A stretch of 53,100 nt of DNA from an uncultured Oscillospiraceae bacterium (GTDB lineage: Bacteria; Bacillota; Clostridia; Oscillospirales; QAMX01). Shown here piece by piece: positions 1 to 53,100 of this stretch. The number at the start of each line of letters is the position of its first letter. Positions within the stretch are counted from its first letter, which is position 1. The DNA lies in contig CAYTOF010000003.1 of NCBI GenBank assembly GCA_964439435.1, forward strand, positions 1 through 53,100, given 5' to 3'. The notes under the pieces are model-generated. The model saw nothing but the letters and a program-made list of their open reading frames with translations. It did not search any database and was not told where the DNA came from. Both the position numbers and the translations under genes were made by a program.

Positions 1-102
1 TCTATCACTTTACTTTTACTCTGTCTAACCTTGCTTTTACTTTGACCGCCCACCCTTTTTGCCCTGATGTGCGCTTTTGAATTGTGTTCTCTGTTTCGCT
101 TC

Positions 103-131
103 TTGTCACGGTTTCAATTCTGTGGTATACT
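103..131 (+). promoter_or_regulatory. sigma-A-type promoter upstream of the 210..1897 gene pair
   Basis: TTGTCA(103-108)-17 bp-TATACT(126-131). Confidence 0.6.
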
Positions 132-209
132 CGTGTCAAATCGGGTCTGTGTGCTTTACACGCAAGCACATATTTTACCGATAATTGAAAACAAGAAAGG
201 AAGCACAAC

Positions 210-1148
210 ATGGCAATTGTATTTGGCGAAAGAGAGTATAAAAACTTTGGCAGAGTCCTGGCCATAGAAAACGGACATGCTGAGATTTTGGTCACCCTCG
301 AGTGCGGCCCGCGTATTATAAAATACTCCCTTCCGGGCGGAGAAAACTTCATGTATGAAGACAATAACAACGAGATTATCGAGTCCGGGCCTGAGTTTGA
401 CTCATATTTTTACTCCGATGCTTACTGGCGCACCTATGGAGGTCACAGGATTTGGCTGACCCCCGAGGCAAAACCTGAAACCTATTATCCCGACAACGAT
501 GAGGTAAACTACACCGTTTCAAACAATATATTTACCTTCACCCCTCCCCCGCAAAAATCCAACAATGTGCAACACACCTTGGAACTTGTGGTATCTGAAA
601 CTTCGTCGGATGTGCGTGTCACCGCATATGCCAAAAACACACACACCTTTCCCCAAGTCTTTGGCATTTGGCAAGTGTCGGTCATGTGCGCGGGCGGCAC
701 CGCCATTGTCCCGCAGAACAAAAAGGATACAGGCCTTTTGCACAACCGCACTATGTCCCTTTGGCCCTATTGCAATATGGCCGATCCCCGAGTCACTTGG
801 GGCAAGGAACTCATCTCCTTGCGTCAAGACCCCAAAGTTGACCTGCCCTTCAAATTTGGCATCTCCTGCGAAAGAGGTTTTTCCGCATATCTGTGCCATG
901 GCGCCCTGTTTGTCAAGAGATTTCCCTATTATGCAGGTCTTAACTATCCCGACGACGGATGCAATTTTGAGATATATACAAACAGGCATTTTCTCGAGCT
1001 TGAGAGCCTTGGCAAATTAGCTGCGGTGGCGCCCGATGAGACTATCCTGTCCAGCGAAGAGTGGAGCTTGATTCCCGGGGTCACCCCTGTCGCTGCGGAC
1101 GATATGACAGCCCTTGAAGAATTGACCGCAAAACTGATAGAAAAATGA
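210..1148 (+). CDS. conserved hypothetical protein, probably DUF4380 / galactose-mutarotase-like fold
   Basis: 312-aa ORF with RBS aaaggaag; GPRII, GGHRIW..PE and ELESLG segments recalled from this family; overlaps hisA by ATGA. Confidence 0.6.
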   Translation: MAIVFGEREYKNFGRVLAIENGHAEILVTLECGPRIIKYSLPGGENFMYEDNNNEIIESGPEFDSYFYSDAYWRTYGGHRIWLTPEAKPETYYPDNDEVNYTVSNNIFTFTPPPQKSNNVQHTLELVVSETSSDVRVTAYAKNTHTFPQVFGIWQVSVMCAGGTAIVPQNKKDTGLLHNRTMSLWPYCNMADPRVTWGKELISLRQDPKVDLPFKFGISCERGFSAYLCHGALFVKRFPYYAGLNYPDDGCNFEIYTNRHFLELESLGKLAAVAPDETILSSEEWSLIPGVTPVAADDMTALEELTAKLIEK

Positions 1149-1897
1149 AGTTTCGACCCTGTATAGATCTGCATGGCGGCCATGTCAAGCAGTTGGTCGG
1201 GAAAACTCTGGCAGACAACCTGCAAGAGAACTTTGTCTCAGAGCAAGATGCCAAATACTATGCCGATATGTTTCGCCGAGATGAACTGAATGGCGGGCAT
1301 CTGATCATGCTCGGAAGCGGAAATGTGGAACAAGCGCTCGGTGCACTCCTCTCTTTTCCCGGCGGTATGCAGATAGGCGGCGGTATCAACTGTGAGAATG
1401 CGGAGTTTTTTTTGGAAAACGGAGCTTCCCATGTCATCATAACTTCGGCACTTTTTGAAGGCGATAAGTTTTCAAAAGAAAAGCTCCTCGCCATTATGAA
1501 TCTGGTCGGCAAAGAGAGGCTTGTTGTCGACCTGAGCTGCGTGCGAAATGAAAGAGGATACTTTGCAGCCAAAGACGGTTGGAGAACAACAACCGATTTT
1601 GAAGTCACCGCAAACTCACTTCATGAGCTTTCTAAATATTGCAGTGAGTTTTTGATACATTCAATTGACGTAGAAGGGCAAATGGTCGGCCCGGACTATG
1701 CTTTGGTGGAACTGCTCACGGCATTTCGCACCCATGGCAGTACTCCCATCACATATGCCGGCGGCATATCCAAATACGAAGACATAATCGCATTTGAATC
1801 CGCCTGTTTGGGCTTGCTTGACTTCACCGTGGGCAGCGCCCTTGATATTTACGGCGGCGATTTGCCCTACTCGCTTTTGGCAAAATCATTCCGTTAA
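1145..1897 (+). CDS. hisA: ProFAR isomerase, eukaryote (His6)-type HisA
   Basis: N-terminus FRPCIDLHGGHVKQLVG matches His6-type isomerases; GGGI and TYAGGI phosphate-binding motifs. Confidence 0.85.
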   Translation: MKFRPCIDLHGGHVKQLVGKTLADNLQENFVSEQDAKYYADMFRRDELNGGHLIMLGSGNVEQALGALLSFPGGMQIGGGINCENAEFFLENGASHVIITSALFEGDKFSKEKLLAIMNLVGKERLVVDLSCVRNERGYFAAKDGWRTTTDFEVTANSLHELSKYCSEFLIHSIDVEGQMVGPDYALVELLTAFRTHGSTPITYAGGISKYEDIIAFESACLGLLDFTVGSALDIYGGDLPYSLLAKSFR

Positions 1898-2036
1898 AGC
1901 CTTTGTTCTCCACTTAATAGGTGTAAAACAAGGCAAAATACCGGTATTCACAAAATGTTTACTTTAATTTGATTGTAATACATGCAACTTTATGATAATA
2001 TAAAACTGCAACAACAATATATAGGGGGAGATTCCA

Positions 2037-2447
2037 TTGATAAAGTGCATTGTCGGCTTGAAAGGTACAGGTAAGACTAAACAACTTATCAGCATGGTCA
2101 ATACGGCAGTTACAGAAGAGGCCGGAAGTGTAATATGTATTGAAAGAGACCCCAAGCTGACATATGATATCAGCCATCGGGCAAGATTGATAGATACTGT
2201 CAATTATGAGATAAAAGGTTTTGAGGGGTTTGCCGGTTTCATTTCCGGTCTGTACGCTCAGAATTACGATATCACATCCATCTTTGTGGACAGCCTTTAT
2301 AAAATTACAGGCAGCAACGATACAGAAAAAGCCGGGGAGTTCTTTGAGTGGCTGGATAGATTCTCGGAACAGACAAAGATAAAATTTGTCATCATGATCA
2401 GCGCCGATATAGATGACATACCCAAACAAGCGCGCCGCTACCTTTGA
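2037..2447 (+). CDS. small P-loop protein conserved in Clostridia, function unknown
   Basis: GLKGTGKT Walker A at N-terminus, IFVDS Walker-B-like; RBS ggggagat. Confidence 0.7.
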   Translation: MIKCIVGLKGTGKTKQLISMVNTAVTEEAGSVICIERDPKLTYDISHRARLIDTVNYEIKGFEGFAGFISGLYAQNYDITSIFVDSLYKITGSNDTEKAGEFFEWLDRFSEQTKIKFVIMISADIDDIPKQARRYL

Positions 2448-2494
2448 TATCAACACACCAAAAAGCATTTGTCGCTCTAATTAAAATTTCCGAT

Positions 2495-2531
2495 AATCCC
2501 TTTAACCCGTGTCACTCGAGTTAAAGGGATT
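2495..2531 (+). terminator. intrinsic terminator
   Basis: 12-bp stem aatccctttaac/gttaaagggatt followed by T-rich tract. Confidence 0.7.
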
Positions 2532-2552
2532 TGTTTGTCGCGCAAAATGCAG

Positions 2553-2581
2553 TTGACTTATATTCAGTCCCGGTGTATCAT
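2553..2581 (+). promoter_or_regulatory. sigma-A promoter of the LysR gene
   Basis: TTGACT-17-TATCAT with TG extension. Confidence 0.6.
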
Positions 2582-2625
2582 AACTCCAACGAAACTAAAT
2601 CCTTTTTAACATAAGGGAGAATTAT

Positions 2626-3504
2626 ATGATCGGGCCGGAGAGATATGCTGTATTTTTAAGTGTCGCGAAGAACAAAAGTATCACCAAGGCTGCTCGCCAG
2701 CTGTTTTTGTCACAACCGGCAGTGAGCCAACACATCTCAAAACTGGAAGGCGAACTGAAATGCAAGCTGTTTGTACGTTCGCCAAAAGGCGTTCATCTGA
2801 CACCCGAGGGGGAAGTCCTCTTCTCCCATATTTCCCGTGCCTTTGAGGAGATAGAGGCCGGTGAAAAGGCATTGTTATCAATGCTCGGTCTTGAGAGTGG
2901 AGAGATACGCGTCGGTGCCAGCGATATGACTTTGCAGTATTTTCTGCTACCCCACCTTGAGCGCTTTCATTTTTTGCACCCGGAAATAAAAATAAGCGTG
3001 ACAAATGATCCTACCCCCCGCACTTTGCAACAGATAGAGCAAGGCACCATAGATTTTGGCGCCGTCAGCGAACCCTTTGCAAAAGTTCCGGGCCTTGTTG
3101 TTCACCCCGTAAAGCAAATCCGCGACACTTTTGTCTGTGGCTCAAAACTTTTTCCTTCAATTCAAAATCCTCTTCCCCTAAAGGAGCTGGAGCATTTGCC
3201 CATCATATGTCTTGAGAAAAACACCAGCACACGAAGGTTTTTGGACGATTTTCTGGGAGATAACGGTGTTCTCCTCTCCCCTGAGTTTGAGCTGGCCACT
3301 TCCCGATTGATTGTGGAATTTGCGATTAGAAATCTGGGCATAGGTTTTGTCGTCTCCGATTTTGCAAACGAAGAGATAAATGCCAAGAAGCTTCACAGGG
3401 TTGCACTCGAGGTAAAGCCTCCGGCGCGCAATATATGCATTGTTCACCGCAAACGTCCCCTCTCTCAAGCAACTCAAGCTCTGCTGTCCATCATTTTGTC
3501 ATAA
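2626..3504 (+). CDS. LysR-family transcriptional regulator
   Basis: SITKAARQLFLSQPAVSQHISKLEGEL HTH, LFVR, plus substrate-binding domain; 292 aa. Confidence 0.95.
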   Translation: MIGPERYAVFLSVAKNKSITKAARQLFLSQPAVSQHISKLEGELKCKLFVRSPKGVHLTPEGEVLFSHISRAFEEIEAGEKALLSMLGLESGEIRVGASDMTLQYFLLPHLERFHFLHPEIKISVTNDPTPRTLQQIEQGTIDFGAVSEPFAKVPGLVVHPVKQIRDTFVCGSKLFPSIQNPLPLKELEHLPIICLEKNTSTRRFLDDFLGDNGVLLSPEFELATSRLIVEFAIRNLGIGFVVSDFANEEINAKKLHRVALEVKPPARNICIVHRKRPLSQATQALLSIILS

Positions 3505-3621
3505 GCTGTGCTAATCTCTAAGATAACTACTATCTATTTTACTTATGTTTCATTAAGTGTTAAGATATTGATGTAATAAAGGCGGTTTTTGCCGCAAAAT
3601 CTTTTAAAGAGGTGAATTTAA

Positions 3622-4899
3622 ATGGTAACCGCGATAGTGGGCGGAAACTGGGGAGATGAAGGAAAGGGCAAGATGACGGATTTGCTTGCCTGCGATGCCA
3701 ATATAGTGATTCGTTTCCAAGGGGGAGCAAATGCGGGACACACAATAATAAATGACTACGGTCGATTTGCCCTGCATATCTTGCCCTCGGGTGTTTTCAA
3801 CGCCGAGGTTACCAACCTTATCGGCCCCGGCGTCGCTTTAAATCTCGACAGCTTTTTCAAGGAGCTTGCCCAGCTGGAATCGGCCAAAGTGCCGACTCCG
3901 AAAATCTTTATATCCGACAGAGCGCAAATTGTCATGCCCTACCACATAATGGCCGACACCTTGGAGGAAAAGCGCCTGGGTTCAAGGAGTTTTGGCTCGA
4001 CAAAATCCGGTATAGCGCCTTTTTATTCCGACAAATATCTGAAAATCGGCATACAGGTTTGCGAAATTCTCTATGGCGATCTCCGCTCCAGAGTTGAACG
4101 CATATGTGAAAGTAAAAATATCACACTGACCGCCCTGTATGGAGATGCCGCGGAACTGGAGCCCGATAAACTCATCGCCTATCTTGAAGGATATCGCGAA
4201 AAACTCGCGCCCTATGTCCGTGACACCGCCCAAATTCTGCATGCCGCAGTTAAAGCTGACAAAAACATTTTGCTTGAAGGGCAACTCGGATCCCTGCGTG
4301 ACCCCGACAATGGGATATACCCCTTTGTGACCTCCTCCTCCCCCCTTGCGGGCTTTGCAAGTGTCGGAGCGGCGGGTATCCCCCCTCATGCAATTAAAAA
4401 AATCATCACTGTGGTCAAATCCTATTCCTCCAGCGTGGGAGCGGGTGCCTTTGTCACAGAGATTTTCGACGACGAGGCACATCAACTGCGGGAACGCGGA
4501 GGCGACAAGGGCGAATACGGAGCGACGACCAATCGTCCACGCCGCATGGGTTGGTTTGATGCCGTCGCCAGCAGATATGGCTGTCTTTTGCAAGGAGCCA
4601 CGGATGTAGTGCTCTCTCTTTTGGATGTACTTGGATATCTTGACCAAATACCTGTCTGCACAGCCTATGATATAGACGGCACCATCACACGGGACTTTCC
4701 TGTCACGCCCTTACTCAATCAGGCAAAACCCGTATACAAATACTTGGAGGGCTGGAAGTGCGATATAAGAGGCATAAGAAAATATGAAGACCTGCCAAAA
4801 AACGCTCGGACATATGTGGAGTTTGTTGAAAACGAGCTTGGATTTCCTATCACCATGATCTCAAACGGCCCCAAAAGAGAAGATATCATTTTCAGATAA
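3622..4899 (+). CDS. purA: adenylosuccinate synthetase
   Basis: WGDEGKGK, QGGANAGHT and EYGATTNRPRR motifs. Confidence 0.97.
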   Translation: MVTAIVGGNWGDEGKGKMTDLLACDANIVIRFQGGANAGHTIINDYGRFALHILPSGVFNAEVTNLIGPGVALNLDSFFKELAQLESAKVPTPKIFISDRAQIVMPYHIMADTLEEKRLGSRSFGSTKSGIAPFYSDKYLKIGIQVCEILYGDLRSRVERICESKNITLTALYGDAAELEPDKLIAYLEGYREKLAPYVRDTAQILHAAVKADKNILLEGQLGSLRDPDNGIYPFVTSSSPLAGFASVGAAGIPPHAIKKIITVVKSYSSSVGAGAFVTEIFDDEAHQLRERGGDKGEYGATTNRPRRMGWFDAVASRYGCLLQGATDVVLSLLDVLGYLDQIPVCTAYDIDGTITRDFPVTPLLNQAKPVYKYLEGWKCDIRGIRKYEDLPKNARTYVEFVENELGFPITMISNGPKREDIIFR

Positions 4900-4911
4900 A
4901 GCAAATATACA

Positions 4912-4945
4912 AAAGCCGCAATTTCATTTTTGAAATTGCGGCTTT
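4912..4945. terminator. bidirectional terminator between purA and yebC
   Basis: aaagccgcaatttca-tttt-tgaaattgcggcttt between convergent genes. Confidence 0.85.
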
Positions 4946-4961
4946 ATGTCTGTATTTTTAT

Positions 4962-5681
4962 TTATTCGTCCCAATTGTGCCATACGTTTTGAACGTCTTC
5001 ATTGTCATCCAGCATGTCAAGCAACTTGCGCATGCGCTTGACATCCTCTTCGCTTTCCAGCGATACATAGTTTTGCGGCAACATTCTGACTTCCGCCTCG
5101 GCAAACTCATATTTGTCCTCGAGTGCTTCCCTCACAGGCCCAAATTCCTCGTGTGCCGTGATTATTTCAAACATATCCTCATCGCTTGAAAAATCTTCGG
5201 CTCCCGCTTCAAGGACCTCAATCATGAGCATGTCCTCGTCTTGACCGGTATTTTCTATAATCAACAGACCTTTTCGGTCAAATTGCCAGGACACACAGTT
5301 GGCTTGCCCGAGGTTTCCGCCGTTTTTATCAAAATAGTGGCGCACCTCCGCTGCCGTTCTGTTCTTATTGTCTGTCAGTGTCTCCACTATTACGGCAACC
5401 CCTGCGGGTCCATAACCTTCATATGTCATGCTCTCATAATTTGAGTCATCACCGGTGCCTGAATATTTTTGAATCATGCGATTTATATTGTCATTTGGAA
5501 CGTTGTTTGCCTTTGCCTTTGCGATGATATCGCGGAGTTTGGCATTAGTTGTAGGGTCAGCGCCGCCATCTTTTACGGCAACTCCGATTTCTTTGCCGAT
5601 TTTCGTGAATATCTTTGCCCGTTTCGCATCAGATGCTTCTTTTTTGTGTTTTATATTGCTCCATTTAGAATGACCTGCCAT
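4962..5681 (-). CDS. yebC: YebC/PmpR family protein
   Basis: MAGHSKWSNIKHKK start at 5681 (RBS aagggtggt); YEGYGPAG motif. Confidence 0.95.
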   Translation of the reverse strand: MAGHSKWSNIKHKKEASDAKRAKIFTKIGKEIGVAVKDGGADPTTNAKLRDIIAKAKANNVPNDNINRMIQKYSGTGDDSNYESMTYEGYGPAGVAVIVETLTDNKNRTAAEVRHYFDKNGGNLGQANCVSWQFDRKGLLIIENTGQDEDMLMIEVLEAGAEDFSSDEDMFEIITAHEEFGPVREALEDKYEFAEAEVRMLPQNYVSLESEEDVKRMRKLLDMLDDNEDVQNVWHNWDE

Positions 5682-5792
5682 TAAACCACCCTTATATTTC
5701 CCAATAGTTATGCAATCTACCAATTATTATATACAATCCAAAGGTTTTAATCAAGTATTGGCCTCCCAAAAACAATGTTTGGCCAAAATACA

Positions 5793-5822
5793 TGTCGGAG
5801 AGCTTATATAAGCTCTCCGACA
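5793..5822 (-). terminator. groEL terminator (perfect 30-bp palindrome)
   Basis: tgtcggagagcttatataagctctccgaca just downstream of the groEL stop. Confidence 0.75.
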
Positions 5823-5858
5823 CAGTAAAACCATTTACTTTATTTTATCGTTTTGGAA

Positions 5859-7499
<1,641 letters not shown>

Positions 7500-7525
7500 T
7501 TATTACCTCCGTTTATCTGATTTGC

Positions 7526-7810
7526 TTACTCTACAATGGCAAGAATATCGTTCTGACGAACGATGTTGTATTCTTCGCCATCAATTTTAACTTCGGTGCC
7601 GGAATACTTGCTTGTTATGACCTTGTCGCCTGTTTTGACATACATCACAACTTCTTTACCATCCACAACTCCGCCGGGCCCTACTGCGATAATCTCGGCA
7701 ACAGTTGGTTTCTCTTTTGCTGTGCCTGTCAATATAATACCGCTCTTGGTTTTTTCCTCGGTTTCAATCATTTTTACGACAACACGATCTGCCAAAGGTT
7801 TTAGTGTCAT
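7526..7810 (-). CDS. groS: co-chaperonin GroES
   Basis: LKPLADRVVV, TKSGIIL; 94 aa upstream of groEL. Confidence 0.99.
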   Translation of the reverse strand: MTLKPLADRVVVKMIETEEKTKSGIILTGTAKEKPTVAEIIAVGPGGVVDGKEVVMYVKTGDKVITSKYSGTEVKIDGEEYNIVRQNDILAIVE

Positions 7811-7844
7811 TTTTGCTACCTCCTATAATAATCTTCCTTAACAT

Positions 7845-7871
7845 TTGGCACTCAGTGCCCCTGAGTGCTAA
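7845..7871 (-). promoter_or_regulatory. CIRCE element (HrcA operator)
   Basis: minus strand TTAGCACTC-N9-GAGTGCCAA, one mismatch to consensus, upstream of groES. Confidence 0.95.
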
Positions 7872-7878
7872 TGTATAT

Positions 7879-7907
7879 ATGATAATCTATATAGCCATTT
7901 TTTACAA
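7879..7907 (-). promoter_or_regulatory. sigma-A promoter of groESL
   Basis: minus strand TTGTAA-17-TATCAT directly upstream of CIRCE. Confidence 0.7.
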
Positions 7908-7957
7908 TCTACATTTTAACCAAATTTAAGCGCGTTCGGGGGGTGATTTTCAATATC

Positions 7958-8908
7958 TTATACATTTTGCACACAAATTTTGTCTAAATGGTGATTGATC
8001 AGCTCAAAAACATCGTATTTTTCCGGTTCGTTTATGATTTCATGGCGCAATCCGTCAAAAATCTTCGTCTCTGTCTTTGCGCCAAATTTCAGGAGCAAAT
8101 GGGAGATCGCCGCCACACCTTTGCCAAATCCGCTCACGGGATCGTCACTTCCCGCCACCAGCAACACCTTTTCGTCTTTTATGGCGGAGAGGTGTTTTTT
8201 CTTATTGCTATAGGCCATGCCGCCCAGCAAATCTCTGAACCCGCCAAGGGTGAAGATAAACCCGCAGTTTTCGTCATTTATATAGAGGTCCAACTTTTCA
8301 CGGTCACGACAGAGCCAATCGAACTCGCTGTAGCTGTCTTTGGAAAACTTTTTGGAGAATTTCCCAAAAGAGAGCTCATTCATTATTTTGCTTCTGTACT
8401 TGTCTCCCTTGAAGAGGATGCCGGTTTTCGCAAGCAAGCTTCCCATCTTTGTTATAAAATCGGGGTTGTGGGCGGGCCCGCTCAAAATATACAAGCAGAT
8501 GGTTTTGGGATACATTGTCATATGTGTCCTGGCCAGCAGAGAACCCATGCTGTGTCCAAAGAGGAAAACGGGCATGTCCGGATACTCCCTTTGCGCAAGT
8601 TTCCGCACCGTCTCAATGTCCTGCACCGCATATTCCCAACCCGAGCGTGGGGCGAAATACCCTTTTATGCCATTTTTCTCCGCTGTTTTCCCGTGTCCGA
8701 GATGGTCCGGAGCATAGAGGGCATATCCCTTTTTCACAAAAAACTCGGCAAACTCATCATAGCGAGCTGCGTGTTCCACCATCCCGTGGGCGATGACAAT
8801 CAGGCCCTTTACCTCGGATTTTTTCGGTTGCCAACGGTGGATGTAAGTTTCAAACCCATCCAACGCAGATTGCATGAAAAAACCGTCATATTGTACGATA
8901 TGCTCCAT
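7958..8908 (-). CDS. alpha/beta hydrolase (lysophospholipase / monoacylglycerol lipase-like)
   Basis: HGMVEH, DHLGHG, GHSMG nucleophile elbow, C-terminal HEIINE. Confidence 0.9.
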   Translation of the reverse strand: MEHIVQYDGFFMQSALDGFETYIHRWQPKKSEVKGLIVIAHGMVEHAARYDEFAEFFVKKGYALYAPDHLGHGKTAEKNGIKGYFAPRSGWEYAVQDIETVRKLAQREYPDMPVFLFGHSMGSLLARTHMTMYPKTICLYILSGPAHNPDFITKMGSLLAKTGILFKGDKYRSKIMNELSFGKFSKKFSKDSYSEFDWLCRDREKLDLYINDENCGFIFTLGGFRDLLGGMAYSNKKKHLSAIKDEKVLLVAGSDDPVSGFGKGVAAISHLLLKFGAKTETKIFDGLRHEIINEPEKYDVFELINHHLDKICVQNV

Positions 8909-8930
8909 AAAAACCCGCCTTTCACATCGA

Positions 8931-8972
8931 TTGACTTGTATATATTTTACCCATATAATATATACAAGTCAA
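8931..8972. promoter_or_regulatory. symmetric divergent sigma-A promoter built from a 16-bp perfect inverted repeat
   Basis: ttgacttgtatatatt-N10-aatatatacaagtcaa; plus strand TTGACT-17-TATAAT, minus strand TTGACT-17-TAAAAT. Confidence 0.8.
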
Positions 8973-8986
8973 TCACCGAGCTCTTC

Positions 8987-9008
8987 GCTTAATAGTGATA
9001 AGGAACTA
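8987..9008. repeat. attL: GC core + arm ttaatagtgataaggaacta
   Basis: arm 8989-9008 is the reverse complement (18/20) of 20053-20072. Confidence 0.8.
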
Positions 9009-9051
9009 AATTACTTATCAACTGTCAGCTGACGGTTTCGGGGTGCATACG

Positions 9052-9095
9052 AAAAGTCCGTCCGACTTCCTAATAGGAGGTTTGGACGGACTTTT
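9052..9095. terminator. bidirectional hairpin near the element's left end
   Basis: aaaagtccgtcc/ggacggactttt 12-bp stem with inner pairing and T tracts on both strands. Confidence 0.65.
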
Positions 9096-9281
9096 GCTGT
9101 TTTATGATGAATATGGACAATTCCTACCCCTAGTTTTTCTAACGTTCAGGAGCATTTTTCTAACGGGTAATTTATTCGACTATGTGGAGTCATTTTGGCT
9201 ATTTATCACCTGAAGACTATGAAAAGCAGATCTCTTTAGCGTAACTCCATGTCCGCAGGGGCGGGCGGGAGAGGGTCGTTA

Positions 9282-11072
9282 TTACTCATAATATGAGGCT
9301 TGCATTAGATACATTTGCGCGTATAATCCGTTTAAATCCATTAATTCTTGATGCGTCCCGTACTCTTTTAACATGCCGCTGTCGATAACTATTATTTTGT
9401 CGCAGAACTTTGCGCTTGACAGCCTGTGGGAAATATAAAACGCGGTTTTATCGCCGATTAAACCATTAAATTGTTTATACAGCAAATATTCTGCGCGAGG
9501 GTCTAACGCCGAAGTCGGCTCGTCTAACACCGTAATAAAAGTATTATCTTTAAAATAGGCCCTTGCAATAGCCAGCTTCTGCTGTTCACCGCCTGACAGC
9601 TCAACGCCGTTTTCATCAAACAGTTTAAATAAATATGTATCATATTGCTCCGGCAATTCTGTTATCCTGTTATGAATGCTGGCTTTTTCCGCCGCTATCG
9701 TGATATTGGTTTTATCTGCATTCGTTAGTGATGTGATGTTTTCACCCATCGTAAACGCAAAGAGCTGAAAATCCTGAAAAACCGACGAAAATACGGATAA
9801 ATATTCGTTGTATTTTATTTCTTTTATGTTTACGGAATTGAATAAAATTTCACCGTCAACCGGGTCGTACAGTCGCATTAACAGTTTAATAAAAGTGCTT
9901 TTTCCCGCACCGTTTTCTCCAACGATAGATATTTTTTCACCCTTGCGGATTTTTACATTGAAATTATTCAGCGCATATTCAGACTGCCCCGGATATTTAA
10001 ACGACACGTTATTGAACTCGATTGTATAGTCGTCCTCTTTGTCGATGTTCAAAGGTCTAACCTCGGTTTTTTCGAATTTATTTTCAAGCCCCATAAAATC
10101 AAGGTAATATTTTATATATCTTATCGAATCCGAATAGGACAAGAGTGTGCTTGAAATTTGCCCAAGCGAGCTTCTTAACAACCCTATAGTGCCAATGGCA
10201 AGCGAAAAGGAACCGAGGGAAAAATCTTTAAATATAACGCTGTATCCCAATAAAATGTACACCGAAAATTGTATAAGATTTTGCAGGAAGCCGGTAATCA
10301 ATCCGTTGAAATCGGAGTAAGTCTTTTTCTTCTTGAATATTTTATTTATCTCAATAAATGCAGATTTTATCTTTTTTCCAATTTTTCCGCCCATATCAAA
10401 GATTCGAATATCTTTGCCGTATGTAAAATCGGAAGCTGTTCCGTTGAAATAATTTATTTCGCGCTGCCTTTTTATTAATTCTTCATCTTTCGGGCGATTC
10501 AATTTAATAAAGATAGCGCTGATAACAGAATTGATGATGATGCCGCCGACCGTTACCGCAATTACGAGAGGATTAATGGCCGCCAATATGACAATCGCGC
10601 TGATTAATAAAATAACATTGGAAAATACAGCTATAAAACTCCAAACCGTATTATTAAATCGAAATGACACAAACTCCCGCGCCAAGTCTTTTAATTCAAG
10701 CGTTTCTTTTTCTGCCAATAATTCATAATCAAGCTCCATGCATTTTTTATAAAAATCCGCCGTAAGTCGTCCTTGCGTTAAACCGCCTCTGCTGATCCTG
10801 ATATTATCGTTAAAATATGTTTTCAGAATGTTGGTTAATAAAACCAAAGCCAATATTCCGATAACAATCATGGCATAATCGGAAAACGGCTCTTCGTTTG
10901 TCAAAGCGTCGAACGTATATTTTACAAGTATCAACGGTGGATATGCCAACAAAGTAAACGAAAGCATTTCGCCTACCGTCATCAACATATAGACTTTATC
11001 TACTCGCCATAAAATCCTGAACAGCGCCGGTATATATGAAAAATAAACTAATAATTGTTTTATCTGCTTCAT
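9282..11072 (-). CDS. ABC exporter, fused TMD-NBD (heterodimer subunit 2)
   Basis: N-terminal hydrophobic helices; GENGAGKST, LSGGEQQK, LDEPTSALD. Confidence 0.93.
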   Translation of the reverse strand: MKQIKQLLVYFSYIPALFRILWRVDKVYMLMTVGEMLSFTLLAYPPLILVKYTFDALTNEEPFSDYAMIVIGILALVLLTNILKTYFNDNIRISRGGLTQGRLTADFYKKCMELDYELLAEKETLELKDLAREFVSFRFNNTVWSFIAVFSNVILLISAIVILAAINPLVIAVTVGGIIINSVISAIFIKLNRPKDEELIKRQREINYFNGTASDFTYGKDIRIFDMGGKIGKKIKSAFIEINKIFKKKKTYSDFNGLITGFLQNLIQFSVYILLGYSVIFKDFSLGSFSLAIGTIGLLRSSLGQISSTLLSYSDSIRYIKYYLDFMGLENKFEKTEVRPLNIDKEDDYTIEFNNVSFKYPGQSEYALNNFNVKIRKGEKISIVGENGAGKSTFIKLLMRLYDPVDGEILFNSVNIKEIKYNEYLSVFSSVFQDFQLFAFTMGENITSLTNADKTNITIAAEKASIHNRITELPEQYDTYLFKLFDENGVELSGGEQQKLAIARAYFKDNTFITVLDEPTSALDPRAEYLLYKQFNGLIGDKTAFYISHRLSSAKFCDKIIVIDSGMLKEYGTHQELMDLNGLYAQMYLMQASYYE

Positions 11073-12889
11073 ACAGCGCCCTCCGTTGTTCTTCGGTATA
11101 AATCAGCCTGCATTGTGTATAATTCTTTATATAATCCGTCTTTTGAAATCAATTCATTGTGAGAGCCGTATTCGGTTATTTCGCCTTTATCGAAAACCGC
11201 GATACAGTCGCAGAATTTTGAACTTGACAACCGATGGGAAATATATATCGACGTTTTATTTTTTGATATTTTATTGAAGCTGTCATATACCTCAAATTCG
11301 GCGCGGGGGTCAAGCGCGGCCGTCGGCTCGTCCAATACAATGATGGGAGCGTCCTTATACACCGCTCTCGCGATGGCGAGCCTCTGCATCTCGCCGCCGG
11401 AAAACTCTACGCCTTTCTCGTCAAATATACGATATAAAGACGTATTTTCAGCCATATCCAAAGAAGAAATTCTTTCTTTCATCTTTGACATAGAAATCGC
11501 CTTTGTTATCAGATTTTCATTGTATTCGCTTTCCATCGCCGCGATATTTTCTTTTAGCGTCAGCGCAAGCAGTTTGTAATCCTGGAACACCGCGGAAAAT
11601 AACTTATTATATGACGAGCGGGTATATTCGGATATATCAACGCCGTCAATCAAGATCCTGCCCGACGTCGGCTTATACAGCCCCATGAGCAATTTAATAA
11701 ACGTGGTTTTACCCGCGCCGTTCTCGCCGACAATCAAAAGAGCCTGTCCCAAACGGATTGTTATAGTAACATTGTGTAATGCGTATGTATCGCTGTTCGG
11801 ATACTTAAACGAAACATTTTCAAATACTATTTCATGATTTCTTGTAATATTCAAATCTGCTTTGTTTGCAACATCAGATAAATATTCTTGTTTGTGTTTG
11901 AAGAAATCAAAGAACGCTTCCAAATAATCCGTGTTTACCGCGAATTCCACGAGATTATATACTAAATTGCTTATCCTGTTCCTTATTTCTCTCAAAGCAT
12001 TTCCGATTAACGTAAACTCTCCGACTGTGATGTGATGCAAAGCCAATACTTCATACCCTAAATATAGGTAAATCCCCGCTTCAAGAATTATATCTGCCAA
12101 ATAGAACAAAAGCATGGAAAATCCGATTATTTTAGTTGCCTTTTTTACTCTCGTTTTAAAGAGAACGGCTTGGAGCTCTTTCATTCGGTTATATAATTTA
12201 TCTTTCAAATTAAACAGGTGTATTTCTTTTGCATAAGAAAAACTTTGCGCTATATCGTATATATAATTAACCTTTCTGATGGTTTCCGTCCTCAATTTAC
12301 TGTCAAAATATTGGCCTTTCGCATTTTTATAATCGTAATATATTCTGCATATCAATGAAATTATAAGCGGAACGATAATTACTATGCTTATGGAAGATAA
12401 GATGTATATTGTGCCCGACAGTACAAGCACGCCGGAAATAAGTCCGGCAATGCTGTTTATAACCGATTCGAGTTTTCCTTGGTTCAACGCTTCCAACGTA
12501 AAGTCTTTTTTCTCTAAAAATTCCTTCTCGCCGATTAATTTATATTCAACATTCATGCAAACATCGGATATCTCATAATTTATCTGCGATTGTATAATAT
12601 TTCGATAATAACCTATCCTGTTATTGATTAAACTGTTTGCGATATTCAGTAAAAACATTATACCGAGTATGACAGAAATGGCAATGATATATTCCGTTAT
12701 ACTGCCTTTTCGGGTTAAGATATCAACTGAGTATTTTATAAGATACATACCCGGAAAAACCTGTACCGAACCCACGACAATATTAACAAAAATCAATATG
12801 ACATAAGCGGGATTTTTCCGCCAAAGAAAAGCAAGACTTTTACCCGAATATTTTATTATGTTTTTTATATTCGATAATATTTTTTTCAT
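11069..12889 (-). CDS. ABC exporter, fused TMD-NBD (heterodimer subunit 1)
   Basis: GENGAGKTT, FSGGEMQR, LDEPTAALD; 4-bp overlap with the next gene. Confidence 0.93.
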   Translation of the reverse strand: MKKILSNIKNIIKYSGKSLAFLWRKNPAYVILIFVNIVVGSVQVFPGMYLIKYSVDILTRKGSITEYIIAISVILGIMFLLNIANSLINNRIGYYRNIIQSQINYEISDVCMNVEYKLIGEKEFLEKKDFTLEALNQGKLESVINSIAGLISGVLVLSGTIYILSSISIVIIVPLIISLICRIYYDYKNAKGQYFDSKLRTETIRKVNYIYDIAQSFSYAKEIHLFNLKDKLYNRMKELQAVLFKTRVKKATKIIGFSMLLFYLADIILEAGIYLYLGYEVLALHHITVGEFTLIGNALREIRNRISNLVYNLVEFAVNTDYLEAFFDFFKHKQEYLSDVANKADLNITRNHEIVFENVSFKYPNSDTYALHNVTITIRLGQALLIVGENGAGKTTFIKLLMGLYKPTSGRILIDGVDISEYTRSSYNKLFSAVFQDYKLLALTLKENIAAMESEYNENLITKAISMSKMKERISSLDMAENTSLYRIFDEKGVEFSGGEMQRLAIARAVYKDAPIIVLDEPTAALDPRAEFEVYDSFNKISKNKTSIYISHRLSSSKFCDCIAVFDKGEITEYGSHNELISKDGLYKELYTMQADLYRRTTEGAV

Positions 12890-12898
12890 AAACGCACC

Positions 12899-14452
12899 TT
12901 ACAATTTAAAAAACATACCGTCATCATGTTCGACTAATACGTTACATACGCTGTCAGGAGAAATTTTTATCTTTCCTGATGTTGTCCATTCACCGATAAC
13001 TTTCTTTAGAAGCGTAAAAAATATGTTTGGATACATTCCCCCTGCTTTATATCTTAAATGTTTAGGGAACAATTTTATAAATCCGTCAGAATATTTTTTT
13101 ACCTGCCGTTGATACAATGGTATAATATCTTCGAAAATGCCGGGCAGCGTTTCTTTGAATCGGTTATACTGTGCGATGGGAAAAAATGGTACGTTAAGTT
13201 CAGCTTTATCTCCGATATTTTTTAAGAAGCCGTTTTTAATTGCTGTTGCCGCAAATTCTTTTTCATTGTCGCTTATATTGTCGCTTTTTATTATTTTTTC
13301 ACAAACTGCGAGTTCATCTTTACGCATTGAATTTATATTTTCAAACGGCGGAAAAACAAATACAATATGACCAATTGTGTGATGTTCCGTATCTATGTAA
13401 TTTCTATTGTCAAAAAAGAATACATTTTTATAATCGTCGGTTCGCGCATAAAATTCCCATTTCCAGCCGTCAAATCTTTCGGGAGTGTTTCGCAATTCGA
13501 ATTTATTATTATACCTTTCATTAAAATGGTCAAAAGCCATAATACAGAACAAACACATTAATTCGTCATAGCTTTTATTTGCCGTGAATATATCAAGTTC
13601 CAATGTCTTTACCGTAAATTTATTTGCTCTTTCCAACAAAATATCGGATATGGATTTTATACATTCTTTTGATTGGATATAATCGTACTTGTTGATTGAT
13701 TCGTCATAAATAATAATGTCGGATAAAATTGTATTTTGCGTAGGTTGTATTATTGTGCCGCATTTTAACAACATTTCGATTCTGTCCTCGATATAATACG
13801 CGGGAACACCTAATATTTTTGATAAATCCTCAACGCTTCTCGCTTCTTTATATACTTGCCAAAGTATGTTTTGCGACAGCGCGTCATTAAGATACATTCG
13901 CGGGATTCCGGCGTATGAACCGTCTGTGTATAGATTCAATTTTATCGGCTTCAATGCTGTTTCCTGCATAATATCAAACTCCTTTTTCAATTTTTCCCGC
14001 CCGATTGACAAGCGGTATTTTATTGTGCCCTCCGGGATATTCAACCGTTCGGCTATTTCTCGGCTTGTCAGATTGTCATAATAGTGCATTACGATAATGT
14101 CGCGATAGCAAGCGGATAACTGCGTTATGTTTTTTCTTAATGTATCGTAAAGTTCGTTTTGCTCAAAATCATATTCGTCATTATACGGTTGTTCGTCAAG
14201 ATCGTCTGACGAATACATCTCCCGTTCTCTGCCTCTGTTTCGGCTAAAAGATTTCAGGGTATTATTGGCTACACCCCACAACCATGCCTCGAATTTATCT
14301 ATATCTTTTATTGCCGTTATGGTTTTCGCCGCTTGCAATAAAATCTCTTGCGCCAATTCTTCCGCTTCCTCACGTGAGTATGTGCGGCGTTGCGAAAATG
14401 AAAAGATTTTATTTATATATTTTACAAGAATTTCGTTATCCATTTTTTCCAC
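12899..14452 (-). CDS. ECF (sigma-24-type) sigma factor with a C-terminal extension of about 350 aa
   Basis: region 2 (AEELAQEI..FEAWLWGVANN) and region 4 (LTSREIAERLNIPEGTIKYRL) in the first ~160 aa of 517 aa. Confidence 0.88.
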   Translation of the reverse strand: MEKMDNEILVKYINKIFSFSQRRTYSREEAEELAQEILLQAAKTITAIKDIDKFEAWLWGVANNTLKSFSRNRGREREMYSSDDLDEQPYNDEYDFEQNELYDTLRKNITQLSACYRDIIVMHYYDNLTSREIAERLNIPEGTIKYRLSIGREKLKKEFDIMQETALKPIKLNLYTDGSYAGIPRMYLNDALSQNILWQVYKEARSVEDLSKILGVPAYYIEDRIEMLLKCGTIIQPTQNTILSDIIIYDESINKYDYIQSKECIKSISDILLERANKFTVKTLELDIFTANKSYDELMCLFCIMAFDHFNERYNNKFELRNTPERFDGWKWEFYARTDDYKNVFFFDNRNYIDTEHHTIGHIVFVFPPFENINSMRKDELAVCEKIIKSDNISDNEKEFAATAIKNGFLKNIGDKAELNVPFFPIAQYNRFKETLPGIFEDIIPLYQRQVKKYSDGFIKLFPKHLRYKAGGMYPNIFFTLLKKVIGEWTTSGKIKISPDSVCNVLVEHDDGMFFKL

Positions 14453-14534
14453 CTCATATATATCAGTGAGAGTTTTTCCGTTTTAGTTGGGATTTTTTCG
14501 ATTATTCAAAACAAATTTTGTCTTGTTATCAAAT

Positions 14535-14563
14535 ATTTTACCATAAAATAATTAGGGAATCTA
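14535..14563 (-). promoter_or_regulatory. sigma-A-like promoter of the ECF-ABC operon
   Basis: minus strand TAGATT-17-TAAAAT with TG extension. Confidence 0.45.
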
Positions 14564-14647
14564 AAAATAATTTTGTTTGGTTCTCTCCGTTGTTCCTGCG
14601 ACGCCGAACACCTCCGGCTGCGCGGACTTGCTTTGTGCCTTTGGCAT
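14561..14647 (-). CDS. 28-aa small ORF MPKAQSKSAQPEVFGVAGTTERTKQNYF (peptide or truncated gene)
   Basis: strong RBS GGAGGTGAATCT-ATG; below the 60-aa ORF-track cutoff. Confidence 0.4.
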   Translation of the reverse strand: MPKAQSKSAQPEVFGVAGTTERTKQNYF

Positions 14648-14764
14648 AGATTCACCTCCATAAAAATAGCCGCAGCTCTCACTGCGGCATATAAAAAAGC
14701 GCCTACCTTTCGATAGACGCTTCTTCGCGGATTTACTGTTAATGTTTGTTATCGGTCGGATAAT

Positions 14765-16084
14765 TTACTCAGAAAGCAACCACTCGACCACATTCTGCGA
14801 CTGAATGCCGTCGTAGGAGGTGTCCAGTCCCGTGTCGAGCGAGAGCACCAGCTTCTCGTAATTGTCGCGGATTTTTTGGAGAGGAGCCAGCTCGCGGCGT
14901 CGGACATCCTCGCTTGTCATGGACTCCGTCACCTGAATATACAGCTTCCTTTCCGCATCGGTGGCGATGAAATCGACCTCGACATTGTCAATCTTTCCGA
15001 TTGCCACATCGTAGCCACGGCGCAGCAGCTCGAAATAAACAACGTTCTCCAGCGCGTGACCGCTGTCTCTGTTGCGAAAGCCCAGCAGGTAATTTCGAAG
15101 CCCGATATCTACAATATAATACTTGCCGAGTGTGCGCAGGTATTCTTTGCCCTTGATATCAAATCGCTTAATGTCGTAGAAGAAATAGCTCTCCAACAGG
15201 GCGTTCACATACGCCTGAACCGTGTGGGCGCTGGGTGAGCCCTTCCGTTTACCGTCCTCAAGCAGCCCCTCGTTTACAAGGGTGTTACCGATAGACGCAA
15301 TCGAGACATTGCTTCCGATGTTGTCCGCGAGGAACAGGATGATTTTGCGAAGCAGTACAGGGTCAGTGATGCGCTGCTGACCTCGACGTTTCTCCCGCTC
15401 TAAAATATCCCGGATGACGACGGTGGAATAAATACCATCAAGCAGGATCAGCGCCTTCTCTTGATTCAGTCCTACGTCAGCTATGCCCGGCATCCCGCCA
15501 AAGCGGAGATAGGAGTCAAAGGCTTCTCTTAGGTCGTAGCGTTCGCCGCTCTTGTCATAGACCTGTTTTCTTATGCCACCTAAGGCGCTCTGCGTTTCCC
15601 TCACTTCGAAGTCATGGAAATACAGAAACTCATTAAAAGACAGAGGCAGCATTTTGATCTCTATGCTTCTGCCGGAGAGGTAGGTCGAATACTCCGACGA
15701 AAGCAGATACGCGTTGGAGCCGGTGATATAGATATCGCAGTTGAAATCAACGCGGAAGGAATTCACCGCCTCCTCCCAGGCGTCGATTCTCTGTAGCTCA
15801 TCGAAAAACAGATACATACGTTTTCCGAGCAGAACGCGCTGCTTCACATAGTTGTAAAGCATATCCGAGGTCATGTCCTTGAAATCGTGAGACTCGAAAT
15901 TCATCTCAACGATCTGATCCTCGGAGATGCCGCTTTCCTTCAGGTGCAGCATCATCAGCTTCAGCAGGCTGGACTTTCCGCAACGGCGGATGCCCGTCAC
16001 CACCTTGACAGGTTCCGTGTCCTGAAAAGCGATGAGTTTATTCAAATACAATTCTCGTTTTTTAAGTTCATGTGATTCTATCAT
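14765..16084 (-). CDS. AAA_14 ATPase with C-terminal DUF4143 (PD-(D/E)xK-like) domain
   Basis: GIRRCGKS Walker A, FFDELQ Walker B, ITGSNA, LENVVY, EVDFIA..IQVT. Confidence 0.9.
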   Translation of the reverse strand: MIESHELKKRELYLNKLIAFQDTEPVKVVTGIRRCGKSSLLKLMMLHLKESGISEDQIVEMNFESHDFKDMTSDMLYNYVKQRVLLGKRMYLFFDELQRIDAWEEAVNSFRVDFNCDIYITGSNAYLLSSEYSTYLSGRSIEIKMLPLSFNEFLYFHDFEVRETQSALGGIRKQVYDKSGERYDLREAFDSYLRFGGMPGIADVGLNQEKALILLDGIYSTVVIRDILEREKRRGQQRITDPVLLRKIILFLADNIGSNVSIASIGNTLVNEGLLEDGKRKGSPSAHTVQAYVNALLESYFFYDIKRFDIKGKEYLRTLGKYYIVDIGLRNYLLGFRNRDSGHALENVVYFELLRRGYDVAIGKIDNVEVDFIATDAERKLYIQVTESMTSEDVRRRELAPLQKIRDNYEKLVLSLDTGLDTSYDGIQSQNVVEWLLSE

Positions 16085-16133
16085 TGATCACACCTCCAGC
16101 GAGCTTAGCATAGCATAAACTCATGCAAAAATC

Positions 16134-16161
16134 AAGTTTTTGCACTCAACTGCAAAAACTT
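16134..16161. promoter_or_regulatory. 11-bp inverted repeat next to the AAA gene promoter
   Basis: aagtttttgca-ctcaac-tgcaaaaactt abutting minus-strand TTGATT-17-TATGCT. Confidence 0.55.
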
Positions 16162-16462
16162 CTCACTTTCGACAAGCTTTGTAGCATACGCTTTTCATAT
16201 AAGACCCTCAGCTATATCGTGATTGACAAGTGAACGGAAATGATTCGATATAGTCATGGACGCGTTATACAGCGTCGCCAGCAGACATATCCCCTCATGC
16301 AAAATCCACACCTTTGTATAGAAATGCCTAAACAACGTCGAGTTTTCAACATTAGGTGCGGATATTTTTATGAGATAATGCAATAATATTCCTACTACAC
16401 AAAATAGTAGGCAGCGAAAAATGGATGTAGAGCACATGCGAGAGACTTACCCCCAACTCACA

Positions 16463-16642
16463 TCATACATCGGCCCATGCATCAGGAGCAAGGTAAACGC
16501 CGTGAGAAACGCGCTCATATTCTTTTGCAGCCACATATTTTGAAAGTATGTACTTTGAAATACCCGCTCCCAGTACGGCCGCCGTAGTTAAAACACCGCC
16601 ACTTGCTTCTGTCATCTGATCAAGTAGTTCAAACTGGCTCAT
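16463..16642 (-). pseudogene. truncated AbiEi (type IV TA antitoxin) N-terminal fragment
   Basis: MSQFELLDQMTEASGGVLTTAAVLGAGISK..YERVSHGVYLAPDAWAD then stop; no AbiEii toxin ORF follows. Confidence 0.7.
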
Positions 16643-16661
16643 GTGCATCATCCCCTTTTAC

Positions 16662-16685
16662 GCTAATATAATAATCTATATTAGC
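16662..16685. promoter_or_regulatory. inverted-repeat operator upstream of the abiEi remnant
   Basis: gctaatata-N6-tatattagc overlapping TTTACT-17-TATTAT (minus strand); AbiEi proteins autoregulate via promoter IRs. Confidence 0.55.
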
Positions 16686-17012
16686 ACAATAGTAAACATG
16701 ATTTTCCATCAAACTCGCTACCAGTATTTCTTATCTTTTGTGTGATTGCATTTGGTGTTTACAACTTCAGCAGAAGTACCCTTTACAAAACTCAGTCCCA
16801 ATTTGGGATTGAGTTTTGTCATAGTGCTGCTTGGCTTGTTTGCACCCCCGCTGTCAAGTTTCAGCCACCGTATTCATGGGCTTGCCGTCCATAAGGCAAA
16901 CACCGCATATCTGCTTGGCATCGAGGCAGAAAACTACAAGGAAAACGAGCATAAGCGAGATGAAAAATAAGCGCCGGCATGGTGCGCAGCTGCATGATGA
17001 AATCATGTGTTC

Positions 17013-17124
17013 AAGGGGCATGGGGATTCCCCATCAAGCAAATTTGCAAAAAATGACGGCAACCGGCATAGCTTGCAAATTGCACGAGTGGGCGCCCACG
17101 TGCATAGCTTGCGCATTCTTATAC
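17013..17124 (+). other. candidate oriT-like region
   Basis: hairpin atggggattccccat, hairpin tgcacgagtgggcgcccacgtgca followed by TAGCTTGC, direct repeat gcatagcttgc at 17066 and 17102. Confidence 0.3.
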
Positions 17125-17668
17125 TAATAAAATGTTATCATCAATTCTATCTTACCAAATCCTACCGATTATCTGCCTTGCATGGCTTTTCGGTGGGATT
17201 TCGTCTTTGTTGGTGGTAACAATATGCTCGAATACAGTACAACATAAATTGTATCGCAAAAAAACTACGATAGGCATCTCCACAGCCCTCAGCCGCTTTT
17301 GCTGGATTGATGACGAACGAATGACCCTAAGTTTTAGTGAGTGTCATTCAGGGCAGCGCGGCGGAGCTCGAAAGCAGATAGATCGTCAGGACGGAATACT
17401 GTCATCTCTTAATCCAATCTCTATACTCTCATTTTACGTTTCCGCAAGCCAGAGGCAAAAGGCTTCTAAACGCTGAATCACTTCCAAAGCCCATCCCTCC
17501 AAAAACGGCATAGTTTGCTTGTTTCACAGAACTTCTCCAGCAAGAGAATTATAACTTTTGAAAAATTCTTTCTGCATCGGTTGTAAAAATGACGTTTTCG
17601 CTGGCTACTACTTGAGGGACAATTTTATTGCAGCCCAAAAACAGCAAATATATTTTCCTCCGGTTCAT

Positions 17669-17721
17669 CCGAACTAATGACGAGGGGTGAACGTTTTGTT
17701 CACCCCTCGTCATTAGTTCGG
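17669..17721. repeat. perfect 24-bp inverted repeat with a 5-nt loop
   Basis: ccgaactaatgacgaggggtgaac-gtttt-gttcacccctcgtcattagttcgg. Confidence 0.95.
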
Positions 17722-17725
17722 GTAG

Positions 17726-17917
17726 GTGCAAACGCTCAACATCGAGGGAAATCCTTGGTTTGTATCCGTTGATGTTTGCGCCGCTCTCGGCGTTTCCCGC
17801 ACTGCTGTAAGACAATTGGACGAAGACGAAAAGGGTGTGCATTCAACGCACACCCTTGGTGGAACCCAGAAGATTGCCGTTGTAAATGAATGTAGTGCAC
17901 CGTCCCACAGAGCATAG
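17726..17917 (+). pseudogene. Bro-N (phage antirepressor-type) domain fragment
   Basis: IEGNPWFVSVDVCAALG..LDEDEKGVHSTHTLGGTQKIAVVNE is the Bro-N pattern; truncated at 63 aa. Confidence 0.75.
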
Positions 17918-18012
17918 TTTAGCAAATTGGGGCGGTAAGTAAAATCCAAAGCGATTGGCACTTATGTTTCATCCCTTGTTGGTGCCTTTCGCAGAAAGGA
18001 ATGCTCTTTTGT

Positions 18013-18255
18013 ATGACCAACAATACCCCCACATACGCGCCTATCGACCTTTGCGCCTGTTATGATTATCTTCCCTACCCGCCGGAGGAGTTCGCGGAGG
18101 AATGCCGTATTTACTGGCACAATCAGAATCCGTTCCGCGGAACGATTCAGCGCCGTATCGGCAATACCTGGTTTACCATCGAAACCGAATGTGTGGGAAG
18201 CGAAAAGCTGACCGATAAGGTCAAGCGGCTCATGTCCTCTGATAAAAGTTTGTAG
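18013..18255 (+). CDS. transposon-encoded TnpW-family protein
   Basis: RRIGNTWFTIETECVGSEKLTDKVKRL; directly upstream of the recombinase; RBS gaaagga. Confidence 0.7.
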   Translation: MTNNTPTYAPIDLCACYDYLPYPPEEFAEECRIYWHNQNPFRGTIQRRIGNTWFTIETECVGSEKLTDKVKRLMSSDKSL

Positions 18256-18353
18256 AGAGGGGGCTTCCATTCATGACAAATACAAAAAATTATGTTAATA
18301 TACAACCATGCACACCGATTCTGTCAGCTGACCCAACTGAAAAGGAGGATACT

Positions 18354-20021
18354 ATGTTGGATCAGCAGAAAATTACCATCATCTATTGTCGCCTGTCCGT
18401 GGAGGACATCAAAGAGGACTCCAAGGGTGGCAAAGCTGACGAATCAAATTCAATACAGAATCAAAAAGAGTATTTAACCCGATATGCAAGAGAGCAGGGA
18501 TACACTAATCTGAAAATACTGGTGGACGACGGCTATACCGGAACAAACTTCAATCGTCCCGGCGTACAGGAGGGATGCGAGCTTGTAAAGCAAGGACTTG
18601 TGGGATGCTGGCTGTGCAAAGACCTTTCCCGTTTTGGACGTGACTATCTGACCGTTGGGCAGTACACGGACATCATCTTCCCCAGCTACGATGTACGATT
18701 TATCGCCGTCAATGACGGGGTGGACAGTGAGCGCGGCGATGGCGAGGGTATGGCTGCAATCCGCAATCTGTTCAACGAATGGTACCCGCGGGATACCAGC
18801 AAGAAAGTCCGTGTCAGCCTCCGTCAGCGTGGCACCAGCGGCAAGCACATGGGCAAGCCGCCCTACGGATACCGCTGCGACTCAGAGGACAAAGAGTTCT
18901 GGGCACTGGACGAGGAAGCTGCCCCGGTGGTCAAGTACATCTTCGACCTCAGTATTGACGGAAAAGGGCCGGAACAGATTGCCCGGATTTTGGAACAGGA
19001 GCAGGTGTTGACCGCCAAAGCCCTGTATGCCAAACAGAAAGGCAAGCCTCTCCCGGAAAGACCGTACCATTGGATCGGACAGTCTGTGGTGGGTATTCTG
19101 GAACGGCAGGAGTACACCGGCTGTACTTGCAACTTCAAAACCTACTCCAAGTCCTACAAGCTGAAAAAGCGGATTCCAAATGCCCCGGTGGATATGTATA
19201 TCATCCCCGACACGCAGGACGCAATCGTACCGCAGGCTCAATGGGACAGAGTACAAGAGCTGCGAAAAAACAAACGCCGCCCCGCTAAAGCGGAACGGCA
19301 GGGTTTTTTCTCCGGGCTTCTGTTCTGTGCCGATTGCGGCGGCAAGCTCCATTTTGCCACCAGCAAGAGCTTTGAGGGCAGACAAGACCGCTATGTATGC
19401 AAGCATTACAAGAGCAACCGCGGTACTTGCACCGCCCACTACATCCGGGAGGATGTGCTGCGGGATATGGTACTGGAACGGATACAGGCAGTGAATGAAT
19501 ATATCCGTGACGATGTCGAGGGCTTTCAGGAGGAATGGCTGCGTTGCCGCAGAACTGACCGGGAGAAGAATATCCGTGAGGACAAAAAGCGGCTGGAGCA
19601 GGCGAAGAAACGCCTTGCAGACTTGGATGTGCTCATACCCCGGCTCTATGAGGATTCCGTCCTTGGTAATCTGAGCATGGACAGATACAAGAAGCTGTCC
19701 GCAGATTATGAAGCAGAACAGGAACGGTTAAAACTCGAAATTGAAGTAACGGAAGAATGGGTAGAACAGCAGGAGGAAATGAACGATAATCTGGACGTGT
19801 TCATTTCCTTGACCCGTAAGTATGTGGATGCGGAGGAACTGACACAGACGATTGTAAATGAGTATATCAAGAAAATCGTGGTGTTCGCCCCCGACAAGTC
19901 CAGCGGAAAGCGGCAGCAGAAAATCCAGATTTATTTCAACTTCGTGGATGAGCTTGATATTCCTGTCATTTCTGACCCGGTGATTACAGAAACAACCTAT
20001 GGACGCAGAAAAACGGCGTGA
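18354..20021 (+). CDS. large serine recombinase (resolvase + recombinase + Zn ribbon + coiled coil, DUF4368-type C-terminus)
   Basis: IYCRLS catalytic Ser, DDGYTG, KDLSRFGR, PYGY, CADCG..C..C; RBS aaggagg before ATG at 18354. Confidence 0.95.
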   Translation: MLDQQKITIIYCRLSVEDIKEDSKGGKADESNSIQNQKEYLTRYAREQGYTNLKILVDDGYTGTNFNRPGVQEGCELVKQGLVGCWLCKDLSRFGRDYLTVGQYTDIIFPSYDVRFIAVNDGVDSERGDGEGMAAIRNLFNEWYPRDTSKKVRVSLRQRGTSGKHMGKPPYGYRCDSEDKEFWALDEEAAPVVKYIFDLSIDGKGPEQIARILEQEQVLTAKALYAKQKGKPLPERPYHWIGQSVVGILERQEYTGCTCNFKTYSKSYKLKKRIPNAPVDMYIIPDTQDAIVPQAQWDRVQELRKNKRRPAKAERQGFFSGLLFCADCGGKLHFATSKSFEGRQDRYVCKHYKSNRGTCTAHYIREDVLRDMVLERIQAVNEYIRDDVEGFQEEWLRCRRTDREKNIREDKKRLEQAKKRLADLDVLIPRLYEDSVLGNLSMDRYKKLSADYEAEQERLKLEIEVTEEWVEQQEEMNDNLDVFISLTRKYVDAEELTQTIVNEYIKKIVVFAPDKSSGKRQQKIQIYFNFVDELDIPVISDPVITETTYGRRKTA

Positions 20022-20038
20022 CCCTGCGGTCACACCGT
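20013..20038 (+). terminator. hairpin overlapping the recombinase stop
   Basis: acggcgtgacc-ctgc-ggtcacaccgt. Confidence 0.45.
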
Positions 20039-20052
20039 TATCTGCGGCAAAA

Positions 20053-20074
20053 TAGTTACTTGTCACTATTAAGC
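20053..20074. repeat. attR: arm tagttacttgtcactattaa + GC core
   Basis: inverted 18/20 match to 8989-9008, 32 bp after the recombinase stop. Confidence 0.8.
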
Positions 20075-20180
20075 CTTGGTTTTAGTTGTTTTACTGTTCT
20101 ACTTTGGTGAGTTCCGGAAAAGTGACTCCAACTTCAAGCTCGGTTTGTTTATTCACATTATAAACTGAGAGGTCTTTCAA

Positions 20181-21677
20181 ATGGACGGCTATATTTTGGC
20201 TCTTGATCAAGGTACCACAAGCTCAAGAGCCCATATAATTGACAGCTCGGGGCAAATTATCGCCTCTGCCCAGCACCCCTTTAAACAGATTTATCCTGCT
20301 GCCGGATGGGTGGAGCATGACCCCTTTGACATCCTCGAAACCCAGCTTCGCGCTGCGGGAGAGGCCTTTGCCCAAAGCGATCTCTCCCCCTCCGATATCG
20401 CCGCCATCGGTATTGCTAATCAGCGAGAGACGACCATTGTGTGGGATAAGCATACGGGCAAGCCCGTATGCAATGCCATTGTCTGGCAGTGCCGCAGGAC
20501 AGCGGAGATCTGCAATGAGCTGATTGCGAGTGGGCTTTCCGAATATGTGCAGGAGAAGACAGGCCTTGTCATAGATGCGTATTTTTCTGCTACAAAGCTC
20601 AAATGGATTCTTGACAATGTGAAGGGAGCAAGAGAGGCGGCGGATAAAGGGCAGCTCCTCTTTGGAACTGTTGAGACATGGTTGATTTGGAATCTCACAG
20701 GCGGTGCCGAGCATGTGAGCGACTGTGCAAACGCCTCTCGAACAATGCTCTTTGACATCGATAAACTCTGCTGGGATGATGAGCTTTTAAAAGCTATTGA
20801 TATCCCAGACTCTGTTTTACCTCGCCCTGTCCCCTGTATGGACTCCATGGGTAAAATTGCCAAGGGCATAAAGCACATGGAATCCTTGGAGGGCATTCCC
20901 ATCTGTGCCGCGGCGGGAGACCAACAGGCAGCCCTCTTTGGTCAGTGCTGTTTTGAACCGGGTCTTGCCAAAAACACATACGGCACAGGTTGTTTTCTCT
21001 TGGCAAACTGCGGAGATGAGCGCCCCCGTTCAAGACATGGACTGGTGACAAGCATTGCCTGGAATACAAATACACAAAAAATATACGCCCTGGAGGGCAG
21101 CGCTTTCAACACAGGCTCTGCCATACAGTGGTTGCGGGATGAACTCGGACTTATAGAATCTGCCAAGGAGTGTGACAAACTTGCCGAAACGGTAGAAAAC
21201 AGCGGCGGTGCTTTTTTCGTACCGGCCTTTACGGGACTCGGAGCACCCTATTGGGATATGGATGCAAGAGGCCTTCTGTGCGGTCTGACTAGGGGTACGA
21301 CCAGGGCCCATGTCGCAAGGGCAGTGCTTGAGAGCATAGCCTTTCAAACGGCTGATTTGTGTGCTGCCATGGAACTGGATCTCGGATTTTGCTTGCGAGA
21401 GTTGCGCGTTGACGGCGGCGCAAGTGCCAGTGATGTGTTGATGGCCTTTCAAGCCGACATCCTGGGTATGAACATAAACAGACCCCAAAACACAGAATCC
21501 ACGGTTTTAGGGGCCGCTTTTATGGCAGGACTTGCCGTCGGGCTTTGGAGTGATACCGCCCGGCTGTCAACAATGCGCAAAACACAGAGAGTTTTTCACC
21601 CTGCCATGTCAAGCGAGCGCAGAGATGGGCTTTATAAAGGATGGAAACAAGCCATAGCACGGACAAGGTCGTTTTAG
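20181..21677 (+). CDS. glpK: glycerol kinase
   Basis: LALDQGTTSSRA, NQRETT, GDQQAAL, KNTYGTGCF; 498 aa. Confidence 0.93.
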   Translation: MDGYILALDQGTTSSRAHIIDSSGQIIASAQHPFKQIYPAAGWVEHDPFDILETQLRAAGEAFAQSDLSPSDIAAIGIANQRETTIVWDKHTGKPVCNAIVWQCRRTAEICNELIASGLSEYVQEKTGLVIDAYFSATKLKWILDNVKGAREAADKGQLLFGTVETWLIWNLTGGAEHVSDCANASRTMLFDIDKLCWDDELLKAIDIPDSVLPRPVPCMDSMGKIAKGIKHMESLEGIPICAAAGDQQAALFGQCCFEPGLAKNTYGTGCFLLANCGDERPRSRHGLVTSIAWNTNTQKIYALEGSAFNTGSAIQWLRDELGLIESAKECDKLAETVENSGGAFFVPAFTGLGAPYWDMDARGLLCGLTRGTTRAHVARAVLESIAFQTADLCAAMELDLGFCLRELRVDGGASASDVLMAFQADILGMNINRPQNTESTVLGAAFMAGLAVGLWSDTARLSTMRKTQRVFHPAMSSERRDGLYKGWKQAIARTRSF

Positions 21678-22524
21678 AGTGTGCTTATATGCCTTGAAAA
21701 CTCCGCTTTGGCACGTTTGAGGTCAGCCGTAGAGACAATCCACTCTTTGCGCTCATTTCCGATGCGCCCTAGCTTTTCCATCTTGGCATTGCCCATTGGG
21801 TGATAGGAAAAAAACTTTACATTTTTACAGTGTGGCAGCCTTTTGTAAAGTTTACGGTATTCACCAAAATGCACCGCAGCTCTATATTTGCCTTGAGACT
21901 GTCCGCAAGCAGCAGGTTTTCTATTATCCTCTCATTTGAAACCCCGGTGTACTCAATATGCCTTTCCTTGTCGCTGTCTTTAAAATCCCATAGCAGCGTA
22001 TCTGTATATTGACACAGTGTGGGCAGAAAGGCCTTGTCGAAATACCCGCAAGTCTCCACCGCTGTATTCAGATTGTTTTCCTTTGCCGCTTTTAAAAGGG
22101 CGATTGTCTCCTTTGGGTATGCCATCGGCTCGCCGCCGGAGATTGTGAGCCCTCCCTCTTTGCCATAAAAAGCGACATCGCGCAGCACTTCGTAGATAAT
22201 CTCATCAATGCCCATCTCTTGGCTGACGGATTCAAGTGCCTTTGTCGGACACACACCCACACAGTCTTCACTCATGAGACATCTATCTCTGTCAAAGACA
22301 TGCTTTCCTGTTGTAAACTGATGTGCGCCGTTTTTGCATATGTTGCAGTTGCCGCACCGAATACATTTGGACGGTGAGTAATATATCTCATTTTCTTTTT
22401 TGTGTGTCTCGGGATTGTGGCACCATTTACATCGCAGCGGGCAGCCCTTTATAAAAACCGTGGTTCTTATTCCCGGCCCATCATGCATACAAAACCGCTG
22501 TATCTCCACCACAGGTAATTTCAT
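21674..22524 (-). pseudogene. glycyl-radical enzyme activating enzyme (radical SAM with ferredoxin insert), frameshifted near 21850
   Basis: HDGPGIRT, CPLRCKWCHNPE, SGGEP; frame stops at 21817 while the normal C-terminus (LYKRLPHCKNVKFFSYHPMGNAKMEKLG) lies in the 21674..21874 frame. Confidence 0.85.
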
Positions 22525-24644
22525 CGCCGCATCCCCTTTGAGCAGCGCTGTATGATCATATCCTGCCACTCTTTGCTGAGGGTCACAAACCGCGCGTTCC
22601 AACCGGAAACCCGCACCGAAAGCGTGGGGTATTTTTCGGGGTGCTCCTGCGCGTCTTTTAAAACCCTTTCATCTATCACATCAAGCTGCATGAAAAATCC
22701 GCCAAGCTCAATGAAGCCTTCAATCAAATGGATGATGGCCGTTGTGCCCTCTTCGTCGTAAACACTTGTCGGGAACAACTCCACATCCAATGCGGCACCG
22801 GACACCGTTTTCCTCAAATCTGCCTTGCAGTAGGATTTTATCATGGCAGTGGCGCCAAGCAAATCCGTGCCGGGTGTGGGCGAAAAATTGCCCGAGAGTA
22901 CCTCGCCTTTTTTACGCCCGTGGGGAGATGCGAGACGCTTTGAGGCCCAATCGATTTGTCTGCCAAATGTGCTGATGCCTGCGGGAAACAACAGAGGGCC
23001 ACCCTTGCTCAACTCACGGCATATCTTGGCAAACTCCTCCACTATGTGCACCGCAATCTCGTCGACATCGTCGCTGTCATTTCCAAAATAAACATAGTGG
23101 TTCAATATGTATTGTCTGAGAGGTTCATGGCCTTCAAAGTTATCTTGCAAAATCTCCATGAATGCGGAAAGCGATAACTTCTTTTCTTTAAAAACAACAT
23201 TCTTTATGGCGTAGAGAGCATTGACAGCATCGGGTAATCCTCCGATATGAGGTGAGATCATATTGTATTTGGGCCCTCCTCCATAATAGGACAGGCCCGA
23301 CTCAATGCACCCCATCGTGAACATTGAAACAACGGAGCAAGGAGTTGCCTCCGCTCTTTCTTGCCAGCGCTTTGGATCAAAGCGCTGGACACTGTAAATC
23401 TCTTCAACTGTTTTGCGTAAATCCTCTATAAATGCTTGATAGAGGTCCTCATATGTCTCAAAAGGCAGTTTTTCATCATATGCCTTCAGTGTCTTCTCCT
23501 GCAACAGCTTTAGGGCGTCGAAGGGGATGTAGTTGAAAAATGTTTTCCCCGGGATTTGCACTTCCCAACAACCGTCATTGGCAAAGGTACGTGCTTCCTC
23601 TATCTCATATCCAAAATCCGTCAGGGCATCTAAAATCAAGTCCTCATTGTATACCGCCACTATGCCGCCGCCATGCCTTATGACTTCGGCCATGCGTTTT
23701 AGCAGCAACGGGTCGGATTTTTTGTTGATGCGGACCGTTATCGGGAAATCGCTTATGCCGAGCTCTTCGATTATATCCAAAACAAGATATGTCACTTCAT
23801 TTGTGATGTCCTCTCCGTTTTCATCGACACCCGAAAGGACGATATTTTGATAGTGCTGCGCATCGCCGCTGATACTTCTCTCTCCGCGAATCCACTCGCA
23901 ACCTTTTATGAAGAAGTGTGCCAGAAATTCCCGCGCTTGCTCCACTATCACGGTACCTTTTTCCAAATCCCTTTTCAGATACGGCCCGAGCATTGCGTCG
24001 ATTCGGCCGATACCCGACCAATTGCCGCAGAGCCTTGTAAAGGCAAAGGTAAACCAAAGGCTTTGGACAGCTTCAAAGAAATTGCTTGCGGGATAATAGG
24101 GCACATTTCGCAGGTTTTTTAATATATCACCGTGTTTCTCATCCTCGCTAAGCGCCTCAATATATCTGCTGTGCCAAATCTTCAGGCAGGAAATACAGTG
24201 CAACATGCTGTGAAGGTTGGCAACTTTTTCTTTCTCTGTCTGAACGGCCAAGGACCTGTTGATGCGCTTTTCTATGTCTAATAAGCCATACTTCAATACC
24301 CTGTCAAAGCCCAATGTCACATGGCTCACGCTGTTTATAAAAAGGTTGCCGTTGTGGGTAGCCGGCACCATATGTCTTATCGCAGCGCCCAAAGTGGCCG
24401 CACCCGATAAAAGCTCGTTTTCACAGATGCGTATCGGTGCTTTTTGCGCTATTTCCAATATAGCCGCATTGTATTTGTCCGGCAGACTCATTTGATCAAA
24501 ATCTGCCAGATGATCCAAGGACACAGCTTGATTTTTCCATGTGTCCTGTCCGTATTTAAAGTGCAGTGAATCGTATGCAAAAGCTCTTGTTTTTTCAGAG
24601 AGGCGCACAGGACGGTTTTCTTTATAAGCTGTATAAAACTCCAT
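22521..24644 (-). CDS. glycyl radical enzyme (PFL-like family), substrate unknown
   Basis: Cys loop ANDGCWEV and Gly loop YPTLSVRVSGWNARF; 707 aa; ATGA overlap with the activase. Confidence 0.9.
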   Translation of the reverse strand: MEFYTAYKENRPVRLSEKTRAFAYDSLHFKYGQDTWKNQAVSLDHLADFDQMSLPDKYNAAILEIAQKAPIRICENELLSGAATLGAAIRHMVPATHNGNLFINSVSHVTLGFDRVLKYGLLDIEKRINRSLAVQTEKEKVANLHSMLHCISCLKIWHSRYIEALSEDEKHGDILKNLRNVPYYPASNFFEAVQSLWFTFAFTRLCGNWSGIGRIDAMLGPYLKRDLEKGTVIVEQAREFLAHFFIKGCEWIRGERSISGDAQHYQNIVLSGVDENGEDITNEVTYLVLDIIEELGISDFPITVRINKKSDPLLLKRMAEVIRHGGGIVAVYNEDLILDALTDFGYEIEEARTFANDGCWEVQIPGKTFFNYIPFDALKLLQEKTLKAYDEKLPFETYEDLYQAFIEDLRKTVEEIYSVQRFDPKRWQERAEATPCSVVSMFTMGCIESGLSYYGGGPKYNMISPHIGGLPDAVNALYAIKNVVFKEKKLSLSAFMEILQDNFEGHEPLRQYILNHYVYFGNDSDDVDEIAVHIVEEFAKICRELSKGGPLLFPAGISTFGRQIDWASKRLASPHGRKKGEVLSGNFSPTPGTDLLGATAMIKSYCKADLRKTVSGAALDVELFPTSVYDEEGTTAIIHLIEGFIELGGFFMQLDVIDERVLKDAQEHPEKYPTLSVRVSGWNARFVTLSKEWQDMIIQRCSKGMRR

Positions 24645-24683
24645 TCACATCACCTGTTTAAATATACTGCATGGTATAATTTA

Positions 24684-24712
24684 ATTGTATCAAATATATA
24701 TTGCATTTTCAA
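24684..24712 (-). promoter_or_regulatory. sigma-A promoter of the GRE operon
   Basis: minus strand TTGAAA-17-TACAAT. Confidence 0.55.
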
Positions 24713-24767
24713 TTGACAAAGCCTTTGTATACCTGTAAAATTCTATTACGGCATTTTCTCTCAGGCG

Positions 24768-24811
24768 AGACAAATCGCCCCTTGACTTAAAAGTCAAAGA
24801 GCGATTTGTCT
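24768..24811. terminator. hairpin downstream of tRNA-Leu(CAG)
   Basis: agacaaatcgc..ttgact-taaa-agtcaa..gcgatttgtct. Confidence 0.6.
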
Positions 24812-24826
24812 GCGGCGACTCGCCGC

Positions 24827-24913
24827 TGGTGCGGATAAGAGGACTTGAACCTCCACCGTATTACTACGACTAGAACCTGAATCTAGCGCGTCTGCCAATT
24901 CCGCCATATCCGC
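24827..24913 (-). tRNA. tRNA-Leu (anticodon CAG)
   Basis: GCGGATATGGCGGAATTGGCAGACGCGCTAGATTCAGGTTCTAG..GGTTCAAGTCC..ACCA; long variable arm. Confidence 0.97.
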
Positions 24914-24952
24914 ATAAAGTTGTGTAGAGCAACACAAACAGGTGCGAACATT

Positions 24953-24981
24953 ATTATAATATGTGCAAGCACCGTTGTCAA
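24953..24981 (-). promoter_or_regulatory. consensus promoter of tRNA-Leu(CAG)
   Basis: minus strand TTGACA-17-TATAAT. Confidence 0.85.
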
Positions 24982-25038
24982 GCGCATTTCTTTATTTGCC
25001 CTTTCCCGCTGTAAAATATTATTTCAAAGGATGTAATT

Positions 25039-25971
25039 ATGTCAAACTCATATGCAAATTCACTTGGATTGATTGGCAACACACCAATGGTTGAGCTTTC
25101 CTTTTTAGCTCAAAAATACAACCTCAAATCAAAGCTGTTTGGCAAGCTCGAATCTGTCAACCTCACAGGCAGCGTAAAAGACCGCATTGCCAAAGCGATG
25201 ATAGAAGATGCCGAAGCAAATGGCCTGTTGAAACCTGGCTCCGTCATCATAGAGCCCACCAGCGGCAACACCGGCATCGGCCTTGCGGCTGTGGCCACTG
25301 TCAAGGGATATAGAACCATCCTCACCATGCCGGACACCATGAGCATAGAGCGCAGAAACTTGCTCCGAGCGTATGGTGCAGAACTGGTTCTGACCGAGGG
25401 CGCGCTCGGCATGAAGGGCGCTATGGCCAAAGCCAAGGAACTATCAGAACAGATTCCGGACAGCTTTATCCCCGGTCAGTTTGACAACCCCGCAAACCCC
25501 GCCATACATCTGGCCACCACCGGCCCGGAGATTTGGGAGCAGACGGAGGGCAAAGTCGACATCTTTGTATCAGGTGTCGGCACGGGCGGAACGCTCACAG
25601 GTGCTGGTGAGTTTTTGAGATCGAAGAACAAGGACATATATATAGTGGCGGTTGAACCCTCTGATTCGCCCGTGCTCTCAGGCGGCAGTGGCGGCCCCCA
25701 CAAGATACAGGGGCTTGGTGCCGGTTTTGTCCCCGCTGTTTTGAACACCGAGATATACAACGAGATCGTCCGCGTCCAAAACCAAGATGCCTTCGACATG
25801 GGCAGAACCGTTGCTCAGACAGAGGGCTTGCTCGTGGGCATATCCTCAGGAGCAGCAGTGTGGGCGGCGCTTGAACTCGGGCTGCGCCCTGAAAATGCTG
25901 GTAAGAGCATTGTCGTCATCATTCCCGATGCGGGCGACCGATATCTCTCAACACCCATGTTTTCACAGTGA
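25039..25971 (+). CDS. cysK: cysteine synthase A
   Basis: IGNTPMV, SVKDRIA (PLP lysine), [20 protein letters not shown]. Confidence 0.96.
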
Positions 25972-25999
25972 TATAATAACCGATGAAAAGGATGTGTCC

Positions 26000-26728
26000 A
26001 TGTCCCACTGGCTTTCTCGAACCGAACTTATATACGGCACAAAAGGATTGGATATTCTACAAAATGCCCGCATAGCTGTGTTTGGCATCGGCGGTGTGGG
26101 TGGTTATGCCGTAGAGGCTCTCGCTCGCAGCGGTATCGGCACTCTCGATTTAGTCGACAGTGACACTGTCTGTGAGTCCAATCTCAACAGGCAGATACAT
26201 GCACTCCACAGCACCCTTGGCAAATACAAGGTCGATGTGGCAAAGGAGCGTATTTTAGACATCAATCCCCGAGCGATAGTGAACACCCACAAGCTCTTTT
26301 TTTCGGATTCAAATGCCTCGATGTTTAATTTTGCAAAGTATAACTATGTTGTCGACGCCATAGACACAATTTCATCTAAAATGACCCTTATTTTGTGCGC
26401 ACAGGATACACACACCCCTATTATCAGCTCTATGGGAGCGGGAAACAAAAAGCAAGCTCTTTCATTTAAAATATCGGACATATACTCCACCGACACCTGC
26501 CCCTTGGCACGTGTGATGCGCAAAGAACTGCGGGCGCGCGGTGTAATAGCTCTAAAAGTGCTCTGCTCAAGTGAGACCCCCGCCACATGCCTCGGTGAAA
26601 CCAACTGCCCTGATTCGTGCAAGCAAAGGGCGCCGGGCAGCAATGCCTTTGTGCCGGCTTCGGCAGGTCTTATCATAGCCGGAGAGGTTGTCAATGACCT
26701 TGTGCGAGGAGCTGCTCTGTCAGACTGA
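26000..26728 (+). CDS. tcdA: tRNA threonylcarbamoyladenosine dehydratase (ThiF family)
   Basis: start MSHWLSRTEL; GIGGVGG, SNLNRQ, CPLARVMRKEL. Confidence 0.85.
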   Translation: MSHWLSRTELIYGTKGLDILQNARIAVFGIGGVGGYAVEALARSGIGTLDLVDSDTVCESNLNRQIHALHSTLGKYKVDVAKERILDINPRAIVNTHKLFFSDSNASMFNFAKYNYVVDAIDTISSKMTLILCAQDTHTPIISSMGAGNKKQALSFKISDIYSTDTCPLARVMRKELRARGVIALKVLCSSETPATCLGETNCPDSCKQRAPGSNAFVPASAGLIIAGEVVNDLVRGAALSD

Positions 26729-26770
26729 GCACCCTTAAAGCAAAAATATTGCGCTGCTCCATATAAAGAC

Positions 26771-26809
26771 ATTCGGCTCGAATCTTTATAAAAAAGATTC
26801 GAGCCAAAT
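26771..26809. terminator. bidirectional terminator between tcdA and oadB
   Basis: ggctcgaatcttt/aaagattcgagcc stem between convergent genes. Confidence 0.75.
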
Positions 26810-26825
26810 TGATTTGGTTAAATTA

Positions 26826-27959
26826 TCATCCAAAGAGTGCAAGTAATATACCCGCAACAACTGCCGAACCTATGACACCTGCAACATTGGAGCCCATTGC
26901 GTGCATCAACAGATGGTTTGAGGGATTGGCTTTTTGGCCTTCAACCTGGGACACCCTGGCGGCCATGGGCACTGCGGAAACACCGGCTGAGCCAATCAAA
27001 GGGTTGATTTTTCCCTTTGTGAGCCAGCACAGCAGCTTGCCAAGAAGCAGGCCGCCAATGGTGCTGAACATAAATGCCGTAAGCCCGAGCCCTATGATCA
27101 TGAGTGTTTGCGGGCGCAGAAAATCCTGTGCATTGGCGGTGGCACCCACTGTGATTCCAAGAAATATCGTGACTATATTTATCAGGGCATTTTGCGCTGT
27201 CTCTGACAAGCGCTCAACAACACCGGATTCCTTGAAGAGGTTGCCAAGCATCAGCATCCCTATAAGAGGTGCAACGGCAGGCAACAAGAGAACTGCCAAT
27301 ATGGTGACGACTATCGGGAAGATAATTTTTTCTGTTTTTGTTACGACACGAAGCTGTGTCATCTTGATTTCGCGTTCTTTTTTTGTTGTCAAAGCGCGCA
27401 TTATCGGGGGCTGAATCAGGGGAATCAGCGCCATATATGAATATGCGGCAATGGCGATGGCAGGCAAGATCGTCGGTGCAAGCTTTGAGGCAAGGTATAT
27501 TGCGGTGGGCCCGTCTGCTCCGCCGATTATTCCTATGGACGCGGCTTCACCGGGATTAAATCCCAGCGCAATGGCGATGATGAAAGCTATGCTGATGCCG
27601 AGCTGTGCACCTGCTCCCATCAACAAGCTGATAGGTCTGGCTATCAGCGGACCGAAGTCCGTCATCGCACCGATGCCGAGGAAAATCAAAGAAGGATATA
27701 TTCCAAGTTTGACTCCTTGATAAAGATAATAGAGCAATCCTCCGGGGTCACCATCTTTGCCCGCATCCATAAGGCCTGTCAAAGGTAAGTTTGCAAGCAA
27801 TATTCCAAAGGCAATGGGCAAGAGCAGCAACGGCTCAAACTTTTTGACGATGGCAAGATAGATCAGCACACAAGCTACAAGAATCATAACTCCGTGTTGC
27901 CATGTCAAATTGGCAAAACCCGAGACTTCCCATATTTTTTGTATGGCTTCACTAAGCAT
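26826..27959 (-). CDS. oadB: Na+-translocating decarboxylase beta subunit
   Basis: FEPLLLLPIAFG, IGIIGGADGPT, GSAGVSAVPMAAR. Confidence 0.95.
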   Translation of the reverse strand: MLSEAIQKIWEVSGFANLTWQHGVMILVACVLIYLAIVKKFEPLLLLPIAFGILLANLPLTGLMDAGKDGDPGGLLYYLYQGVKLGIYPSLIFLGIGAMTDFGPLIARPISLLMGAGAQLGISIAFIIAIALGFNPGEAASIGIIGGADGPTAIYLASKLAPTILPAIAIAAYSYMALIPLIQPPIMRALTTKKEREIKMTQLRVVTKTEKIIFPIVVTILAVLLLPAVAPLIGMLMLGNLFKESGVVERLSETAQNALINIVTIFLGITVGATANAQDFLRPQTLMIIGLGLTAFMFSTIGGLLLGKLLCWLTKGKINPLIGSAGVSAVPMAARVSQVEGQKANPSNHLLMHAMGSNVAGVIGSAVVAGILLALFG

Positions 27960-27973
27960 TTATGTGTCTCTCC

Positions 27974-28372
27974 TTACTGCATTGAAATCAACGCATCACC
28001 GGTGGACACAGACGCCCCCTTTGTGACATGAACCTGCGCGACAACGCCGTCAGCAGGTGCGGCTATTTCATTTTCCATTTTCATAGCTTCCAGGATAAGT
28101 AAAACCTCTCCCATTTTCACGCTTGTTCCCGGGGTTACTCTTATGTCCAGTATTGTGCCGGGCATCGGCGATGTGATGGCATCCTCGCTTGGCTGTGCAG
28201 CGGGTGCCGCAGGGGCGGGAGCAGCTGCTTGGGGTGCGGGTGCCGGAGCTGCGGGGGCTGTCACTGGAGCAGGAGCGGCCACTGCCACTTCTGTTGTGTT
28301 CACGATATTTGCTTGCCCGCGTTCTACTTCGACTTCATATTCTTTGTCGTTGATTCTGACAACATATATCAT
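27974..28372 (-). CDS. biotin carboxyl carrier subunit of the decarboxylase
   Basis: Ala/Pro linker and EAMKMENEI biotinylation motif. Confidence 0.95.
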   Translation of the reverse strand: MIYVVRINDKEYEVEVERGQANIVNTTEVAVAAPAPVTAPAAPAPAPQAAAPAPAAPAAQPSEDAITSPMPGTILDIRVTPGTSVKMGEVLLILEAMKMENEIAAPADGVVAQVHVTKGASVSTGDALISMQ

Positions 28373-28401
28373 ATAAATTCCTCCGATTATCTTGTCTGCG
28401 T

Positions 28402-28728
28402 CTATGCTTTTTGTAACAATTTTATTGACTTAAAACACAACTGTGACAAAGGGATGCCGGATTCATCGCTTATTATGGCCATGATCATGGCCGCTGTGGG
28501 CTCATCCACATCTTTGAGCTTCAGTTGTCCTGTCGACAGTTCATTTACAGCAGTTGCCGGCGTCGCTTTTATCTCATTTTTAGCATCTGCCTTGCCCTTC
28601 TCTTTCTCTCCTCCTGCTTTTCCCAGCACTTTGGAAAACAGTATAAGGAAAATGTACAACACGGCAAGAAGCAGCATGACGCCACTTATGCAGTACAGCG
28701 CAATCAAAAAACTTTCAGGCAATGTCAT
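28402..28728 (-). CDS. OadG-like (gamma/delta) membrane subunit
   Basis: single N-terminal TM helix, AAMIMAIIS motif, operon position. Confidence 0.8.
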   Translation of the reverse strand: MTLPESFLIALYCISGVMLLLAVLYIFLILFSKVLGKAGGEKEKGKADAKNEIKATPATAVNELSTGQLKLKDVDEPTAAMIMAIISDESGIPLSQLCFKSIKLLQKA

Positions 28729-30119
28729 AGGGCTGATTCCTCCGGTTTTTTAACTATTGTATATGTGACCGTTCTGCTCTCTCGCTCTTCTCTCTCTTGG
28801 AAAAACTTTTCGGCGATTTGAGGGAATGCGATATAGGAGAGCACGTCCTCATCACTGCGGGCAAGCTCTCCGAGCTCTGCCTTAGTCTTTTCAAACTCAG
28901 GCGCCATTGTCTCGGCAAAGCGACCTGTGATGGGTTTTTCATCGCCCAAGACCTTGGTCAACAAATCCTTGTCTATCTCGCCCGGCGCTTGTCCGTACTC
29001 ACCTCTGAGATATGCCCTGACCTCTTTTGAGACACTCTTGTAGCGCTCACCGGAAAGGACATTGGACACAGCCTGCACACCAACCATCTGGCTCATGGGT
29101 GTGACCAGGGGTGGATATCCCAAATTTTTTCTGACAAGGGGCGTCTCTTCCAAAACGTCTTCCAGCTTATCGCTGGCGTTTTGAGCTTTCAGTTGAGCTA
29201 TGAGATTTGAAAGCATGCCGCCCGGCACTTGATACACAAGGGCGTCGGTCTCTGTGCCCATCACAAAGGGGTCCAAGTTGCCGGACTCTATGTATTTGGC
29301 TCTGATTGGTCTGAAATAGTCATTGATCTGCTTCAGGACAGCTTCGTCCAAGCCGGAATCATAGCCCATTTGTTTCAGGGCAAAGTGCAGCGACTCCGTT
29401 GCGGGTTGAGATGTTCCGCCGGAGAAGGTGGATATCGCTGTGTCAATACCGTCACAGCCTGCTTCGGCTGCCTTGATATAGGTCATCGGACCAAGTCCTG
29501 TTGTGGAGTGTGTGTGTAGGTAGACCGGCAATTTGATTGTGCTCTTCAGAGCTTTTATCAGATCATAAGCCTCTTGCGGTCCCATGATGCCTGCCATGTC
29601 CTTGATGCAGACGGAGTGAACTCCCATGGATTCCAGCTGTTTTCCCATGGCGGTGTACTTTTCAATATTGTGTATGGGGCTTAGAGTGTAGCATATACAA
29701 CCTTGAGCATGCACGCCTTGTTTCAAGGTCTCATCCACGGCAACTTCGATGTTTCTAAAATCGTTCAAAGCGTCAAAGATGCGGAAAATATCCATGCCGT
29801 TCATGACTGCGTGGGAAACAAATTTTCTGACAACATCGTCCGGATAGTGCTTATAGCCCAGTATGTTTTGTCCGCGTAAAAGCATTTGAAGCTTTGTGTT
29901 TTTCACGCCGGCTCTGATTTTGCGCAGTCTTTCCCATGGATCTTCACTCAAATAGCGAAGACAAGAGTCGAAAGTCGCTCCTCCCCAGCATTCCAATGAG
30001 TGATAGCCGGCATTGTCGAGCATTTCCAATGCCCCTTCAAAATCAGAAAACGGCATCCGCGTGGCAATGAGTGATTGGTTGGCATCACGCAAAACCGTTT
30101 CTGTAAAATTCACCTTCAT
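28725..30119 (-). CDS. oadA: oxaloacetate decarboxylase alpha / pyruvate carboxylase B-like carboxyltransferase
   Basis: ETVLRDANQSL, WGGATFD, CIKDMAG, HTH, YPPLVTPMSQ; start 30119 with RBS aaggag. Confidence 0.9.
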   Translation of the reverse strand: MKVNFTETVLRDANQSLIATRMPFSDFEGALEMLDNAGYHSLECWGGATFDSCLRYLSEDPWERLRKIRAGVKNTKLQMLLRGQNILGYKHYPDDVVRKFVSHAVMNGMDIFRIFDALNDFRNIEVAVDETLKQGVHAQGCICYTLSPIHNIEKYTAMGKQLESMGVHSVCIKDMAGIMGPQEAYDLIKALKSTIKLPVYLHTHSTTGLGPMTYIKAAEAGCDGIDTAISTFSGGTSQPATESLHFALKQMGYDSGLDEAVLKQINDYFRPIRAKYIESGNLDPFVMGTETDALVYQVPGGMLSNLIAQLKAQNASDKLEDVLEETPLVRKNLGYPPLVTPMSQMVGVQAVSNVLSGERYKSVSKEVRAYLRGEYGQAPGEIDKDLLTKVLGDEKPITGRFAETMAPEFEKTKAELGELARSDEDVLSYIAFPQIAEKFFQEREERESRTVTYTIVKKPEESAL

Positions 30120-30166
30120 AAATACGACTTCTCCTTTGTATGCATAATCTTTCTTTGCTTGTAGAA

Positions 30167-30249
30167 TGGTGCGGGTAACAGGATTTGAACCTGCATGGTT
30201 TCCCACCGGAACCTAAATCCGGCGCGTCTGCCAATTCCGCCATACCCGC
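30167..30249 (-). tRNA. tRNA-Leu (anticodon TAG)
   Basis: GCGGGTATGGCGGAATTGGCAGACGCGCCGGATTTAGGTTCCGG..GGTTCAAATCC..ACCA. Confidence 0.97.
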
Positions 30250-30290
30250 AAGTTGCTGCAACTTATATGTTGCAGCGTGCAATACTCACA

Positions 30291-31250
30291 TTATGCGTTG
30301 TTTGTTTTTGCTTCGTATGCGCTTTTTGCCGCAGCGGCGATGTCTTCGGCAGACATGTTGAGCGCTTTTTCGAGATAGTCAATCAGCCCAACCTCACCGA
30401 AACGATCCCGTGCCCCCACTCTGCGCATAATCGTCGGGTGCTTTTCAGAGAGAACCTCGGCAACGGCGCCTCCGAGCCCTCCGACTATTGAGTGGTTTTC
30501 AGCGGTGACGACCGCACGTGTCTTGGCGGCGAAGGAGAGAACCGTCTCTTCGTCTATCGGCTTGAGGGTGTGCACATTCACAACGGCTGCGGAGATGCCC
30601 TCATTTGCAAGGAGTTCTGCCGCGACAAGGGAGCGAACCACCATTATGCCGGAGCAGAATATCACAACATCATCGCCCTGTCTCAGCACATCGGCTTTGC
30701 CAAGGGTGAATTTGTAGCCTTTATCGAATATCTTCGGGGTCGCCTGACGGTGGAGCCTTATATATGTAGGCGAGTTGTTGTAGGCGACTTGCGGCAAAGC
30801 CTGCGAAAGCTGCTCGGCGTCGGTCGCTTCGTAGATCACCATATTTGCCAGGGAGCGCATGATTGCCATATCTTCAAGGCTCATATGCGTTCCGCCATTG
30901 AGCTGTGCAGTGATGCCGGGGTCTGTCCCGCCGATTTTGACGGGCAGTTGCGTATAGGCTACAGATATGGTCACTTGGTCAAAGCACCTGCGTGTCGCAA
31001 AGGGCGTGAAGCTGTTGGCAAAGGGAATTTTGCCGCATGCTGCCAAACCCGCAGCAACACCCATCATATTGGCTTCGGCGACACCCACATTGAAAACACG
31101 ATTCGGAAATGCTTTGAGAAATTCTTTTGTTCCGTTGGCGTTCATAAGATCCGCTTCGCACACGACGATTCGATCGTCATTTTTCGCCAATTGAACAAGG
31201 CCTTGGGCATAAACTTCTCGCATTTGTTTTGCATCCAGTTCTATTTTCAT
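30291..31250 (-). CDS. transketolase, C-terminal (pyrimidine-binding) subunit
   Basis: NVGVAEANMMG, GGTHMSLED, VTAENH. Confidence 0.93.
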   Translation of the reverse strand: MKIELDAKQMREVYAQGLVQLAKNDDRIVVCEADLMNANGTKEFLKAFPNRVFNVGVAEANMMGVAAGLAACGKIPFANSFTPFATRRCFDQVTISVAYTQLPVKIGGTDPGITAQLNGGTHMSLEDMAIMRSLANMVIYEATDAEQLSQALPQVAYNNSPTYIRLHRQATPKIFDKGYKFTLGKADVLRQGDDVVIFCSGIMVVRSLVAAELLANEGISAAVVNVHTLKPIDEETVLSFAAKTRAVVTAENHSIVGGLGGAVAEVLSEKHPTIMRRVGARDRFGEVGLIDYLEKALNMSAEDIAAAAKSAYEAKTNNA

Positions 31251-32086
31251 ACCCTCGCCTCCTCTTCACGGTTAAGTGACTTGAGCGCACAGGATAGCTG
31301 CTCTGTGCTGACATTTGTGCTGTGTGATGCAACTGTGCCTTCACAGAAATTTGCGCCCTTGCCTTTTATTGTCTTCAGTACTATCATTGTCGGCCTTTTT
31401 GTTTCGGCATGTGCTCTCTCGATAGCGTCATCGATGGCCACCACATCGTGTCCGTCGCACTCGATGACATTCCACTTAAATGCACGCCACTTCTCGGCTA
31501 TCGGCTCAACTTCGTTTATCTCCGCTGTTTCACCGTCTATCTGCATCCGATTGTTGTCACAAAAAGCTGTTAGGTTGGAAAGCTTCATATTGGCGGCATA
31601 CATGCCCGCTTCCCAAATCTGTCCTTCTTGACTCTCTCCGTCACCTATAATGGTGTATACTCTGTTTTTCCGCTCATCAAGTCTGCAGGCCAAAGCCATG
31701 CCGACAGCGGCAGAAAAGCCTTGGGCAAGTGAACCTGCTGTCATGTCCACACCCTTGGTTTTCCTCATATCACAATGGCTGGGAAAATTGGTCCCGGGTT
31801 GATTGAGTGTCAGCGTTTCCTCAACGGGGAAATATCCGCGCAAACCAAGTGCTGCGTACAGAGCGGGGCCGGCATGCCCTTTTGACAACACAAATCTGTC
31901 TCTGTCCGGCCAATTCGGATCCTCAGGGTTGATGTTCAACCGTTTAAAATACAGAACTGACAGCACATCGCAAATGGACATTGCGCCACCCACATGGCCT
32001 TTGCCTATCGCCGCAAACATTTTAAGCGTGTGTGCTCGTATGTCGTTTGCTTTTTCTTGCAGCGCCGCAGCTTCGTTCTTATCCAA
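31247..32086 (-). CDS. transketolase, N-terminal (TPP-binding) subunit
   Basis: GHVGG, DRFVLSKGH, GDGESQEG..N TPP motif; TTG start after GGAGG. Confidence 0.93.
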   Translation of the reverse strand: MDKNEAAALQEKANDIRAHTLKMFAAIGKGHVGGAMSICDVLSVLYFKRLNINPEDPNWPDRDRFVLSKGHAGPALYAALGLRGYFPVEETLTLNQPGTNFPSHCDMRKTKGVDMTAGSLAQGFSAAVGMALACRLDERKNRVYTIIGDGESQEGQIWEAGMYAANMKLSNLTAFCDNNRMQIDGETAEINEVEPIAEKWRAFKWNVIECDGHDVVAIDDAIERAHAETKRPTMIVLKTIKGKGANFCEGTVASHSTNVSTEQLSCALKSLNREEEARV

Positions 32087-32106
32087 TTTTGCCGTCCTCC
32101 TTTGAT

Positions 32107-33690
32107 TTATTTTATTTTCGACAATCCGGACTCAATGCGCAGGACCGGATAGTCTTTCTTGATTGTGTCTATAAGCGCTTCGTATGCTGTGTCACGAAGT
32201 GCTTCTTCAACCAGCGCATCCCTATAAGGTACTGACTGGCCGATATAATAGATTATGTGATACCCAAATTGGGTTTTAACAATGGCGGCGTCGCCCTCTT
32301 CTCGCTCTTCTTCGAAAACCCAGTCTTCAAACTCTTCGACTGTCATCCCGGGGCCGACCTTTTCCACAAGACCGCCATCCTTTGCCGAACCTGTATCCTC
32401 AGAAAACTCCTTTGCAAGCTCCGCAAAGCTCGCCTCTGTTTTGTCGCCGTTTTGCCAGCGTTCCAAAATCTCCTTGGCAGTGGCAGCTGCTTTTTCGTCG
32501 TTCAAGCTTGCCTCGTCTTCGTCTTCAACTTCTTCGATTGTGATGAGGATGTGGCGCACATCCCGTGTCAAAATGCTGTTGTCGTCCCTGTTTATGAAAT
32601 AGTAGACAGTGAACTTGTTTTTGTCTTGAACAATCTCAGTGTCGCCTGCTTTGTTGTCGGCATCAAACAAAAACTTGGCCTCATCCTCCCCCAACACGGA
32701 GAAAGCGATGCGCTTTTTCAATGTCTCTTCGGGGCTTAAGCCCTCTGTTTCTTTTCCGTCTTTGTCCGTTTTGCGTGTTGACTCTTCGGCAAGCTTGTTA
32801 TAGTCAGCTTCTGATTTTATAAGAGCAAGTTTTTCTTTCAGTTCCACTAAAGCTTTTGTGATAATAGCTTCGTCTTCTGCTTTTGTGGTGTCATTTGAAA
32901 TCTCATTTCCCTCTGCATCCAGATGCTCGGGCAGCTCAACCTCCATTGTGAAGACGTGGTATGTCACCACATCAAAGGCATTTTTTTCACCTGAATATTT
33001 TTCGTCGATCTGTTCTTTTGTGAAATTGAAGCTGTTATAGAGATTTGTGGAATAATGTCCGCTAAGTATCTCTCGTTCTACAAACTTTTGATAATCATCA
33101 AGCCTTATGGCATTGCCATAGGTGGATTTCAAAAAGGCCAAAGGCGTGACACTGTTGGCCTCTGCCATTAAATTTAATTGTTCAATCGCTGCCAAAACTT
33201 CGCCTTTTGCTTCATCGTCGAGTTCAAAGCCGTTCTTTTTGGCTTCGGTTGTCATCAAAACATAGCCCCTGAAGTTTTCAATGGCTTGGTCCAACAGGAA
33301 ATCTCCCCAGGTTTGGCCTGTTTCCCTGTCTCTAACCTGTTTGAAAAGAGACCTTGAATAGTTGATGCCGTATATATCGTATCCATAAGTCATCAGACTT
33401 TGATACGAAGACTCTTTATATCTGTTTACAAGCATATTGTAATAAAAAGCCACTTGGTCGGCCTTGTATGTTTCTCCGCCAATTGTGACTGCATCGGACA
33501 TCCTCAAAAAAGAGCCGTTTTGAGTCATCGTGCCCACCACAAGAATTGCAATTGATGCTCCTGCAATGGCAATGATCAACAACCAATTCAATGCTTTTTT
33601 AAGGAACGGGTTCATTCGGCTTTTTTTAGTCGCGACACTCTGTCCCTCTATTTTTTTTCTGTACTCGCGGTTTCTTGATGCCTTGCCCAC
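32107..33690 (-). CDS. membrane-anchored parvulin-type peptidyl-prolyl isomerase (PrsA/SurA-like foldase)
   Basis: N-terminal TM; RHILI, FAELAKEFSED, DGGL, TQFGYHII; probable GTG start after GGAGG. Confidence 0.85.
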   Translation of the reverse strand: MGKASRNREYRKKIEGQSVATKKSRMNPFLKKALNWLLIIAIAGASIAILVVGTMTQNGSFLRMSDAVTIGGETYKADQVAFYYNMLVNRYKESSYQSLMTYGYDIYGINYSRSLFKQVRDRETGQTWGDFLLDQAIENFRGYVLMTTEAKKNGFELDDEAKGEVLAAIEQLNLMAEANSVTPLAFLKSTYGNAIRLDDYQKFVEREILSGHYSTNLYNSFNFTKEQIDEKYSGEKNAFDVVTYHVFTMEVELPEHLDAEGNEISNDTTKAEDEAIITKALVELKEKLALIKSEADYNKLAEESTRKTDKDGKETEGLSPEETLKKRIAFSVLGEDEAKFLFDADNKAGDTEIVQDKNKFTVYYFINRDDNSILTRDVRHILITIEEVEDEDEASLNDEKAAATAKEILERWQNGDKTEASFAELAKEFSEDTGSAKDGGLVEKVGPGMTVEEFEDWVFEEEREEGDAAIVKTQFGYHIIYYIGQSVPYRDALVEEALRDTAYEALIDTIKKDYPVLRIESGLSKIK

Positions 33691-34024
33691 AAAAACTACC
33701 TCCAAAGTATAAGTTACATCCCAAGGGTCAGGCGTGCGTATGCATTCGCCTGCTTTTCACATTAATATCTACATTGACTTAAAAACAGGCAAAATTTGCA
33801 CTTTACATATTTTACACCATTTTCGCCTTTAAGTAAACTGTTTTTCTCCACTCTGAAAAGATTTAACATTTGTTGACCGCAAAAACAGCCAAACTACATG
33901 ACAAATAGTGTTTTCGCTCCCCTTGATTGGCAAAAAAGATGGTTTTAATGCCCCTGACTAATTGTTTCACGATTGTCTCTTTGAGCGGATTTTCTGTAAA
34001 ACAAAACTGTCAGAGATTGCACAA

Positions 34025-34053
34025 TTGAAAAACAAAGGCATAGTTGATATAAT
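34025..34053 (+). promoter_or_regulatory. sigma-A promoter upstream of the NUDIX gene
   Basis: TTGAAA-17-TATAAT with TG extension. Confidence 0.7.
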
Positions 34054-34215
34054 CTATTTGCTATAGTCACCAAGACAATCTTTTACTTTGTCCGGGGTTT
34101 TTATATCACACAGTCGGCATATGTATCTCTGCTCCGGGAACCGTGATTGTCTTAATTGCAGATGTACAGGCTTTGGAGCTTGCTTGTTTTCCGAGATTTT
34201 AGTCGGAGGTTGAAA

Positions 34216-34662
34216 ATGACAGAAGAACACAACCCTGAAAGTATTTTGTTTTATGACTCTCCCCCCGCCGATATACCCATGATATATGTCATCATATGTG
34301 CAAAACACAATGGGAAATGGATTTTTGTCCGCCACAAGGAGCGAAATACATATGAGGTGCCCGCAGGTCATATTGAATCTGGCGAGGATGCGCTGACCGC
34401 CGCCAAACGTGAGCTATATGAAGAAACGGGGGCACATGAGTATAATTTAACCTTTGTGTCTGTGTATACCGTCACACAGAATGGACAAAGTGCCGGCGGA
34501 TATCTCTTTTATGCGGAGGTGGAGACCTTTTCCCCCATGCCCGACTTTGAGATTTCATCTTTTGAATTGCTTGACAAACTCCCGGACAACATCACATATC
34601 CGACGGTTTTGCCTTTTTTGTTTTCACATATCAACGACTGGCTGCAAGTTCAGAGCAAATAG
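34216..34662 (+). CDS. NUDIX hydrolase
   Basis: GHIESGEDALTAAKRELYEETGA Nudix box; RBS ggagg. Confidence 0.92.
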   Translation: MTEEHNPESILFYDSPPADIPMIYVIICAKHNGKWIFVRHKERNTYEVPAGHIESGEDALTAAKRELYEETGAHEYNLTFVSVYTVTQNGQSAGGYLFYAEVETFSPMPDFEISSFELLDKLPDNITYPTVLPFLFSHINDWLQVQSK

Positions 34663-34796
34663 TTTTATTTCATTATATATGTTATATGTTTTGTGATAGT
34701 CCTTTTGCCGTTGAAATGTTTTGCGGTTGTTAAGAATATTCTTAACAACCGCTTTTGGCTTCATCTTAAAGCAATTTCTTGATTTGTCTCTGCTCA

Positions 34797-35297
34797 TCAA
34801 GCCCAAGGGTCTGCGGCTTTTGGTCCTCTGATGTCGGCGAGCAGGTGCTGTTCCCATAGGAACCACTCCCCGCTGCTCGGCTTTACTCGCAGCTTGATTT
34901 GTCGCGGTGAATCAGCTCCCGCTGAGCGGACAAAAAGCGTCACATAGCCTTCGTTTTGATAGCTGTATGGGTTGTCAAACACCGCTATCTCATAGGGTTT
35001 GGTCGGCACATAGGAGTTTTCTGCATTTGCCCCGCTGAAAAATGAAAAAGGTTTATAGGTTTTGCCGACAAGCCTGTCGCGAAGGAATTGAATTTCATAA
35101 TTGGAAAGCGGTTGCGGACCTTTGAGATAGTTGAGCATGTCAATTGTTTCCTTGGGGTTGTCACCATAGTTGCAAAGCACGGCAACTGTCAAAGCCGCTG
35201 TCTGAAAAGGCGAGAGCATGGAAGCTTCCGGCATCGCCTTTAGCATGGCAAGATCGCTTGGCAGATTGTCAAACACAAATGTCTCACTTTTGCTCAT
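34797..35297 (-). CDS. conserved hypothetical protein (probably DUF6935)
   Basis: SPFQTAALTV, SFFSGANAENSY, SAGADSPR..W recalled from that family; RBS gaagg. Confidence 0.55.
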   Translation of the reverse strand: MSKSETFVFDNLPSDLAMLKAMPEASMLSPFQTAALTVAVLCNYGDNPKETIDMLNYLKGPQPLSNYEIQFLRDRLVGKTYKPFSFFSGANAENSYVPTKPYEIAVFDNPYSYQNEGYVTLFVRSAGADSPRQIKLRVKPSSGEWFLWEQHLLADIRGPKAADPWA

Positions 35298-35495
35298 TTC
35301 ATTTCCTTCTTTCTATTATGTCATTTATGATTTTATTGTAACAAAGATATGTGCCAAGGTCAAGCCCGAATAGGCGTTGAGGCTTTATTTTTATATCGGA
35401 CTTTGTCAAAGCGGCAGACTCACAGCGCGGATAACTCTAAGGCCCCGGGCATGTTTTCCTAATCAATACCCTAAAAAGGCATATCGAGTCGCGGC

Positions 35496-36755
35496 TTATA
35501 CTATTGTCTTTCCTCTCACGGTGACTGTGCGGTCCTCCGGCACATATTCATCGGGAAAGCGGACCATCACGCCTTTGCCCTCGAGGGTGTTTTGCAGTGT
35601 TTTGATATCCACGTCCAAAACATCACATCCCTCTCGCAGAGCCTGTGAGGCGGTTTCTCCGGCTGCCTGCCCTGTCAAAATTGCGGGAGGAATCACTCTC
35701 AATATGTCCCACCCATAGCCTTTGGCGCTGGCACTTCTGCCTGCCGTGAGAATGTTTCGGAAGTCACGGCGACCAAGTGTTCTGAGCGGAACTTCAAATA
35801 TATGATCTCTGTGTTCAAAATCGTTTATCGCACAAACCGAATCCTCAAAGTGACGATATGCATCATTTACGGTGAAAGTGTGCTCCCCTGCGATACAACA
35901 GGTTGTTCTAAATTGCGGCATAAGCGGTAGCATGGCAAGCTCTCTTGAGTTTCTATCCTCCGCTTTTAATTTCTCCAAGAGAAGCAACTGATTGCGCACA
36001 AGATAATCCGTGACCTCTTCCGCTGTGAGGCCCGACCACAGCGGGACATCTTTCGGTTGGTTTTCGCCGAAAAGGTTTATACCTCCCCCGCTGATGCCGG
36101 TAAAAGCGATGGCTATGTTCTTTTTCTCGGCAGCAATCGCACAGCTCTCTAGGCTGATTTTCTTTGCGAAATAAGAGAAATAATTTTGCCCTTTGATATG
36201 GGGCACACCGCCTCTGCGGAGAACATCCCCATCTCCTGTGGTGTCGATGAGCATTTTACATGCATAGAGTGCAGTCTCTTCTTTGCTCTCTGTTATAACA
36301 CCGCGGCAAATACCCTCTTCTATAATCGGGTCGCAGGCAATACAGTCATACAGCAGGTCGACACCGTGTTTTTTTACTTCTTCTGTCAATTGAAGGGCAA
36401 ATATATAGGGTGAATAACGCTGGACATATCTCGTTGTTGTCGGTTCTTTTGGCTCTCCGTCTTTCCATTCGCCGGGTATTGTGTCATATCCGTATTCCGC
36501 GCTTTTTCGCAGCCATTTTTCCGCCAGTCCGAATATGATCTGCTTGCCTCTCCCATTGCACATCGGAACAAAAAGATTGATAAGGCCAAGAGTTGCAAGC
36601 CCTCCGAGAATGTTTGATTTTTCAAGTAACAGCACGGAGTTGCCGTTTTCTGCGGCAGAGATTGCTGCGGCACAGCCCGCAAGCCCTCCTCCGCACACTA
36701 TGACGTCATACCGCGCTTTAACGGTAAGCTTTTTTGTGAGAGTGAAGTCTCGCAT
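35496..36755 (-). CDS. FAD-dependent oxidoreductase (PF12831-like)
   Basis: YDVIVCGGGLAGCAAA, LGGLATLG, IDTTGDGD, AGRS, GQAAG. Confidence 0.85.
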   Translation of the reverse strand: MRDFTLTKKLTVKARYDVIVCGGGLAGCAAAISAAENGNSVLLLEKSNILGGLATLGLINLFVPMCNGRGKQIIFGLAEKWLRKSAEYGYDTIPGEWKDGEPKEPTTTRYVQRYSPYIFALQLTEEVKKHGVDLLYDCIACDPIIEEGICRGVITESKEETALYACKMLIDTTGDGDVLRRGGVPHIKGQNYFSYFAKKISLESCAIAAEKKNIAIAFTGISGGGINLFGENQPKDVPLWSGLTAEEVTDYLVRNQLLLLEKLKAEDRNSRELAMLPLMPQFRTTCCIAGEHTFTVNDAYRHFEDSVCAINDFEHRDHIFEVPLRTLGRRDFRNILTAGRSASAKGYGWDILRVIPPAILTGQAAGETASQALREGCDVLDVDIKTLQNTLEGKGVMVRFPDEYVPEDRTVTVRGKTIV

Positions 36756-37192
36756 TTGCAGGTTTCCTTTCGAGTTTATTCAATGGAGTATCAAGCGCAA
36801 TTGCTTTTCTACAGAGAAGTATGGGCGATGTGTAAAATATGGTGTATAGATACTATCATAAAATTACAGAGAAGTCGATTGTAAAGCCTTTGGTTTCTCT
36901 CTGACGTTTCATAGCTTTGGTTGAGGAGAAACATCTGTCGTGCCGCTCACATAATTTAATCTACGGTTTATATCCTCTCTCATACCGGGCTCTGTATTTT
37001 AAAAATTAATGCATTGTAATGAATGTGGACGCAAAATCACGCTACCAAGTTCTGTTTTTCATAATTTCCGGTGTGTTTTCCTGTCTCGGTTCCACAGTTT
37101 GGTCGTTTTTCGTCTCACACCGTCTATGTCAAATAATAAAATTTCGAATTCTGAAGTTTAGCTGTTTAAGTCAATTAAACATATGCCGCTTG

Positions 37193-37333
37193 TCATTTTT
37201 CAGCAAAACCAACAACACAAAAAACAAGACCGATGATACCAAGAAAAAGCGATACACTGTCAAGCCCGGTTGAAGATAATTGGAACAATATTGCAAAAAG
37301 AAGTATCCCAATGCCCAAAACAAGTTTTTTCAT
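37193..37333 (-). CDS. 46-aa two-helix membrane protein MKKLVLGIGILLFAILFQLSSTGLDSVSLFLGIIGLVFCVVGFAEK
   Basis: RBS gaaagggg, ATG 37333, TGA 37193; two hydrophobic stretches; absent from ORF track. Confidence 0.65.
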   Translation of the reverse strand: MKKLVLGIGILLFAILFQLSSTGLDSVSLFLGIIGLVFCVVGFAEK

Positions 37334-37590
37334 TTAATGGCCCCTTTCCACACAACACACAACAAGTAGATTTTTGTTGCAATGCTCAAATCATGAAAAA
37401 TTTAACAGGATAATATAATACCATGTTCTATTTTATAAGTACACTCCAACACCTCTAATCTGTGCTGCCAATAAAAATATTACGGTGTTTGATTTATGCA
37501 CATTTATTCCTCCTTTAAGCACCATTGACGGGAGGTATTTCCCGTGATATGCTTATTGTAAAATACCGTCTGATTGGTTAAGGAGAAGAA

Positions 37591-38574
37591 ATGAGCAACA
37601 AAGGTTTTGACAAAAGAGGAGTTGTGATTTTAAGGGAGGACTTATGCCCCGAATGGCTCGACTGGATGAAGGCGGGAAGGCTCAATGTTTTAGGGTTGCA
37701 CGAGCTGCCCTCTAAAGGCAACGGTTTTACCGAAAAGATGCTTTTGTGGCTTGAGGATACCCAAAACCGTGCTCTTATCGAGAAGTTCGAAAAAGAAGGT
37801 ATTACGGTGGAGTTTGAGCTTCACGCCATGTCCTGGCTTTTGCCCAGGGAATATTTTGAAAAACACCCCGAATGGTTCAGAATAAACGCAGAAGGTGTCC
37901 GCACAAATGATTTAAATCTCTGCCCTTCCTCGGCAGAAGCTCTTGCCGTTGTGAGGGAAAACTCCCAAAAATTAGCGTTTTTGCTGAAACAAAATTCAAA
38001 ACTTTACCACTTTTGGCCTGATGACGCCATATCATCGGTCTGCAACTGCGAAAAATGTAAAAGCTTTTCGGGTTCTGACCAGAGTGTCATTATAATGAAT
38101 GAGATTTTAAAGGGCATCCGTGAATATGACAGCGAAGCCCGCCTCTCCTATCTCGCTTATGCAGACGCCCTTGACCTGCCGACCGTAGCGCCCGACAAGG
38201 GGCTGTTTCTCGAGTTTGCCCCGATGTCAAGGGATCACACAAAACCTATCACTTTCAAAGAGCGGCCGGAAAATATAAAATATGTGGAACTATTAAAAAA
38301 CCTTCTCAATATTTTCTCGGCGAGCGAAACAGAAATACTGGAATATTGGCTTGACAACGCCCTATATTCCGGCTATACACGTCCGCCGGTGAAAGTGCCC
38401 TTCTACCCCGATGTTGCGGAAAGTGATGCCGCCTTTTACAAAAGCCTTGGCATAAATTACATAACAACCTTCGCCTCTTTTATCGGCAAAGAATATCTCG
38501 AGCTCCATGGGCTTCCACCGATAAAAGAATATGGTGATATTCTTGCCGGCTCAACCTCCTTTGAAAAAGGCTGA
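37591..38574 (+). CDS. DUF4838-like protein (probable TIM-barrel glycosidase-like fold)
   Basis: HPEWF..NLCPSS, WPDD..CNCEKC, LAY segments; RBS aaggag. Confidence 0.6.
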   Translation: MSNKGFDKRGVVILREDLCPEWLDWMKAGRLNVLGLHELPSKGNGFTEKMLLWLEDTQNRALIEKFEKEGITVEFELHAMSWLLPREYFEKHPEWFRINAEGVRTNDLNLCPSSAEALAVVRENSQKLAFLLKQNSKLYHFWPDDAISSVCNCEKCKSFSGSDQSVIIMNEILKGIREYDSEARLSYLAYADALDLPTVAPDKGLFLEFAPMSRDHTKPITFKERPENIKYVELLKNLLNIFSASETEILEYWLDNALYSGYTRPPVKVPFYPDVAESDAAFYKSLGINYITTFASFIGKEYLELHGLPPIKEYGDILAGSTSFEKG

Positions 38575-38600
38575 GCTTTTAAAAATTTTATCGCTATAAC

Positions 38601-39146
38601 TCATCCGTTGGCGAAACTGCAAAAATCTAATTGATAGAGTTCATAATCAATTGATGATTGAAGTTCGCCAATTTGATTTACCCATGAATTTTCATTTACG
38701 CGCAATTTTTTAAAGCCAAGCTGCTCATAAACATGCTGTGCTCTTTCATTTTTGACATCTGTATCAAGGATAATTCTTTGGTACCCAAAATCATTAAATA
38801 ACGATGTAATCAGCATGCTTAACAGCATTTTTCCAACACCTCGATTTTGTTTTGAAAAATCGCAGATTTTTATTCCAATTTCAGCGGTGTAATCACCTTT
38901 ATTGCGATAATTCATTTCACCCACAGCGACATTGTCAATTTCAATAATCAGCCGCCTATGTGTATCATCGGTGTCATTTTTCAAGCTATCTGCTATGGCA
39001 TCAGCTGTTTGACCTATTCCATTTGGAAATCCTGCATGTGCCATTATTTTACCATCATTCCACCATAGAGCAAGTTGCTCAGCATCGTTTGATGTTGCGT
39101 TTCTAATGGTTAAATTGTTGTACTTAAGTAACACTGTATTCTCCAT
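38601..39146 (-). CDS. GNAT (RimJ/RimL-like) N-acetyltransferase
   Basis: QNRGVGKMLL acetyl-CoA motif; NERAQHVYEQLGF. Confidence 0.88.
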   Translation of the reverse strand: MENTVLLKYNNLTIRNATSNDAEQLALWWNDGKIMAHAGFPNGIGQTADAIADSLKNDTDDTHRRLIIEIDNVAVGEMNYRNKGDYTAEIGIKICDFSKQNRGVGKMLLSMLITSLFNDFGYQRIILDTDVKNERAQHVYEQLGFKKLRVNENSWVNQIGELQSSIDYELYQLDFCSFANG

Positions 39147-39281
39147 TTCCGAGAGTAAATAGTCACCCTGTAGACGCGGATATTTACCTCTTGCTAGGAA
39201 ACAAGCCAACTGTAAAGTGCAATCGACTTATTTCGGGAAAATGTAAGCCACTGACAAAATAGATGGCGTGCCGGCAAATTG

Positions 39282-39812
39282 CTAATCAAAAGTCTTCTTA
39301 TTAATATAAATCGATTTGCAATTTTGTATATTCCCAATAATTTCGGCACAGTGAATATCGCCGTCGCAGTTTATATCACCTTCAATATTCCCACAATTCA
39401 CACCACCGCTTGCTTCCAATCCACCGGAAATGTTTCCTTCAATATCAGCGCTCCCCCAAATCTCCACAGGTCCGCTGATTGTATCTTCAGCTTTGAGCAG
39501 AATTTTAACGGAGGGATCATATAAATCTCGGGTTATGAGCCGTTGTCCCTTGTATTGTACAATGCGCTTCGTTTCATCATTTGGAAGCTCGGTGTTACAA
39601 GCAGCACTTGACGGATTTGAGCCGGTCAGCAGATAATCTATTGTCACATTAAAATAGTTTGCAAGCGTGGGGAGCAATTCGATATCGGGGCAAGACATTT
39701 CACATTCCCATTTGCTAACAGCCTGGACACTGACACCGCACAACTCTGCAAGTTTTTCTTGATTTACCCCTTTTTCTTTGCGTAATTGCTTTACTACATT
39801 GCCAAACTCCAT
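39282..39812 (-). CDS. XRE-family HTH regulator with a Gly/Ile/Asn-rich C-terminal repeat domain
   Basis: LRKEKGVNQEKLAELCGVSVQAVSKWE; C-terminus IEGNISGG..IEGDINCDGDI. Confidence 0.85.
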   Translation of the reverse strand: MEFGNVVKQLRKEKGVNQEKLAELCGVSVQAVSKWECEMSCPDIELLPTLANYFNVTIDYLLTGSNPSSAACNTELPNDETKRIVQYKGQRLITRDLYDPSVKILLKAEDTISGPVEIWGSADIEGNISGGLEASGGVNCGNIEGDINCDGDIHCAEIIGNIQNCKSIYINKKTFD

Positions 39813-39888
39813 ATCTGCACTTCCTTTATCATGTTATATTTATAGTATAATATAACGACAGCTTGAGCTCCAGATACTATTGGTGGAA

Positions 39889-39913
39889 TAATATCAACCG
39901 TTGGTTGATATTA
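39889..39913. promoter_or_regulatory. palindromic operator upstream of the XRE gene
   Basis: taatatcaacc-gtt-ggttgatatta, perfect 11-bp arms. Confidence 0.7.
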
Positions 39914-40034
39914 CAGATTTACTATAGCTAAATATTTCTAAAGCAATTTTGATTTTAGAAATATTTTATCTATTTTTGAGAGACCAACAAAAAGAGGCAG
40001 GCGTTTTTCGGGAGTTGTGCTTGTAATTATGGAA

Positions 40035-40571
40035 TCACTTGATATCATTGTCTAAAAATACTTTTGATCCGGTAGCGCCTTTTTGACCTTGGTATTTTCC
40101 ACAGTATGGATATAAGGCAGTATCATCCATTTTGGCAAAAACAAGTTGCCCCACTCTTCTGCCGGATTTCAATTCTATAGCGCATCGATTTGCATTGTAA
40201 AGTTCAAGAGTGATTTCGCCTTTAAACCCCGGGTCTACCCATCCGGCATTTTGTATAAATAAACCCATTCTGCCAAGTGAACTTCTTCCCTCCACAAAAG
40301 CTGTCAAATAGTTTGGCAAATCGAAGTATTCCATTGTTGTTGCCAGCACAAATTGATTTGGCAAAAGTATAAAAGTATTGCTCGTAATCGTTTTGTATTT
40401 AATTTCATTTTCTAAGTCAATAATTCCTGTTGGAGAATCTTCAACAATGCTAAAAGTGCTCCCTAAACGAATATCAACGCTTGCAGGTTGAATCTGTGTT
40501 TTTTCTAATGGTTCAATAATCAGTGATTTTTCCTCTAACATTTTTAGAAGTGTCTTGTCTGACAATATCAT
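40035..40571 (-). CDS. dcd: dCTP deaminase
   Basis: [37 protein letters not shown]. Confidence 0.93.
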
Positions 40572-40888
40572 TATAAAGATCTCCTTCTCCTAATATAAAA
40601 ATCAATGATTAAATAATATCACAAAAGACTATTCGTTTCCACTATAATGCAGAGCAATTTCTTGACAGCTCCAGCGACTCTGCAACCACAGAAAGTTGAC
40701 TCCTATTCTGTGGATTTACCTTGTCTGTGCAAGGTAAATAACCGCTGATGTGGTAGCAGTTATATCCCGTTATCGCTCCTTTGGATATTTCTTGCCATTG
40801 TCGGCAAAAAACGCAGTTGTTTGCCGTATATTATTGAATTCTTGCCGCTAATATATTATACTGCATTTGTTGCAGAGGTGGCATATTA

Positions 40889-41382
40889 ATGTTTATCGGT
40901 TGCGAAACTGCAACACAAATGGAAGCTGTTAAAACGGACTGTGAGAAACTACTGTACTGCCGGAAAATTACCGGCGGCATATATCATAAGGTTCAAGTCG
41001 AACTGACCCATAATTCTAACCGCATCGAGAGAAGTCGCCCAATACACGACCAGGTCCACTGCATTTATGAAATGAATATCATCAGCGCAGACAAAGCGAT
41101 AAACGTTGACGATATCTTGGAAACTGCGAATCACTAAAATGCATCGATATGGCAATTGAGTCGGCAAACCAACCTCCCGGTGAACCCTTTATCAAACAGC
41201 TTCACATAACTCTGAATAACGGCACCGGCGATTCACAAAACATCCGGTTTGCCGCCGGTGATTATAAAAATCTTCCAATGAAGTCGGCGGCAAGGACACC
41301 ACACCTCCCGAAAAAGAAAAAAACAGATTCAGCACAAGATAAGTTCAAGAAGCATCTGGACTGTTTTTTAGATCGAATATGA
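40889..41382 (+). pseudogene. decayed HTH-Fic family gene
   Basis: HTH remnant LSVAKLQHKW..TVRNYC in an alternate frame, GGIYHKVQVELTHNSNRIE, VDDILETANH*, GDYKNLP, AQDKFKKHLD; catalytic HPFxDGNGR absent. Confidence 0.75.
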
Positions 41383-41414
41383 GGAATAAACAGAAATTTT
41401 TGGAGGATATTAGA

Positions 41415-41894
41415 ATGAAAATGAGAAGAACGGACAGAGAAATAAATGATGATAAAATGATAGATGATATTATATGTAAAAGTAAAATATGTAGAATTGG
41501 TTTTAACGACAATGGTGTAGCGTATATTGTTCCAATGAATTTTGGATATGTGAATGAAGATGGAAAGAGAGTTTTTTATTTTCACAGTGCAAAAGTCGGC
41601 AGAAAAGTTGAGTTGATCAAATCAAAGGCCGTTGTAGGTTTTGAGTTGGATACATCCTATGAATTATGGGAGGCTGATATTGCCTGTGATTTTTCGGCCG
41701 GATATCAAAGTGTAATAGGCACCGGGGAAATCAGTGTTGTTGAAGATGTCGATATAAAAGAAAAAGCCTTAACTGAGATAATGGCAACCAACACAGGCAA
41801 AAGAGGGTGGAGCTTCCCTCCGCAAATGATAAATGAAGTTGCTATATTCAAGTTGGAAGTAATAAGTCTTTCTTGCAAAGAACATGTAAGATAA
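41415..41894 (+). CDS. pyridoxamine 5'-phosphate oxidase-like flavin-binding protein (NimA/NimC-like)
   Basis: MRRTDREI, YIVPMNFGY, YFHSAKVGRK, YQSVIGTG; RBS ggagg. Confidence 0.85.
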   Translation: MKMRRTDREINDDKMIDDIICKSKICRIGFNDNGVAYIVPMNFGYVNEDGKRVFYFHSAKVGRKVELIKSKAVVGFELDTSYELWEADIACDFSAGYQSVIGTGEISVVEDVDIKEKALTEIMATNTGKRGWSFPPQMINEVAIFKLEVISLSCKEHVR

Positions 41895-42144
41895 ATTCCT
41901 GTTTTAATGTAAAAAGGATTGTCAAATTATGTTAACAGTCTTTTTAATGGAAGCGCGCTGCGAACCCGGTCGCCATGCCAAAGGCAAACAATGCCGGAAT
42001 CGACAATTCAGATGATATCCATATGGCATGGCTGCCAGTTCTTTCAGTGGACAGCAAGGATGTCACCACTGAGATCGTCTATGTAAAAAAATCCACCATG
42101 AAAAAGATATGGCTGAGGGATTGATTCATATTACTCCTTTACCC

Positions 42145-42173
42145 TTGACAAAGACGTTTTCCTTGACTATAAT
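42145..42173 (+). promoter_or_regulatory. perfect consensus sigma-A promoter
   Basis: TTGACA-17-TATAAT. Confidence 0.8.
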
Positions 42174-42210
42174 GTAATCACATTCCACAATAGTCGATTG
42201 GAGCTATTTT

Positions 42211-43440
42211 ATGTATTATACAAGGCATATAGAAACAGTTATCAAACGTATCGCAAAACGCAAACCTGTTATTGTGTTGACCGGTGCACGGCAAGTTGGA
42301 AAGTCAACAATGTTGAAGAAAGTTTTTGATGGCATAAATTACACAACATTAAACAGTCCTTTGGTACGGCAAAGTGCCAAGGATAATCCTTCGCTTTTTT
42401 TCGAGATAAATAAACCGCCTGTTATTGTAGACAAAATTCAAAAAGCAGCGGAACTATTTGATTATATCAAGGATGTTGTGGATGAAGACAAATCAAAAGG
42501 GCAATTCTACCTCACCGGATCTCAAAGCATCAAGTTAATGAAAAATGTAAGTGAAAGCTTGGTCGGCAGAGCCGGAGTAATAAAAATGCTTGGAATTTCA
42601 ATGAGGGAGCTTAATTCTATTAGATGCAACAAACCTTTTATTCCAACTGATGAATATATTGAAGCTATGGAGTCAGAAAACCCAAAATTTGATTATACAG
42701 CAATAACAGAATGTATTCATAAAGGGTATTTCCCGGAATTACATGAAACAGAAAGCGACTTAAAAGACTGGAATGATTTTTATAGTTCATATTTTCAAAC
42801 TTATATTGAAAAAGATATAAAAGATGTACTAAACATTCAGGATGAATCAGCATTTATTAAGTTTGTAAAAGCAGTGGCTTCTCTATCGGGTGAAATGCTC
42901 AACTTAAAAACAATTAGTGAAATTTGCGGTAAAGATTCCAAAACAGTAAAATCATGGCTATCCGTTTTAGAATCCAGTGGCTTAGTTTATTTTCTTGAGC
43001 CATATTATAATAGTTTTAACAAGCGCCTTATTAAAACTCCAAAAATGTATTTCCTTGATACCGGGCTGGCGTGCTGGCTGCTTGGCTGGAATACACCACA
43101 GCAACTTACAAGCGGTGCCATGTGGGGGCATATGTTTGAAAGTTTTGTTTTTACCGAAATACTCAAAAGTTATTATAACGATGGCATTGTAAAACCTCCG
43201 CTTTATTATTATCGAGATAAAGATAAAAATGAAATTGATTTGCTTATTGAGGATGGCGGCACTTTGTATCCGGTGGAAACTAAAACATCAAGCGATCCGA
43301 AAAAATCAATGATTAGTGCGTTTGGATGCATTAAAAACATACCCGGTAAAAACATCGGGAAAGGAGCGATAGTTTGTCTTGCGAAAGAACGTCTCCCACT
43401 TACCGAGAATGTATGGATAATGCCTGTAAATTTGATATAG
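42211..43440 (+). CDS. AAA_14 ATPase with DUF4143 domain (Walker B Glu replaced by Lys)
   Basis: GARQVGKST, IVDKIQ, LTGSQ, KTPKMYFLDTGL, EIDLL..VETK. Confidence 0.88.
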   Translation: MYYTRHIETVIKRIAKRKPVIVLTGARQVGKSTMLKKVFDGINYTTLNSPLVRQSAKDNPSLFFEINKPPVIVDKIQKAAELFDYIKDVVDEDKSKGQFYLTGSQSIKLMKNVSESLVGRAGVIKMLGISMRELNSIRCNKPFIPTDEYIEAMESENPKFDYTAITECIHKGYFPELHETESDLKDWNDFYSSYFQTYIEKDIKDVLNIQDESAFIKFVKAVASLSGEMLNLKTISEICGKDSKTVKSWLSVLESSGLVYFLEPYYNSFNKRLIKTPKMYFLDTGLACWLLGWNTPQQLTSGAMWGHMFESFVFTEILKSYYNDGIVKPPLYYYRDKDKNEIDLLIEDGGTLYPVETKTSSDPKKSMISAFGCIKNIPGKNIGKGAIVCLAKERLPLTENVWIMPVNLI

Positions 43441-43529
43441 AGCAAGTTTATTTAATGTGTTTAATTCCCCTTGCGTTTTAAGTGATTATTAATTAAAAAT
43501 ACAACACTAATCCCACGAGCACATTTTCA

Positions 43530-43574
43530 TGTCAGCATCAATTATTCGAAAATCTCGAACAACTGATGCTGACA
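43530..43574. repeat. terminator-like inverted repeat
   Basis: tgtcagcatca..ttcga-aaatc-tcgaa..tgatgctgaca. Confidence 0.55.
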
Positions 43575-43635
43575 AATTTTTATTCAACTTATAATAGTGT
43601 ACGGACATTTCTTTCAAGGCAATTCTGCAATTTGC

Positions 43636-43872
43636 TTATTTACCTTTCCTATCGGCTATTCTTAATTTCAGTTGTGTAGCACAGCTAACCAATTGCGGAT
43701 TTTCTTTTTTAAGTTTTCCTTGAAATATTTTCAATAGTTTCGATTTTTCGCATAGTCTGTTTCATCTCGCAAAAATCCGACAATGTCAAGGAAGAAAACC
43801 ACCGCTTGGAGTTTTCATCATCCTAAACACCCTCTACTTCACGACAGTCAAAAAAACGAATCGATATTTCAT
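43636..43872 (-). pseudogene. remnant of the N-terminal domain of a Fic-associated protein
   Basis: manual translation across frames: SIRFFDCREVEGV*DDENSKRWFS / LDIVG..DYAKNRNY*KYFK / PQLVSCATQLKL. Confidence 0.6.
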
Positions 43873-44030
43873 CCGTTATTATAGTACCTCTCGATTGAAG
43901 GCACTTACCTATTCATAAAATGCACCGCACCAGATTTCAAAGCAATGCAAATTATATTTCAATTCTTGCGCACACCTTCTTTTAACATAAAACAATGCCC
44001 CGCCGAAGCAGGACAAGGAAATGGATGTAC

Positions 44031-45130
44031 TTATAAATATTTTTTGTACGGCTCATATTGACGTAAAATATCGTCGTATTCACTTGGCAAGCTTTTACCC
44101 TCAACAAACTTTAAAAACTCCTCCACTTCATATGCAACACGATTCAACCAGGTTGACTCACTTGCTTTCAACATATCTTCGCAATCGTCTTTGACAAGGA
44201 GCGACGAATGTTTATATTCTTTCGGTAAATCATCGTATCGTTTGCTGAAATCCAACCCTTTTTTGAGATACTTAAGCCCGTTTTTATGGTTGTCTAGGTC
44301 AAAATAAAGCTGAGCCAGCAAACAGCTAATATGTCCGACATGATAAAGTGAAAATCCATAATCTCCATCTTCATATACCATATCAAGCAAAGCTATACAC
44401 TTATCATAAGCGCTTATTTTTTCATACACGCTTTTCGCCGCGAATGTTCCGAAATTCCGTATTTTGTTTACGAGATGCTCGGTTGTAGATTGAATATTTT
44501 TTTAATATATTCAATATACTTATCCTTATCACTTCTTGCGTATAATTGCTCAAATTGTTCCGAGCTTACATCGTAAATGCTTTCCGGAAATTGTTCGCAT
44601 ATTTCCTTTGCCTTGTCGGTCAAGCCGTCATTGATATACAATGATCCAATAATATTCATCGCAGAATATCTGATTTTTTGAACAGTACAGCCATCAAGAA
44701 TATTATTGTACAGCTTGTAAAGCTCGTCCTTGTGTACGCCTTCTCCGAAAGGCTCTTCCATGTAGCTTGGATCATAAAACAGTTCCCAGATATATTTTTC
44801 GACAACACGAAAATCATTCGGAAATTTGTTGTATGTTTCCTCGGTCAGTTTAAATTGCTCCATGCGTTTACCCTTATTGCCAAGCTCGGTGTATTCGACA
44901 AGGAAGCACGCAATCGTTTCTTCTTTTTTTGCGCTGTCAATTCCGAGCAGCACATCGGAACTGACTTCAAAAATATTTGCAAGCAACGGGAGTTGGGATA
45001 TATCCGGCGCAGTTCTGTCGCATTCCCATTGAGAAATCGCTCGAGATGTAATGCCGAGATAATCGGCAAGTTGTTCCTGAGTGATATTGCGGTCACGGCG
45101 AAGTTTCTTGATTGTTGTTCCTATAGACAT
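44031..45130 (-). pseudogene. XRE HTH + helical (TPR-like) regulator split by a frameshift in an A7 run
   Basis: ORFs 44468..45130 and 44031..44429 join into 366 aa if the T7 run at 44497-44503 gains one base. Confidence 0.8.
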
Positions 45131-45320
45131 AATTGCTGCCTCCGATAGTATTATTCATCGTTTCTGTGATTACATTATATTGAATGGTATTGCGTAGTAC
45201 CACGAAGTGTTTGTGGAGTTCATGCAAAGCATCGCTATGATTATCATAGTTAGTATAACGCTAAAACAAAGTAATATCAAAATACTTAATGTTTATTAAT
45301 TCCTGTTGATAACATGAACA

Positions 45321-45420
45321 GTGTTATTGAAATCATTAATCGACCAATTGCCGTTCGACTATGATGGCACAATTGTATTCAAATTCAAAAACTATACGGA
45401 AGTTACATTACAATTTGTTT
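45321..45420 (+). pseudogene. possible C-terminal remnant of a site-specific recombinase next to the tmRNA 3' end
   Basis: LIDQLPFDYDGTIVFKFKNYTEVT resembles the tail of clostridial large serine recombinases (recalled pattern, not searched). Confidence 0.4.
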
Positions 45421-45606
45421 GTGTAACTGTCCCGAGAATCGCTATGGTTCGTTTCAAGTGTCCTACGAAAATGCTCAATGGAAACCACCCGCTATTGCAA
45501 CAAGACAAAAAACACAAAGCTCCAGTATGGCTTTTATCAATCATTTTGGGCAAAAGAAAAACCATCTGCTGACAAAATTTCTCTTATCAATAGATGGTTT
45601 GTGATT

Positions 45607-45955
45607 TGGTGGAGGCGATGGGAGTCGAACCCATGTCCGAAAACGCCTCATATAAGCTTTCTCCGGGCGCAGTCTGTCATTTAAAATTCCCTTCACACGG
45701 GCGGCGGCAGACAGCCTCCCGGTTACGGTAGCTTCATTTTACACAACGCGGGCAAAGCTTACCGCGTTTGCGTTCACCACTAGTCCACGCCCAAACCCGG
45801 TTCGTGGTCCTCCCGGGCCGGACGGCCGCCTTTATTTAGGCAGCAATAGGAAGTTCGTTGTTAGTTAATTTATATCTTTTACGGCTTTTAAAGAGGTACC
45901 GTACCTCTGCCCGCTTACCGATACTCAACATCCCCGTCGAAACCGTGACGCCCCC
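45607..45955 (-). ncRNA. ssrA: tmRNA
   Basis: 5' GGGGGCG pairs with 3' CGCCTCC-ACCA giving G3-U70; GGTTTCGAC; T-arm GGTTCGACTCC; tag frame ending ..NNELPIAA*; directly downstream of smpB. Confidence 0.97.
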
Positions 45956-46003
45956 ATATAAGCAACAACCCATAGGGTGTGTCGGTTTTAGCTTGCCCTC
46001 TTG

Positions 46004-46489
46004 TTAATCCAAGGATTCCTGTCGGCGACTTTTCATCGTCGTTTCCATTTCTCGTTTGGCATCTCGCTCCGCCGCAGCCTCTCGCTTGTCGTACAGTTTT
46101 TTGCCTTTACAAAGGCCTATCTCCAACTTGATTCTCCCTTTGCTGAGATACACGCGCAAAGGCACAATGGTCAGCCCTTCTCTTCTGACGGCTTGATGCA
46201 ACTTTAAAATCTCTCTTTTGTGCATGAGCAGCTTTCGATTGCGCATGGGATCCCGATTGAATATGTTTCCCTTTTCATACGGACTGACATGCATGCCGAT
46301 AACAAAAAGTTCTCCCTCTTTGACGGCACAAAAACTGTCTCTCAGGTTTATATTGCCGGCTCGAATAGATTTTACTTCAGTTCCCACAAGTTCAATTCCG
46401 GCTTCATAAGTCTCGAGAACTTGATAATCATGCCATGCTTTTCTGTTGCGAGCGATTTGTTTTACGCTTGACTTTGCAGACGAAGTCAC
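46004..46489 (-). CDS. smpB: SsrA-binding protein
   Basis: ARNRKAWHDY, EAGIELVGTEVKSIR, RKLLMHKREI, GKKLYDKR. Confidence 0.98.
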   Translation of the reverse strand: MTSSAKSSVKQIARNRKAWHDYQVLETYEAGIELVGTEVKSIRAGNINLRDSFCAVKEGELFVIGMHVSPYEKGNIFNRDPMRNRKLLMHKREILKLHQAVRREGLTIVPLRVYLSKGRIKLEIGLCKGKKLYDKREAAAERDAKREMETTMKSRRQESLD

Positions 46490-46698
46490 TAATTTTTCTC
46501 CTTAATATGATCAGAGCAGCAACATGTATTATACTTTATTTTATCAATTTTGTCAAATGAAATTGTTTTGTGTTCTGTAATTTTTAGCACTCCATTTAAT
46601 TTTTTTATCCTCTTTATGTATGATTTATTTTACTTTTGTGCTATAATAACCCCGCATGGATTTCTTTATCCGGCATATAATATACACGAGGTAGTATT

Positions 46699-47922
46699 AT
46701 GGATATCCTTCGCCTGCTGGAAACCTACAACCAGACACACCTTGCGCACTGCCTGCCCGAGCTTTCACCAAGTGCTAAAAAGGAGTATCTGCGCACTTTG
46801 AGCACCATAGATTACGCCTTGCTTTCAAAACTTTATAAAAATGCTCATCTTAAAGATGAGGAAAAGGCAAGGCCCGATGATGTTCGACCCATCAAAGCCC
46901 TTGACCCGAGCGTAACGGAGTCGGCAAAATACATTGCCGCCGGCATGGCTCTGATTGCCCAAAACAAATGCGTTGCCATCACCATGGCGGGCGGACAGGG
47001 CACAAGGCTTGGTTTTGCAGGGCCAAAGGGCTGTTTTGACATCGGAATCGGCAAATCTCTTTTTGAGCTGCAGTGCACACGACTGAAACAGCTCTCCGAA
47101 AAAGCAGAGACAAATATCCCTTGGTATATTATGACAAGCGATGAAAACCACAGCGAAACCCTCTCGCATTTTAAAACAAACAATTATTTTGGCTATAATA
47201 CGGGACATATCATGTTCTTCAAACAGGGTATGCTTCCGATGCTTGACAAAGACGGGAAAATTGCGATGCTGTCACCGTGCAACTTGGCCATGGGTCCCGA
47301 CGGCAACGGCGGTGTTTTTGCAGCCCTGCTGCAGTCGGGGGCACTTGCGGATATGCGGAAGCGCGGCGTGGAATATGCTTTTTTCTGCGGCATTGACAAC
47401 GCACTTGTCAAAATGTGCGATCCGCTCTTTATGGGCTTTGCCCATGAAAACGGATTTCTCTGTGCGAGCAAATCCATTTTAAAACGCCATCCCGATGAAA
47501 AAGTGGGGGTCTTTTGTAAGCGAAACGACAAACCCGGCATAATCGAATACTCCGAGCTGTCTCCCGATATGCGTTATGCCCAATCTGAAAACGGTGAGCT
47601 TGTCTATGCCGACTCCAACATTGTTGCCCACATAATAAAAACCGACAAGCTCAAAGAAATCTGTGATTTGGGCCTGCCATATCATGCGGCACTGAAGAGA
47701 GCCTCCCCTGCCGCAAAAGAGGGCGATGGCGGGAGTATGGCAGACGATTCCCTTCTATACAAGTTTGAGACATTTATATTTGACGCCTTTGCCCTTTTTG
47801 AAGATATGGGCGTCCTGCGAGTGAGGCGGGAGTACGAATTTGCACCGGTGAAAAACAAGAGCGGTGAAGACAGTCCGGAAACCGCACTCACCCTCTTGCT
47901 TGCAAGTAAAGAGCTTTTTTAG
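46699..47922 (+). CDS. UDP-N-acetylglucosamine pyrophosphorylase, eukaryote-type UAP/UDPGP family
   Basis: MAGGQGTRLG..PKG, PDGNGG, IDNAL, EYSE, KFETFIFD, EFAPVKN. Confidence 0.88.
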   Translation: MDILRLLETYNQTHLAHCLPELSPSAKKEYLRTLSTIDYALLSKLYKNAHLKDEEKARPDDVRPIKALDPSVTESAKYIAAGMALIAQNKCVAITMAGGQGTRLGFAGPKGCFDIGIGKSLFELQCTRLKQLSEKAETNIPWYIMTSDENHSETLSHFKTNNYFGYNTGHIMFFKQGMLPMLDKDGKIAMLSPCNLAMGPDGNGGVFAALLQSGALADMRKRGVEYAFFCGIDNALVKMCDPLFMGFAHENGFLCASKSILKRHPDEKVGVFCKRNDKPGIIEYSELSPDMRYAQSENGELVYADSNIVAHIIKTDKLKEICDLGLPYHAALKRASPAAKEGDGGSMADDSLLYKFETFIFDAFALFEDMGVLRVRREYEFAPVKNKSGEDSPETALTLLLASKELF

Positions 47923-47998
47923 CCCGCTGCCATAAAACCTATAAAAACAAAATATTTAAAACGGATGCGTTCCTTTTTGGGACCGCATCCGTTTGCAT

Positions 47999-48973
47999 CT
48001 ATTCTCTGTTTCTGCTGCGCCGTGACAGGTTCACAGCCATTGTGTAGTATATGGGTATGGTTAAAAACATCAACCATGTCAGATACCAATATGAAAAGAT
48101 CAAGCCTATGCCCAGATACAACAAAACCACCAGCACAGGATATGCAAAAATCATTGCCTTGCGTCTTCGTATCGCCCCTATCAGCGTATGGTAAAGGGGG
48201 ATTGTCAAAAACATCAGCCACCCAATTTTCCAACCGTCTTTCAACGTAAATCCCAGAATGAAAAAGATCAAAACCGCCAGCACGGGATATGCAAAGATCT
48301 GCGCTTTTCGTTTTCGCACAGCATCTATCAGTGAATAGTAGAGGGGGATCGTCAAAAACCAAAGCCACGAAACGCTCCAGCCGAGAGGCCCGAGCTCGCC
48401 CCACAGAATAAACGCACAAAAGGCAAGGATGGGAAAAGGCAGTGCTGCTTTCCAGGAAAAATCTCTGTGCATTCGGATTTTTCCTTTTCTAAACAAATGG
48501 CCCTCTTTGGGGACATCCTTCCAATCTATCTGAACATCATCATCTCCGTCATTTATATGGATGCCGCCTTTGCCTATGTGCACTTCGTCTTTGCCGTCTT
48601 TCACATATATGCCTTTTCGGCCGATGTGAACTCTTGTTTTTTCATCCCCCTGAGATACGGTTTCGTTGCCGGCAGAGTCTTCACTTTTACCCTCTTGAGT
48701 GTCGGCCTCTTGTGCTTTGACCTCCTTTTCAGCGTTTGTATCCTCTGAATCGACTTTGTCCCGCTCGTCCTCCGCACCTAAAAGCAAAGCGTCAAGGGAG
48801 ATATCATATAGCTTTGCCAGCGCAATGAGGTTGTCTGTGTCGGGAGAGGCCTCAGCTCGTTCCCACTTTGACACAGCTTGTCGGCTTATACCGATTTTGC
48901 CCGCCAGCTCTTCTTGAGAGAGATTGTTCTTTTTTCTAAGCTCCAGCAATCTGTTTGCTATCTCTATATTCAC
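47999..48973 (-). CDS. XRE-family HTH protein with an acidic linker and three tandem membrane repeats
   Basis: LRKKNNLSQEELAGKIGISRQAVSKWE; three copies of W..WLxFLTIPxY, two followed by IFAYPVL. Confidence 0.85.
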   Translation of the reverse strand: MNIEIANRLLELRKKNNLSQEELAGKIGISRQAVSKWERAEASPDTDNLIALAKLYDISLDALLLGAEDERDKVDSEDTNAEKEVKAQEADTQEGKSEDSAGNETVSQGDEKTRVHIGRKGIYVKDGKDEVHIGKGGIHINDGDDDVQIDWKDVPKEGHLFRKGKIRMHRDFSWKAALPFPILAFCAFILWGELGPLGWSVSWLWFLTIPLYYSLIDAVRKRKAQIFAYPVLAVLIFFILGFTLKDGWKIGWLMFLTIPLYHTLIGAIRRRKAMIFAYPVLVVLLYLGIGLIFSYWYLTWLMFLTIPIYYTMAVNLSRRSRNRE

Positions 48974-49062
48974 CTCGATTGCCCCCTCTATTGTTTTATA
49001 TCTCTATTCTATTCAATTCACCCTTGGTTGCACAAGCAAGTTTGGTTTTCATTTATGCATCT

Positions 49063-49087
49063 TTCCCGCAACTAGAGGTTGCGGGAA
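49063..49087. promoter_or_regulatory. palindrome between recN and the XRE gene (operator and/or terminator)
   Basis: ttcccgcaac-tagag-gttgcgggaa; second weaker site tcacc-ctt-ggttg at 49018-49030. Confidence 0.55.
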
Positions 49088-49154
49088 GTATAAATTTGCG
49101 ATATAGAGTAAAATATTGTGCAACATTTAAAGAATAACCTTATTTTTGGCCTTT

Positions 49155-50843
49155 TTATATGTTCTTCACACTCAAGAGAAGCTCTCGTGCGGCATCCAGC
49201 GTAGACTCTGTGATGTTTTCACCGCTGTTGATTCTGGCAATCTCATGAGCTCGCCCTTCAAAGTCCAGCCCCTTTACCTCTGTGGTGGTGCGCTCTGCCG
49301 TTGTTTTCTTGAGTATAAGAAAATGCGCATCTGCCCTGGCTGCAAGGGCTGCAAGGTGAGTGACACACAGCACCTGCTTTTTCTTTGCAAGCCCGGACAA
49401 CCGCTCGGCCACTTTGGATGCGGCAACACCGCTGATGCCGGAGTCTATCTCGTCAAAAATCAAGGTGTCTGCGTCATCGCTTGCGGATATGGTGTGGATT
49501 GCGAGCATTATGCGTGACAGCTCCCCGCCCGATGCGCTTTTTGCCAGGGGCTTTCCCGCTTCACCCAGGTTTGGGGCAATATAAAATTCTACTATGTCAA
49601 AGCCGTCTTTACCAAGGAGCATTCTGCCGTTCCGCTGCCTGCTTTCAAACTCCACCGAAAAACAAGCACCTTGCATCCGCAGGTATTCAAGCTCATTGTT
49701 GACACCATCTGCCATGGCCTTTGCCGCGCTCTTTCTATTTTTTGAAAGTGCGGTGGCAAGCTCTATCGTCATCTCATATTGCCTTGCATAATCTGCGGCA
49801 AGCTTTTCGGCCACCTCGTCTGCTGTTTCGATTGTCAGCTCCTGCTGACGGGCATTTTCCAGATATGCCAAAACAGCGTCCACATCGCCGCCATATTTTC
49901 GTTTCAACATGTTGATGTGGCTTAAGCGCGATTCTATTTCGTCCAATTCCTGCTCTGAAAATTCAAACTCCGAGAGCTTCGAGGAGATGACCTCCGCACA
50001 GTCAGCTGCCCGAAAGGCAAGATCTCTGAGCTCATTTGCTGTGGAGGATACGTTTCCAAAGGCTACATCTGCCACCATCTCCATAGAATGCGCGGCACTT
50101 TCGAGCCTTACCGCCGTGCCATCCCCGTTTTCGGGGCGCAGCATTTCAAGGGCGGCGCTGAGGTGTTTTACGACATTTTCAGATGCGCGCACCATTTTTC
50201 TGCGTTCCTCAAGCTCCTTGTCCTCCCCGGCATGTAGATTTGAGGACTCGATCTCATTTATCTGAAAGCGCAGCATCTCCAAGTTGCGTTCTTTTTCGCC
50301 TATATCCGTCAGTACACTTCGCTGTTCTTTTCTGATTTCCTTTAGTTTTTCCAAGCTCTCTGTGTATTCCAAAAGAAGTTCCGCATTTTCGGCATAGTCA
50401 TCCAGCATGACTATATGGGAGCTTGAGTCCAGCAGAGCTTTGCTGTCGTGCTGGCCATGCGTCTTTATGAGCAGGGAACCAAGCTCTCTCAGAGATGAAA
50501 GAGGGGCGGGTTTTCCGTTTATGCGACAGACATTCCTGCCATCGGCATGCACCTGCCTCGATATGTGCAAACTCCCGTCATCTTCGAGTTTATGTCCCAT
50601 GGCTGATATTTTAGTCGCTGCACCGACGCCAATATCTACAAAGACCCCCGCCACCAAGGCTGATTTTTCACCTGTTCTGATGATATCCCGCGAGGTGCGT
50701 TCACCCATCAGCGCACTTATGGAGTCGATGATGATGGACTTGCCCGCACCGGTTTCCCCCGTGAGCAAGTTAAATCCTTGGCGAAATTCAATGTCCGCAC
50801 TCTCAATTACAGCGATATTTTCAATATGAAGAAGCCCAAGCAT
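49155..50843 (-). CDS. recN: DNA repair protein RecN
   Basis: TGETGAGKS, ASGGELSR, IFDEIDSG, VTHL. Confidence 0.96.
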   Translation of the reverse strand: MLGLLHIENIAVIESADIEFRQGFNLLTGETGAGKSIIIDSISALMGERTSRDIIRTGEKSALVAGVFVDIGVGAATKISAMGHKLEDDGSLHISRQVHADGRNVCRINGKPAPLSSLRELGSLLIKTHGQHDSKALLDSSSHIVMLDDYAENAELLLEYTESLEKLKEIRKEQRSVLTDIGEKERNLEMLRFQINEIESSNLHAGEDKELEERRKMVRASENVVKHLSAALEMLRPENGDGTAVRLESAAHSMEMVADVAFGNVSSTANELRDLAFRAADCAEVISSKLSEFEFSEQELDEIESRLSHINMLKRKYGGDVDAVLAYLENARQQELTIETADEVAEKLAADYARQYEMTIELATALSKNRKSAAKAMADGVNNELEYLRMQGACFSVEFESRQRNGRMLLGKDGFDIVEFYIAPNLGEAGKPLAKSASGGELSRIMLAIHTISASDDADTLIFDEIDSGISGVAASKVAERLSGLAKKKQVLCVTHLAALAARADAHFLILKKTTAERTTTEVKGLDFEGRAHEIARINSGENITESTLDAARELLLSVKNI

Positions 50844-50889
50844 GAACAAGCCTCCAAATTGCACCTTGACATTCTTACAAATGACAAAC

Positions 50890-51342
50890 TCACTTTAGCA
50901 TGTTTCTGATATCATCACAGAGTTCCGTCGCATGGCTTTCATCGCGTATGACAAGAAATATCGTGTCATCTCCCGCAAGAGAACCGACGATATGGGGCAT
51001 GCTCATCGCATCAATCGCTGCGGCGGCGGCATTTGCGACTCCTGACAGTGTCTTTATCACCACCATATGCCCTGCATGGTCTACGCTGACAACACTTTCT
51101 CTAAAGATGTTTCGAAAACGCGAAGAAAAGTCACTCATGCCGTCCGATGCCGCCACGGTGTATCTGTATTTTTCATCGTGGTCAAGCACTTTGACAATGC
51201 GCAGCTCTTTTATGTCCCTGGAAACCGTTGCCTGTGTGACATCAAAACCCGATGCCTTCAGTCGATCCGAGAGTTCTTTTTGGGTTTCAATGCACTCTTC
51301 GTCGATAAGCTTTAGGATATGGCTTTGTCTTTGAAATTTCAT
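50890..51342 (-). CDS. argR: arginine repressor
   Basis: TQATVSRDIKEL, IVGSLAGDDT. Confidence 0.97.
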   Translation of the reverse strand: MKFQRQSHILKLIDEECIETQKELSDRLKASGFDVTQATVSRDIKELRIVKVLDHDEKYRYTVAASDGMSDFSSRFRNIFRESVVSVDHAGHMVVIKTLSGVANAAAAAIDAMSMPHIVGSLAGDDTIFLVIRDESHATELCDDIRNMLK

Positions 51343-51463
51343 TTTTTTCTCCAGTCCACCGAGTATGGTCGGTTGAGTCTAATAAGGGGAAAATCGTTTT
51401 CCTTATAGCTTTGTCGTTATACTGTAAATTTCCTTAAAACACATATATTTTCCGCCAAGAAAT

Positions 51464-52315
51464 TTATCTGTCTCCGAGCTTTCTTCCGAGGCGTTCAAAG
51501 AAGCTGATAGAGTTGAGCTTTATCTTTCTGATCTTTCTCTCAGCTCTTCTTATCACTATTTTATCTCCTTGGCACAGGGGCACGGAATCCACACCATCTG
51601 TGGACAAGCCGGCTTCTCTGCCCTCAAGGCTGTCAACTTCTATCGTCACTTCTCTTTCTTTGTCAAGTACAAATGACTTGGCATAAAGCGCATGGGGGCA
51701 TATGGGTGTGACGATAATGCACTCGGTTTTAGGGTCCACAACGGGCCCGCCGGCAGACATGGAATAGGCGGTGGAACCCGTGGGTGTGGCTATGACAACG
51801 CCATCTCCGTTTATGGCCTTTATGTGGTTACCATCGGAATACAGTTGTAGTGTTATGCTGCGCATCGTGCCGCCACGGCTTATGATGCAGTCGTTGAGCG
51901 CATGTTCGTCGTACACGGTTTTACCGTCCCTGCAAATCACAGCTCGCAGCATCATGCGCTCTTCCACGCTATATTCCCCGGTAGCTATACTTGAAAGCTT
52001 TTTCAGCTCTTCTTTGTCGAGCTCCATCAAAAATCCAACGGATCCGAGGTTTACACCCACAATCGGGGCACCGTATACGCAGGCCTCTCTGGCTGCCTTC
52101 AAAAATGTGCCGTCTCCGCCAATCGCCACAACAGCATCGGGGTATATGTCAACCTCATCCAGACACAGGGCATTTTCAACGTCTCTGCACAGTACCTCAT
52201 ATGTCTCTGTGCGCATCACCGTGCATGCACCGGCATCACATAGAATTTTTGCGGCTTCTCGTGCTATTTTCAACTCATGGTCTCTTGTCGGATTTGGCTC
52301 AATCAATATATTCAT
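51464..52315 (-). CDS. nadK: NAD kinase
   Basis: GGDGT, GSVGFL, LND, TPTGSTAYSMSAGGP. Confidence 0.97.
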   Translation of the reverse strand: MNILIEPNPTRDHELKIAREAAKILCDAGACTVMRTETYEVLCRDVENALCLDEVDIYPDAVVAIGGDGTFLKAAREACVYGAPIVGVNLGSVGFLMELDKEELKKLSSIATGEYSVEERMMLRAVICRDGKTVYDEHALNDCIISRGGTMRSITLQLYSDGNHIKAINGDGVVIATPTGSTAYSMSAGGPVVDPKTECIIVTPICPHALYAKSFVLDKEREVTIEVDSLEGREAGLSTDGVDSVPLCQGDKIVIRRAERKIRKIKLNSISFFERLGRKLGDR

Positions 52316-52329
52316 GCACTGCTCCGTTT

Positions 52330-53100
52330 CTAACCAAATGCTTTTACTACAACTTGCACTTCATCTACTTGTATGTCAGTTCCCGTCTCAGAAAACCAAA
52401 TGAGATATTCTATATTGCCATCTTTGCCCTTTATAGGGCTTGGTATCAGCCCGCAGGTCTTTAAATTGAGTTTTTTTGCCACCTCAAGCACTCTTCTGAT
52501 TGCTCTGATATGGGCGTTCTTATCCTTTACAATGCCCCTCTTGCCGATATCTGCTTTGGAAAGCTCAAATTGCGGTTTTATAAGGGCGATGAGGTCCTTA
52601 GGGCGAAGTTTTGCTATGTTCTCAAGCACCAAAGCCAGGGATATAAAGGAGAGGTCAACGGCGCAAAACTCAGGCAGAGGGACAAAGTGCGCCATGTTAA
52701 CAGAGCGTATATCGGTTTTTTCCAAGACAACCACCCGCTCATCTTCACGCAGAAAACTCGCTAGTTGCTCCTTTCCCACATCTATCGCATAGACCCGTGC
52801 CGCTCCGTGCTCCAACATGATATGTGTGAATCCCCCTGTCGAAGCCCCGATATCTGCACACACTTTTCCTTGCAGGTCAATGCCGAAAACTTCCAGGGCC
52901 TTTTGCAGCTTGTATGCGCCGCGGCTTGCATACTCTTTGGCAGGCGCGACTGCAATGTCCGCAGACATCGGAACCTTTGATGAAACCTTTTTCACGCATT
53001 TGCCACCTACAAACACACGACCTTCACCTATCGCATGCTTTGATTTTTCCCTGCTCCGGAAAAAGCCCCGTTCCACCAGCAGTAAGTCCAGTCTGCAAAT
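52330..53100 (-). CDS. tlyA: TlyA-family rRNA methyltransferase (start lies just beyond the window end)
   Basis: S4-like RLDLLLVERG, SRGAYKL, DIGASTGGFT, LIKPQFE, GKDGNIE. Confidence 0.93.
   Translation of the reverse strand: MCRLDLLLVERGFFRSREKSKHAIGEGRVFVGGKCVKKVSSKVPMSADIAVAPAKEYASRGAYKLQKALEVFGIDLQGKVCADIGASTGGFTHIMLEHGAARVYAIDVGKEQLASFLREDERVVVLEKTDIRSVNMAHFVPLPEFCAVDLSFISLALVLENIAKLRPKDLIALIKPQFELSKADIGKRGIVKDKNAHIRAIRRVLEVAKKLNLKTCGLIPSPIKGKDGNIEYLIWFSETGTDIQVDEVQVVVKAFG

Follow-up and report, generated by a model that had tools for sequence, protein, structure and literature searches.

A TnpX-like integrative element lies between a two-way promoter and glpK in an uncultured Oscillospiraceae bacterium

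Introduction

Elements of the Tn4451 family recombine at 2-bp identities, with low specificity, and do not require a directionality factor (PMC5704250). Another type of integrative mobilizable element (IME), the Roseburia hominis-type IME_Rho_tet, carries tet(W) or tet(32) (PMC12904643). In Streptococcus pyogenes, the phage-like chromosomal island SpyCIM1 sits at mutL and parts downstream genes from their promoter, and its excision restores transcription (PMC4689407, PMC3430984), so the uncoupling of promoters by excisable elements is already known. The skin or sigK-type elements have a SpoIVCA-type large serine recombinase on a decayed element without transfer genes (PMC5025042).

Here we analyze a stretch of 53,100 nucleotides from an uncultured Oscillospiraceae bacterium, which we call the window. 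It contains a mobile element of 11,092 bp (8986–20077) between a two-way promoter and glpK, the gene for glycerol kinase. We consider it most likely that this insertion before glpK is an ordinary one that is now fixed.

The ends of the element

A comparison with 11 related elements places the predicted crossover dinucleotide, TT, at 8984–8985 (attL) and at 20076–20077 (attR). At attL, the homology of the relatives begins at 8983/8984, and their left border reads flank-TT-[G/C]G[C/A]TTAA[T/C]AGTG. At attR, the relatives are identical to the window copy up to the crossover and diverge beyond it. The same TT borders are present in two of the relatives (L007 and L008). The original prediction had put attL about 30 bp from the plus-strand promoter, which was roughly right: by comparison with the relatives, the crossover is 25 bp past the -10 hexamer. 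We also considered the TTAA that is shared by the two ends (8989–8992 and 20069–20072) as the crossover, and ruled it out because the identity among the relatives continues to ...AAGCC TT.

The terminal inverted repeats are 22 nt long and imperfect (91%). At the left end, a conserved module (8986–9117) consists of the P' arm, with its inverted repeat at 8987–9008, and a two-way terminator hairpin (9052–9095) that is followed by a T-tract. The P arm of attR (20053–20075) is the inverted repeat of 8987–9008. Near the right end, a conserved hairpin lies over the stop codon of the recombinase gene, with an inner stem at 20012–20039 and an extended stem at 20004–20046. A hairpin had been proposed there, at 20013–20038, and it is real and strong (-28.9 kcal/mol, z -5.2). 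It has a T-rich tail on the minus strand; on the plus strand it has no U-tract, and no terminator was called. This hairpin is kept among the relatives and is a conserved right-end part of the element family.

Gene content of the element

The rightmost gene (18273–20021, plus strand) encodes a full-length large serine recombinase with Resolvase, Recombinase, Zn_ribbon_recom, and DUF4368 domains, and it reads outward toward glpK. Its best PDB sequence hit is the catalytic domain of TnpX (2.5e-29; only the catalytic domain matched). Just upstream is a gene for an 84-aa protein (18001–18255, plus strand), which is conserved at this position in the relatives (51–59% identity).

Most of the remaining genes are on the minus strand. 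Two ABC exporter genes (9282–12889) have low G+C content and encode fused membrane and ATPase domains; the pair probably forms a heterodimeric exporter. Next to them is a gene for a 517-aa protein (12899–14452) whose N-terminal part is an ECF-type sigma factor and whose C-terminal ~350 aa have no assignment. An AAA_14/DUF4143 ATPase gene (14765–16084) is present in some copies of the element in metagenomes and absent from others, and these copies show an internal 1.5-kb polymorphism, with a joint from 14689 to 16214.

The segment from 16100 to 18000 is decayed, and all that is left there are pieces of Bro-N, AbiEi, and DUF6017 genes. Its sole match in a plasmid collection was a 69-nt piece of an antirepressor. 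The related elements carry genes for a primase, a Mob_Pre relaxase, a small protein, and the terminal recombinase. When we used tblastn with the relatives' Mob_Pre, primase, and DUF5906 proteins, we found no match in 8901–20200. The window copy has lost its relaxase and primase, with the recombinase still intact. There was no match to any Rfam family in or near the locus.

An abundant family with many insertion sites

Database searches returned 7,770 recombinases with E ≤ 1e-100, and the 120 best listed were 78–93% identical. In the plasmid collection, all of the relatives of the recombinase were below 60% identity. The 11 related elements, whose recombinases are 86–93% identical, have at least six different right flanks or host sites. 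They adjoin addAB, ldh/groEL, rmlD-like, LRR, AAA_14, or transposase genes, and none of the compared relatives is located at glpK. As judged from their genes and borders, the relatives are TnpX-like integrative mobilizable elements, which are common and have low target specificity.

Because the family is abundant and is found at six or more unrelated host sites, the position before glpK is one insertion among many and not a conserved regulatory site. If excision were under host control, we would look for relatives at the same regulatory site in related hosts, and we found none among the compared relatives. Nor is the suggested likeness to "skin-type" elements supported: the element is intergenic, and its relatives are scattered over at least six host sites. 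The comparison does define the ends and the TT crossover for a very abundant and poorly described family of clostridial integrative elements.

A palindrome with a promoter on each strand

To the left of the element is a gene for an alpha/beta hydrolase (7958–8908, minus strand) that resembles lysophospholipases and monoglyceride lipases. It matches Pfam's Hydrolase_4 (3e-45), has homologs that are annotated as lysophospholipases, and has PDB sequence hits that include the monoglyceride lipases of M. tuberculosis and humans (1e-15 to 1e-18, in the N-terminal half). The earlier description of this protein as monoacylglycerol-lipase-like is fair at the family level.

Between the hydrolase gene and the element is a near-perfect palindrome of 46 bp (8929–8974), with 21-nt arms (8929–8949 and 8954–8974, 95% complementary) and a 4-nt center. 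It is a candidate operator and bears promoters on both strands. The plus-strand promoter, P(+), is present as predicted (TTGACT-17-TATAAT, 8931–8959) and matches the consensus at 11/12 positions; it is one of ten sites with at least 11/12 in the 53-kb window, counting both strands. The minus-strand promoter, P(-), is TTGACT-17-TAAAAT (8944–8972, 10/12), and its -10 hexamer ends 35 nt before the ATG of the hydrolase gene. With hexamer pairs at 17-nt spacing on each strand, this appears to be a two-way sigma-70 (SigA) promoter. The half-site of the palindrome does not occur a second time in the window, allowing up to two mismatches. The palindrome and the mirror promoter P(-) were overlooked in the original prediction.

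P(-) is suitably placed for the hydrolase gene. P(+) now aims into the element and would gain a gene target only if the flanks were rejoined. Because the arms are complementary, a promoter on one strand necessarily creates its mirror on the other. P(+) is half of this palindrome and so is not independent evidence for a rightward gene; it could be a mere by-product of the palindrome.

The rebuilt empty site

If the flanks are joined at TT, the reconstruction is a divergent intergenic region of 180 bp between the hydrolase gene and glpK. In this rebuilt site, P(+) would lie 129 nt from the glpK ATG, as counted from the end of the -10 hexamer, which is close to the 130–140 nt that had been proposed for the excised state. 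This would give a leader of about 123 nt. The ancestral layout is a reconstruction, and the empty site was seen nowhere.

The predicted fold of the rebuilt leader is a hairpin of 72 nt with TTGTTTATT after it. The hairpin's 5' base, ACCGAGCT (8975–8982, plus strand), is to the left of the element and pairs with the 3' base, AGCTCGGT (20137–20144), to the right of it, so the long hairpin exists only in the empty site. The host DNA before glpK (20078–20180, plus strand) also contains the inner hairpin, a T-rich tract (20145–20153), and the Shine-Dalgarno sequence AGAGG. Support for this leader hairpin is modest (z -2.4, with an equally good fold in 3 of 300 shuffles), and it is plausible that the insertion split a terminator-like hairpin in the leader. 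The relatives are likewise inserted in terminator-like hairpins, and the family tends to land in them. Leader terminators ahead of glycerol genes are a known regulatory design: in B. subtilis, glpFK and glpD are controlled in this way, with antitermination by GlpP.

Does glpK have its own promoter?

The glpK gene (20181–21677, plus strand) is intact and was identified with Pfam and with NCBIfam TIGR01311 (684.7 bits, with a cut-off of 590). As had been claimed, nothing comparable to P(+) precedes it: there is no sigma-70 promoter of 9/12 or better on the plus strand of 19900–20300. Within the 103 nt of host DNA upstream of the ATG, no site does better than 7/12 (TTCAAG-17-CATTAT, with its end 19 nt from the ATG); over the 200 nt upstream of the gene in the integrated state, the maximum is 8/12. 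This absence is weak evidence, because a 9/12 match is also missing for 8 of the 24 other putative operon-first genes in the window. With about a third of such genes having no recognizable promoter, glpK may have its own start. We also considered a hybrid promoter across attR, with TTGTCA from the element and a -10 from the host; the only -10 available is TAGTTG, for about 7/12 in total, and we rejected it.

It is possible, if somewhat unlikely, that the insertion changed nothing for glpK. P(+) would then only mirror the promoter/operator of the hydrolase gene and would never have driven glpK, the rebuilt hairpin and its T-tract would be a constitutive terminator or insulator, and glpK would have its own weak or activator-dependent promoter at roughly 20130–20180. 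The 7/12 site is available for this role, although it would start transcripts inside or right at the Shine-Dalgarno sequence, and the frequency of operon-first genes without a 9/12 promoter fits as well. The palindrome forces a mirror promoter to exist, yet the plus-strand -10 (TATAAT) is better than the minus-strand -10 (TAAAAT), which is unexpected if selection acted on the minus arm alone. A terminator-like hairpin on the plus strand between P(+) and glpK would suit an insulator, but the examples from B. subtilis show that such hairpins can belong to the regulation of glycerol genes. Also, glpK is intact despite the integrated form being the only form seen, and in one glpK relative the divergent intergenic region measures only 137 nt.

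The element in metagenomes

We found neither the empty site nor the circle junction in the contigs of 12 metagenomes from several studies; contigs drop rare forms, so rare excision would escape them. Every sampled population of this species showed the integrated form alone, and in the four best-covered runs, the depth of the element equals that of its flanks. Other apparent joints in these metagenomes were cross-species artefacts at glpK. The rebuilt attB, whether with the TT junction or in a version based on TTAA, was absent from JGI metagenome contigs.

The RNA data are sparse: a handful of short contigs from two runs, one of them with the label "METAGENOMIC RNA-Seq" and possibly with DNA in it. 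A 179-nt contig from an RNA-labelled run spans 20004–20182, which would fit read-through from the recombinase gene into glpK, though the run may contain DNA.

Relatives of the host genes are distant. No homolog of the hydrolase exceeds 50% identity, and the contig of the nearest one stops at the gene; the one syntenic relative (L021, with hydrolase-groES-groEL) breaks off 18 nt short of the gene. Relatives of GlpK reach at most 64% identity and are found in other contexts. A scan of a genome collection for relatives gave a single match, at 41%.

Explanations for the insertion

The original prediction was that the element separates glpK from a promoter and acts as an excision-controlled switch. 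The separation holds up: the element does lie between P(+) and glpK, and the flanks would rejoin as a divergent site. We consider the promoter-uncoupling geometry plausible and a regulated, reversible glycerol switch unsupported.

Our preferred account, to which we give about an even chance as a whole, is that a TnpX-like insertion cut the two-way promoter off from glpK and is stable and possibly polar, with no programmed switch. Before the insertion, the minus arm of the palindrome would have driven the hydrolase gene and the plus arm would most likely have driven glpK, via the ~123-nt leader with its attenuator-like hairpin. The 11,092-bp element would then have inserted at TT within the 180-bp divergent region, 25 bp downstream of the palindromic promoter/operator and in the 5' flank of the terminator-like hairpin, and this would have severed the link to glpK. 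Beyond the left-end terminator (9052–9095) and its T-tract lie 11 kb of genes that are mostly on the opposite strand, so a transcript from P(+) cannot reach glpK in the integrated state; such transcripts probably halt at that terminator. Transcription of glpK would now depend solely on weak local signals, or on read-through from the recombinase gene past a hairpin that lacks a U-tract. With the later loss of the relaxase and primase genes, the copy would amount to a stable, possibly polar insertion.

A reversible switch seems quite unlikely. glpK would be off or rewired in the integrated state, and regulated excision, with glycerol or lipid for example, would rejoin P(+) to glpK and restore the leader hairpin. 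In its favor, a full-length, intact recombinase is present along with two intact att arms, and TnpX-type enzymes excise without a helper (PMC5704250). Excision would rebuild the promoter-gene link and the split hairpin together, SpyCIM1 offers a precedent for the principle (PMC4689407), and the loss of transfer genes with retention of the recombinase, with this being the only form seen across sites, is the pattern to be expected of a domesticated element. Against this, there is no excised form in 12 metagenomes and the depth is flat in the best-covered runs; the family inserts at many unrelated sites; the cargo (ABC exporters and an ECF sigma factor) has no link to glycerol; and we found no excision regulator. 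Furthermore, the element has no genes for replication or transfer and would disappear once excised, so any switch would be one-way. If true, the switch would be a metabolic, serine-recombinase-driven addition to a short list of excisable elements that separate genes from promoters, and it would show the taming of a promiscuous mobile element. We consider it very unlikely that the host keeps a transfer-dead IME relic as a one-step switch, whose excision joins the palindromic promoter to glpK and rebuilds the attenuator hairpin; in that case, a DNA rearrangement would link the use of lipids with that of glycerol in this uncultured bacterium from anaerobic digesters.

Comparison with known systems

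Like the skin and sigK-type elements, the window element is decayed, can no longer transfer itself, and carries a large serine recombinase. The skin and sigK-type elements lie inside a coding sequence that they interrupt, leave it only in a terminal cell, and occupy the same conserved site in different strains, whereas the window element is intergenic and its relatives are found at many sites.

SpyCIM1 shares the principle of promoter uncoupling that was proposed for glpK. SpyCIM1 differs in being a phage-like island with one conserved site, in replicating as an episome, and in its excision, which experiments have shown to depend on growth phase. Our preferred reading of the present case illustrates how an insertion of this kind can sever a divergent promoter region.

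By its description, IME_Rho_tet is a similar element of gut Clostridia: it measures about 10.7 kb, ends in inverted repeats, varies in its cargo, and has a serine recombinase gene downstream of its relaxase gene. It differs in its cargo and in being reported mostly in small MAFF2 genes.

In Tn4451, the crossover is GA. The window element differs from Tn4451 and Tn4453 in crossing over at TT, in having its recombinase gene at the very right end and reading outward, in its cargo of ABC exporters and an ECF sigma fusion instead of catP, and in lacking a relaxase or oriT module. It resembles these elements of Clostridium perfringens and C. difficile in that a large serine recombinase (TnpX in theirs) is the only gene for integration and excision, in that one identical 2-bp crossover flanks the element, and in its low target specificity. 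Also, the relatives of the window element carry a Mob_Pre (MobV) relaxase, as do Tn4451 and Tn4453, with sizes of about 6–11 kb including cargo (PMC5704250). Of the traits of a Tn4451-like IME, the window element has the serine recombinase domains and a 2-bp crossover with inverted repeats, and its relatives show low specificity; a relaxase and oriT of its own are missing.

Ends of the element

The original prediction had placed an element between a consensus promoter and the glycerol kinase gene glpK. This placement stands, but the ends of the element needed correcting. We aligned contigs that encode recombinases 86–93% identical to the window's. The right end is identical in all of the relatives that we fetched up to ...CACTATTAAGCC-TT, after which at least six different host sequences follow. 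The left end is visible in two contigs with related elements (L007 and L008) and reads host-TT-[G/C]G[C/A]TTAACAGTGATAAGG. DNA similarity between the window and the relatives is confined to 8983/8984-9117 and 18129-20078. Because the relatives' shared sequence begins and ends there, we place the crossover at the dinucleotide TT (8984-85 and 20076-77); the element then extends over 8986-20077 (11,092 bp). The alignment rules out TTAA as the crossover core. The rebuilt junctions are ...CAATCACCGAGCTC-TT-GGTTTTAGTTG... for the empty site (attB) and ...CACTATTAAGCC-TT-CGCTTAATAGTG... for the circle (attP), and the predicted joined attP is a near-palindrome, CACTATTAAGC-C-TT-C-GCTTAATAGTG.

Content and type of the element

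The rightmost gene of the element encodes a full-length large serine recombinase (582 aa) and reads outward to glpK. By sequence, its best solved relative is the catalytic domain of TnpX of Tn4451. Recombination in the Tn4451 family is described as occurring at 2-bp identities, as needing no directionality factor, and as having low target specificity (PMC5704250). Directly 5' of the recombinase gene is an 84-aa ORF (18001-18255, plus strand), which is kept at the same position in the relatives (51–59% identity) and matches no protein family. Its product may be a directionality factor or some other accessory protein.

The gene set of the relatives comprises a Mob_Pre relaxase, a primase (Zn_ribbon_DnaG and DUF5906), a small protein of ~100 aa, and the terminal recombinase, besides variable cargo; these are integrative mobilizable elements. 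The relaxase and the primase are gone from the window copy, as tblastn with the relatives' proteins matched the small protein only.

The cargo part has a G+C content of 33–40%, versus 45–50% outside the element. Two ABC exporter genes are leftmost. Upstream of both, also in the low-G+C cargo, is a gene for a 517-aa fusion protein (12899-14452, minus strand) whose first ~165 residues are an ECF-type sigma factor; the remaining ~350 residues have no match in Pfam or NCBIfam. To its right is a gene for an AAA_14/DUF4143 ATPase (Pfam). The segment with this gene (14690-16213) shows a presence/absence polymorphism: in contigs from four metagenomes, the segment is replaced by 20 other bases (GTTATATCAAACCGTTCGCC), which link 14689 to 16214. 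Next comes ~1.9 kb of gene debris without a long ORF (16100-18000), with fragments of DUF6017 (16195-16437), an AbiEi antitoxin (16463-16651), and Bro-N (17726-17917), and with a perfect 24-nt inverted repeat at 17669-17721. Metagenome depth is raised and variants are many at ~16700-17200, so this sequence is shared or repeated.

Host genes flanking the insertion

The element lies between two divergent genes. The minus-strand gene (7958-8908) encodes a Hydrolase_4 alpha/beta hydrolase (Pfam); the plus-strand gene (20181-21677) is glpK, whose product scores above the NCBIfam equivalog cut-off for glycerol kinase. The hydrolase had been described as similar to monoacylglycerol lipases, and bacterial and human monoglyceride lipases are indeed among its solved relatives (sequence matches to the PDB). 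Its closest homologue (50% identity) shares the order hydrolase-groES-groEL, and the homologue's contig ends at the gene. The closest GlpK is 64% identical and its neighborhoods differ from the window's.

Just 3' of glpK, at 21840-21850, population contigs from six metagenomes have 23 additional bases (AGCTGCCACCTCTTTTATATGCT). Convergent with glpK are a short glycyl-radical enzyme (707 aa) and its activase (21817-24644, minus strand); the enzyme is below all of the NCBIfam equivalog cut-offs, including those for glycerol dehydratase/PFL2, hydroxyproline dehydratase, and CutC. The window also contains a tmRNA gene (45607-45955) and two tRNA genes (24830-24913 and 30170-30249), all on the minus strand, and the promoter of the first of these tRNAs (24981..24953) matches the consensus at all positions (12/12).

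The promoter region and the hairpins

A sigma-70 consensus scan confirmed the predicted promoter, TTGACT-17-TATAAT at 8931-8959, which we call P(+). Over both strands of the 53-kb window it ranks in the top ten, a group in which several sites are just 5' of genes or tRNAs, so the organism clearly uses sigma-70-type promoters. P(+) does not stand alone: it occupies one half of a 46-bp palindrome whose arms (8929-8949 and 8954-8974) are 95% complementary. The other half gives a minus-strand promoter, P(-) (TTGACT-17-TAAAAT), whose end is 35 nt from the hydrolase ATG. P(+) and P(-) overlap face to face, which is the layout of an operator shared by a divergent gene pair. For the hydrolase gene, a role of the palindrome is certain; the presence of P(+) alone does not tell whether the plus arm also served a gene to the right.

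With the element in place, the transcript from P(+) would stop after ~135 nt at a strong hairpin with T-rich tails on both strands (9052-9095), which is part of a conserved left-end module: the two-way terminator hairpin (9052-9104 in the window) is also found at the left ends of L007 and L008. Such a terminator would insulate element and host from each other's transcription. The predicted hairpin at the recombinase stop is also present and is conserved across the element family. It has no plus-strand U-tract and was not called as a terminator, so transcription could run on from the recombinase gene into glpK.

Joining 8985 to 20078 gives a divergent intergenic region of 180 bp, in which P(+) ends 129 nt from the glpK ATG. 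The predicted fold of the rebuilt leader is a long, imperfect hairpin (-24.2 kcal/mol, z -2.4; equalled by 3 of 300 shuffles). At its base, ACCGAGCT (8975-8982) pairs with AGCTCGGT (20137-20144), and TTGTTTATT comes next. The insertion point is inside this hairpin, which is thereby split. Related elements are also in or beside terminator-like hairpins, on the right flank in six contigs (L005, L008, L011, and L013-L015) and on both flanks in L007 and L008. For instance, the insertion site in L008 is AAAAACCCTGTAACCA-TT-GAGATTACAGGGCTTTT (compare ...CCCTGTAACCA-TT-GAGATTACAGGGCTTTT). These sites fit a recombinase that prefers palindromic targets, and they suggest a preference for palindromic terminators with TT in the loop.

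Is glpK cut off from a promoter?

We consider it plausible that the insertion cut glpK off from P(+); that glpK has its own start, and lost nothing, is about equally probable. As predicted, there is no comparable promoter just before glpK. The best sigma-70 match in the 103 host bases 5' of the gene is 7/12 (TTCAAG-17-CATTAT), from which transcription would begin at the ribosome-binding site. This absence is weak evidence, because a 9/12 match is likewise missing from 8 of the window's 24 other putative operon-first genes. If a plus-strand terminator stood between P(+) and glpK, it could act as a leader attenuator or, equally, as a plain insulator. The glycerol genes of B. subtilis are controlled by leader attenuation under GlpP. 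If the hairpin is a plain insulator, glpK must start from its own site further down.

The original prediction went further and proposed that excision switches glpK on. We found no positive evidence for this; the element family is promiscuous and the cargo is unrelated, both of which argue against a switch. The organism is found in metagenomes from bioreactors, wastewater, sludge, landfill, and digesters. The element is present in 12 runs, with contigs spanning both attL and attR, and its depth equals that of its flanks in the four best-covered runs. Contigs from these 12 metagenomes contain neither the empty site nor the circle junction (at 2-8x coverage, and in contigs only, rare excision could escape), and the sole structural variant of the element in them concerns the ATPase gene, which is either present or missing. 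Neither the TTAA-based nor the TT-corrected empty-site junction was found in JGI metagenome contigs. The RNA runs gave a few short contigs. One spans 20004-20182, but DNA may be present in the run from which it was assembled.

SpyCIM1, an excisable element at mutL, already provides a precedent for the uncoupling of a promoter (PMC4689407, PMC3430984). A glpK switch, even if true, would repeat a known principle rather than found a new kind of system.

What the first reader, a model, noticed from the sequence alone, without database searches (positions are those of the whole stretch)
8987..20074. Base-resolved 11.1-kb serine-recombinase element with a reconstructable attP and attB
Seen: the left end reads ..ctcttc-GC-ttaatagtgataaggaacta and the right end tagttacttgtcactattaa-GC-cttgg. 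The inner arms are inverted repeats (18/20) and GC is duplicated. Known: large serine recombinases cross over at a central dinucleotide within a palindromic attP. Inference: attP = cttgtcactattaa-GC-ttaatagtgataag and attB = caccgagctcttc-GC-cttggttttag. The recombinase looks intact, so excision may still occur although the backbone genes are decayed.
Basis: partly seen in the sequence, partly recalled or inferred. Interest (0 to 1): 0.72.

Follow-up and report, generated by a model that had tools for sequence, protein, structure and literature searches.

The report
Serine-recombinase cargo element, crossover site corrected

Summary
The quoted end sequences and the inverted repeat are real: 18/20, or 20/22 with the GC included. 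The 16-nt arm occurs only at these two places in the window (0.05 expected by chance). The element lies between a hydrolase gene and glpK. It carries two ABC exporters, an ECF-type sigma factor, an AAA ATPase, gene fragments and a full-length 555-aa large serine recombinase (LSR) with Resolvase, Recombinase, Zn-ribbon and DUF4368 domains.

The base-resolved reading is wrong. GC is palindromic and is simply the inner tip of the repeat. In 71 independent right junctions of 70-90% identical relatives, the arm ...TATTAAGC is followed by C-TT. In at least 10 independent left junctions, TT-g precedes GCTTAATAG.

Empty sites were recovered for two relatives, in Collinsella aerofaciens and Butyricicoccus pullicaecorum. 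Both lack the GC. In Collinsella the exchange is pinned to exactly the TT.

Corrected for the window:
- Element: 8986-20075, flanked by TT at 8984-85 and 20076-77.
- attP: ..cactattaagcc-TT-cgcttaatagtg..
- attB: ..caccgagctc-TT-ggttttag..

No empty site or circle junction exists for this locus in public data, because the host has no close relative. It is a new member of the known multi-targeting DUF4368 LSR clade.

The parts
8964..8983 (+). attL, host half-site (B arm) in the divergent hydrolase/glpK promoter region. It matches the family target consensus poorly.
   Evidence: The PWM score is -3.35, below every training site. The sequence was read.
8984..8985 (+). Crossover core TT, left copy.
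   Evidence: TT sits at this position in all independent left junctions with a TT core. The family core was fixed by empty sites.
8986..9008 (+). attL, element half-site (P' arm): c-GCTTAATAGTGATAAGGAACTA. Position 8986 is c where every other left junction found has g.
   Evidence: (I6).
9009..9100 (+). Conserved left sub-terminal region. It contains the inner inverted-repeat copy at 9024-9048 and a terminator-like hairpin at 9052-9095.
   Evidence: Conserved in left ends from metagenomes at 80-92% identity. The inverted repeat is I3.
9282..11072 (-). ABC exporter, fused permease and ATPase (596 aa). Cargo.
   Evidence: Pfam ABC_tran and ABC_membrane. NCBIfam gives only generic MsbA-like or multidrug hits, below the equivalog cut-offs.
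11069..12889 (-). Second ABC exporter half (606 aa). Cargo, and the likely heterodimer partner of the first.
12899..14452 (-). ECF-type sigma-70 factor with a roughly 350-aa C-terminal extension (517 aa). Cargo.
   Evidence: Sigma70_r2 and Sigma70_r4. TIGR02937, E = 1.4e-24.
14765..16084 (-). AAA_14/DUF4143 ATPase (439 aa). The segment 14690-16213 is absent from element variants in several metagenomes.
   Evidence: The joint 14689->16214 was seen in runs X2, X3, X5, X6, X7 and X12.
16195..17917 (.). Zone of gene fragments: the DUF6017 C-terminus (16195-16437, -), the AbiEi N-terminus (16463-16651, -), a Bro-N/anti-repressor N-terminus (17726-17917, +), and a perfect 24-bp hairpin at 17669-17721.
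   Evidence: (I1). Related contigs show frameshifting indels at 17021, 17121 and 17259.
18001..18255 (+). Small conserved ORF (84 aa) that lies upstream of the recombinase gene throughout the family. No family hit.
   Evidence: Nucleotide homology to 47 related loci starts at about 18009-18150. No Pfam, NCBIfam or PHROG hit.
18270..18353 (+). Conserved promoter-like region and 5' leader of the recombinase gene. It contains the inner inverted-repeat copy at 18308-18332 and the ribosome-binding site AAGGAGG.
   Evidence: Alignment of 27 family members by eye. (I3).
18354..20021 (+). Large serine recombinase, 555 aa, of the TnpX/TndX-like multi-targeting clade.
   Evidence: Resolvase, Recombinase, Zn_ribbon_recom and DUF4368 domains. 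70-90% identity to 80 loci. Full length, but differs from 66 relatives at 6 of 277 near-invariant columns. The closest solved structure is the TnpX catalytic domain, 2MHC, E = 2.3e-29.
20053..20075 (+). attR, element half-site (P arm): TAGTTACTTGTCACTATTAAGC-c.
   Evidence: The 22-nt arm 20053-20074 is identical in more than 30 related loci, and C follows it in 69 of 71 unique right junctions.
20076..20077 (+). Crossover core TT, right copy.
20078..20097 (+). attR, host half-site (B' arm): GGTTTTAGTTGTTTTACTGT. It fits the family target consensus.
   Evidence: PWM score 5.66, the 99.65th percentile of all TT-adjacent 20-mers in the window.

Best explanation
An 11.09-kb integrated, non-conjugative cargo element is bounded by attL (8964-9008) and attR (20053-20097) of a TnpX/TndX-like large serine recombinase of the DUF4368 'multi-targeting' clade.

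Shown:
- The recombinase gene is the last gene of the element and reads toward the right end.
- Its attP is a roughly 48-bp near-perfect palindrome whose two arms (..CACTATTAAGCc and c/gGCTTAATAGTG..) flank a non-palindromic TT.
- In relatives, integration is a conservative exchange at that TT. One TT lies at each junction and no bases are gained or lost.
- The usual targets are terminator-like palindromes of the form AAAAA-GCC..GAAA..C-TT-G..TTTC..GGC-TTTTT.

Inferred for this copy:
- The circular form carried ..cttgtcactattaagcc-TT-cgcttaatagtgataag..
- It recombined with ..caatcaccgagctc-TT-ggttttagttg.. in the hydrolase/glpK intergenic region. That site matches the consensus on the right half only.

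Inferred from TnpX and TndX: the same protein, without a directionality factor, could recombine attL with attR and excise a circle, because the two TT cores match. Whether this copy is still active is unknown.
For: Domains and intactness:
- Domain architecture.
- Intactness against 66 relatives.
- The TnpX catalytic domain is the closest solved structure.

Junctions:
- Right arm plus C-TT is nearly invariant in 71 unique right junctions from many genera, with a variable flank after it.
- At least 10 independent left junctions read TT-g|GCTTAATAG, and their flanks mirror the right flanks.
- So both attP and attB become palindromes around TT, whereas the GC model would need a non-palindromic CTTG-GC-CTTG target.

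Empty sites:
- L022: four runs give ...CCCCGCAGCTCA|TTTGGGCTGTGGGG. Homology starts at 11702, and another insertion of the same end stops at 11703.
- L058...CCCAAAACA|CTTGTTTTGGGTG.
- These empty sites fold as strong hairpins, z = -6.7 and -6.5.

Other support:
- Core variants (AA) occur at both kinds of junction, while the flanking C and G stay the same.
- Literature: core polarity and the bidirectional action of TnpX and TndX (PMC2475636); DUF4368 marks the multi-targeting clade that includes TndX-like transposases (PMC10083194).
Against: - No empty site and no circle junction could be found for this locus.
  - All 12 metagenome runs examined carry the occupied site, at equal depth inside and outside the element.
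  - A JGI metagenome scan for the GC-model empty site found nothing. That pattern could not match the TT-model site, which was never scanned.
  - The host's flanking hydrolase has no relative above 50% identity.
- The TT core is therefore transferred from relatives that are 79-84% identical in protein, although the right arm is identical.
- Position 8986 is c where all other left junctions have g. This fits the GC model, in which that base would be host DNA, as easily as it fits a variant P' arm.
- The left host half-site fits the consensus poorly, and the reconstructed attB is not a hairpin.
- The Logan contigs used are unitigs that drop rare variants, so the absence of excision products says little.
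Confidence: 0.85

Rival explanations
1. One reading: the crossover is at the GC that abuts both arms. Then attP = ..cactattaa-GC-ttaatagtg.. and attB = ..ctcttc-GC-cttgg.., and the element is exactly 8987-20074.
For: GC is present at both ends, directly next to the arms. Base 8986 (c) departs from the family's g, which needs no explanation if that base is host DNA.
Against: Empty sites of two relatives, one of which has the identical right arm, contain no GC at the junction. CTT after GC is nearly invariant at 71 right junctions, and TTg before GC at all left junctions with a TT core. Under this model that would be an unlikely direct-repeat target, CTTG-GC-CTTG. A palindromic core removes the polarity that serine integrases derive from the dinucleotide.
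Confidence: 0.04
2. The element is a fixed fossil. The ends and the recombinase ORF persist, but the copy can no longer excise. Possible reasons are the c at 8986 next to the core, the six substitutions at otherwise near-invariant recombinase positions, or the atypical host half-site in attL.
For: The site is occupied in every run, at the same depth as the flanks, with no joint across 8986/20075. Unusual substitutions are Q48, S177, V279, R343, R346 and L448. 8986 is c rather than g. There are gene fragments in the backbone.
Against: The ORF is full length, and the YCRLS motif that in relatives holds the presumed catalytic serine is present. The TT cores match at both junctions. TnpX and TndX need no other element-encoded protein. 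Unitig data cannot show rare excision. Variants with and without the ATPase segment coexist, so the element is still evolving.
Confidence: 0.3
3. The unit is a composite. A minimal recombinase module (the left 110 bp plus 18001-20075) picked up unrelated cargo, and the inner inverted repeat (9024-9048 and 18308-18332) marks the ends of a second, nested, recombinase-less element.
For: Only the left roughly 110 bp and the stretch from 18009 to the right end have homologues in relatives. The 9-kb interior has none. The inner repeat is 25 nt, 84% complementary, and centred on GTCA-GC-TGAC (I3).
Against: Both inner-repeat copies are conserved in relatives that carry entirely different cargo, so they belong to the backbone and not to the cargo. 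No junction or empty form at those positions was seen in any run.
Confidence: 0.07

Closest known systems
Tn4451/Tn4453 (TnpX) of Clostridium perfringens and C. difficile
   Same: Both are small non-conjugative cargo elements moved by a single large serine recombinase. The TnpX catalytic domain is the closest solved structure (2MHC, E = 2.3e-29). TnpX both excises and integrates without accessory proteins (PMC2475636). Targets resemble the element's own joint (title of reference 18).
   Different: From my own knowledge, Tn4451 uses a GA core, has tnpX as the first gene with a promoter completed at the circle joint, and carries the TnpZ mobilisation protein. Here the core is TT, the recombinase is the last gene with its own conserved upstream promoter-like region, and no relaxase was found.
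Tn5397 (TndX) and the DUF4368 'multi-targeting' LSR clade (Durrant et al. 2022, PMC10083194)
   Same: The DUF4368 domain is present. One recombinase lineage is found at 71 different flanks in many genera. The target has a degenerate motif around a conserved core, as that paper describes for a TT-core example with A-rich and T-rich ends.
   Different: Tn5397 is conjugative and, from my own knowledge, uses GA. The experimentally used TT-core integrase MTI_2871 has a different attP, since neither the arm sequences nor the MLDQQKIT N-terminus occur in that paper's supplement. The target here is a longer, terminator-like palindrome and not just AT-rich DNA.
Phage serine integrases (phiC31, Bxb1, A118)
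   Same: Shared features are the domain order, a pseudo-palindromic attP of about 50 bp, a shorter attB, a 2-bp non-palindromic core that sets polarity, and conservative exchange without duplication.
   Different: Phage integrases have a single attB and need a directionality factor for excision. This lineage has many targets, and by analogy with TnpX and TndX it probably needs no such factor (not tested).

Membership tests
Large serine recombinase | N-terminal resolvase-type catalytic domain containing the serine nucleophile motif. | tested here: met
   PF00239, E = 7e-17. The YCRLS motif is at residues 11-15 of the 555-aa protein, and near-invariant columns were compared across 66 relatives. 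TnpX catalytic domain 2MHC, E = 2.3e-29. Catalysis itself was not tested.
Large serine recombinase | C-terminal Recombinase domain plus zinc beta-ribbon domain. | tested here: met
   PF07508, E = 1e-15, and PF13408, E = 2e-16.
Large serine recombinase att system | Pseudo-palindromic attP around a non-palindromic 2-bp core that is identical at attL and attR. | tested here: met
   TT lies at 8984-85 and 20076-77. The arms are 20/22 complementary. The reconstructed attP folds as a 48-nt palindrome, z = -8.6. This holds only with the TT core. With GC the core would be palindromic.
Large serine recombinase att system | The empty site equals B-core-B', with no gain or loss of bases. | tested here: inconclusive
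   Met for two relatives. For this locus, no empty site exists in the data searched.
DUF4368 multi-targeting (TndX-like) LSR clade | DUF4368 domain at the C-terminus. | tested here: met
   PF14287, E = 1.7e-24, residues 497-561 of the 582-aa ORF.
DUF4368 multi-targeting (TndX-like) LSR clade | Closely related recombinases integrated at many unrelated targets. | tested here: met
   71 unique right flanks among 76 junctions of 70-90% identical relatives in many genera.
DUF4368 multi-targeting (TndX-like) LSR clade | Excision and integration by the recombinase alone. | not testable with these tools
   Known for TnpX and TndX (PMC2475636). No excision product is visible in unitig data.
Integrative mobilisable element of the Tn4451 type | A mobilisation (relaxase) gene and an oriT. 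| tested here: not met
   No relaxase or Mob family was found in the five large ORFs or the 13 smaller ORFs scanned (Pfam, NCBIfam, PHROGs). oriT cannot be excluded.
Integrative conjugative element | Type IV secretion, coupling protein and relaxase genes. | tested here: not met
   None within 8986-20075. Relatives have more than 10 kb between the recombinase gene and the left end and may be larger elements.

The most novel reading that the evidence does not exclude
This recombinase lineage may be a 'terminator-seeking' serine transposon. It would recognise the two arms of intrinsic-terminator hairpins (A-tract, GC stem, T-tract) as its B and B' half-sites and cut at a TT in the loop. Insertions would then land just downstream of genes and rarely disrupt them. 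In addition, the conserved 25-nt inverted repeat that links the left sub-terminal region to the recombinase 5' leader could be a regulatory device that senses whether the element is integrated or circular. In the circle, the left copy comes to lie about 150 nt downstream of the recombinase stop codon.
Probability: 0.2. Interest if true: 0.5.

Novelty: new member of a known kind. Interest (0 to 1): 0.27.

Why it matters
The element itself is ordinary. The value lies in the correction. The corrected sites, and the family-wide target consensus around a TT core, give testable sequences. They also add one more natural attP/attB set to the multi-targeting LSR clade, which is being developed as a genome-insertion tool.

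Tried and rejected
- Empty site of this locus by exact-protein look-up. The hydrolase is found only on occupied contigs or contigs that are too short. The glpK product and the recombinase are not on record.
- Empty site or circle junction in 12 metagenome runs that hold the left flank. Every run is occupied and no joint spans the ends. These are unitigs, so rare forms would be lost.
- JGI metagenome scan for the GC-model empty site with a 0-6 nt gap: no hits. I noticed afterwards that this pattern could not match the TT-model empty site. The second and last metagenome scan went to left ends instead.
- Close relatives of the host through the hydrolase: the next best hit is 50% identical, so intergenic comparison is impossible.
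- IMG/VR scan for the GC-model circle junction: no hits. The scan for the left arm returned mostly chance hits in coding DNA, plus two right ends.
- Plasmid collection (PLSDB): no recombinase above 53% identity, so there is no annotated relative whose ends could be read.
- Left ends within the 80 genome loci: none, because the left ends lie more than 10 kb from the recombinase gene.
- Literature search by end sequences: only chance hits. MTI_2871, an experimentally used TT-core integrase, is not this family.
- The Rfam hit to mir-5697 at 17665-17723 was rejected as a spurious match to a perfect hairpin.
- L111, a diverged strain's proS terminator, was too different in the loop to decide between the models. 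The Logan empty-site contigs superseded it.
Full report
**1. The observation**

Both end sequences read exactly as quoted. The repeat finder lists the pair as arms 8987-9008 and 20053-20074, 22 nt and 91% complementary (I6). The 16-nt arm, allowing two mismatches, occurs only at these two places in the window. Shuffles give 0.05 expected matches, and none of 100 shuffles gives two. So the repeat is real.

'GC is duplicated' is true as a string but carries no information. GC is its own reverse complement, so it cannot be distinguished from the innermost two bases of the inverted repeat.

**2. Anatomy**

- Host genes on the left are groEL and groES (5859-7810, minus strand) and an alpha/beta hydrolase (7958-8908, minus strand). 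On the right is glpK (20181-21677, plus strand). The insertion therefore sits in a divergent promoter region.
- Inside, the G+C content falls from about 47% to 33-40% over 9-14 kb.
- The genes are two fused ABC exporters, an ECF-type sigma factor with a long C-terminal extension, and an AAA_14/DUF4143 ATPase.
- After these comes a 1.9-kb zone holding only fragments: a DUF6017 C-terminus, an AbiEi N-terminus and a Bro-N N-terminus.
- The element ends with a small conserved ORF and a 555-aa large serine recombinase with Resolvase, Recombinase, Zn-ribbon and DUF4368 domains.
- No relaxase or conjugation gene is present.
- The recombinase starts at 18354, behind AAGGAGG. It is full length, but it differs from 66 relatives at 6 of 277 near-invariant columns. 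Its closest solved structure is the TnpX catalytic domain.

**3. Relatives**

A scan of one genome per species found 193 stretches encoding a relative (tblastn E <= 1e-3), and the best 80, at 70-90% identity, were kept as loci. They come from Oscillospiraceae, Lachnospiraceae, Collinsella and other groups. Many of them carry the window's exact 22-nt right arm about 30-40 nt after the stop codon.

Among 71 unique right junctions, the bases after ..TATTAA are G 68, C 71, C 69, T 68 and T 66. The sequence then varies, but with a clear motif, G..TTT.C.GG.TTTTT.

None of these loci contains a left end, because all their left ends lie more than 10 kb upstream. Nucleotide homology to the window covers only the left roughly 110 bp and the stretch from about 18009 to the right end. 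The cargo is therefore specific to this copy.

**4. Left junctions**

A metagenome scan with the left-end 20-mer gave 19 loci. Unitigs from the window's own metagenomes added more. Independent left flanks read ...aaaaaGCC..GAAA..c-TT-g|GCTTAATAG. This is the mirror image of the right flanks, except that the dinucleotide is TT on the same strand at both junctions.

A direct repeat set inside otherwise mirror-symmetric arms is the signature of the crossover core. With TT as the core, both attP (..TATTAAGCC-TT-GGCTTAATA..) and attB become palindromes. With GC as the core, the target would have to be the non-palindromic CTTG-GC-CTTG.

A few relatives carry AA in place of TT, at right junctions (L005, L011, L016) and at left junctions (L105, L107), while the flanking C and G stay the same. 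That fits a core which must match between the two partners but is not itself recognised by the protein.

**5. Direct test with empty sites**

No empty site exists for this locus.
- All 12 runs examined carry the occupied site at even depth.
- The JGI scan for the GC-model empty site was negative. Its pattern could not match the TT-model site, which was never scanned.
- The host hydrolase has no relative above 50% identity.

I therefore tested two relatives.

In L022 (Collinsella aerofaciens), the right arm is identical to the window's and occupies 11679-11700. C is at 11701 and TT at 11702-03. Contigs from four runs match the flank from 11702 onward and are preceded by ...AAAGAAAACCCCGCAGCTCA. 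A further contig carrying the same element end matches up to 11703 and then continues into a different flank. The exchange is thus confined to exactly the TT, and the empty site holds neither the GC nor the C.

In L058 (Butyricicoccus pullicaecorum), an isolate's contig matches from the C of CTT and is preceded by ...ACAAAAGCACCCAAAACA.

Both empty sites fold as strong hairpins with the TT in the loop, z = -6.7 and -6.5.

**6. Consequences for the window**

- The element spans 8986-20075, with TT at 8984-85 and 20076-77.
- attP is ..cttgtcactattaagcc-TT-cgcttaatagtgataag..
- attB is ..caatcaccgagctc-TT-ggttttagttg..
- The right host half-site fits the family consensus (99.65th percentile of TT-adjacent 20-mers). 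The left half-site does not (score -3.35).
- The reconstructed attB is not a hairpin, z = +0.8. This is an atypical target.
- Base 8986 is c where every other left junction has g. It may be a variant of the P' arm next to the core, and it is the one detail that the GC model would explain more simply.

**7. Mechanism and activity**

Serine integrases cut with a 2-bp stagger at the centre of the site, and a non-palindromic core sets polarity (PMC2475636; PMC3783163). TnpX and TndX both integrate and excise without accessory proteins. DUF4368 marks the multi-targeting clade that includes TndX-like transposases (PMC10083194).

By analogy, this protein could recombine attL with attR, since the cores match. 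No excision product was seen, but unitig data cannot show rare forms. Activity therefore remains open.

**8. Novelty**

This is a new member of a known kind. Its base-resolved boundaries and both reconstructed sites do not.

Noticed in passing
window 9024-9048 and 18308-18332: A 25-nt inverted repeat (84% complementary, core GTCAGCTGAC) links the left sub-terminal region to the recombinase 5' leader. Both copies are conserved across the family even where the cargo is unrelated. In a circular form the left copy would lie about 150 nt downstream of the recombinase stop codon. Its function is unknown. It could be an operator pair or an RNA pairing.
   Followed up: partly
window 14690-16213: The AAA_14/DUF4143 ATPase gene segment (1524 bp, about 51% G+C against 33-43% in the neighbouring cargo) is replaced by the 20 nt GTTATATCAAACCGTTCGCC in unitigs of six runs. 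Some of these runs also hold the full form, so two element variants coexist.
   Followed up: no
window 8929-8974: A 21-nt palindrome, 95% complementary (GATTGACTTGTATATATTTTA / TATAATATATACAAGTCAATC), lies in host DNA between the hydrolase start codon and the insertion point. It looks like an operator in the divergent promoter region that the element split (I5).
   Followed up: no
window 17669-17721: A perfect 24-bp hairpin with a 5-nt loop sits in the fragment zone. It produced a spurious Rfam hit to a microRNA family. It could be a terminator or a relic of a transfer origin.
   Followed up: no
loci L005, L011, L016 (right junctions) and L105, L107 (left junctions): Some family members carry AA instead of TT between the conserved C and G. 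Single cases show TA (L037) and TC (L064). These are elements with a flipped or altered core.
   Followed up: partly
window 20070 (runs X1, X4, X5, X9): A related element end, about 90% identical, stops matching at 20070 (all four runs) and, in X1, X4 and X5, continues TTGTTTTCCCTTTTAG. It lacks the AAGCC of the arm. This may be a crossover at the TT inside the arm, or a deletion.
   Followed up: no
locus L097 (JAEEGH010087918.1): A right end carrying a recombinase gene is followed about 1.5 kb downstream by a left-end-like sequence. This suggests neighbouring or tandem elements of the family.
   Followed up: no
L022/L111 and L058 flanks: The family's usual targets are intrinsic-terminator-like hairpins just downstream of genes. 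In Collinsella the site is about 125 bp after proS.
   Followed up: partly
window 21840-21850: Seven of the first eight runs laid on the window (all but X2) show a joint at 21850/21840 with 23 extra letters, AGCTGCCACCTCTTTTATATGCT. This is a consistent difference between the window and the public unitigs, just downstream of glpK.
   Followed up: no
window 7958-8908: The host's hydrolase has no relative above 50% identity among 5.8 billion clustered proteins. The host appears to be a poorly sampled lineage from bioreactor, sludge and wastewater metagenomes.
   Followed up: no
window 37000-45000: A second low-G+C stretch (35-41%, against about 47-50% elsewhere) may be another island. It holds no copy of the element arms.
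   Followed up: no

Follow-up and report, generated by a model that had tools for sequence, protein, structure and literature searches.

In several groups of ECF sigma factors, fused C-terminal extensions stand in for anti-sigma factors, and most ECF sigmas autoregulate via a promoter located 5' of their own gene (PMC7826278, PMC8999054). Autoregulated ECF sigma genes within or beside ABC-transporter operons have been described in Bacillus subtilis (sigY-yxlCDEFG, ECF31) and in the ECF258 group of Firmicutes; both encode separate anti-sigmas, YxlC/YxlD in the sigY operon and a DUF4179 protein in ECF258 (PMC7826278). The locus analyzed here, which lies in a 53,100-nt stretch of DNA (the window), combines an ECF sigma gene with two ABC-exporter genes (Table 1). 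We propose, with a probability of roughly 0.55, that it is a horizontally transferred promoter–sigma–ABC-A–ABC-B operon, in which the sigma factor would be autoregulated, its regulatory tail would also be made as a free protein, and the pump would be the output.

Table 1. Features of the sigma–ABC locus and of the element that encloses it (positions in the window).
Feature	Position	Strand	Basis or remark
-35-like element CCCAAC	14486..14491	-	sequence; family consensus (A)CCCAAY
-10-like element CACTGATATA	14459..14468	-	17 nt after -35; sequence
A/T-rich upstream stretch, conserved in relatives	14492..14548	-	5' edge of transferable unit
Sigma-gene ribosome-binding site GAGGTGG	14449..14455	-	sequence, alignment with relatives
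ECF-type sigma with fused tail	12899..14443	-	514 aa (517 aa from GTG 14452)
Sigma region 2	14228..14422	-	Pfam PF04542 Sigma70_r2, residues 11-75
Sigma region 4	13982..14128	-	Pfam PF08281/PF04545 Sigma70_r4, residues 109-157
Internal Shine-Dalgarno AAGGAG	13979..13984	-	encoded by K157 and E158 of sigma4
Predicted nested in-frame free tail, 356 aa	12899..13969	-	start Met162, ATG 13969-13967
Acidic winged-helix domain	13703..13885	-	residues ~190-250; AlphaFold2 tail model, Foldseek
Distal tail domain, alpha/beta, ~267 aa	12902..13702	-	predicted model
ABC half-exporter A, 606 aa	11069..12889	-	TMD-NBD; canonical Walker A/B, signature, H-loop
ABC half-exporter B, 596 aa	9282..11072	-	TMD-NBD, canonical motifs; stop = 3' edge of unit
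Possible terminator hairpin AAAAGTCCGTCC ... GGACGGACTTTT	9052..9095	-	read from sequence, after operon
Left 22-nt terminal inverted repeat	8987..9008	.	pair I4, 91% complementary to 20053-20074
Right terminal inverted repeat	20053..20074	.	pair I4
Large serine recombinase	18273..20021	+	Pfam Resolvase, Recombinase, Zn_ribbon_recom, DUF4368

The original prediction had described a sigma gene followed after 9 bp by two overlapping TMD–NBD exporters, and all three minus-strand open reading frames are indeed present in the cargo block (12899-14452, 11069-12889 and 9282-11072), with 9 nt separating the stop codon of the sigma gene from the start of ABC-A. The AAGGTG ribosome-binding site of ABC-A spans the sigma stop codon, and ABC-A and ABC-B overlap in an ATGA that is preceded by GGAGG. 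Since the gap leaves no room for a separate promoter or terminator, the ABC genes would be the sole output predicted for the sigma factor in this genome, and the gap, the translational-coupling signals and the lack of a terminator suggest that they are co-transcribed with the sigma gene. No terminator and no promoter above the chance level (25 promoter-like matches vs 23.7 expected) was found inside the operon. The possible terminator hairpin after the operon has a loop longer than the 8 nt allowed in the terminator scan, which therefore missed it; it falls outside the conserved unit. A transposase-like remnant, too short for Pfam, is present at 9164-9241. A defence-system reading of the three genes was rejected, as PADLOC returned only generic ATPase/HTH noise.

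The block had also been predicted to be AT-richer than its flanks and to be mobile; the first feature was confirmed and the second supported. Its GC content is 0.33-0.40 over 9.5-14.5 kb, compared with 0.45-0.50 in the flanks, and the module as a whole has 0.365 (36.5%) vs 0.456 (45.6%) in the genome; the flanks of the relatives' copies have 0.35-0.37. The promoter and the three genes form a 5.26-kb unit with 81% DNA identity to loci L081 and L083, in which it stands in other contexts. Homology extends from ~70-100 nt upstream of the sigma start (14548 and 14519 in the comparison with L081 and L083, respectively) to the ABC-B stop (9279-9283). The same sigma–ABC gene order is found in L136, so that, counting the window itself, the unit is known from four independent contexts; in these, the three genes are intact and under purifying selection (76-86% amino-acid identity; 84% for ABC-A in L081 and L083, and 84-86% for ABC-B). 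The unit is single-copy, a search of 40 related genomes yielded no close homologues, and no full-length relative was found among 72,556 plasmids. It is enclosed in an 11.1-kb element bounded by inverted repeats, with the serine recombinase at the right end; the search for known RNAs or tRNAs at this element was negative. As judged from these comparisons, the unit is horizontally acquired.

An orphan sigma cassette could have landed by chance 5' of an unrelated ABC pair, the pump being expressed independently. Most members of the sigma family are orphan cassettes in variable contexts, and sigma70-like hexamers occur within the sigma gene itself, e.g., at 13533-13505. However, promoter-like matches in the operon do not exceed the chance level, the gap is 9 nt, with the ABC-A ribosome-binding site lying across the sigma stop, and the three genes travel together with sharp common borders and are kept intact by selection in all four contexts, which makes a chance juxtaposition very improbable.

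The sigma factor is a member of the sigma-70 family and of the ECF (group 4) superfamily, with sigma2 and sigma4 and without sigma3, which is replaced by a short disordered linker of 30 residues (NCBIfam TIGR02937 sigma70-ECF, 86.6 bits vs a cut-off of 42.9). Its anticipated description as a 517-aa ECF with a mostly soluble tail holds for the ECF core and the ~350-aa extension; the tail, however, is entirely soluble, and a length of 514 aa is likelier. The ATG at 14443-14441 is to be preferred to the GTG at 14452 as the start, since the GTG lies inside the ribosome-binding site, relatives begin with MDNE or MNNE, and the database copy has 514 aa.

None of the NCBIfam equivalog or subfamily models (SigW, SigM, SigZ, SigY and others) came near its cut-off, and our literature search found no characterized ECF group with such a tail. 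ECF41, ECF56, ECF294 and ECF295 carry a SnoaL-like (NTF2) extension of ~100-150 aa, whereas the tail has no SnoaL Pfam match at E values up to 1 and is modelled instead as a winged helix and a larger alpha/beta domain. The TPR extension of ECF42 (~200 aa) does not fit either, as the tail contains beta-sheets, has no helical repeat and no TPR match in Pfam. The extension of the CorE-like groups ECF238, ECF287 and ECF288 is short and Cys-rich, while here 350 aa contain one invariant cysteine (C503) and one near-invariant (C384). ECF263, with 5-7 transmembrane helices, was rejected because the tail has no transmembrane segment (maximum Kyte-Doolittle value 0.92 in a 19-residue window), and ECF264 because the tail has no DUF1835 match. 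In SigI-like factors SigI-C replaces the canonical sigma4, whereas this protein has canonical sigma4 Pfam matches and no RsgI-like neighbour. The structural match to SigG1 (7qh5) is confined to the sigma core.

Residues 160-517 have no match in Pfam or NCBIfam. The tail was folded with AlphaFold2 (pLDDT 91.7, pTM 0.87) and compared with known structures, a step that the original prediction had proposed, and the winged helix proved to be its only part with structural relatives: Foldseek, run against the PDB for the whole model and for the tail by itself, retrieved only the sigma core and generic winged helices, and no ligand-binding fold in the tail was recognized. The winged helix is better conserved than the rest of the tail, and its structural matches are all winged helices of the ArsR/SmtB type (~60 aa, rmsd ~2.2 A, probability up to 1.00 at E values of ~0.1-0.4). 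It is acidic (median net charge -4), and DNA binding by it is unlikely. The distal domain has no Pfam or NCBIfam hit and no counterpart in the PDB by profile search or by fold, and it forms only 166 clusters among 1.84 billion representatives; in the full-length matches it occupies approximately residues 250-515, the place that it takes in the sigma fusions, whereas the remaining matches are shorter. Residues D328, G329, W332, F462, P463 and C503 of the tail are invariant in the family. We infer that the tail is a regulatory or sensing module that replaces an anti-sigma factor, in line with the role of fused C-terminal extensions in several ECF groups (PMC7826278, PMC8999054).

The tail is probably also made as a separate protein. 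An in-frame AAAAAGGAG-N9-ATG at the border between sigma4 and the tail shows no synonymous variation and thereby points to separate translation of a free tail: K157 is encoded by AAG and E158 by GAG in all family genes compared (74/74 each), unlike control invariant K/E columns, in which codons are mixed, and Met162 is invariant. A Shine-Dalgarno-like motif is located 5-16 nt 5' of Met162 in 77/79 genes, as opposed to 7% of other internal Met codons, although these counts come from phylogenetically related sequences, so that binomial p-values overstate their independence. Candidate stand-alone tail genes (matches of 280-366 aa) were rejected; they begin at the junction Met, are found mostly on tiny contigs, and one short match falls into the same 90%-identity cluster as a 518-aa fusion. 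In the literature that we searched, we found no sigma factor with a nested, internally initiated product. The operon had been said to lack an anti-sigma or modifying-enzyme gene, and none is present in or adjoining it, with the caveat that the predicted free tail suggests a protein that could fill the anti-sigma role.

The original prediction of a self-promoter (ccaact-N14-ctcact) overlaps a motif that is conserved across the family, but the elements are better parsed as CCCAAC, a 17-nt spacer and CACTGATATA. The family consensus, (A)CCCAAY-N17-CACTTTATA, lies just 5' of the ribosome-binding site in ~90 members; a regular expression detected it in 54 of the 59 upstream regions examined, and its distance to that site is constant. 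With a position weight matrix trained partly on the same sites that it then scored, in phylogenetically related sequences, all 92 hits of at least 18 bits in 1.14 Mb of loci were directly 5' of a family sigma frame and in the sense orientation (92/92), and none was away from such frames. The exact motif occurs in one copy per genome in 9/10 whole genomes, and the strict motif once (14461-14491) in the 2.19-Mb genome that carries the window, while the one-mismatch motif shows no excess over its reversed control in whole-genome scans (25 vs 18). Scans of this genome and 10 others with the matrix and the strict pattern revealed no promoter targets beyond the sigma gene. By comparative criteria, the candidate promoter is thus genuine.

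The promoter variant follows the sigma phylogeny, with CACTATATA in the subclade of the window and CACTTTATA elsewhere. A TTTTTnAAAA sequence is weakly conserved upstream of the -35 element across the family. The window's own promoter has one extra G in CACTGATATA as compared with CACTATATA of its closest relatives, and its score with the family matrix is low (3.7 bits), so this copy may be weakened.

The co-occurrence of the motif and the sigma gene suggests that the sigma factor reads the conserved promoter, which would result in positive autoregulation. Alternatively, the promoter might be read by another factor, i.e., the housekeeping sigma with an activator or repressor, or an alternative sigma, the targets of the long-tailed sigma lying elsewhere and having a different motif. 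A purely self-directed sigma makes little sense in the orphan members, and the conservation extends to the 5' UTR and ribosome-binding site (GAAAGGCAGGTGA), as if the 5' region was inherited as a block. On the other hand, the motif is unlike the promoters of the Bacillota sigma factors A, B, D, E, F, G, H, K, L and I known to us. It is found solely 5' of the long-tailed sigma family, across very different genomes, and its variants track the sigma phylogeny. Moreover, autoregulation is the rule for ECFs (PMC7826278). We consider recognition by another factor improbable.

The sigma family is large, unstudied and composed mostly of orphan sigmas (>530 homologues in 214 GTDB species, all Clostridia), and it is conserved over the full length. 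The predicted association with an ABC pair was borne out in the closest clade, in which the pair follows the sigma gene in 4/4 members with at least 74% identity, but not elsewhere (0/5 at 55-67% and 0/80 at 35-42% identity). When 902 ORFs from 80 loci were clustered all against all, no gene family that accompanies the sigma gene emerged; the ABC link is therefore not a family trait. A self-only target in the orphan majority is odd and hints at another real output of the family.

Both ABC proteins are fused TMD–NBD half-exporters of the MsbA/ABCB-like type. ABC_tran was detected by Pfam in A and B, and ABC_membrane in B; the alignment of A to the MsbA model covers residues 13-594. Both align to MsbA-like models over the full length, below every equivalog cut-off (best score 235 bits vs 602 for MsbA, others further below), and named equivalogs (Tet(46), SmdAB, CydCD, HlyB, NHLP exporters and others) were thus rejected. 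A BmrCD/TM287-288 type with one degenerate site, in which one NBD would lack the catalytic Glu or His and its partner would have a deviant signature, was also rejected: both NBDs are canonical in their Walker B Glu, their H-loop His and their SGGE signature (VLDEPTAALD, SHRLSS and FSGGE in A; VLDEPTSALD, SHRLSS and LSGGE in B). No ABC orthologues at E <=1e-120 were found in 399 genomes of the class, a weak negative given that only three candidates were scored per genome.

These data bear on the possibility that the tail directly binds the compound exported by the ABC pair, freeing the sigma in a substrate-induced efflux or resistance unit. The tight operon coupling is kept in four contexts, the pump genes of L083 are followed by VanZ-like and thioredoxin-like genes, and the next clade (55% identity) adjoins resistance-type genes: an APH-family kinase, a two-component system with a BceAB-type ABC transporter, and a tet-type ribosomal-protection GTPase (508.6 bits to NF012153, below the 775-bit cut-off). 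However, the same tail architecture, with invariant residues including D328 and C503, is present in hundreds of orphan sigmas without a nearby transporter, indicating that the tail did not evolve as a sensor of the ABC substrate. Nor was a ligand-binding fold recognized, and the ABC sequences give no clue to the substrate, all NCBIfam matches being below their cut-offs. Direct substrate binding by the tail is therefore not favoured, and we regard it as rather unlikely. Of the predicted sensor sigma that induces efflux, the fused-tail ECF, the family promoter and the ABC pair as the sole predicted output are retained, but not the binding of the exported compound by the tail.

In the autoregulated-operon model that we prefer, the sigma would transcribe its own promoter, and read-through from it would drive the expression of ABC-A and ABC-B, the fused tail serving as a sensor or regulator in place of an anti-sigma factor. 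Most plausibly, the 356-aa free tail would act on the fusion in trans, as its brake or its partner, and so provide negative feedback, and a cytoplasmic cue at the distal domain would tip the balance between the fusion and the free tail. Most family cassettes would stop after the sigma gene, while the clade with at least 74% identity would have captured a heterodimeric ABC exporter, becoming a self-contained inducible export or resistance module that would have entered this genome on the serine-recombinase element. More tentatively, and as a possibility that we would not bet on, the sigma gene could be a portable switch in one reading frame, a sigma–sensor fusion with its own free regulator, which recognizes solely its own promoter and turns genes inserted behind it into inducible, insulated and host-independent cargo. 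If so, mobile elements of gut Clostridia would use such cassettes as plug-in expression modules.

The locus is a tractable member of a very large uncharacterized family: its -35 and -10 elements are predicted at base resolution, its sole predicted output, the pump, is assayable, and the predicted second, nested product can be tested for. If the preferred model is true, it would offer a new regulatory extension fold, a new mode of encoding in which the regulator of a sigma lies inside the sigma gene itself, and, for synthetic biology in anaerobes, a sigma/promoter pair that is orthogonal by nature; it would furthermore illustrate how mobile elements deliver self-regulated export or resistance functions across genera.

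As in the sigY operon and ECF258, an ECF sigma is encoded together with an ABC transporter. The SigY operon transporter, however, consists of a separate ATPase and permease, whereas here paired fused TMD–NBD half-exporters are encoded and an anti-sigma gene is lacking. Like the heterodimeric exporters BmrCD, LmrCD, EfrCD, PatAB and TM287/288 of Bacillota and Thermotoga, the exporters are MsbA/ABCB-like half-transporters of ~600 aa, encoded by adjacent, translationally coupled genes; a degenerate ATP site is typical of heterodimeric exporters of the BmrCD/TM287-288 type, while both NBDs are canonical here. In contrast to heterodimeric exporters controlled by attenuation or a repressor, the predicted regulator is a fused-tail sigma of the same operon. 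Nested in-frame regulators arising from internal initiation are known in the Tn5 transposase/inhibitor and CheA-L/CheA-S pairs, and the internal Shine-Dalgarno and ATG would likewise yield a full-length protein and an N-terminally truncated modulator, although the nested sigma-tail product is predicted solely from synonymous-site conservation. ECF sigmas with a fused extension are viewed as the sigma-factor counterpart of one-component systems; so far only a few kinds of extension have been investigated and, to our knowledge, none in gut Clostridia. The long-tailed sigma shares with them the sigma2–sigma4 core, the lack of an adjacent anti-sigma gene, a soluble C-terminal module presumed to be regulatory, and a putatively autoregulatory promoter. 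It differs from them in its 350-aa tail, made of an acidic winged helix and an unmatched alpha/beta domain, without SnoaL, TPR, a Cys-rich motif, DUF1835 or transmembrane helices, in the conserved internal ribosome-binding site and ATG from which a free tail is predicted, in a promoter that is unique per genome, and in the restriction of its family to Clostridia.

Three minus-strand ORFs occupy 9282-14452, and their arrangement is that of the original prediction: 9 nt lie between the stop codon of an ECF-type sigma factor gene and the ATG start codon for a 606-aa TMD-NBD protein (ABC-A), with an AAGGTG ribosome-binding site across the stop, and the gene of a second TMD-NBD protein (ABC-B, 596 aa), preceded by GGAGG, overlaps that of ABC-A by ATGA. 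The low GC of the block (36.5% vs 45.6% for the genome) was also confirmed, as was the lack of an anti-sigma-like or modifying-enzyme gene in the operon and its neighbours. The genes have no terminator between them, and sigma70-type promoters are matched within the operon no more often than expected by chance; nothing in the sequence suggests that the ABC genes escape control by the sigma factor. The latter carries the predicted tail, but is better read as a protein of 514 than of 517 aa, because the GTG at 14452 lies within the ribosome-binding site GAGGTGG of the gene, and in alignments the MDNE/MNNE starts of relatives and the start of a 514-aa database copy coincide with the ATG at 14443. 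Its score of 86.6 bits exceeds the cut-off (42.9) of the NCBIfam sigma70-ECF superfamily model, and it scores far below every named NCBIfam equivalog, SigW, SigM, SigZ, and SigY among them. Its residues 160-517 match no Pfam or NCBIfam model, even at E up to 1, and it has no hydrophobic segment (maximum 19-residue Kyte-Doolittle value, 0.92). Both NBDs of the transporter have a canonical Walker A, Q-loop, SGGE signature, Walker B D-E, and H-loop His. Every NCBIfam transporter model scored under its cut-off with ABC-A and ABC-B, and in the PDB they are closest to ABCB-type and MsbA-type exporters; the pump is an ordinary-looking exporter.

Coordinates of the operon, its control signals and the surrounding element
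Feature	Position	Strand	Remarks
Left and right terminal inverted repeats	8987-9008; 20053-20074		22 nt, 91% complementary; enclose 11.1 kb
Short reading frame just 3' of ABC-B stop	9164-9241	+	translates RVIYSTMWSHFGYLSPEDYEKQISLA*; too short for Pfam
ABC-B gene	9282-11072	-	
ABC-A gene	11069-12889	-	
Sigma factor gene	12899-14452	-	Pfam sigma-70 region 2, residues 11-75; region 4, residues 109-157
Internal ATG (Met162)	13967-13969		predicts a 356-aa free tail
Internal Shine-Dalgarno	13979-13984		
Strict promoter motif	14461-14491		
28-codon ORF (MPKAQSKSAQPEVFGVAGTTERTKQNYF)	14561-14647	-	good GGAGGTG ribosome-binding site; no Pfam match
Terminator of ATPase gene	14669-14688		
AAA_14/DUF4143 ATPase gene	14765-16084	-	full-length match to PADLOC candidate defence family PDC-S01, E 3e-149
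AbiEi antitoxin N-terminal domain and Bro-N fragments	16466-16657; 17726-17914	-; +	Pfam E ~1e-6

At the DNA level, the window is 81% identical to the loci of two relatives. The exact limits of this homology are 70-100 nt before the sigma start (14548 and 14519) on one side and the ABC-B stop codon (9279-9283) on the other. The ABC proteins share 84-86% identity with those of these relatives, and the sigma factors share 76-78%. In the relatives' loci the flanks have a module-like GC content of 35-37%, whereas the module is a GC outlier in the genome of the window. Sharp common borders, these identities, and the GC contrast together mark the promoter and the three genes as a discrete 5.26-kb unit that has moved between lineages. 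In one of the relatives' loci (L083, 13213-14820), the unit is followed, outside its conserved part, by genes of a VanZ-like membrane protein and a thioredoxin-like (PedC-like) protein, which suggests a cell-envelope or peptide theme.

In the window, the unit lies in an element bounded by inverted repeats and ending in a large serine recombinase gene, so that "cargo operon" was a fair label. The start of glpK is 107 nt further out from the right repeat. The remaining content of the element is a PDC-S01-type ATPase gene, which adjoins the operon, and Bro-N and AbiEi fragments; its 16-18.2 kb part holds mainly decayed mobile-element genes. The 28-codon ORF is outside the conserved unit, in 120 GC-rich nt that separate the ATPase terminator from the module's 5' edge. 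The short frame on the opposite strand next to ABC-B resembles the C-terminus of an IS3/rve-type transposase, possibly left over from the event that carried the module into the element.

A possible self-promoter proposed upstream of the sigma start, ccaact-N14-ctcact, overlaps a strongly conserved motif of the family, but the spacing in that motif is N17. The motif, [C/T]CCAA[T/C]-N17 (rarely N16)-CACTTTA, precedes 54 of 59 family genes at a constant distance from the conserved ribosome-binding site GAAAGGCAGGTGA, and 82 non-redundant sites gave the consensus TTTTTnAAAAnnACCCAATGAAA-N-(G)CACTTTATA. When a matrix built on family sites was used to scan both strands of 1.14 Mb of fetched loci, all 92 matches of at least 18 bits lay immediately upstream of the frame of a family sigma factor, in the sense orientation, including those at about 35 loci that were not part of the training set. 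Independent of the matrix, 9 of 10 complete genomes from family members contain the exact motif CCCARY-N16/17-CACTTTAT only once, and it is then at the sigma gene. The remaining genome has two extra exact matches, of which the one examined falls among prephenate-dehydratase and shikimate-pathway ORFs. With one mismatch allowed, the motif showed no excess over a reversed-pattern control (25 vs 18). The strict version occurs a single time in the 2.19-Mb genome of the window. There the promoter reads CCCAAC-N17-CACTGATATA, with one extra G (14464) compared with the CACTATATA of all three closest relatives, which could weaken or retune this copy; in the subclade of the window, the family -10 has a T-to-A change. 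On the simplest reading, the sigma factor itself would read the conserved promoter, as autoregulation is the rule for ECF sigma factors (PMC7826278). Its regulon in the genome of the window would be its own operon.

How far a sigma factor and an ABC pair occur together depends on how similar the sigma factor is to that of the window. Two ABC half-exporters lie downstream of the sigma gene in all four members checked that have at least 74% identity to the window sigma, namely the window, P0005 (78%), P0006 (76%), and P0008 (74%), which sit in four unrelated neighbourhoods. However, a transporter is absent downstream of the 63-67% identical P0010, P0012, and P0015, and none of 80 GTDB loci with 35-42% identity has an ABC pair adjacent downstream; exporter pairs are within 7 kb of the sigma gene in few of them. 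The gene downstream of the sigma gene is often convergent in these 80 loci, and clustering of their 902 flanking ORFs revealed no recurrent companion. In the 55% clade (P0016 and P0017), the sigma gene is divergent from a gene of a tet-type ribosomal-protection GTPase, which scored 508.6 bits on NF012153, below the 775-bit cut-off. The corresponding regions, with the tetracycline-ribosomal-protection-like GTPase genes, are 5780-7804 of the P0016 locus (L085) and 2835-5833 of the P0017 locus (L098), the latter of which also has an APH-family kinase gene. No copy of the family promoter is directed at these resistance-type genes. An OmpR/histidine-kinase pair comes next in both loci, followed by a BceAB-type ABC transporter in L085; the L098 record stops after the kinase. 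A second sigma-ABC neighbourhood, with a different gene order, was found in an Acetatifactor MAG (L016, 2-6929), in which a gene of a 562-aa sigma factor with a tail of another family comes after, and on the same strand as, an ABC pair 48-49% identical to that of the window; an AAA-ATPase/PD-(D/E)XK gene and a member of the present family come next.

The proposal that the tail binds the substrate of the pump is unsupported. Tails of this architecture are older than the ABC link and much more common than it. The other parts of the predicted one-component sensor that induces efflux, which are a fused regulatory tail, a strongly supported self-promoter, a pump that would necessarily be co-transcribed, and mobility, all fit, and the sensor-sigma/efflux description of the operon is reasonable and in part supported.

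A word-indexed search found over 530 full-length relatives of the sigma factor (~515 aa), with named source organisms from Clostridia lineages (Lachnospiraceae, Christensenellales, Defluviitaleaceae, and Cellulosilyticaceae). In a scan of one genome per GTDB species, 214 loci encode a family member, of which 80 were fetched. The family is large, unstudied, and mostly orphan. It is conserved along its entire length, with invariant residues concentrated where sigma4 meets the tail and in the initial 90 residues of the tail (M162, L167, P169, G178, P184, D190, A191, N195-L197, Y201, G215, P217, and E222), and a few in the distal tail (D328, G329, W332, F462, P463, C503, and L506). The genome of the window has one copy, and 40 related genomes have distant relatives at most. 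Many of these share only residues 1-~250, in ORFs of 526-992 aa, which fits a constant sigma-plus-adaptor head with apparently variable distal parts.

Folding of the tail and structure searches, as originally suggested, accounted for only part of it. In the AlphaFold2 model of the full sigma factor (pLDDT 81.6, pTM 0.64), sigma2 and the tail domains are confident and their mutual placement is uncertain; a separate model of the tail, built with 44 sequences, is a compact fold (pLDDT 91.7, pTM 0.87). Its sole Foldseek match in the PDB is a ~60-residue ArsR/SmtB-type winged helix (residues ~190-250, rmsd ~2.2 A). This domain is acidic (median net charge -4), with an invariant Glu in the "recognition" helix, as if it were a protein-docking adaptor and not a DNA reader. 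The other ~270 residues gave no Foldseek match in the PDB better than E 0.05, and a profile of this distal domain found nothing among PDB sequences. An exhaustive HMM search found it in 166 of 1.84 billion cluster representatives. Full-length matches (~500-550 aa) hold the domain at residues ~250-515, like sigma fusions; the remaining ones are mostly shorter proteins, and those examined start at the methionine of the sigma4/tail junction, Met162.

No characterised ECF group with such a tail was found in the literature searched, and the defining features tested for ECF41, 42, 238, 263, 264, and SigI are absent from the sigma factor. An ECF sigma factor with a regulatory extension is of a known kind; what is unusual is a tail fold without a match, a promoter unique per genome, and, probably, a nested regulator. 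The ABC exporter captured in this clade makes the system experimentally tractable.

The nested regulator would start at Met162. This residue is invariant, and virtually all genes have AAAAAGGAG ahead of its codon, set off by a variable 9-nt spacer. The Lys-Lys-Glu codons before it are nearly fixed (AAA 71/74, AAG 74/74, and GAG 74/74), whereas codons are mixed at other invariant Lys/Glu columns of the same genes (e.g. PEGT, GAG 31/GAA 47; FPKH, AAA 19/AAG 37). Similarly, a Shine-Dalgarno-like motif is present 5-16 nt upstream of the Met162 ATG in 77 of 79 genes, compared with 7% of other internal Met codons. Clearly, the stretch before Met162 is constrained at the nucleotide level. The Met162 ATG would then be translated separately, yielding a free tail. 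We favour its action in trans, as a brake on the fusion or as its partner; nested inhibitors, of which the Tn5 inhibitor protein is one, provide the analogy.

Follow-up and report, generated by a model that had tools for sequence, protein, structure and literature searches.

Glycyl radical enzymes (GREs) are oxygen-sensitive radical enzymes through which gut microbes accomplish difficult anaerobic reactions, among them those that yield TMA, H2S, p-cresol and skatole. The described enzymes closest to the one considered here are two B12-independent dehydratases, the glycerol dehydratase (GD) of C. butyricum (1r8w/1r9d) and the 1,2-propanediol dehydratase (PD) of R. inulinivorans (5i2a/5i2g; 9rco-9rcq). 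All characterised eliminases and isomerases carry a C-x-E Cys loop, the Glu of which is bonded to the substrate hydroxyl (PMC13450708). The Gly loop reads RVSGYAV in PFL, RVAGFTQ in HPAD and RVSG[Y/F]SA in BSS, and activases for the most part recognise only their own Gly loop, with known cross-reactivity limited to near-identical Gly loops and PFL-AE tolerating a change of Tyr to Phe after the Gly (PMC13450708). The function of a further structurally solved enzyme, the A. fulgidus PFL2 (2f3o), is still debated (PMC13450708).

A GRE gene is located in the window, the 53,100-nt stretch of contig CAYTOF010000003.1 (assembly GCA_964439435.1, an uncultured Oscillospiraceae bacterium). The preferred explanation, to which we assign a probability of about 0.6, is that this is an intact member of a compact GRE family which would perform eliminase or isomerase chemistry, but which is encoded in a degenerate cassette and either needs a paralogous activase or is never activated.

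An intact, unusually short GRE

The gene is an intact, unusually short GRE (Table 1). The open reading frame reported in the preliminary description is real, with an ATG start and a Shine-Dalgarno sequence, and lies on the minus strand. Its product matches the Pfam families PFL-like (PF02901, 5.8e-88) and Gly_radical (PF01228, 4.3e-21), and the translation contains both of the motifs that had been singled out, NDGCWEVQ and RVSGWN. An RVxG glycine loop (VRVSGW, G681) and the opposing catalytic-Cys loop (GCWE, C359) are both present, the former aligning with the RVAGYS loop of GD, PD and CutC and the latter containing the C-x-E motif (C359-W360-E361) of PFL2-type 1,2-eliminases and isomerases. 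Structure prediction, suggested earlier as a check, confirmed the GRE fold, with an AF2 model (pLDDT 94.6, pTM 0.93) that gave TM values of 0.85-0.87 against PD, GD, CutC and HypD.

Table 1. Features of the GRE locus, in window coordinates.
Feature	Position	Strand	Basis or role
GRE open reading frame, 707 aa, intact	22521..24644	minus	ORF and translation, Pfam, AF2 model
Cys loop NDGCWEVQ, residues 356-363	23556..23579	minus	predicted thiyl Cys359; Glu361 the predicted C-x-E general base
Gly loop RVSGWN, residues 678-683	22596..22613	minus	Gly681 the predicted glycyl radical site
His108 codon, equivalent of GD His164	24321..24323	minus	HMMER alignment, NSVSHVT against GD NGVGHVS
Promoter and Shine-Dalgarno block ahead of the GRE start	24650..24712	minus
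Promoter-like site TTGAAA-17-TACAAT with TG	24712-24684	minus	consensus match only
Shine-Dalgarno AGGTGA, 5 nt 5' of the GRE start	24655-24650	minus	consensus match only
Activase (radical-SAM GRE-AE), 5' part in original frame, 235 aa	21817..22524	minus	TIGR02494; tblastn with L004 and L005 activases
Activase deletion junction	21841..21850	minus	tblastn and L004 DNA comparison
Out-of-frame activase 3' remnant, including the FFSYHPMG...LG segment	21674..21871	minus	tblastn, frame +3
glpK	20181..21677	plus

A compact family and its two tryptophans

By sequence, the enzyme falls into a large family of compact, ~700-aa GREs of the PFL2 type, in which no member has been characterised. The signature of the family is NDGCWE...GDAQHYQN...VRVSGW[SN]ARF, with S.SH.T at the His loop. 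The window GRE has the ~700-aa length and all of these signatures, and is 56-72% identical to 119 cluster representatives of the family. Members were confirmed in 529 stretches across 185,579 species genomes (one genome per species), with the hosts being mostly uncultured Clostridia of gut and digesters. Approximately 20 clusters at 50% identity score above 430 bits, after which the scores fall to 330 bits. The distribution is patchy, with a GRE in 14 of 41 related genomes, and the GREs of same-family genomes are only 45-59% identical to that of the window. Conservation is strict within the motifs, with G358, C359, W360, E361, S680, G681 and W682, as well as V677, R678 and His108, invariant in 19 family members. 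Of the 139 alignment columns with no variation among 119 relatives, the window GRE differs in one, by a W503F change.

Outside the family, the closest sequences (31-36% identity, 280-330 bits) belong to uncharacterised NDGCWE sister clades, which often share the G-W pair but are longer (737-782 aa), have VRMGGW, GGF or GGL Gly loops and different His loops, and contain no characterised member. The presence of Trp in both the Cys and the Gly loop had been taken in the preliminary description as indicative of a differently shaped active site. Both residues are indeed present, but neither is unique to the window GRE, given that G-W occurs in the A. fulgidus PFL2 and C-W-E in 33 of 98 representatives (50%-identity clusters) of the closest sequences beyond the family; in the nearest uncharacterised clades no other Cys loop is as common. 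The two occur together in 14 neighbouring-clade representatives (Fisher p = 3e-5, not phylogeny-corrected) and each is also found without the other, including G-W alongside GCVE. A His at the position of His108 is more widespread, at 79 of the 98. A search of the Cys-loop segment across solved structures returned no PDB chain with C-W-E, and no characterised compact or C-W-E GRE was found in the literature, including a review of June 2026 (PMC13450708).

Active site and proposed chemistry

Pocket residues were mapped by sequence alignment rather than from model coordinates. On this mapping H164, Y339, C433, E435 and G763 of GD correspond to H108, Y265, C359, E361 and G681 of the window GRE, whereas Asp447 is replaced by Tyr372 or Asn371, His281/Ser282 by Ser210/Gly211, and Tyr640 by Ser558. 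The active-site set of GD (His164, Ser282, Tyr339, Asp447, Tyr640) is consequently only partly kept, with the equivalents of the His and of Tyr339 remaining, and the replacement of the others makes the analogy to a diol dehydratase a partial one. The active-site segments also contain a series of family-specific invariant residues, namely W209, D261, Q263, H264, F370, Y372, F560, R562, Q563 and W566.

As the eliminase/isomerase apparatus of Cys, Glu, His and Tyr is kept, a new substrate is likelier than a new type of reaction, and the alignments point to a known eliminase- or isomerase-type mechanism acting on a new substrate rather than to new chemistry. In such a mechanism the activase would place a radical on Gly681, from which it would be relayed to Cys359, and the resulting thiyl radical would abstract hydrogen from a hydroxyl-bearing carbon of the substrate. 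Glu361 would deprotonate that hydroxyl, the neighbouring C-O bond (or, less likely, a C-N or C-S bond) would break with the assistance of His108, and Cys359 would then give the hydrogen back. The net result would be 1,2-eliminase or isomerase chemistry on a substrate that is small and polar, bound in a pocket remodelled by aromatic residues.

The preliminary description went further and proposed new radical chemistry, with the two Trp residues marking a reshaped active site that hosts a reaction class new to GREs. This is unlikely, as every residue that serves the eliminases in radical relay and acid-base catalysis is retained (Gly, thiyl Cys, the Glu of C-x-E, and the equivalents of GD His164 and Tyr339), each Trp occurs alone elsewhere, and the sequence holds nothing that demands new chemistry. 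The observations that do favour it are the absence of C-W-E from solved and reviewed GREs, the above-chance (if phylogenetically uncorrected) co-occurrence of C-W-E and G-W in neighbouring clades, the several invariant aromatic and polar residues specific to the family, and the lack of a conserved downstream pathway gene.

A degenerate cassette with a disrupted activase

The neighbourhood analysis that had been suggested as a check was carried out on 80 related loci, in which ORFs were called and clustered all against all, and only an activase and an AraC regulator proved to be conserved. The activase was adjacent in 48 of 67 family loci, with the GRE still intact in the remaining 19, and a divergent AraC regulator was adjacent in 45 of 71. 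In the family the GRE gene moves together with those of the AraC regulator and the activase, as a cassette that is complete in itself. There was no recurring transporter, microcompartment or pathway gene across the 80 loci, and the 122 nearest non-cassette neighbours carried 142 Pfam families, none of them more than four times. The N-terminal domain of the AraC regulator matched no sensor-domain family in Pfam, even at E <= 1. The small neighbour clusters that remained represent lineage-specific synteny, for example among L066, L079 and L082.

The full cassette of divergent AraC, GRE and intact activase is not found at the window locus, where a tRNA-Leu and a hairpin stand upstream of the GRE in place of the regulator. 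In agreement with the earlier account, glpK is only a convergent neighbour and Pfam searches of the neighbours found no transporter or microcompartment (BMC) gene adjacent to the GRE; a search of the whole genome for BMC shell genes (PF00936) was likewise negative, with positive controls. A link to glycerol through glpK was considered and rejected, with an FGGY kinase present within 10 kb in 3 of ~80 loci and on differing sides, which is roughly background. An origin of the GRE on a foreign island was also rejected, as the GC content of the block (44-50%) is like that of the right flank, a low-GC mobile block lies further left, and the GC profile around the GRE block gave no clear island signal. 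Neither the disruption of the adjacent activase nor the absence of the usual AraC of the family had been noted in the preliminary description.

The activase ATG overlaps the GRE stop (ATGA), and a frameshift brings its original frame to a premature stop, with TIGR02494 matching at 247 bits over profile positions 1-228 of 293 only. At the junction, CTTTACAAAA encodes N-F-T-K in frame 1 and L-Y-K in frame 3, and tblastn places query residues 241 (frame 1) and 252 (frame 3) on the same bases with an offset of 1 nt. This reading of the same bases in both frames suggests that 34 nt are missing from the activase, and in the DNA of the related locus L004 the two half-sites stand 34 nt apart. The 3' remnant, which is 53% identical to residues 245-306 of the L004 activase by tblastn and the end of which overlaps the glpK stop, encodes the conserved (P)YHxxG C-terminal segment that the frameshift takes out of the activase. 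The cognate activase therefore appears to be broken by a 34-nt frameshifting deletion in the one assembly that carries the window sequence, and judging by profile coverage and the frameshift a working cognate radical-SAM activase is missing from the locus. With the activase disrupted and the AraC absent, the window cassette is degenerate.

Under these circumstances the GRE would either depend on one of two paralogous activases or never be activated. Two other intact GRE-activase pairs are encoded elsewhere in the genome, the GREs of which have the Gly loops RVSGFSAYF and RIGGYSEYF, and the paralogous activases are 32-41% identical. Activation of the window GRE by one of them is speculative, given the restriction of known cross-reactivity to near-identical Gly loops. 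The alternative that the GRE is in this organism a functionless relic, never activated and on its way to becoming a pseudogene, is a serious one, although we consider it to have less than an even chance. The loss of the (P)YHxxG segment and of the AraC, the preference of activases for their own Gly loop (PMC13450708), the different loops of the two other GREs, and a patchy distribution consistent with frequent loss all speak for a relic. They are to be weighed against a full-length ORF with a good Shine-Dalgarno sequence and a promoter-like site (both consensus matches), the retention of 138 of 139 invariant residues, the 19 of 67 related loci that keep an intact GRE in the absence of an adjacent activase, the acceptance by PFL-AE of Tyr-to-Phe after the Gly (PMC13450708), and the observation of the putative activase deletion in a single assembly.

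Implications for the family

The family is compact and widespread and has its own ligand-sensing regulator, which offers a direct experimental route to the substrate. The window locus is not the best entry point for this given the degeneracy of its cassette. It is instead a natural test of GRE survival after loss of a cognate activase, and if non-cognate activation works here, the pairing between GRE and activase would look looser than assumed. A broader and doubtful proposition is that the compact C-W-E/G-W GREs, which occur in over 500 species of Clostridia from gut and digesters, catalyse a reaction or use a substrate class new to GREs, by way of a self-contained, horizontally mobile trio of sensor, enzyme and activase genes that requires neither a transporter of its own nor a downstream pathway.

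Comparison with characterised GREs

The earlier designation as an uncharacterised short GRE stands, as the enzyme clusters with no biochemically characterised GRE, is 21-24% identical to solved structures, and misses all NCBIfam equivalog cut-offs (994-1150 bits) with scores of 99 to 275 bits. The best equivalog is HypD (275 bits, cut-off 1100); HpsG scores 249 (cut-off 1000), PflD-type 248 (cut-off 1109) and CutC 240 (cut-off 1050), with the PFL model TIGR01255 at 99 bits against 994. The Cys-Cys pair of pyruvate/ketoacid formate-lyases is absent, the loop being G-C-W-E with a single Cys. The Cys loops previously quoted for comparison hold in the alignments, with GCVE in PD, GD, PflD and CutC and GCIE in HplG; the Gly loop of the first four is RVAGY.

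The C-x-E motif is also present in arylacetate (HPAD-type) decarboxylases, and this, together with the aromatic-rich predicted pocket segments and a significant match to AAD (7e7l), would be compatible with a decarboxylase of arylacetate type or with some other aromatic or hydrophobic substrate. Such an activity is nevertheless the least probable of those considered, as the decarboxylase models score lower than HypD (IAD 210 and HPAD 160 bits), the Foldseek E-values are 1e-33 or weaker compared with 1e-46 for the eliminases, known decarboxylases are 800-900 aa in length, and His108 is typical of dehydratases.

It is only marginally less remote that the window GRE is a divergent B12-independent glycerol or 1,2-propanediol dehydratase, the chemistry and substrate of which would already be known. 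PD and GD head the matches both by sequence and by fold (PD, 5i2a, being the best PDB match at 251 bits), the equivalents of His164, Tyr339, Cys433 and Glu435 are retained, glpK adjoins the window cassette and is no more than 3 kb away in L004, the closest relative, and Fe-ADH and GDPD each occur twice among the 122 neighbours. However, the match to CutC, HypD and HplG is just as good, other residues stand in place of Asp447, Ser282 and Tyr640, with which GD binds its substrate, the TIGR01774 (PFL2-3 subfamily) score is 303.3 bits against a cut-off of 678.2, no conserved aldehyde or 1,3-propanediol dehydrogenase and no BMC genes were found nearby, and the FGGY kinase is as rare and as inconsistently placed as noted above.

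Returning to the preferred reading of a compact-family eliminase or isomerase, the window GRE has in common with GD and PD the ten-stranded barrel (TM 0.85-0.87), the Gly-to-Cys relay, the Glu of C-x-E and the equivalents of His164 and Tyr339, and, as in those systems, the gene directly 3' of it is that of an activase containing a ferredoxin-like insert. It differs from them in an identity of only 23-24%, in being ~80-130 aa shorter (compared with GD, the part ahead of the His loop lacks 56 aa and the later loops lack ~26 aa), in having Trp for Val in C-x-E and Trp for Tyr after the Gly, and in lacking microcompartment or aldehyde-processing genes at its locus. The same fold and a C-x-E loop are shared with CutC, HypD, HpyG/HpzG, HplG, YbiW/PflD, IslA/IseG and HpsG/HpfG, which are matches of much the same quality as PD and GD (TM 0.80-0.87, 20-24% identity); at the position of the His loop the window GRE reads SVSHVT and does not show the Arg/Gln sulfonate triad found in C-S lyases. 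The A. fulgidus PFL2 (224 bits, 24% identity) likewise places a Trp behind its radical Gly (RVAGWSAYF) and an Asp-Gly pair ahead of its Cys (TDGCVE), but its Cys loop is GCVE instead of GCWE, and it is an archaeal protein of 776 aa that forms tetramers. Set beside these systems, the window GRE is a variant, so far uncharacterised, of a kind of enzyme that is known, and a degenerate example of it.

The glycyl radical enzyme and its family

The 707-aa open reading frame on the minus strand encodes a glycyl radical enzyme (GRE); AGGTGA and a promoter-like site matching the consensus lie ahead of its ATG start. Its translation confirmed the Cys loop NDGCWEVQ (residues 356-363) and Gly loop RVSGWN (residues 678-683) of the preliminary description, and Pfam gave matches to PFL-like (5.8e-88) and Gly_radical (4.3e-21). 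An AlphaFold2 model built from a 66-sequence alignment was very confident (pLDDT 94.6, pTM 0.93), and its superposition on solved GREs gave TM scores of 0.80-0.87.

A search of 5.8 billion proteins recovered 119 cluster representatives of the family (696-736 aa, 56-72% identity to the GRE), for which the source names shown were only 'hypothetical protein', 'pyruvate formate lyase family protein' or 'pyruvate-formate lyase'. Relative to these, the GRE showed no decay, departing at one of 139 invariant columns and at five of 125 columns conserved in at least 95% of the relatives, which is within the spread of other divergent family members. Residues G358, C359, W360, E361, S680, G681, W682 and H108 were invariant in 19 family members, as was the block G260-D-A-Q-H-Y-Q-N267. 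One representative of a 50%-identity cluster (P0124, 697 aa) reads VRVSGGNARF, with Gly in place of Trp, so the Trp that follows the radical Gly is not strictly conserved in the family.

When 50%-identity representatives were searched exhaustively with HMMER, approximately 20 family clusters scored above 430 bits at identities of at least 41%, below which scores dropped to approximately 330 bits (34% identity). NDGCWE also occurred in many of the clades following this drop. Among the 98 nearest non-family representatives, C-W-E was the commonest variant (33), G-W was present in 18 and both together in 14 (Fisher p = 3e-5, in a test that ignores relatedness).

Gene neighbourhood and distribution

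One genome per species was scanned, which yielded 529 confirmed stretches with a family GRE, of which 80 were kept, nearly all from metagenome-assembled genomes of animal or human gut or digesters, and labelled mostly as Clostridia, Eubacteriales, Oscillospiraceae, Acutalibacteraceae, Lachnospiraceae and Christensenellales. The one cultured isolate was Fumia xinanensis NSJ-33 (L049). When ORFs called in the 80 loci were clustered, only two neighbours recurred: a radical-SAM activase directly downstream (48 of the 67 loci with sufficient flank) and a divergent AraC-type regulator of approximately 260 aa directly upstream (45/71), the N-terminal half of which matched no Pfam family. The 122 nearest other neighbours fell into 142 Pfam families, the most frequent, MatE, being seen four times. 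Neighbourhood analysis thus identified a conserved regulator and activase but no conserved transporter, BMC shell or downstream pathway enzyme in the related loci, indicating an AraC-GRE-activase cassette in otherwise unrelated surroundings. The remaining 19 of the 67 loci, including L049, carry an intact family GRE without an adjoining activase, so that the activase has repeatedly become separated or been lost in the family.

Only 14 of 41 related genomes contained the GRE, and the closest relative (L004, 72% identity) lies outside the searched genomes of the organism's own taxonomic family, where the best match was 59%; both observations would also fit horizontal transfer. An FGGY/glycerol-kinase-like gene (L004:2605-3792), with no counterpart to FGGY_N profile positions 1 to ~117, lies within 3 kb of the L004 cassette on the AraC side. 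Kinases of this type were nearby in only three of approximately 80 loci.

Degeneration of the cassette

The activase ATG overlaps the GRE stop codon (ATGA, 22524-22521), and the reading frame ends at 21817, matching the GRE-activase model over profile positions 1-228 of 293 only. Using the activases of L004 and a second related locus (L005) as tblastn queries, the match ran in frame 1 as far as ...LRCILVNTVNFTK and resumed in frame 3 at LYKRLPHCKNVKFFSYHPMGNAKMEKLG...STL. Since query residues 241 and 252 map to the same bases with an offset of 1 nt, 34 nt appear to be missing. The junction reads CTTTACAAAA (21850-21841), and the half-sites CTTCACAAAA and CTTTATAAGA of the L004 activase DNA are spaced by 34 nt, a pattern that fits a microhomology-mediated deletion. 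The part lost from the frame includes a motif aligning with PYHxLG of the two other activases in this genome, and the truncated 235-aa product would probably be inactive. No AraC gene lies upstream of the GRE, where there are instead the promoter-like site, a hairpin, tRNA-Leu(CAG) and cysK. Judged from its sequence, the locus is a degenerate copy, with the GRE orphaned, the activase broken and the regulator absent, the deletion resting on the only assembly found to carry this GRE protein.

That assembly (2.19 Mb, 134 contigs, 97% complete) encodes two further compact, uncharacterised GREs, neither of which reached a curated NCBIfam cut-off; the activases that accompany them share 32% and 41% identity with the broken one. 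A ROK-like ORF of kinase size precedes the GRE of contig 10. No BMC shell gene was found in the whole genome. Activases are largely specific to their own Gly loop, cross-reacting only between near-identical loops, although Tyr-to-Phe after the Gly is tolerated (PMC13450708). Activation of the RVSGW loop by an RVSGF-type activase is speculative.

Other features of the window

The region left of glpK (9282-20021), which includes a low-GC block (33-43%), is probably an integrated mobile element. A near-consensus promoter, back to back with the promoter-like site of the GRE, is directed at the hairpin and at tRNA-Leu(CAG), the latter in antisense. The longest ORF for the decarboxylase alpha subunit (GTG at 30206) overlaps tRNA-Leu(TAG), so its true start must be further in. 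Similarly, the longest ThiF/TcdA-like ORF overlaps cysK by 185 nt, and its real start is probably later, as only residues from 77 onwards match the domain.

Positions of features in the window and of the additional GRE genes
Feature	Location	Strand	Remarks
Two ABC exporters	9282-12889	-	Low-GC block
517-aa protein, sigma-70 region 2 and 4 domains	12899-14452	-	Low-GC block
AAA_14/DUF4143 ATPase	14765-16084	-	Low-GC block
Large serine recombinase with DUF4368	18273-20021	+	After low-GC block
GRE, 707 aa	22521-24644	-	ORF and translation
Promoter TTGACA-17-TAAAAT	within 24713-24826	+	Near-consensus
Hairpin	24768-24811		Upstream of GRE
tRNA-Leu(CAG)	24827-24913		Upstream of GRE, then cysK
cysK (cysteine synthase A), then ThiF/TcdA-like adenylyltransferase gene	25039-26728	+	
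Na+-translocating oxaloacetate/methylmalonyl-CoA decarboxylase-type operon	26826-30206	-	Beta subunit, biotin carrier, gamma, alpha
tRNA-Leu(TAG)	30167-30249		
tmRNA gene	45607-45955	-	Tag peptide VNANAVSFARVV
GRE, 718 aa, with its activase	contig 10, L090:1213-4337		GCIE, RVSGFSAYF; intact 323-aa activase
GRE, 663 aa, with its activase	contig 9, L092:140-3057		GCTE, RIGGYSEYF; intact 309-aa activase

Active site and comparison with characterised enzymes

HMMER alignment with glycerol dehydratase (GD) placed His108, Tyr265, Cys359, Glu361 and Gly681 at GD His164, Tyr339, Cys433, Glu435 and Gly763, while GD His281/Ser282, Asp447 and Tyr640 corresponded to Ser210/Gly211, Tyr372 (Asn371 by alignment with 1,2-propanediol dehydratase, PD) and Ser558. 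C-x-E is kept in all characterised eliminases and isomerases, its Glu hydrogen-bonded to a substrate hydroxyl, and the leaving hydroxyl is protonated by His in GD (PMC13450708). Given these correspondences, the usual eliminase/isomerase sequence of steps is the most economical reading: a thiyl radical would take a hydrogen adjacent to a hydroxyl, Glu361 would deprotonate that hydroxyl, a C-O bond in the beta position, or a C-X bond of another kind, would be cleaved and the hydrogen would be given back at the end. The pocket-forming segments of GD correspond to segments with family-specific invariant residues (W209, D261, Q263, H264, W360, F370, Y372, F560, R562, Q563 and W566), which imply that the pocket differs in shape, is rich in aromatic residues and carries some charge and, by extension, that the substrate differs too. 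As to the earlier proposal of new radical chemistry, such chemistry may occur, but the sequence does not point to it, the Cys, Glu, His and Tyr being kept; a new substrate is more probable than a new type of reaction.

The GRE is shorter than GD mostly through 56 fewer residues ahead of the His loop, with approximately 26 more lost in later loops. It scored 303 bits against the NCBIfam subfamily model TIGR01774 (cut-off 678) and 99-275 bits against the equivalog models for HypD, HpsG, HpfG, PflD-type, CutC, IAD, HPAD and PFL (cut-offs 994-1150), reaching none. Its best solved relatives were PD (5i2a, 251 bits), PflD (8id0), GD (1r8w), A. fulgidus PFL2 (2f3o) and CutC; by structure, PD, GD, CutC, HypD, HplG, PflD, YbiW and HpyG/HpzG were near-equal matches at 21-24% identity. 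The GRE thus does not cluster with any biochemically characterised GRE, and its description as uncharacterised holds. A June 2026 superfamily review catalogues the characterised classes and notes entire clades still unvalidated; neither the compact size nor C-W-E is among the enzymes it catalogues (PMC13450708). A search with the Cys-loop segment alone found C-W-E in none of the PDB chains matched. A. fulgidus PFL2, however, combines GCVE with RVAGW, i.e. has its own Trp after the radical Gly. Given this and the C-W-E and G-W of neighbouring clades, the two Trp residues are family hallmarks, yet not unique to this protein, and point to a large part of GRE sequence space without characterised members.
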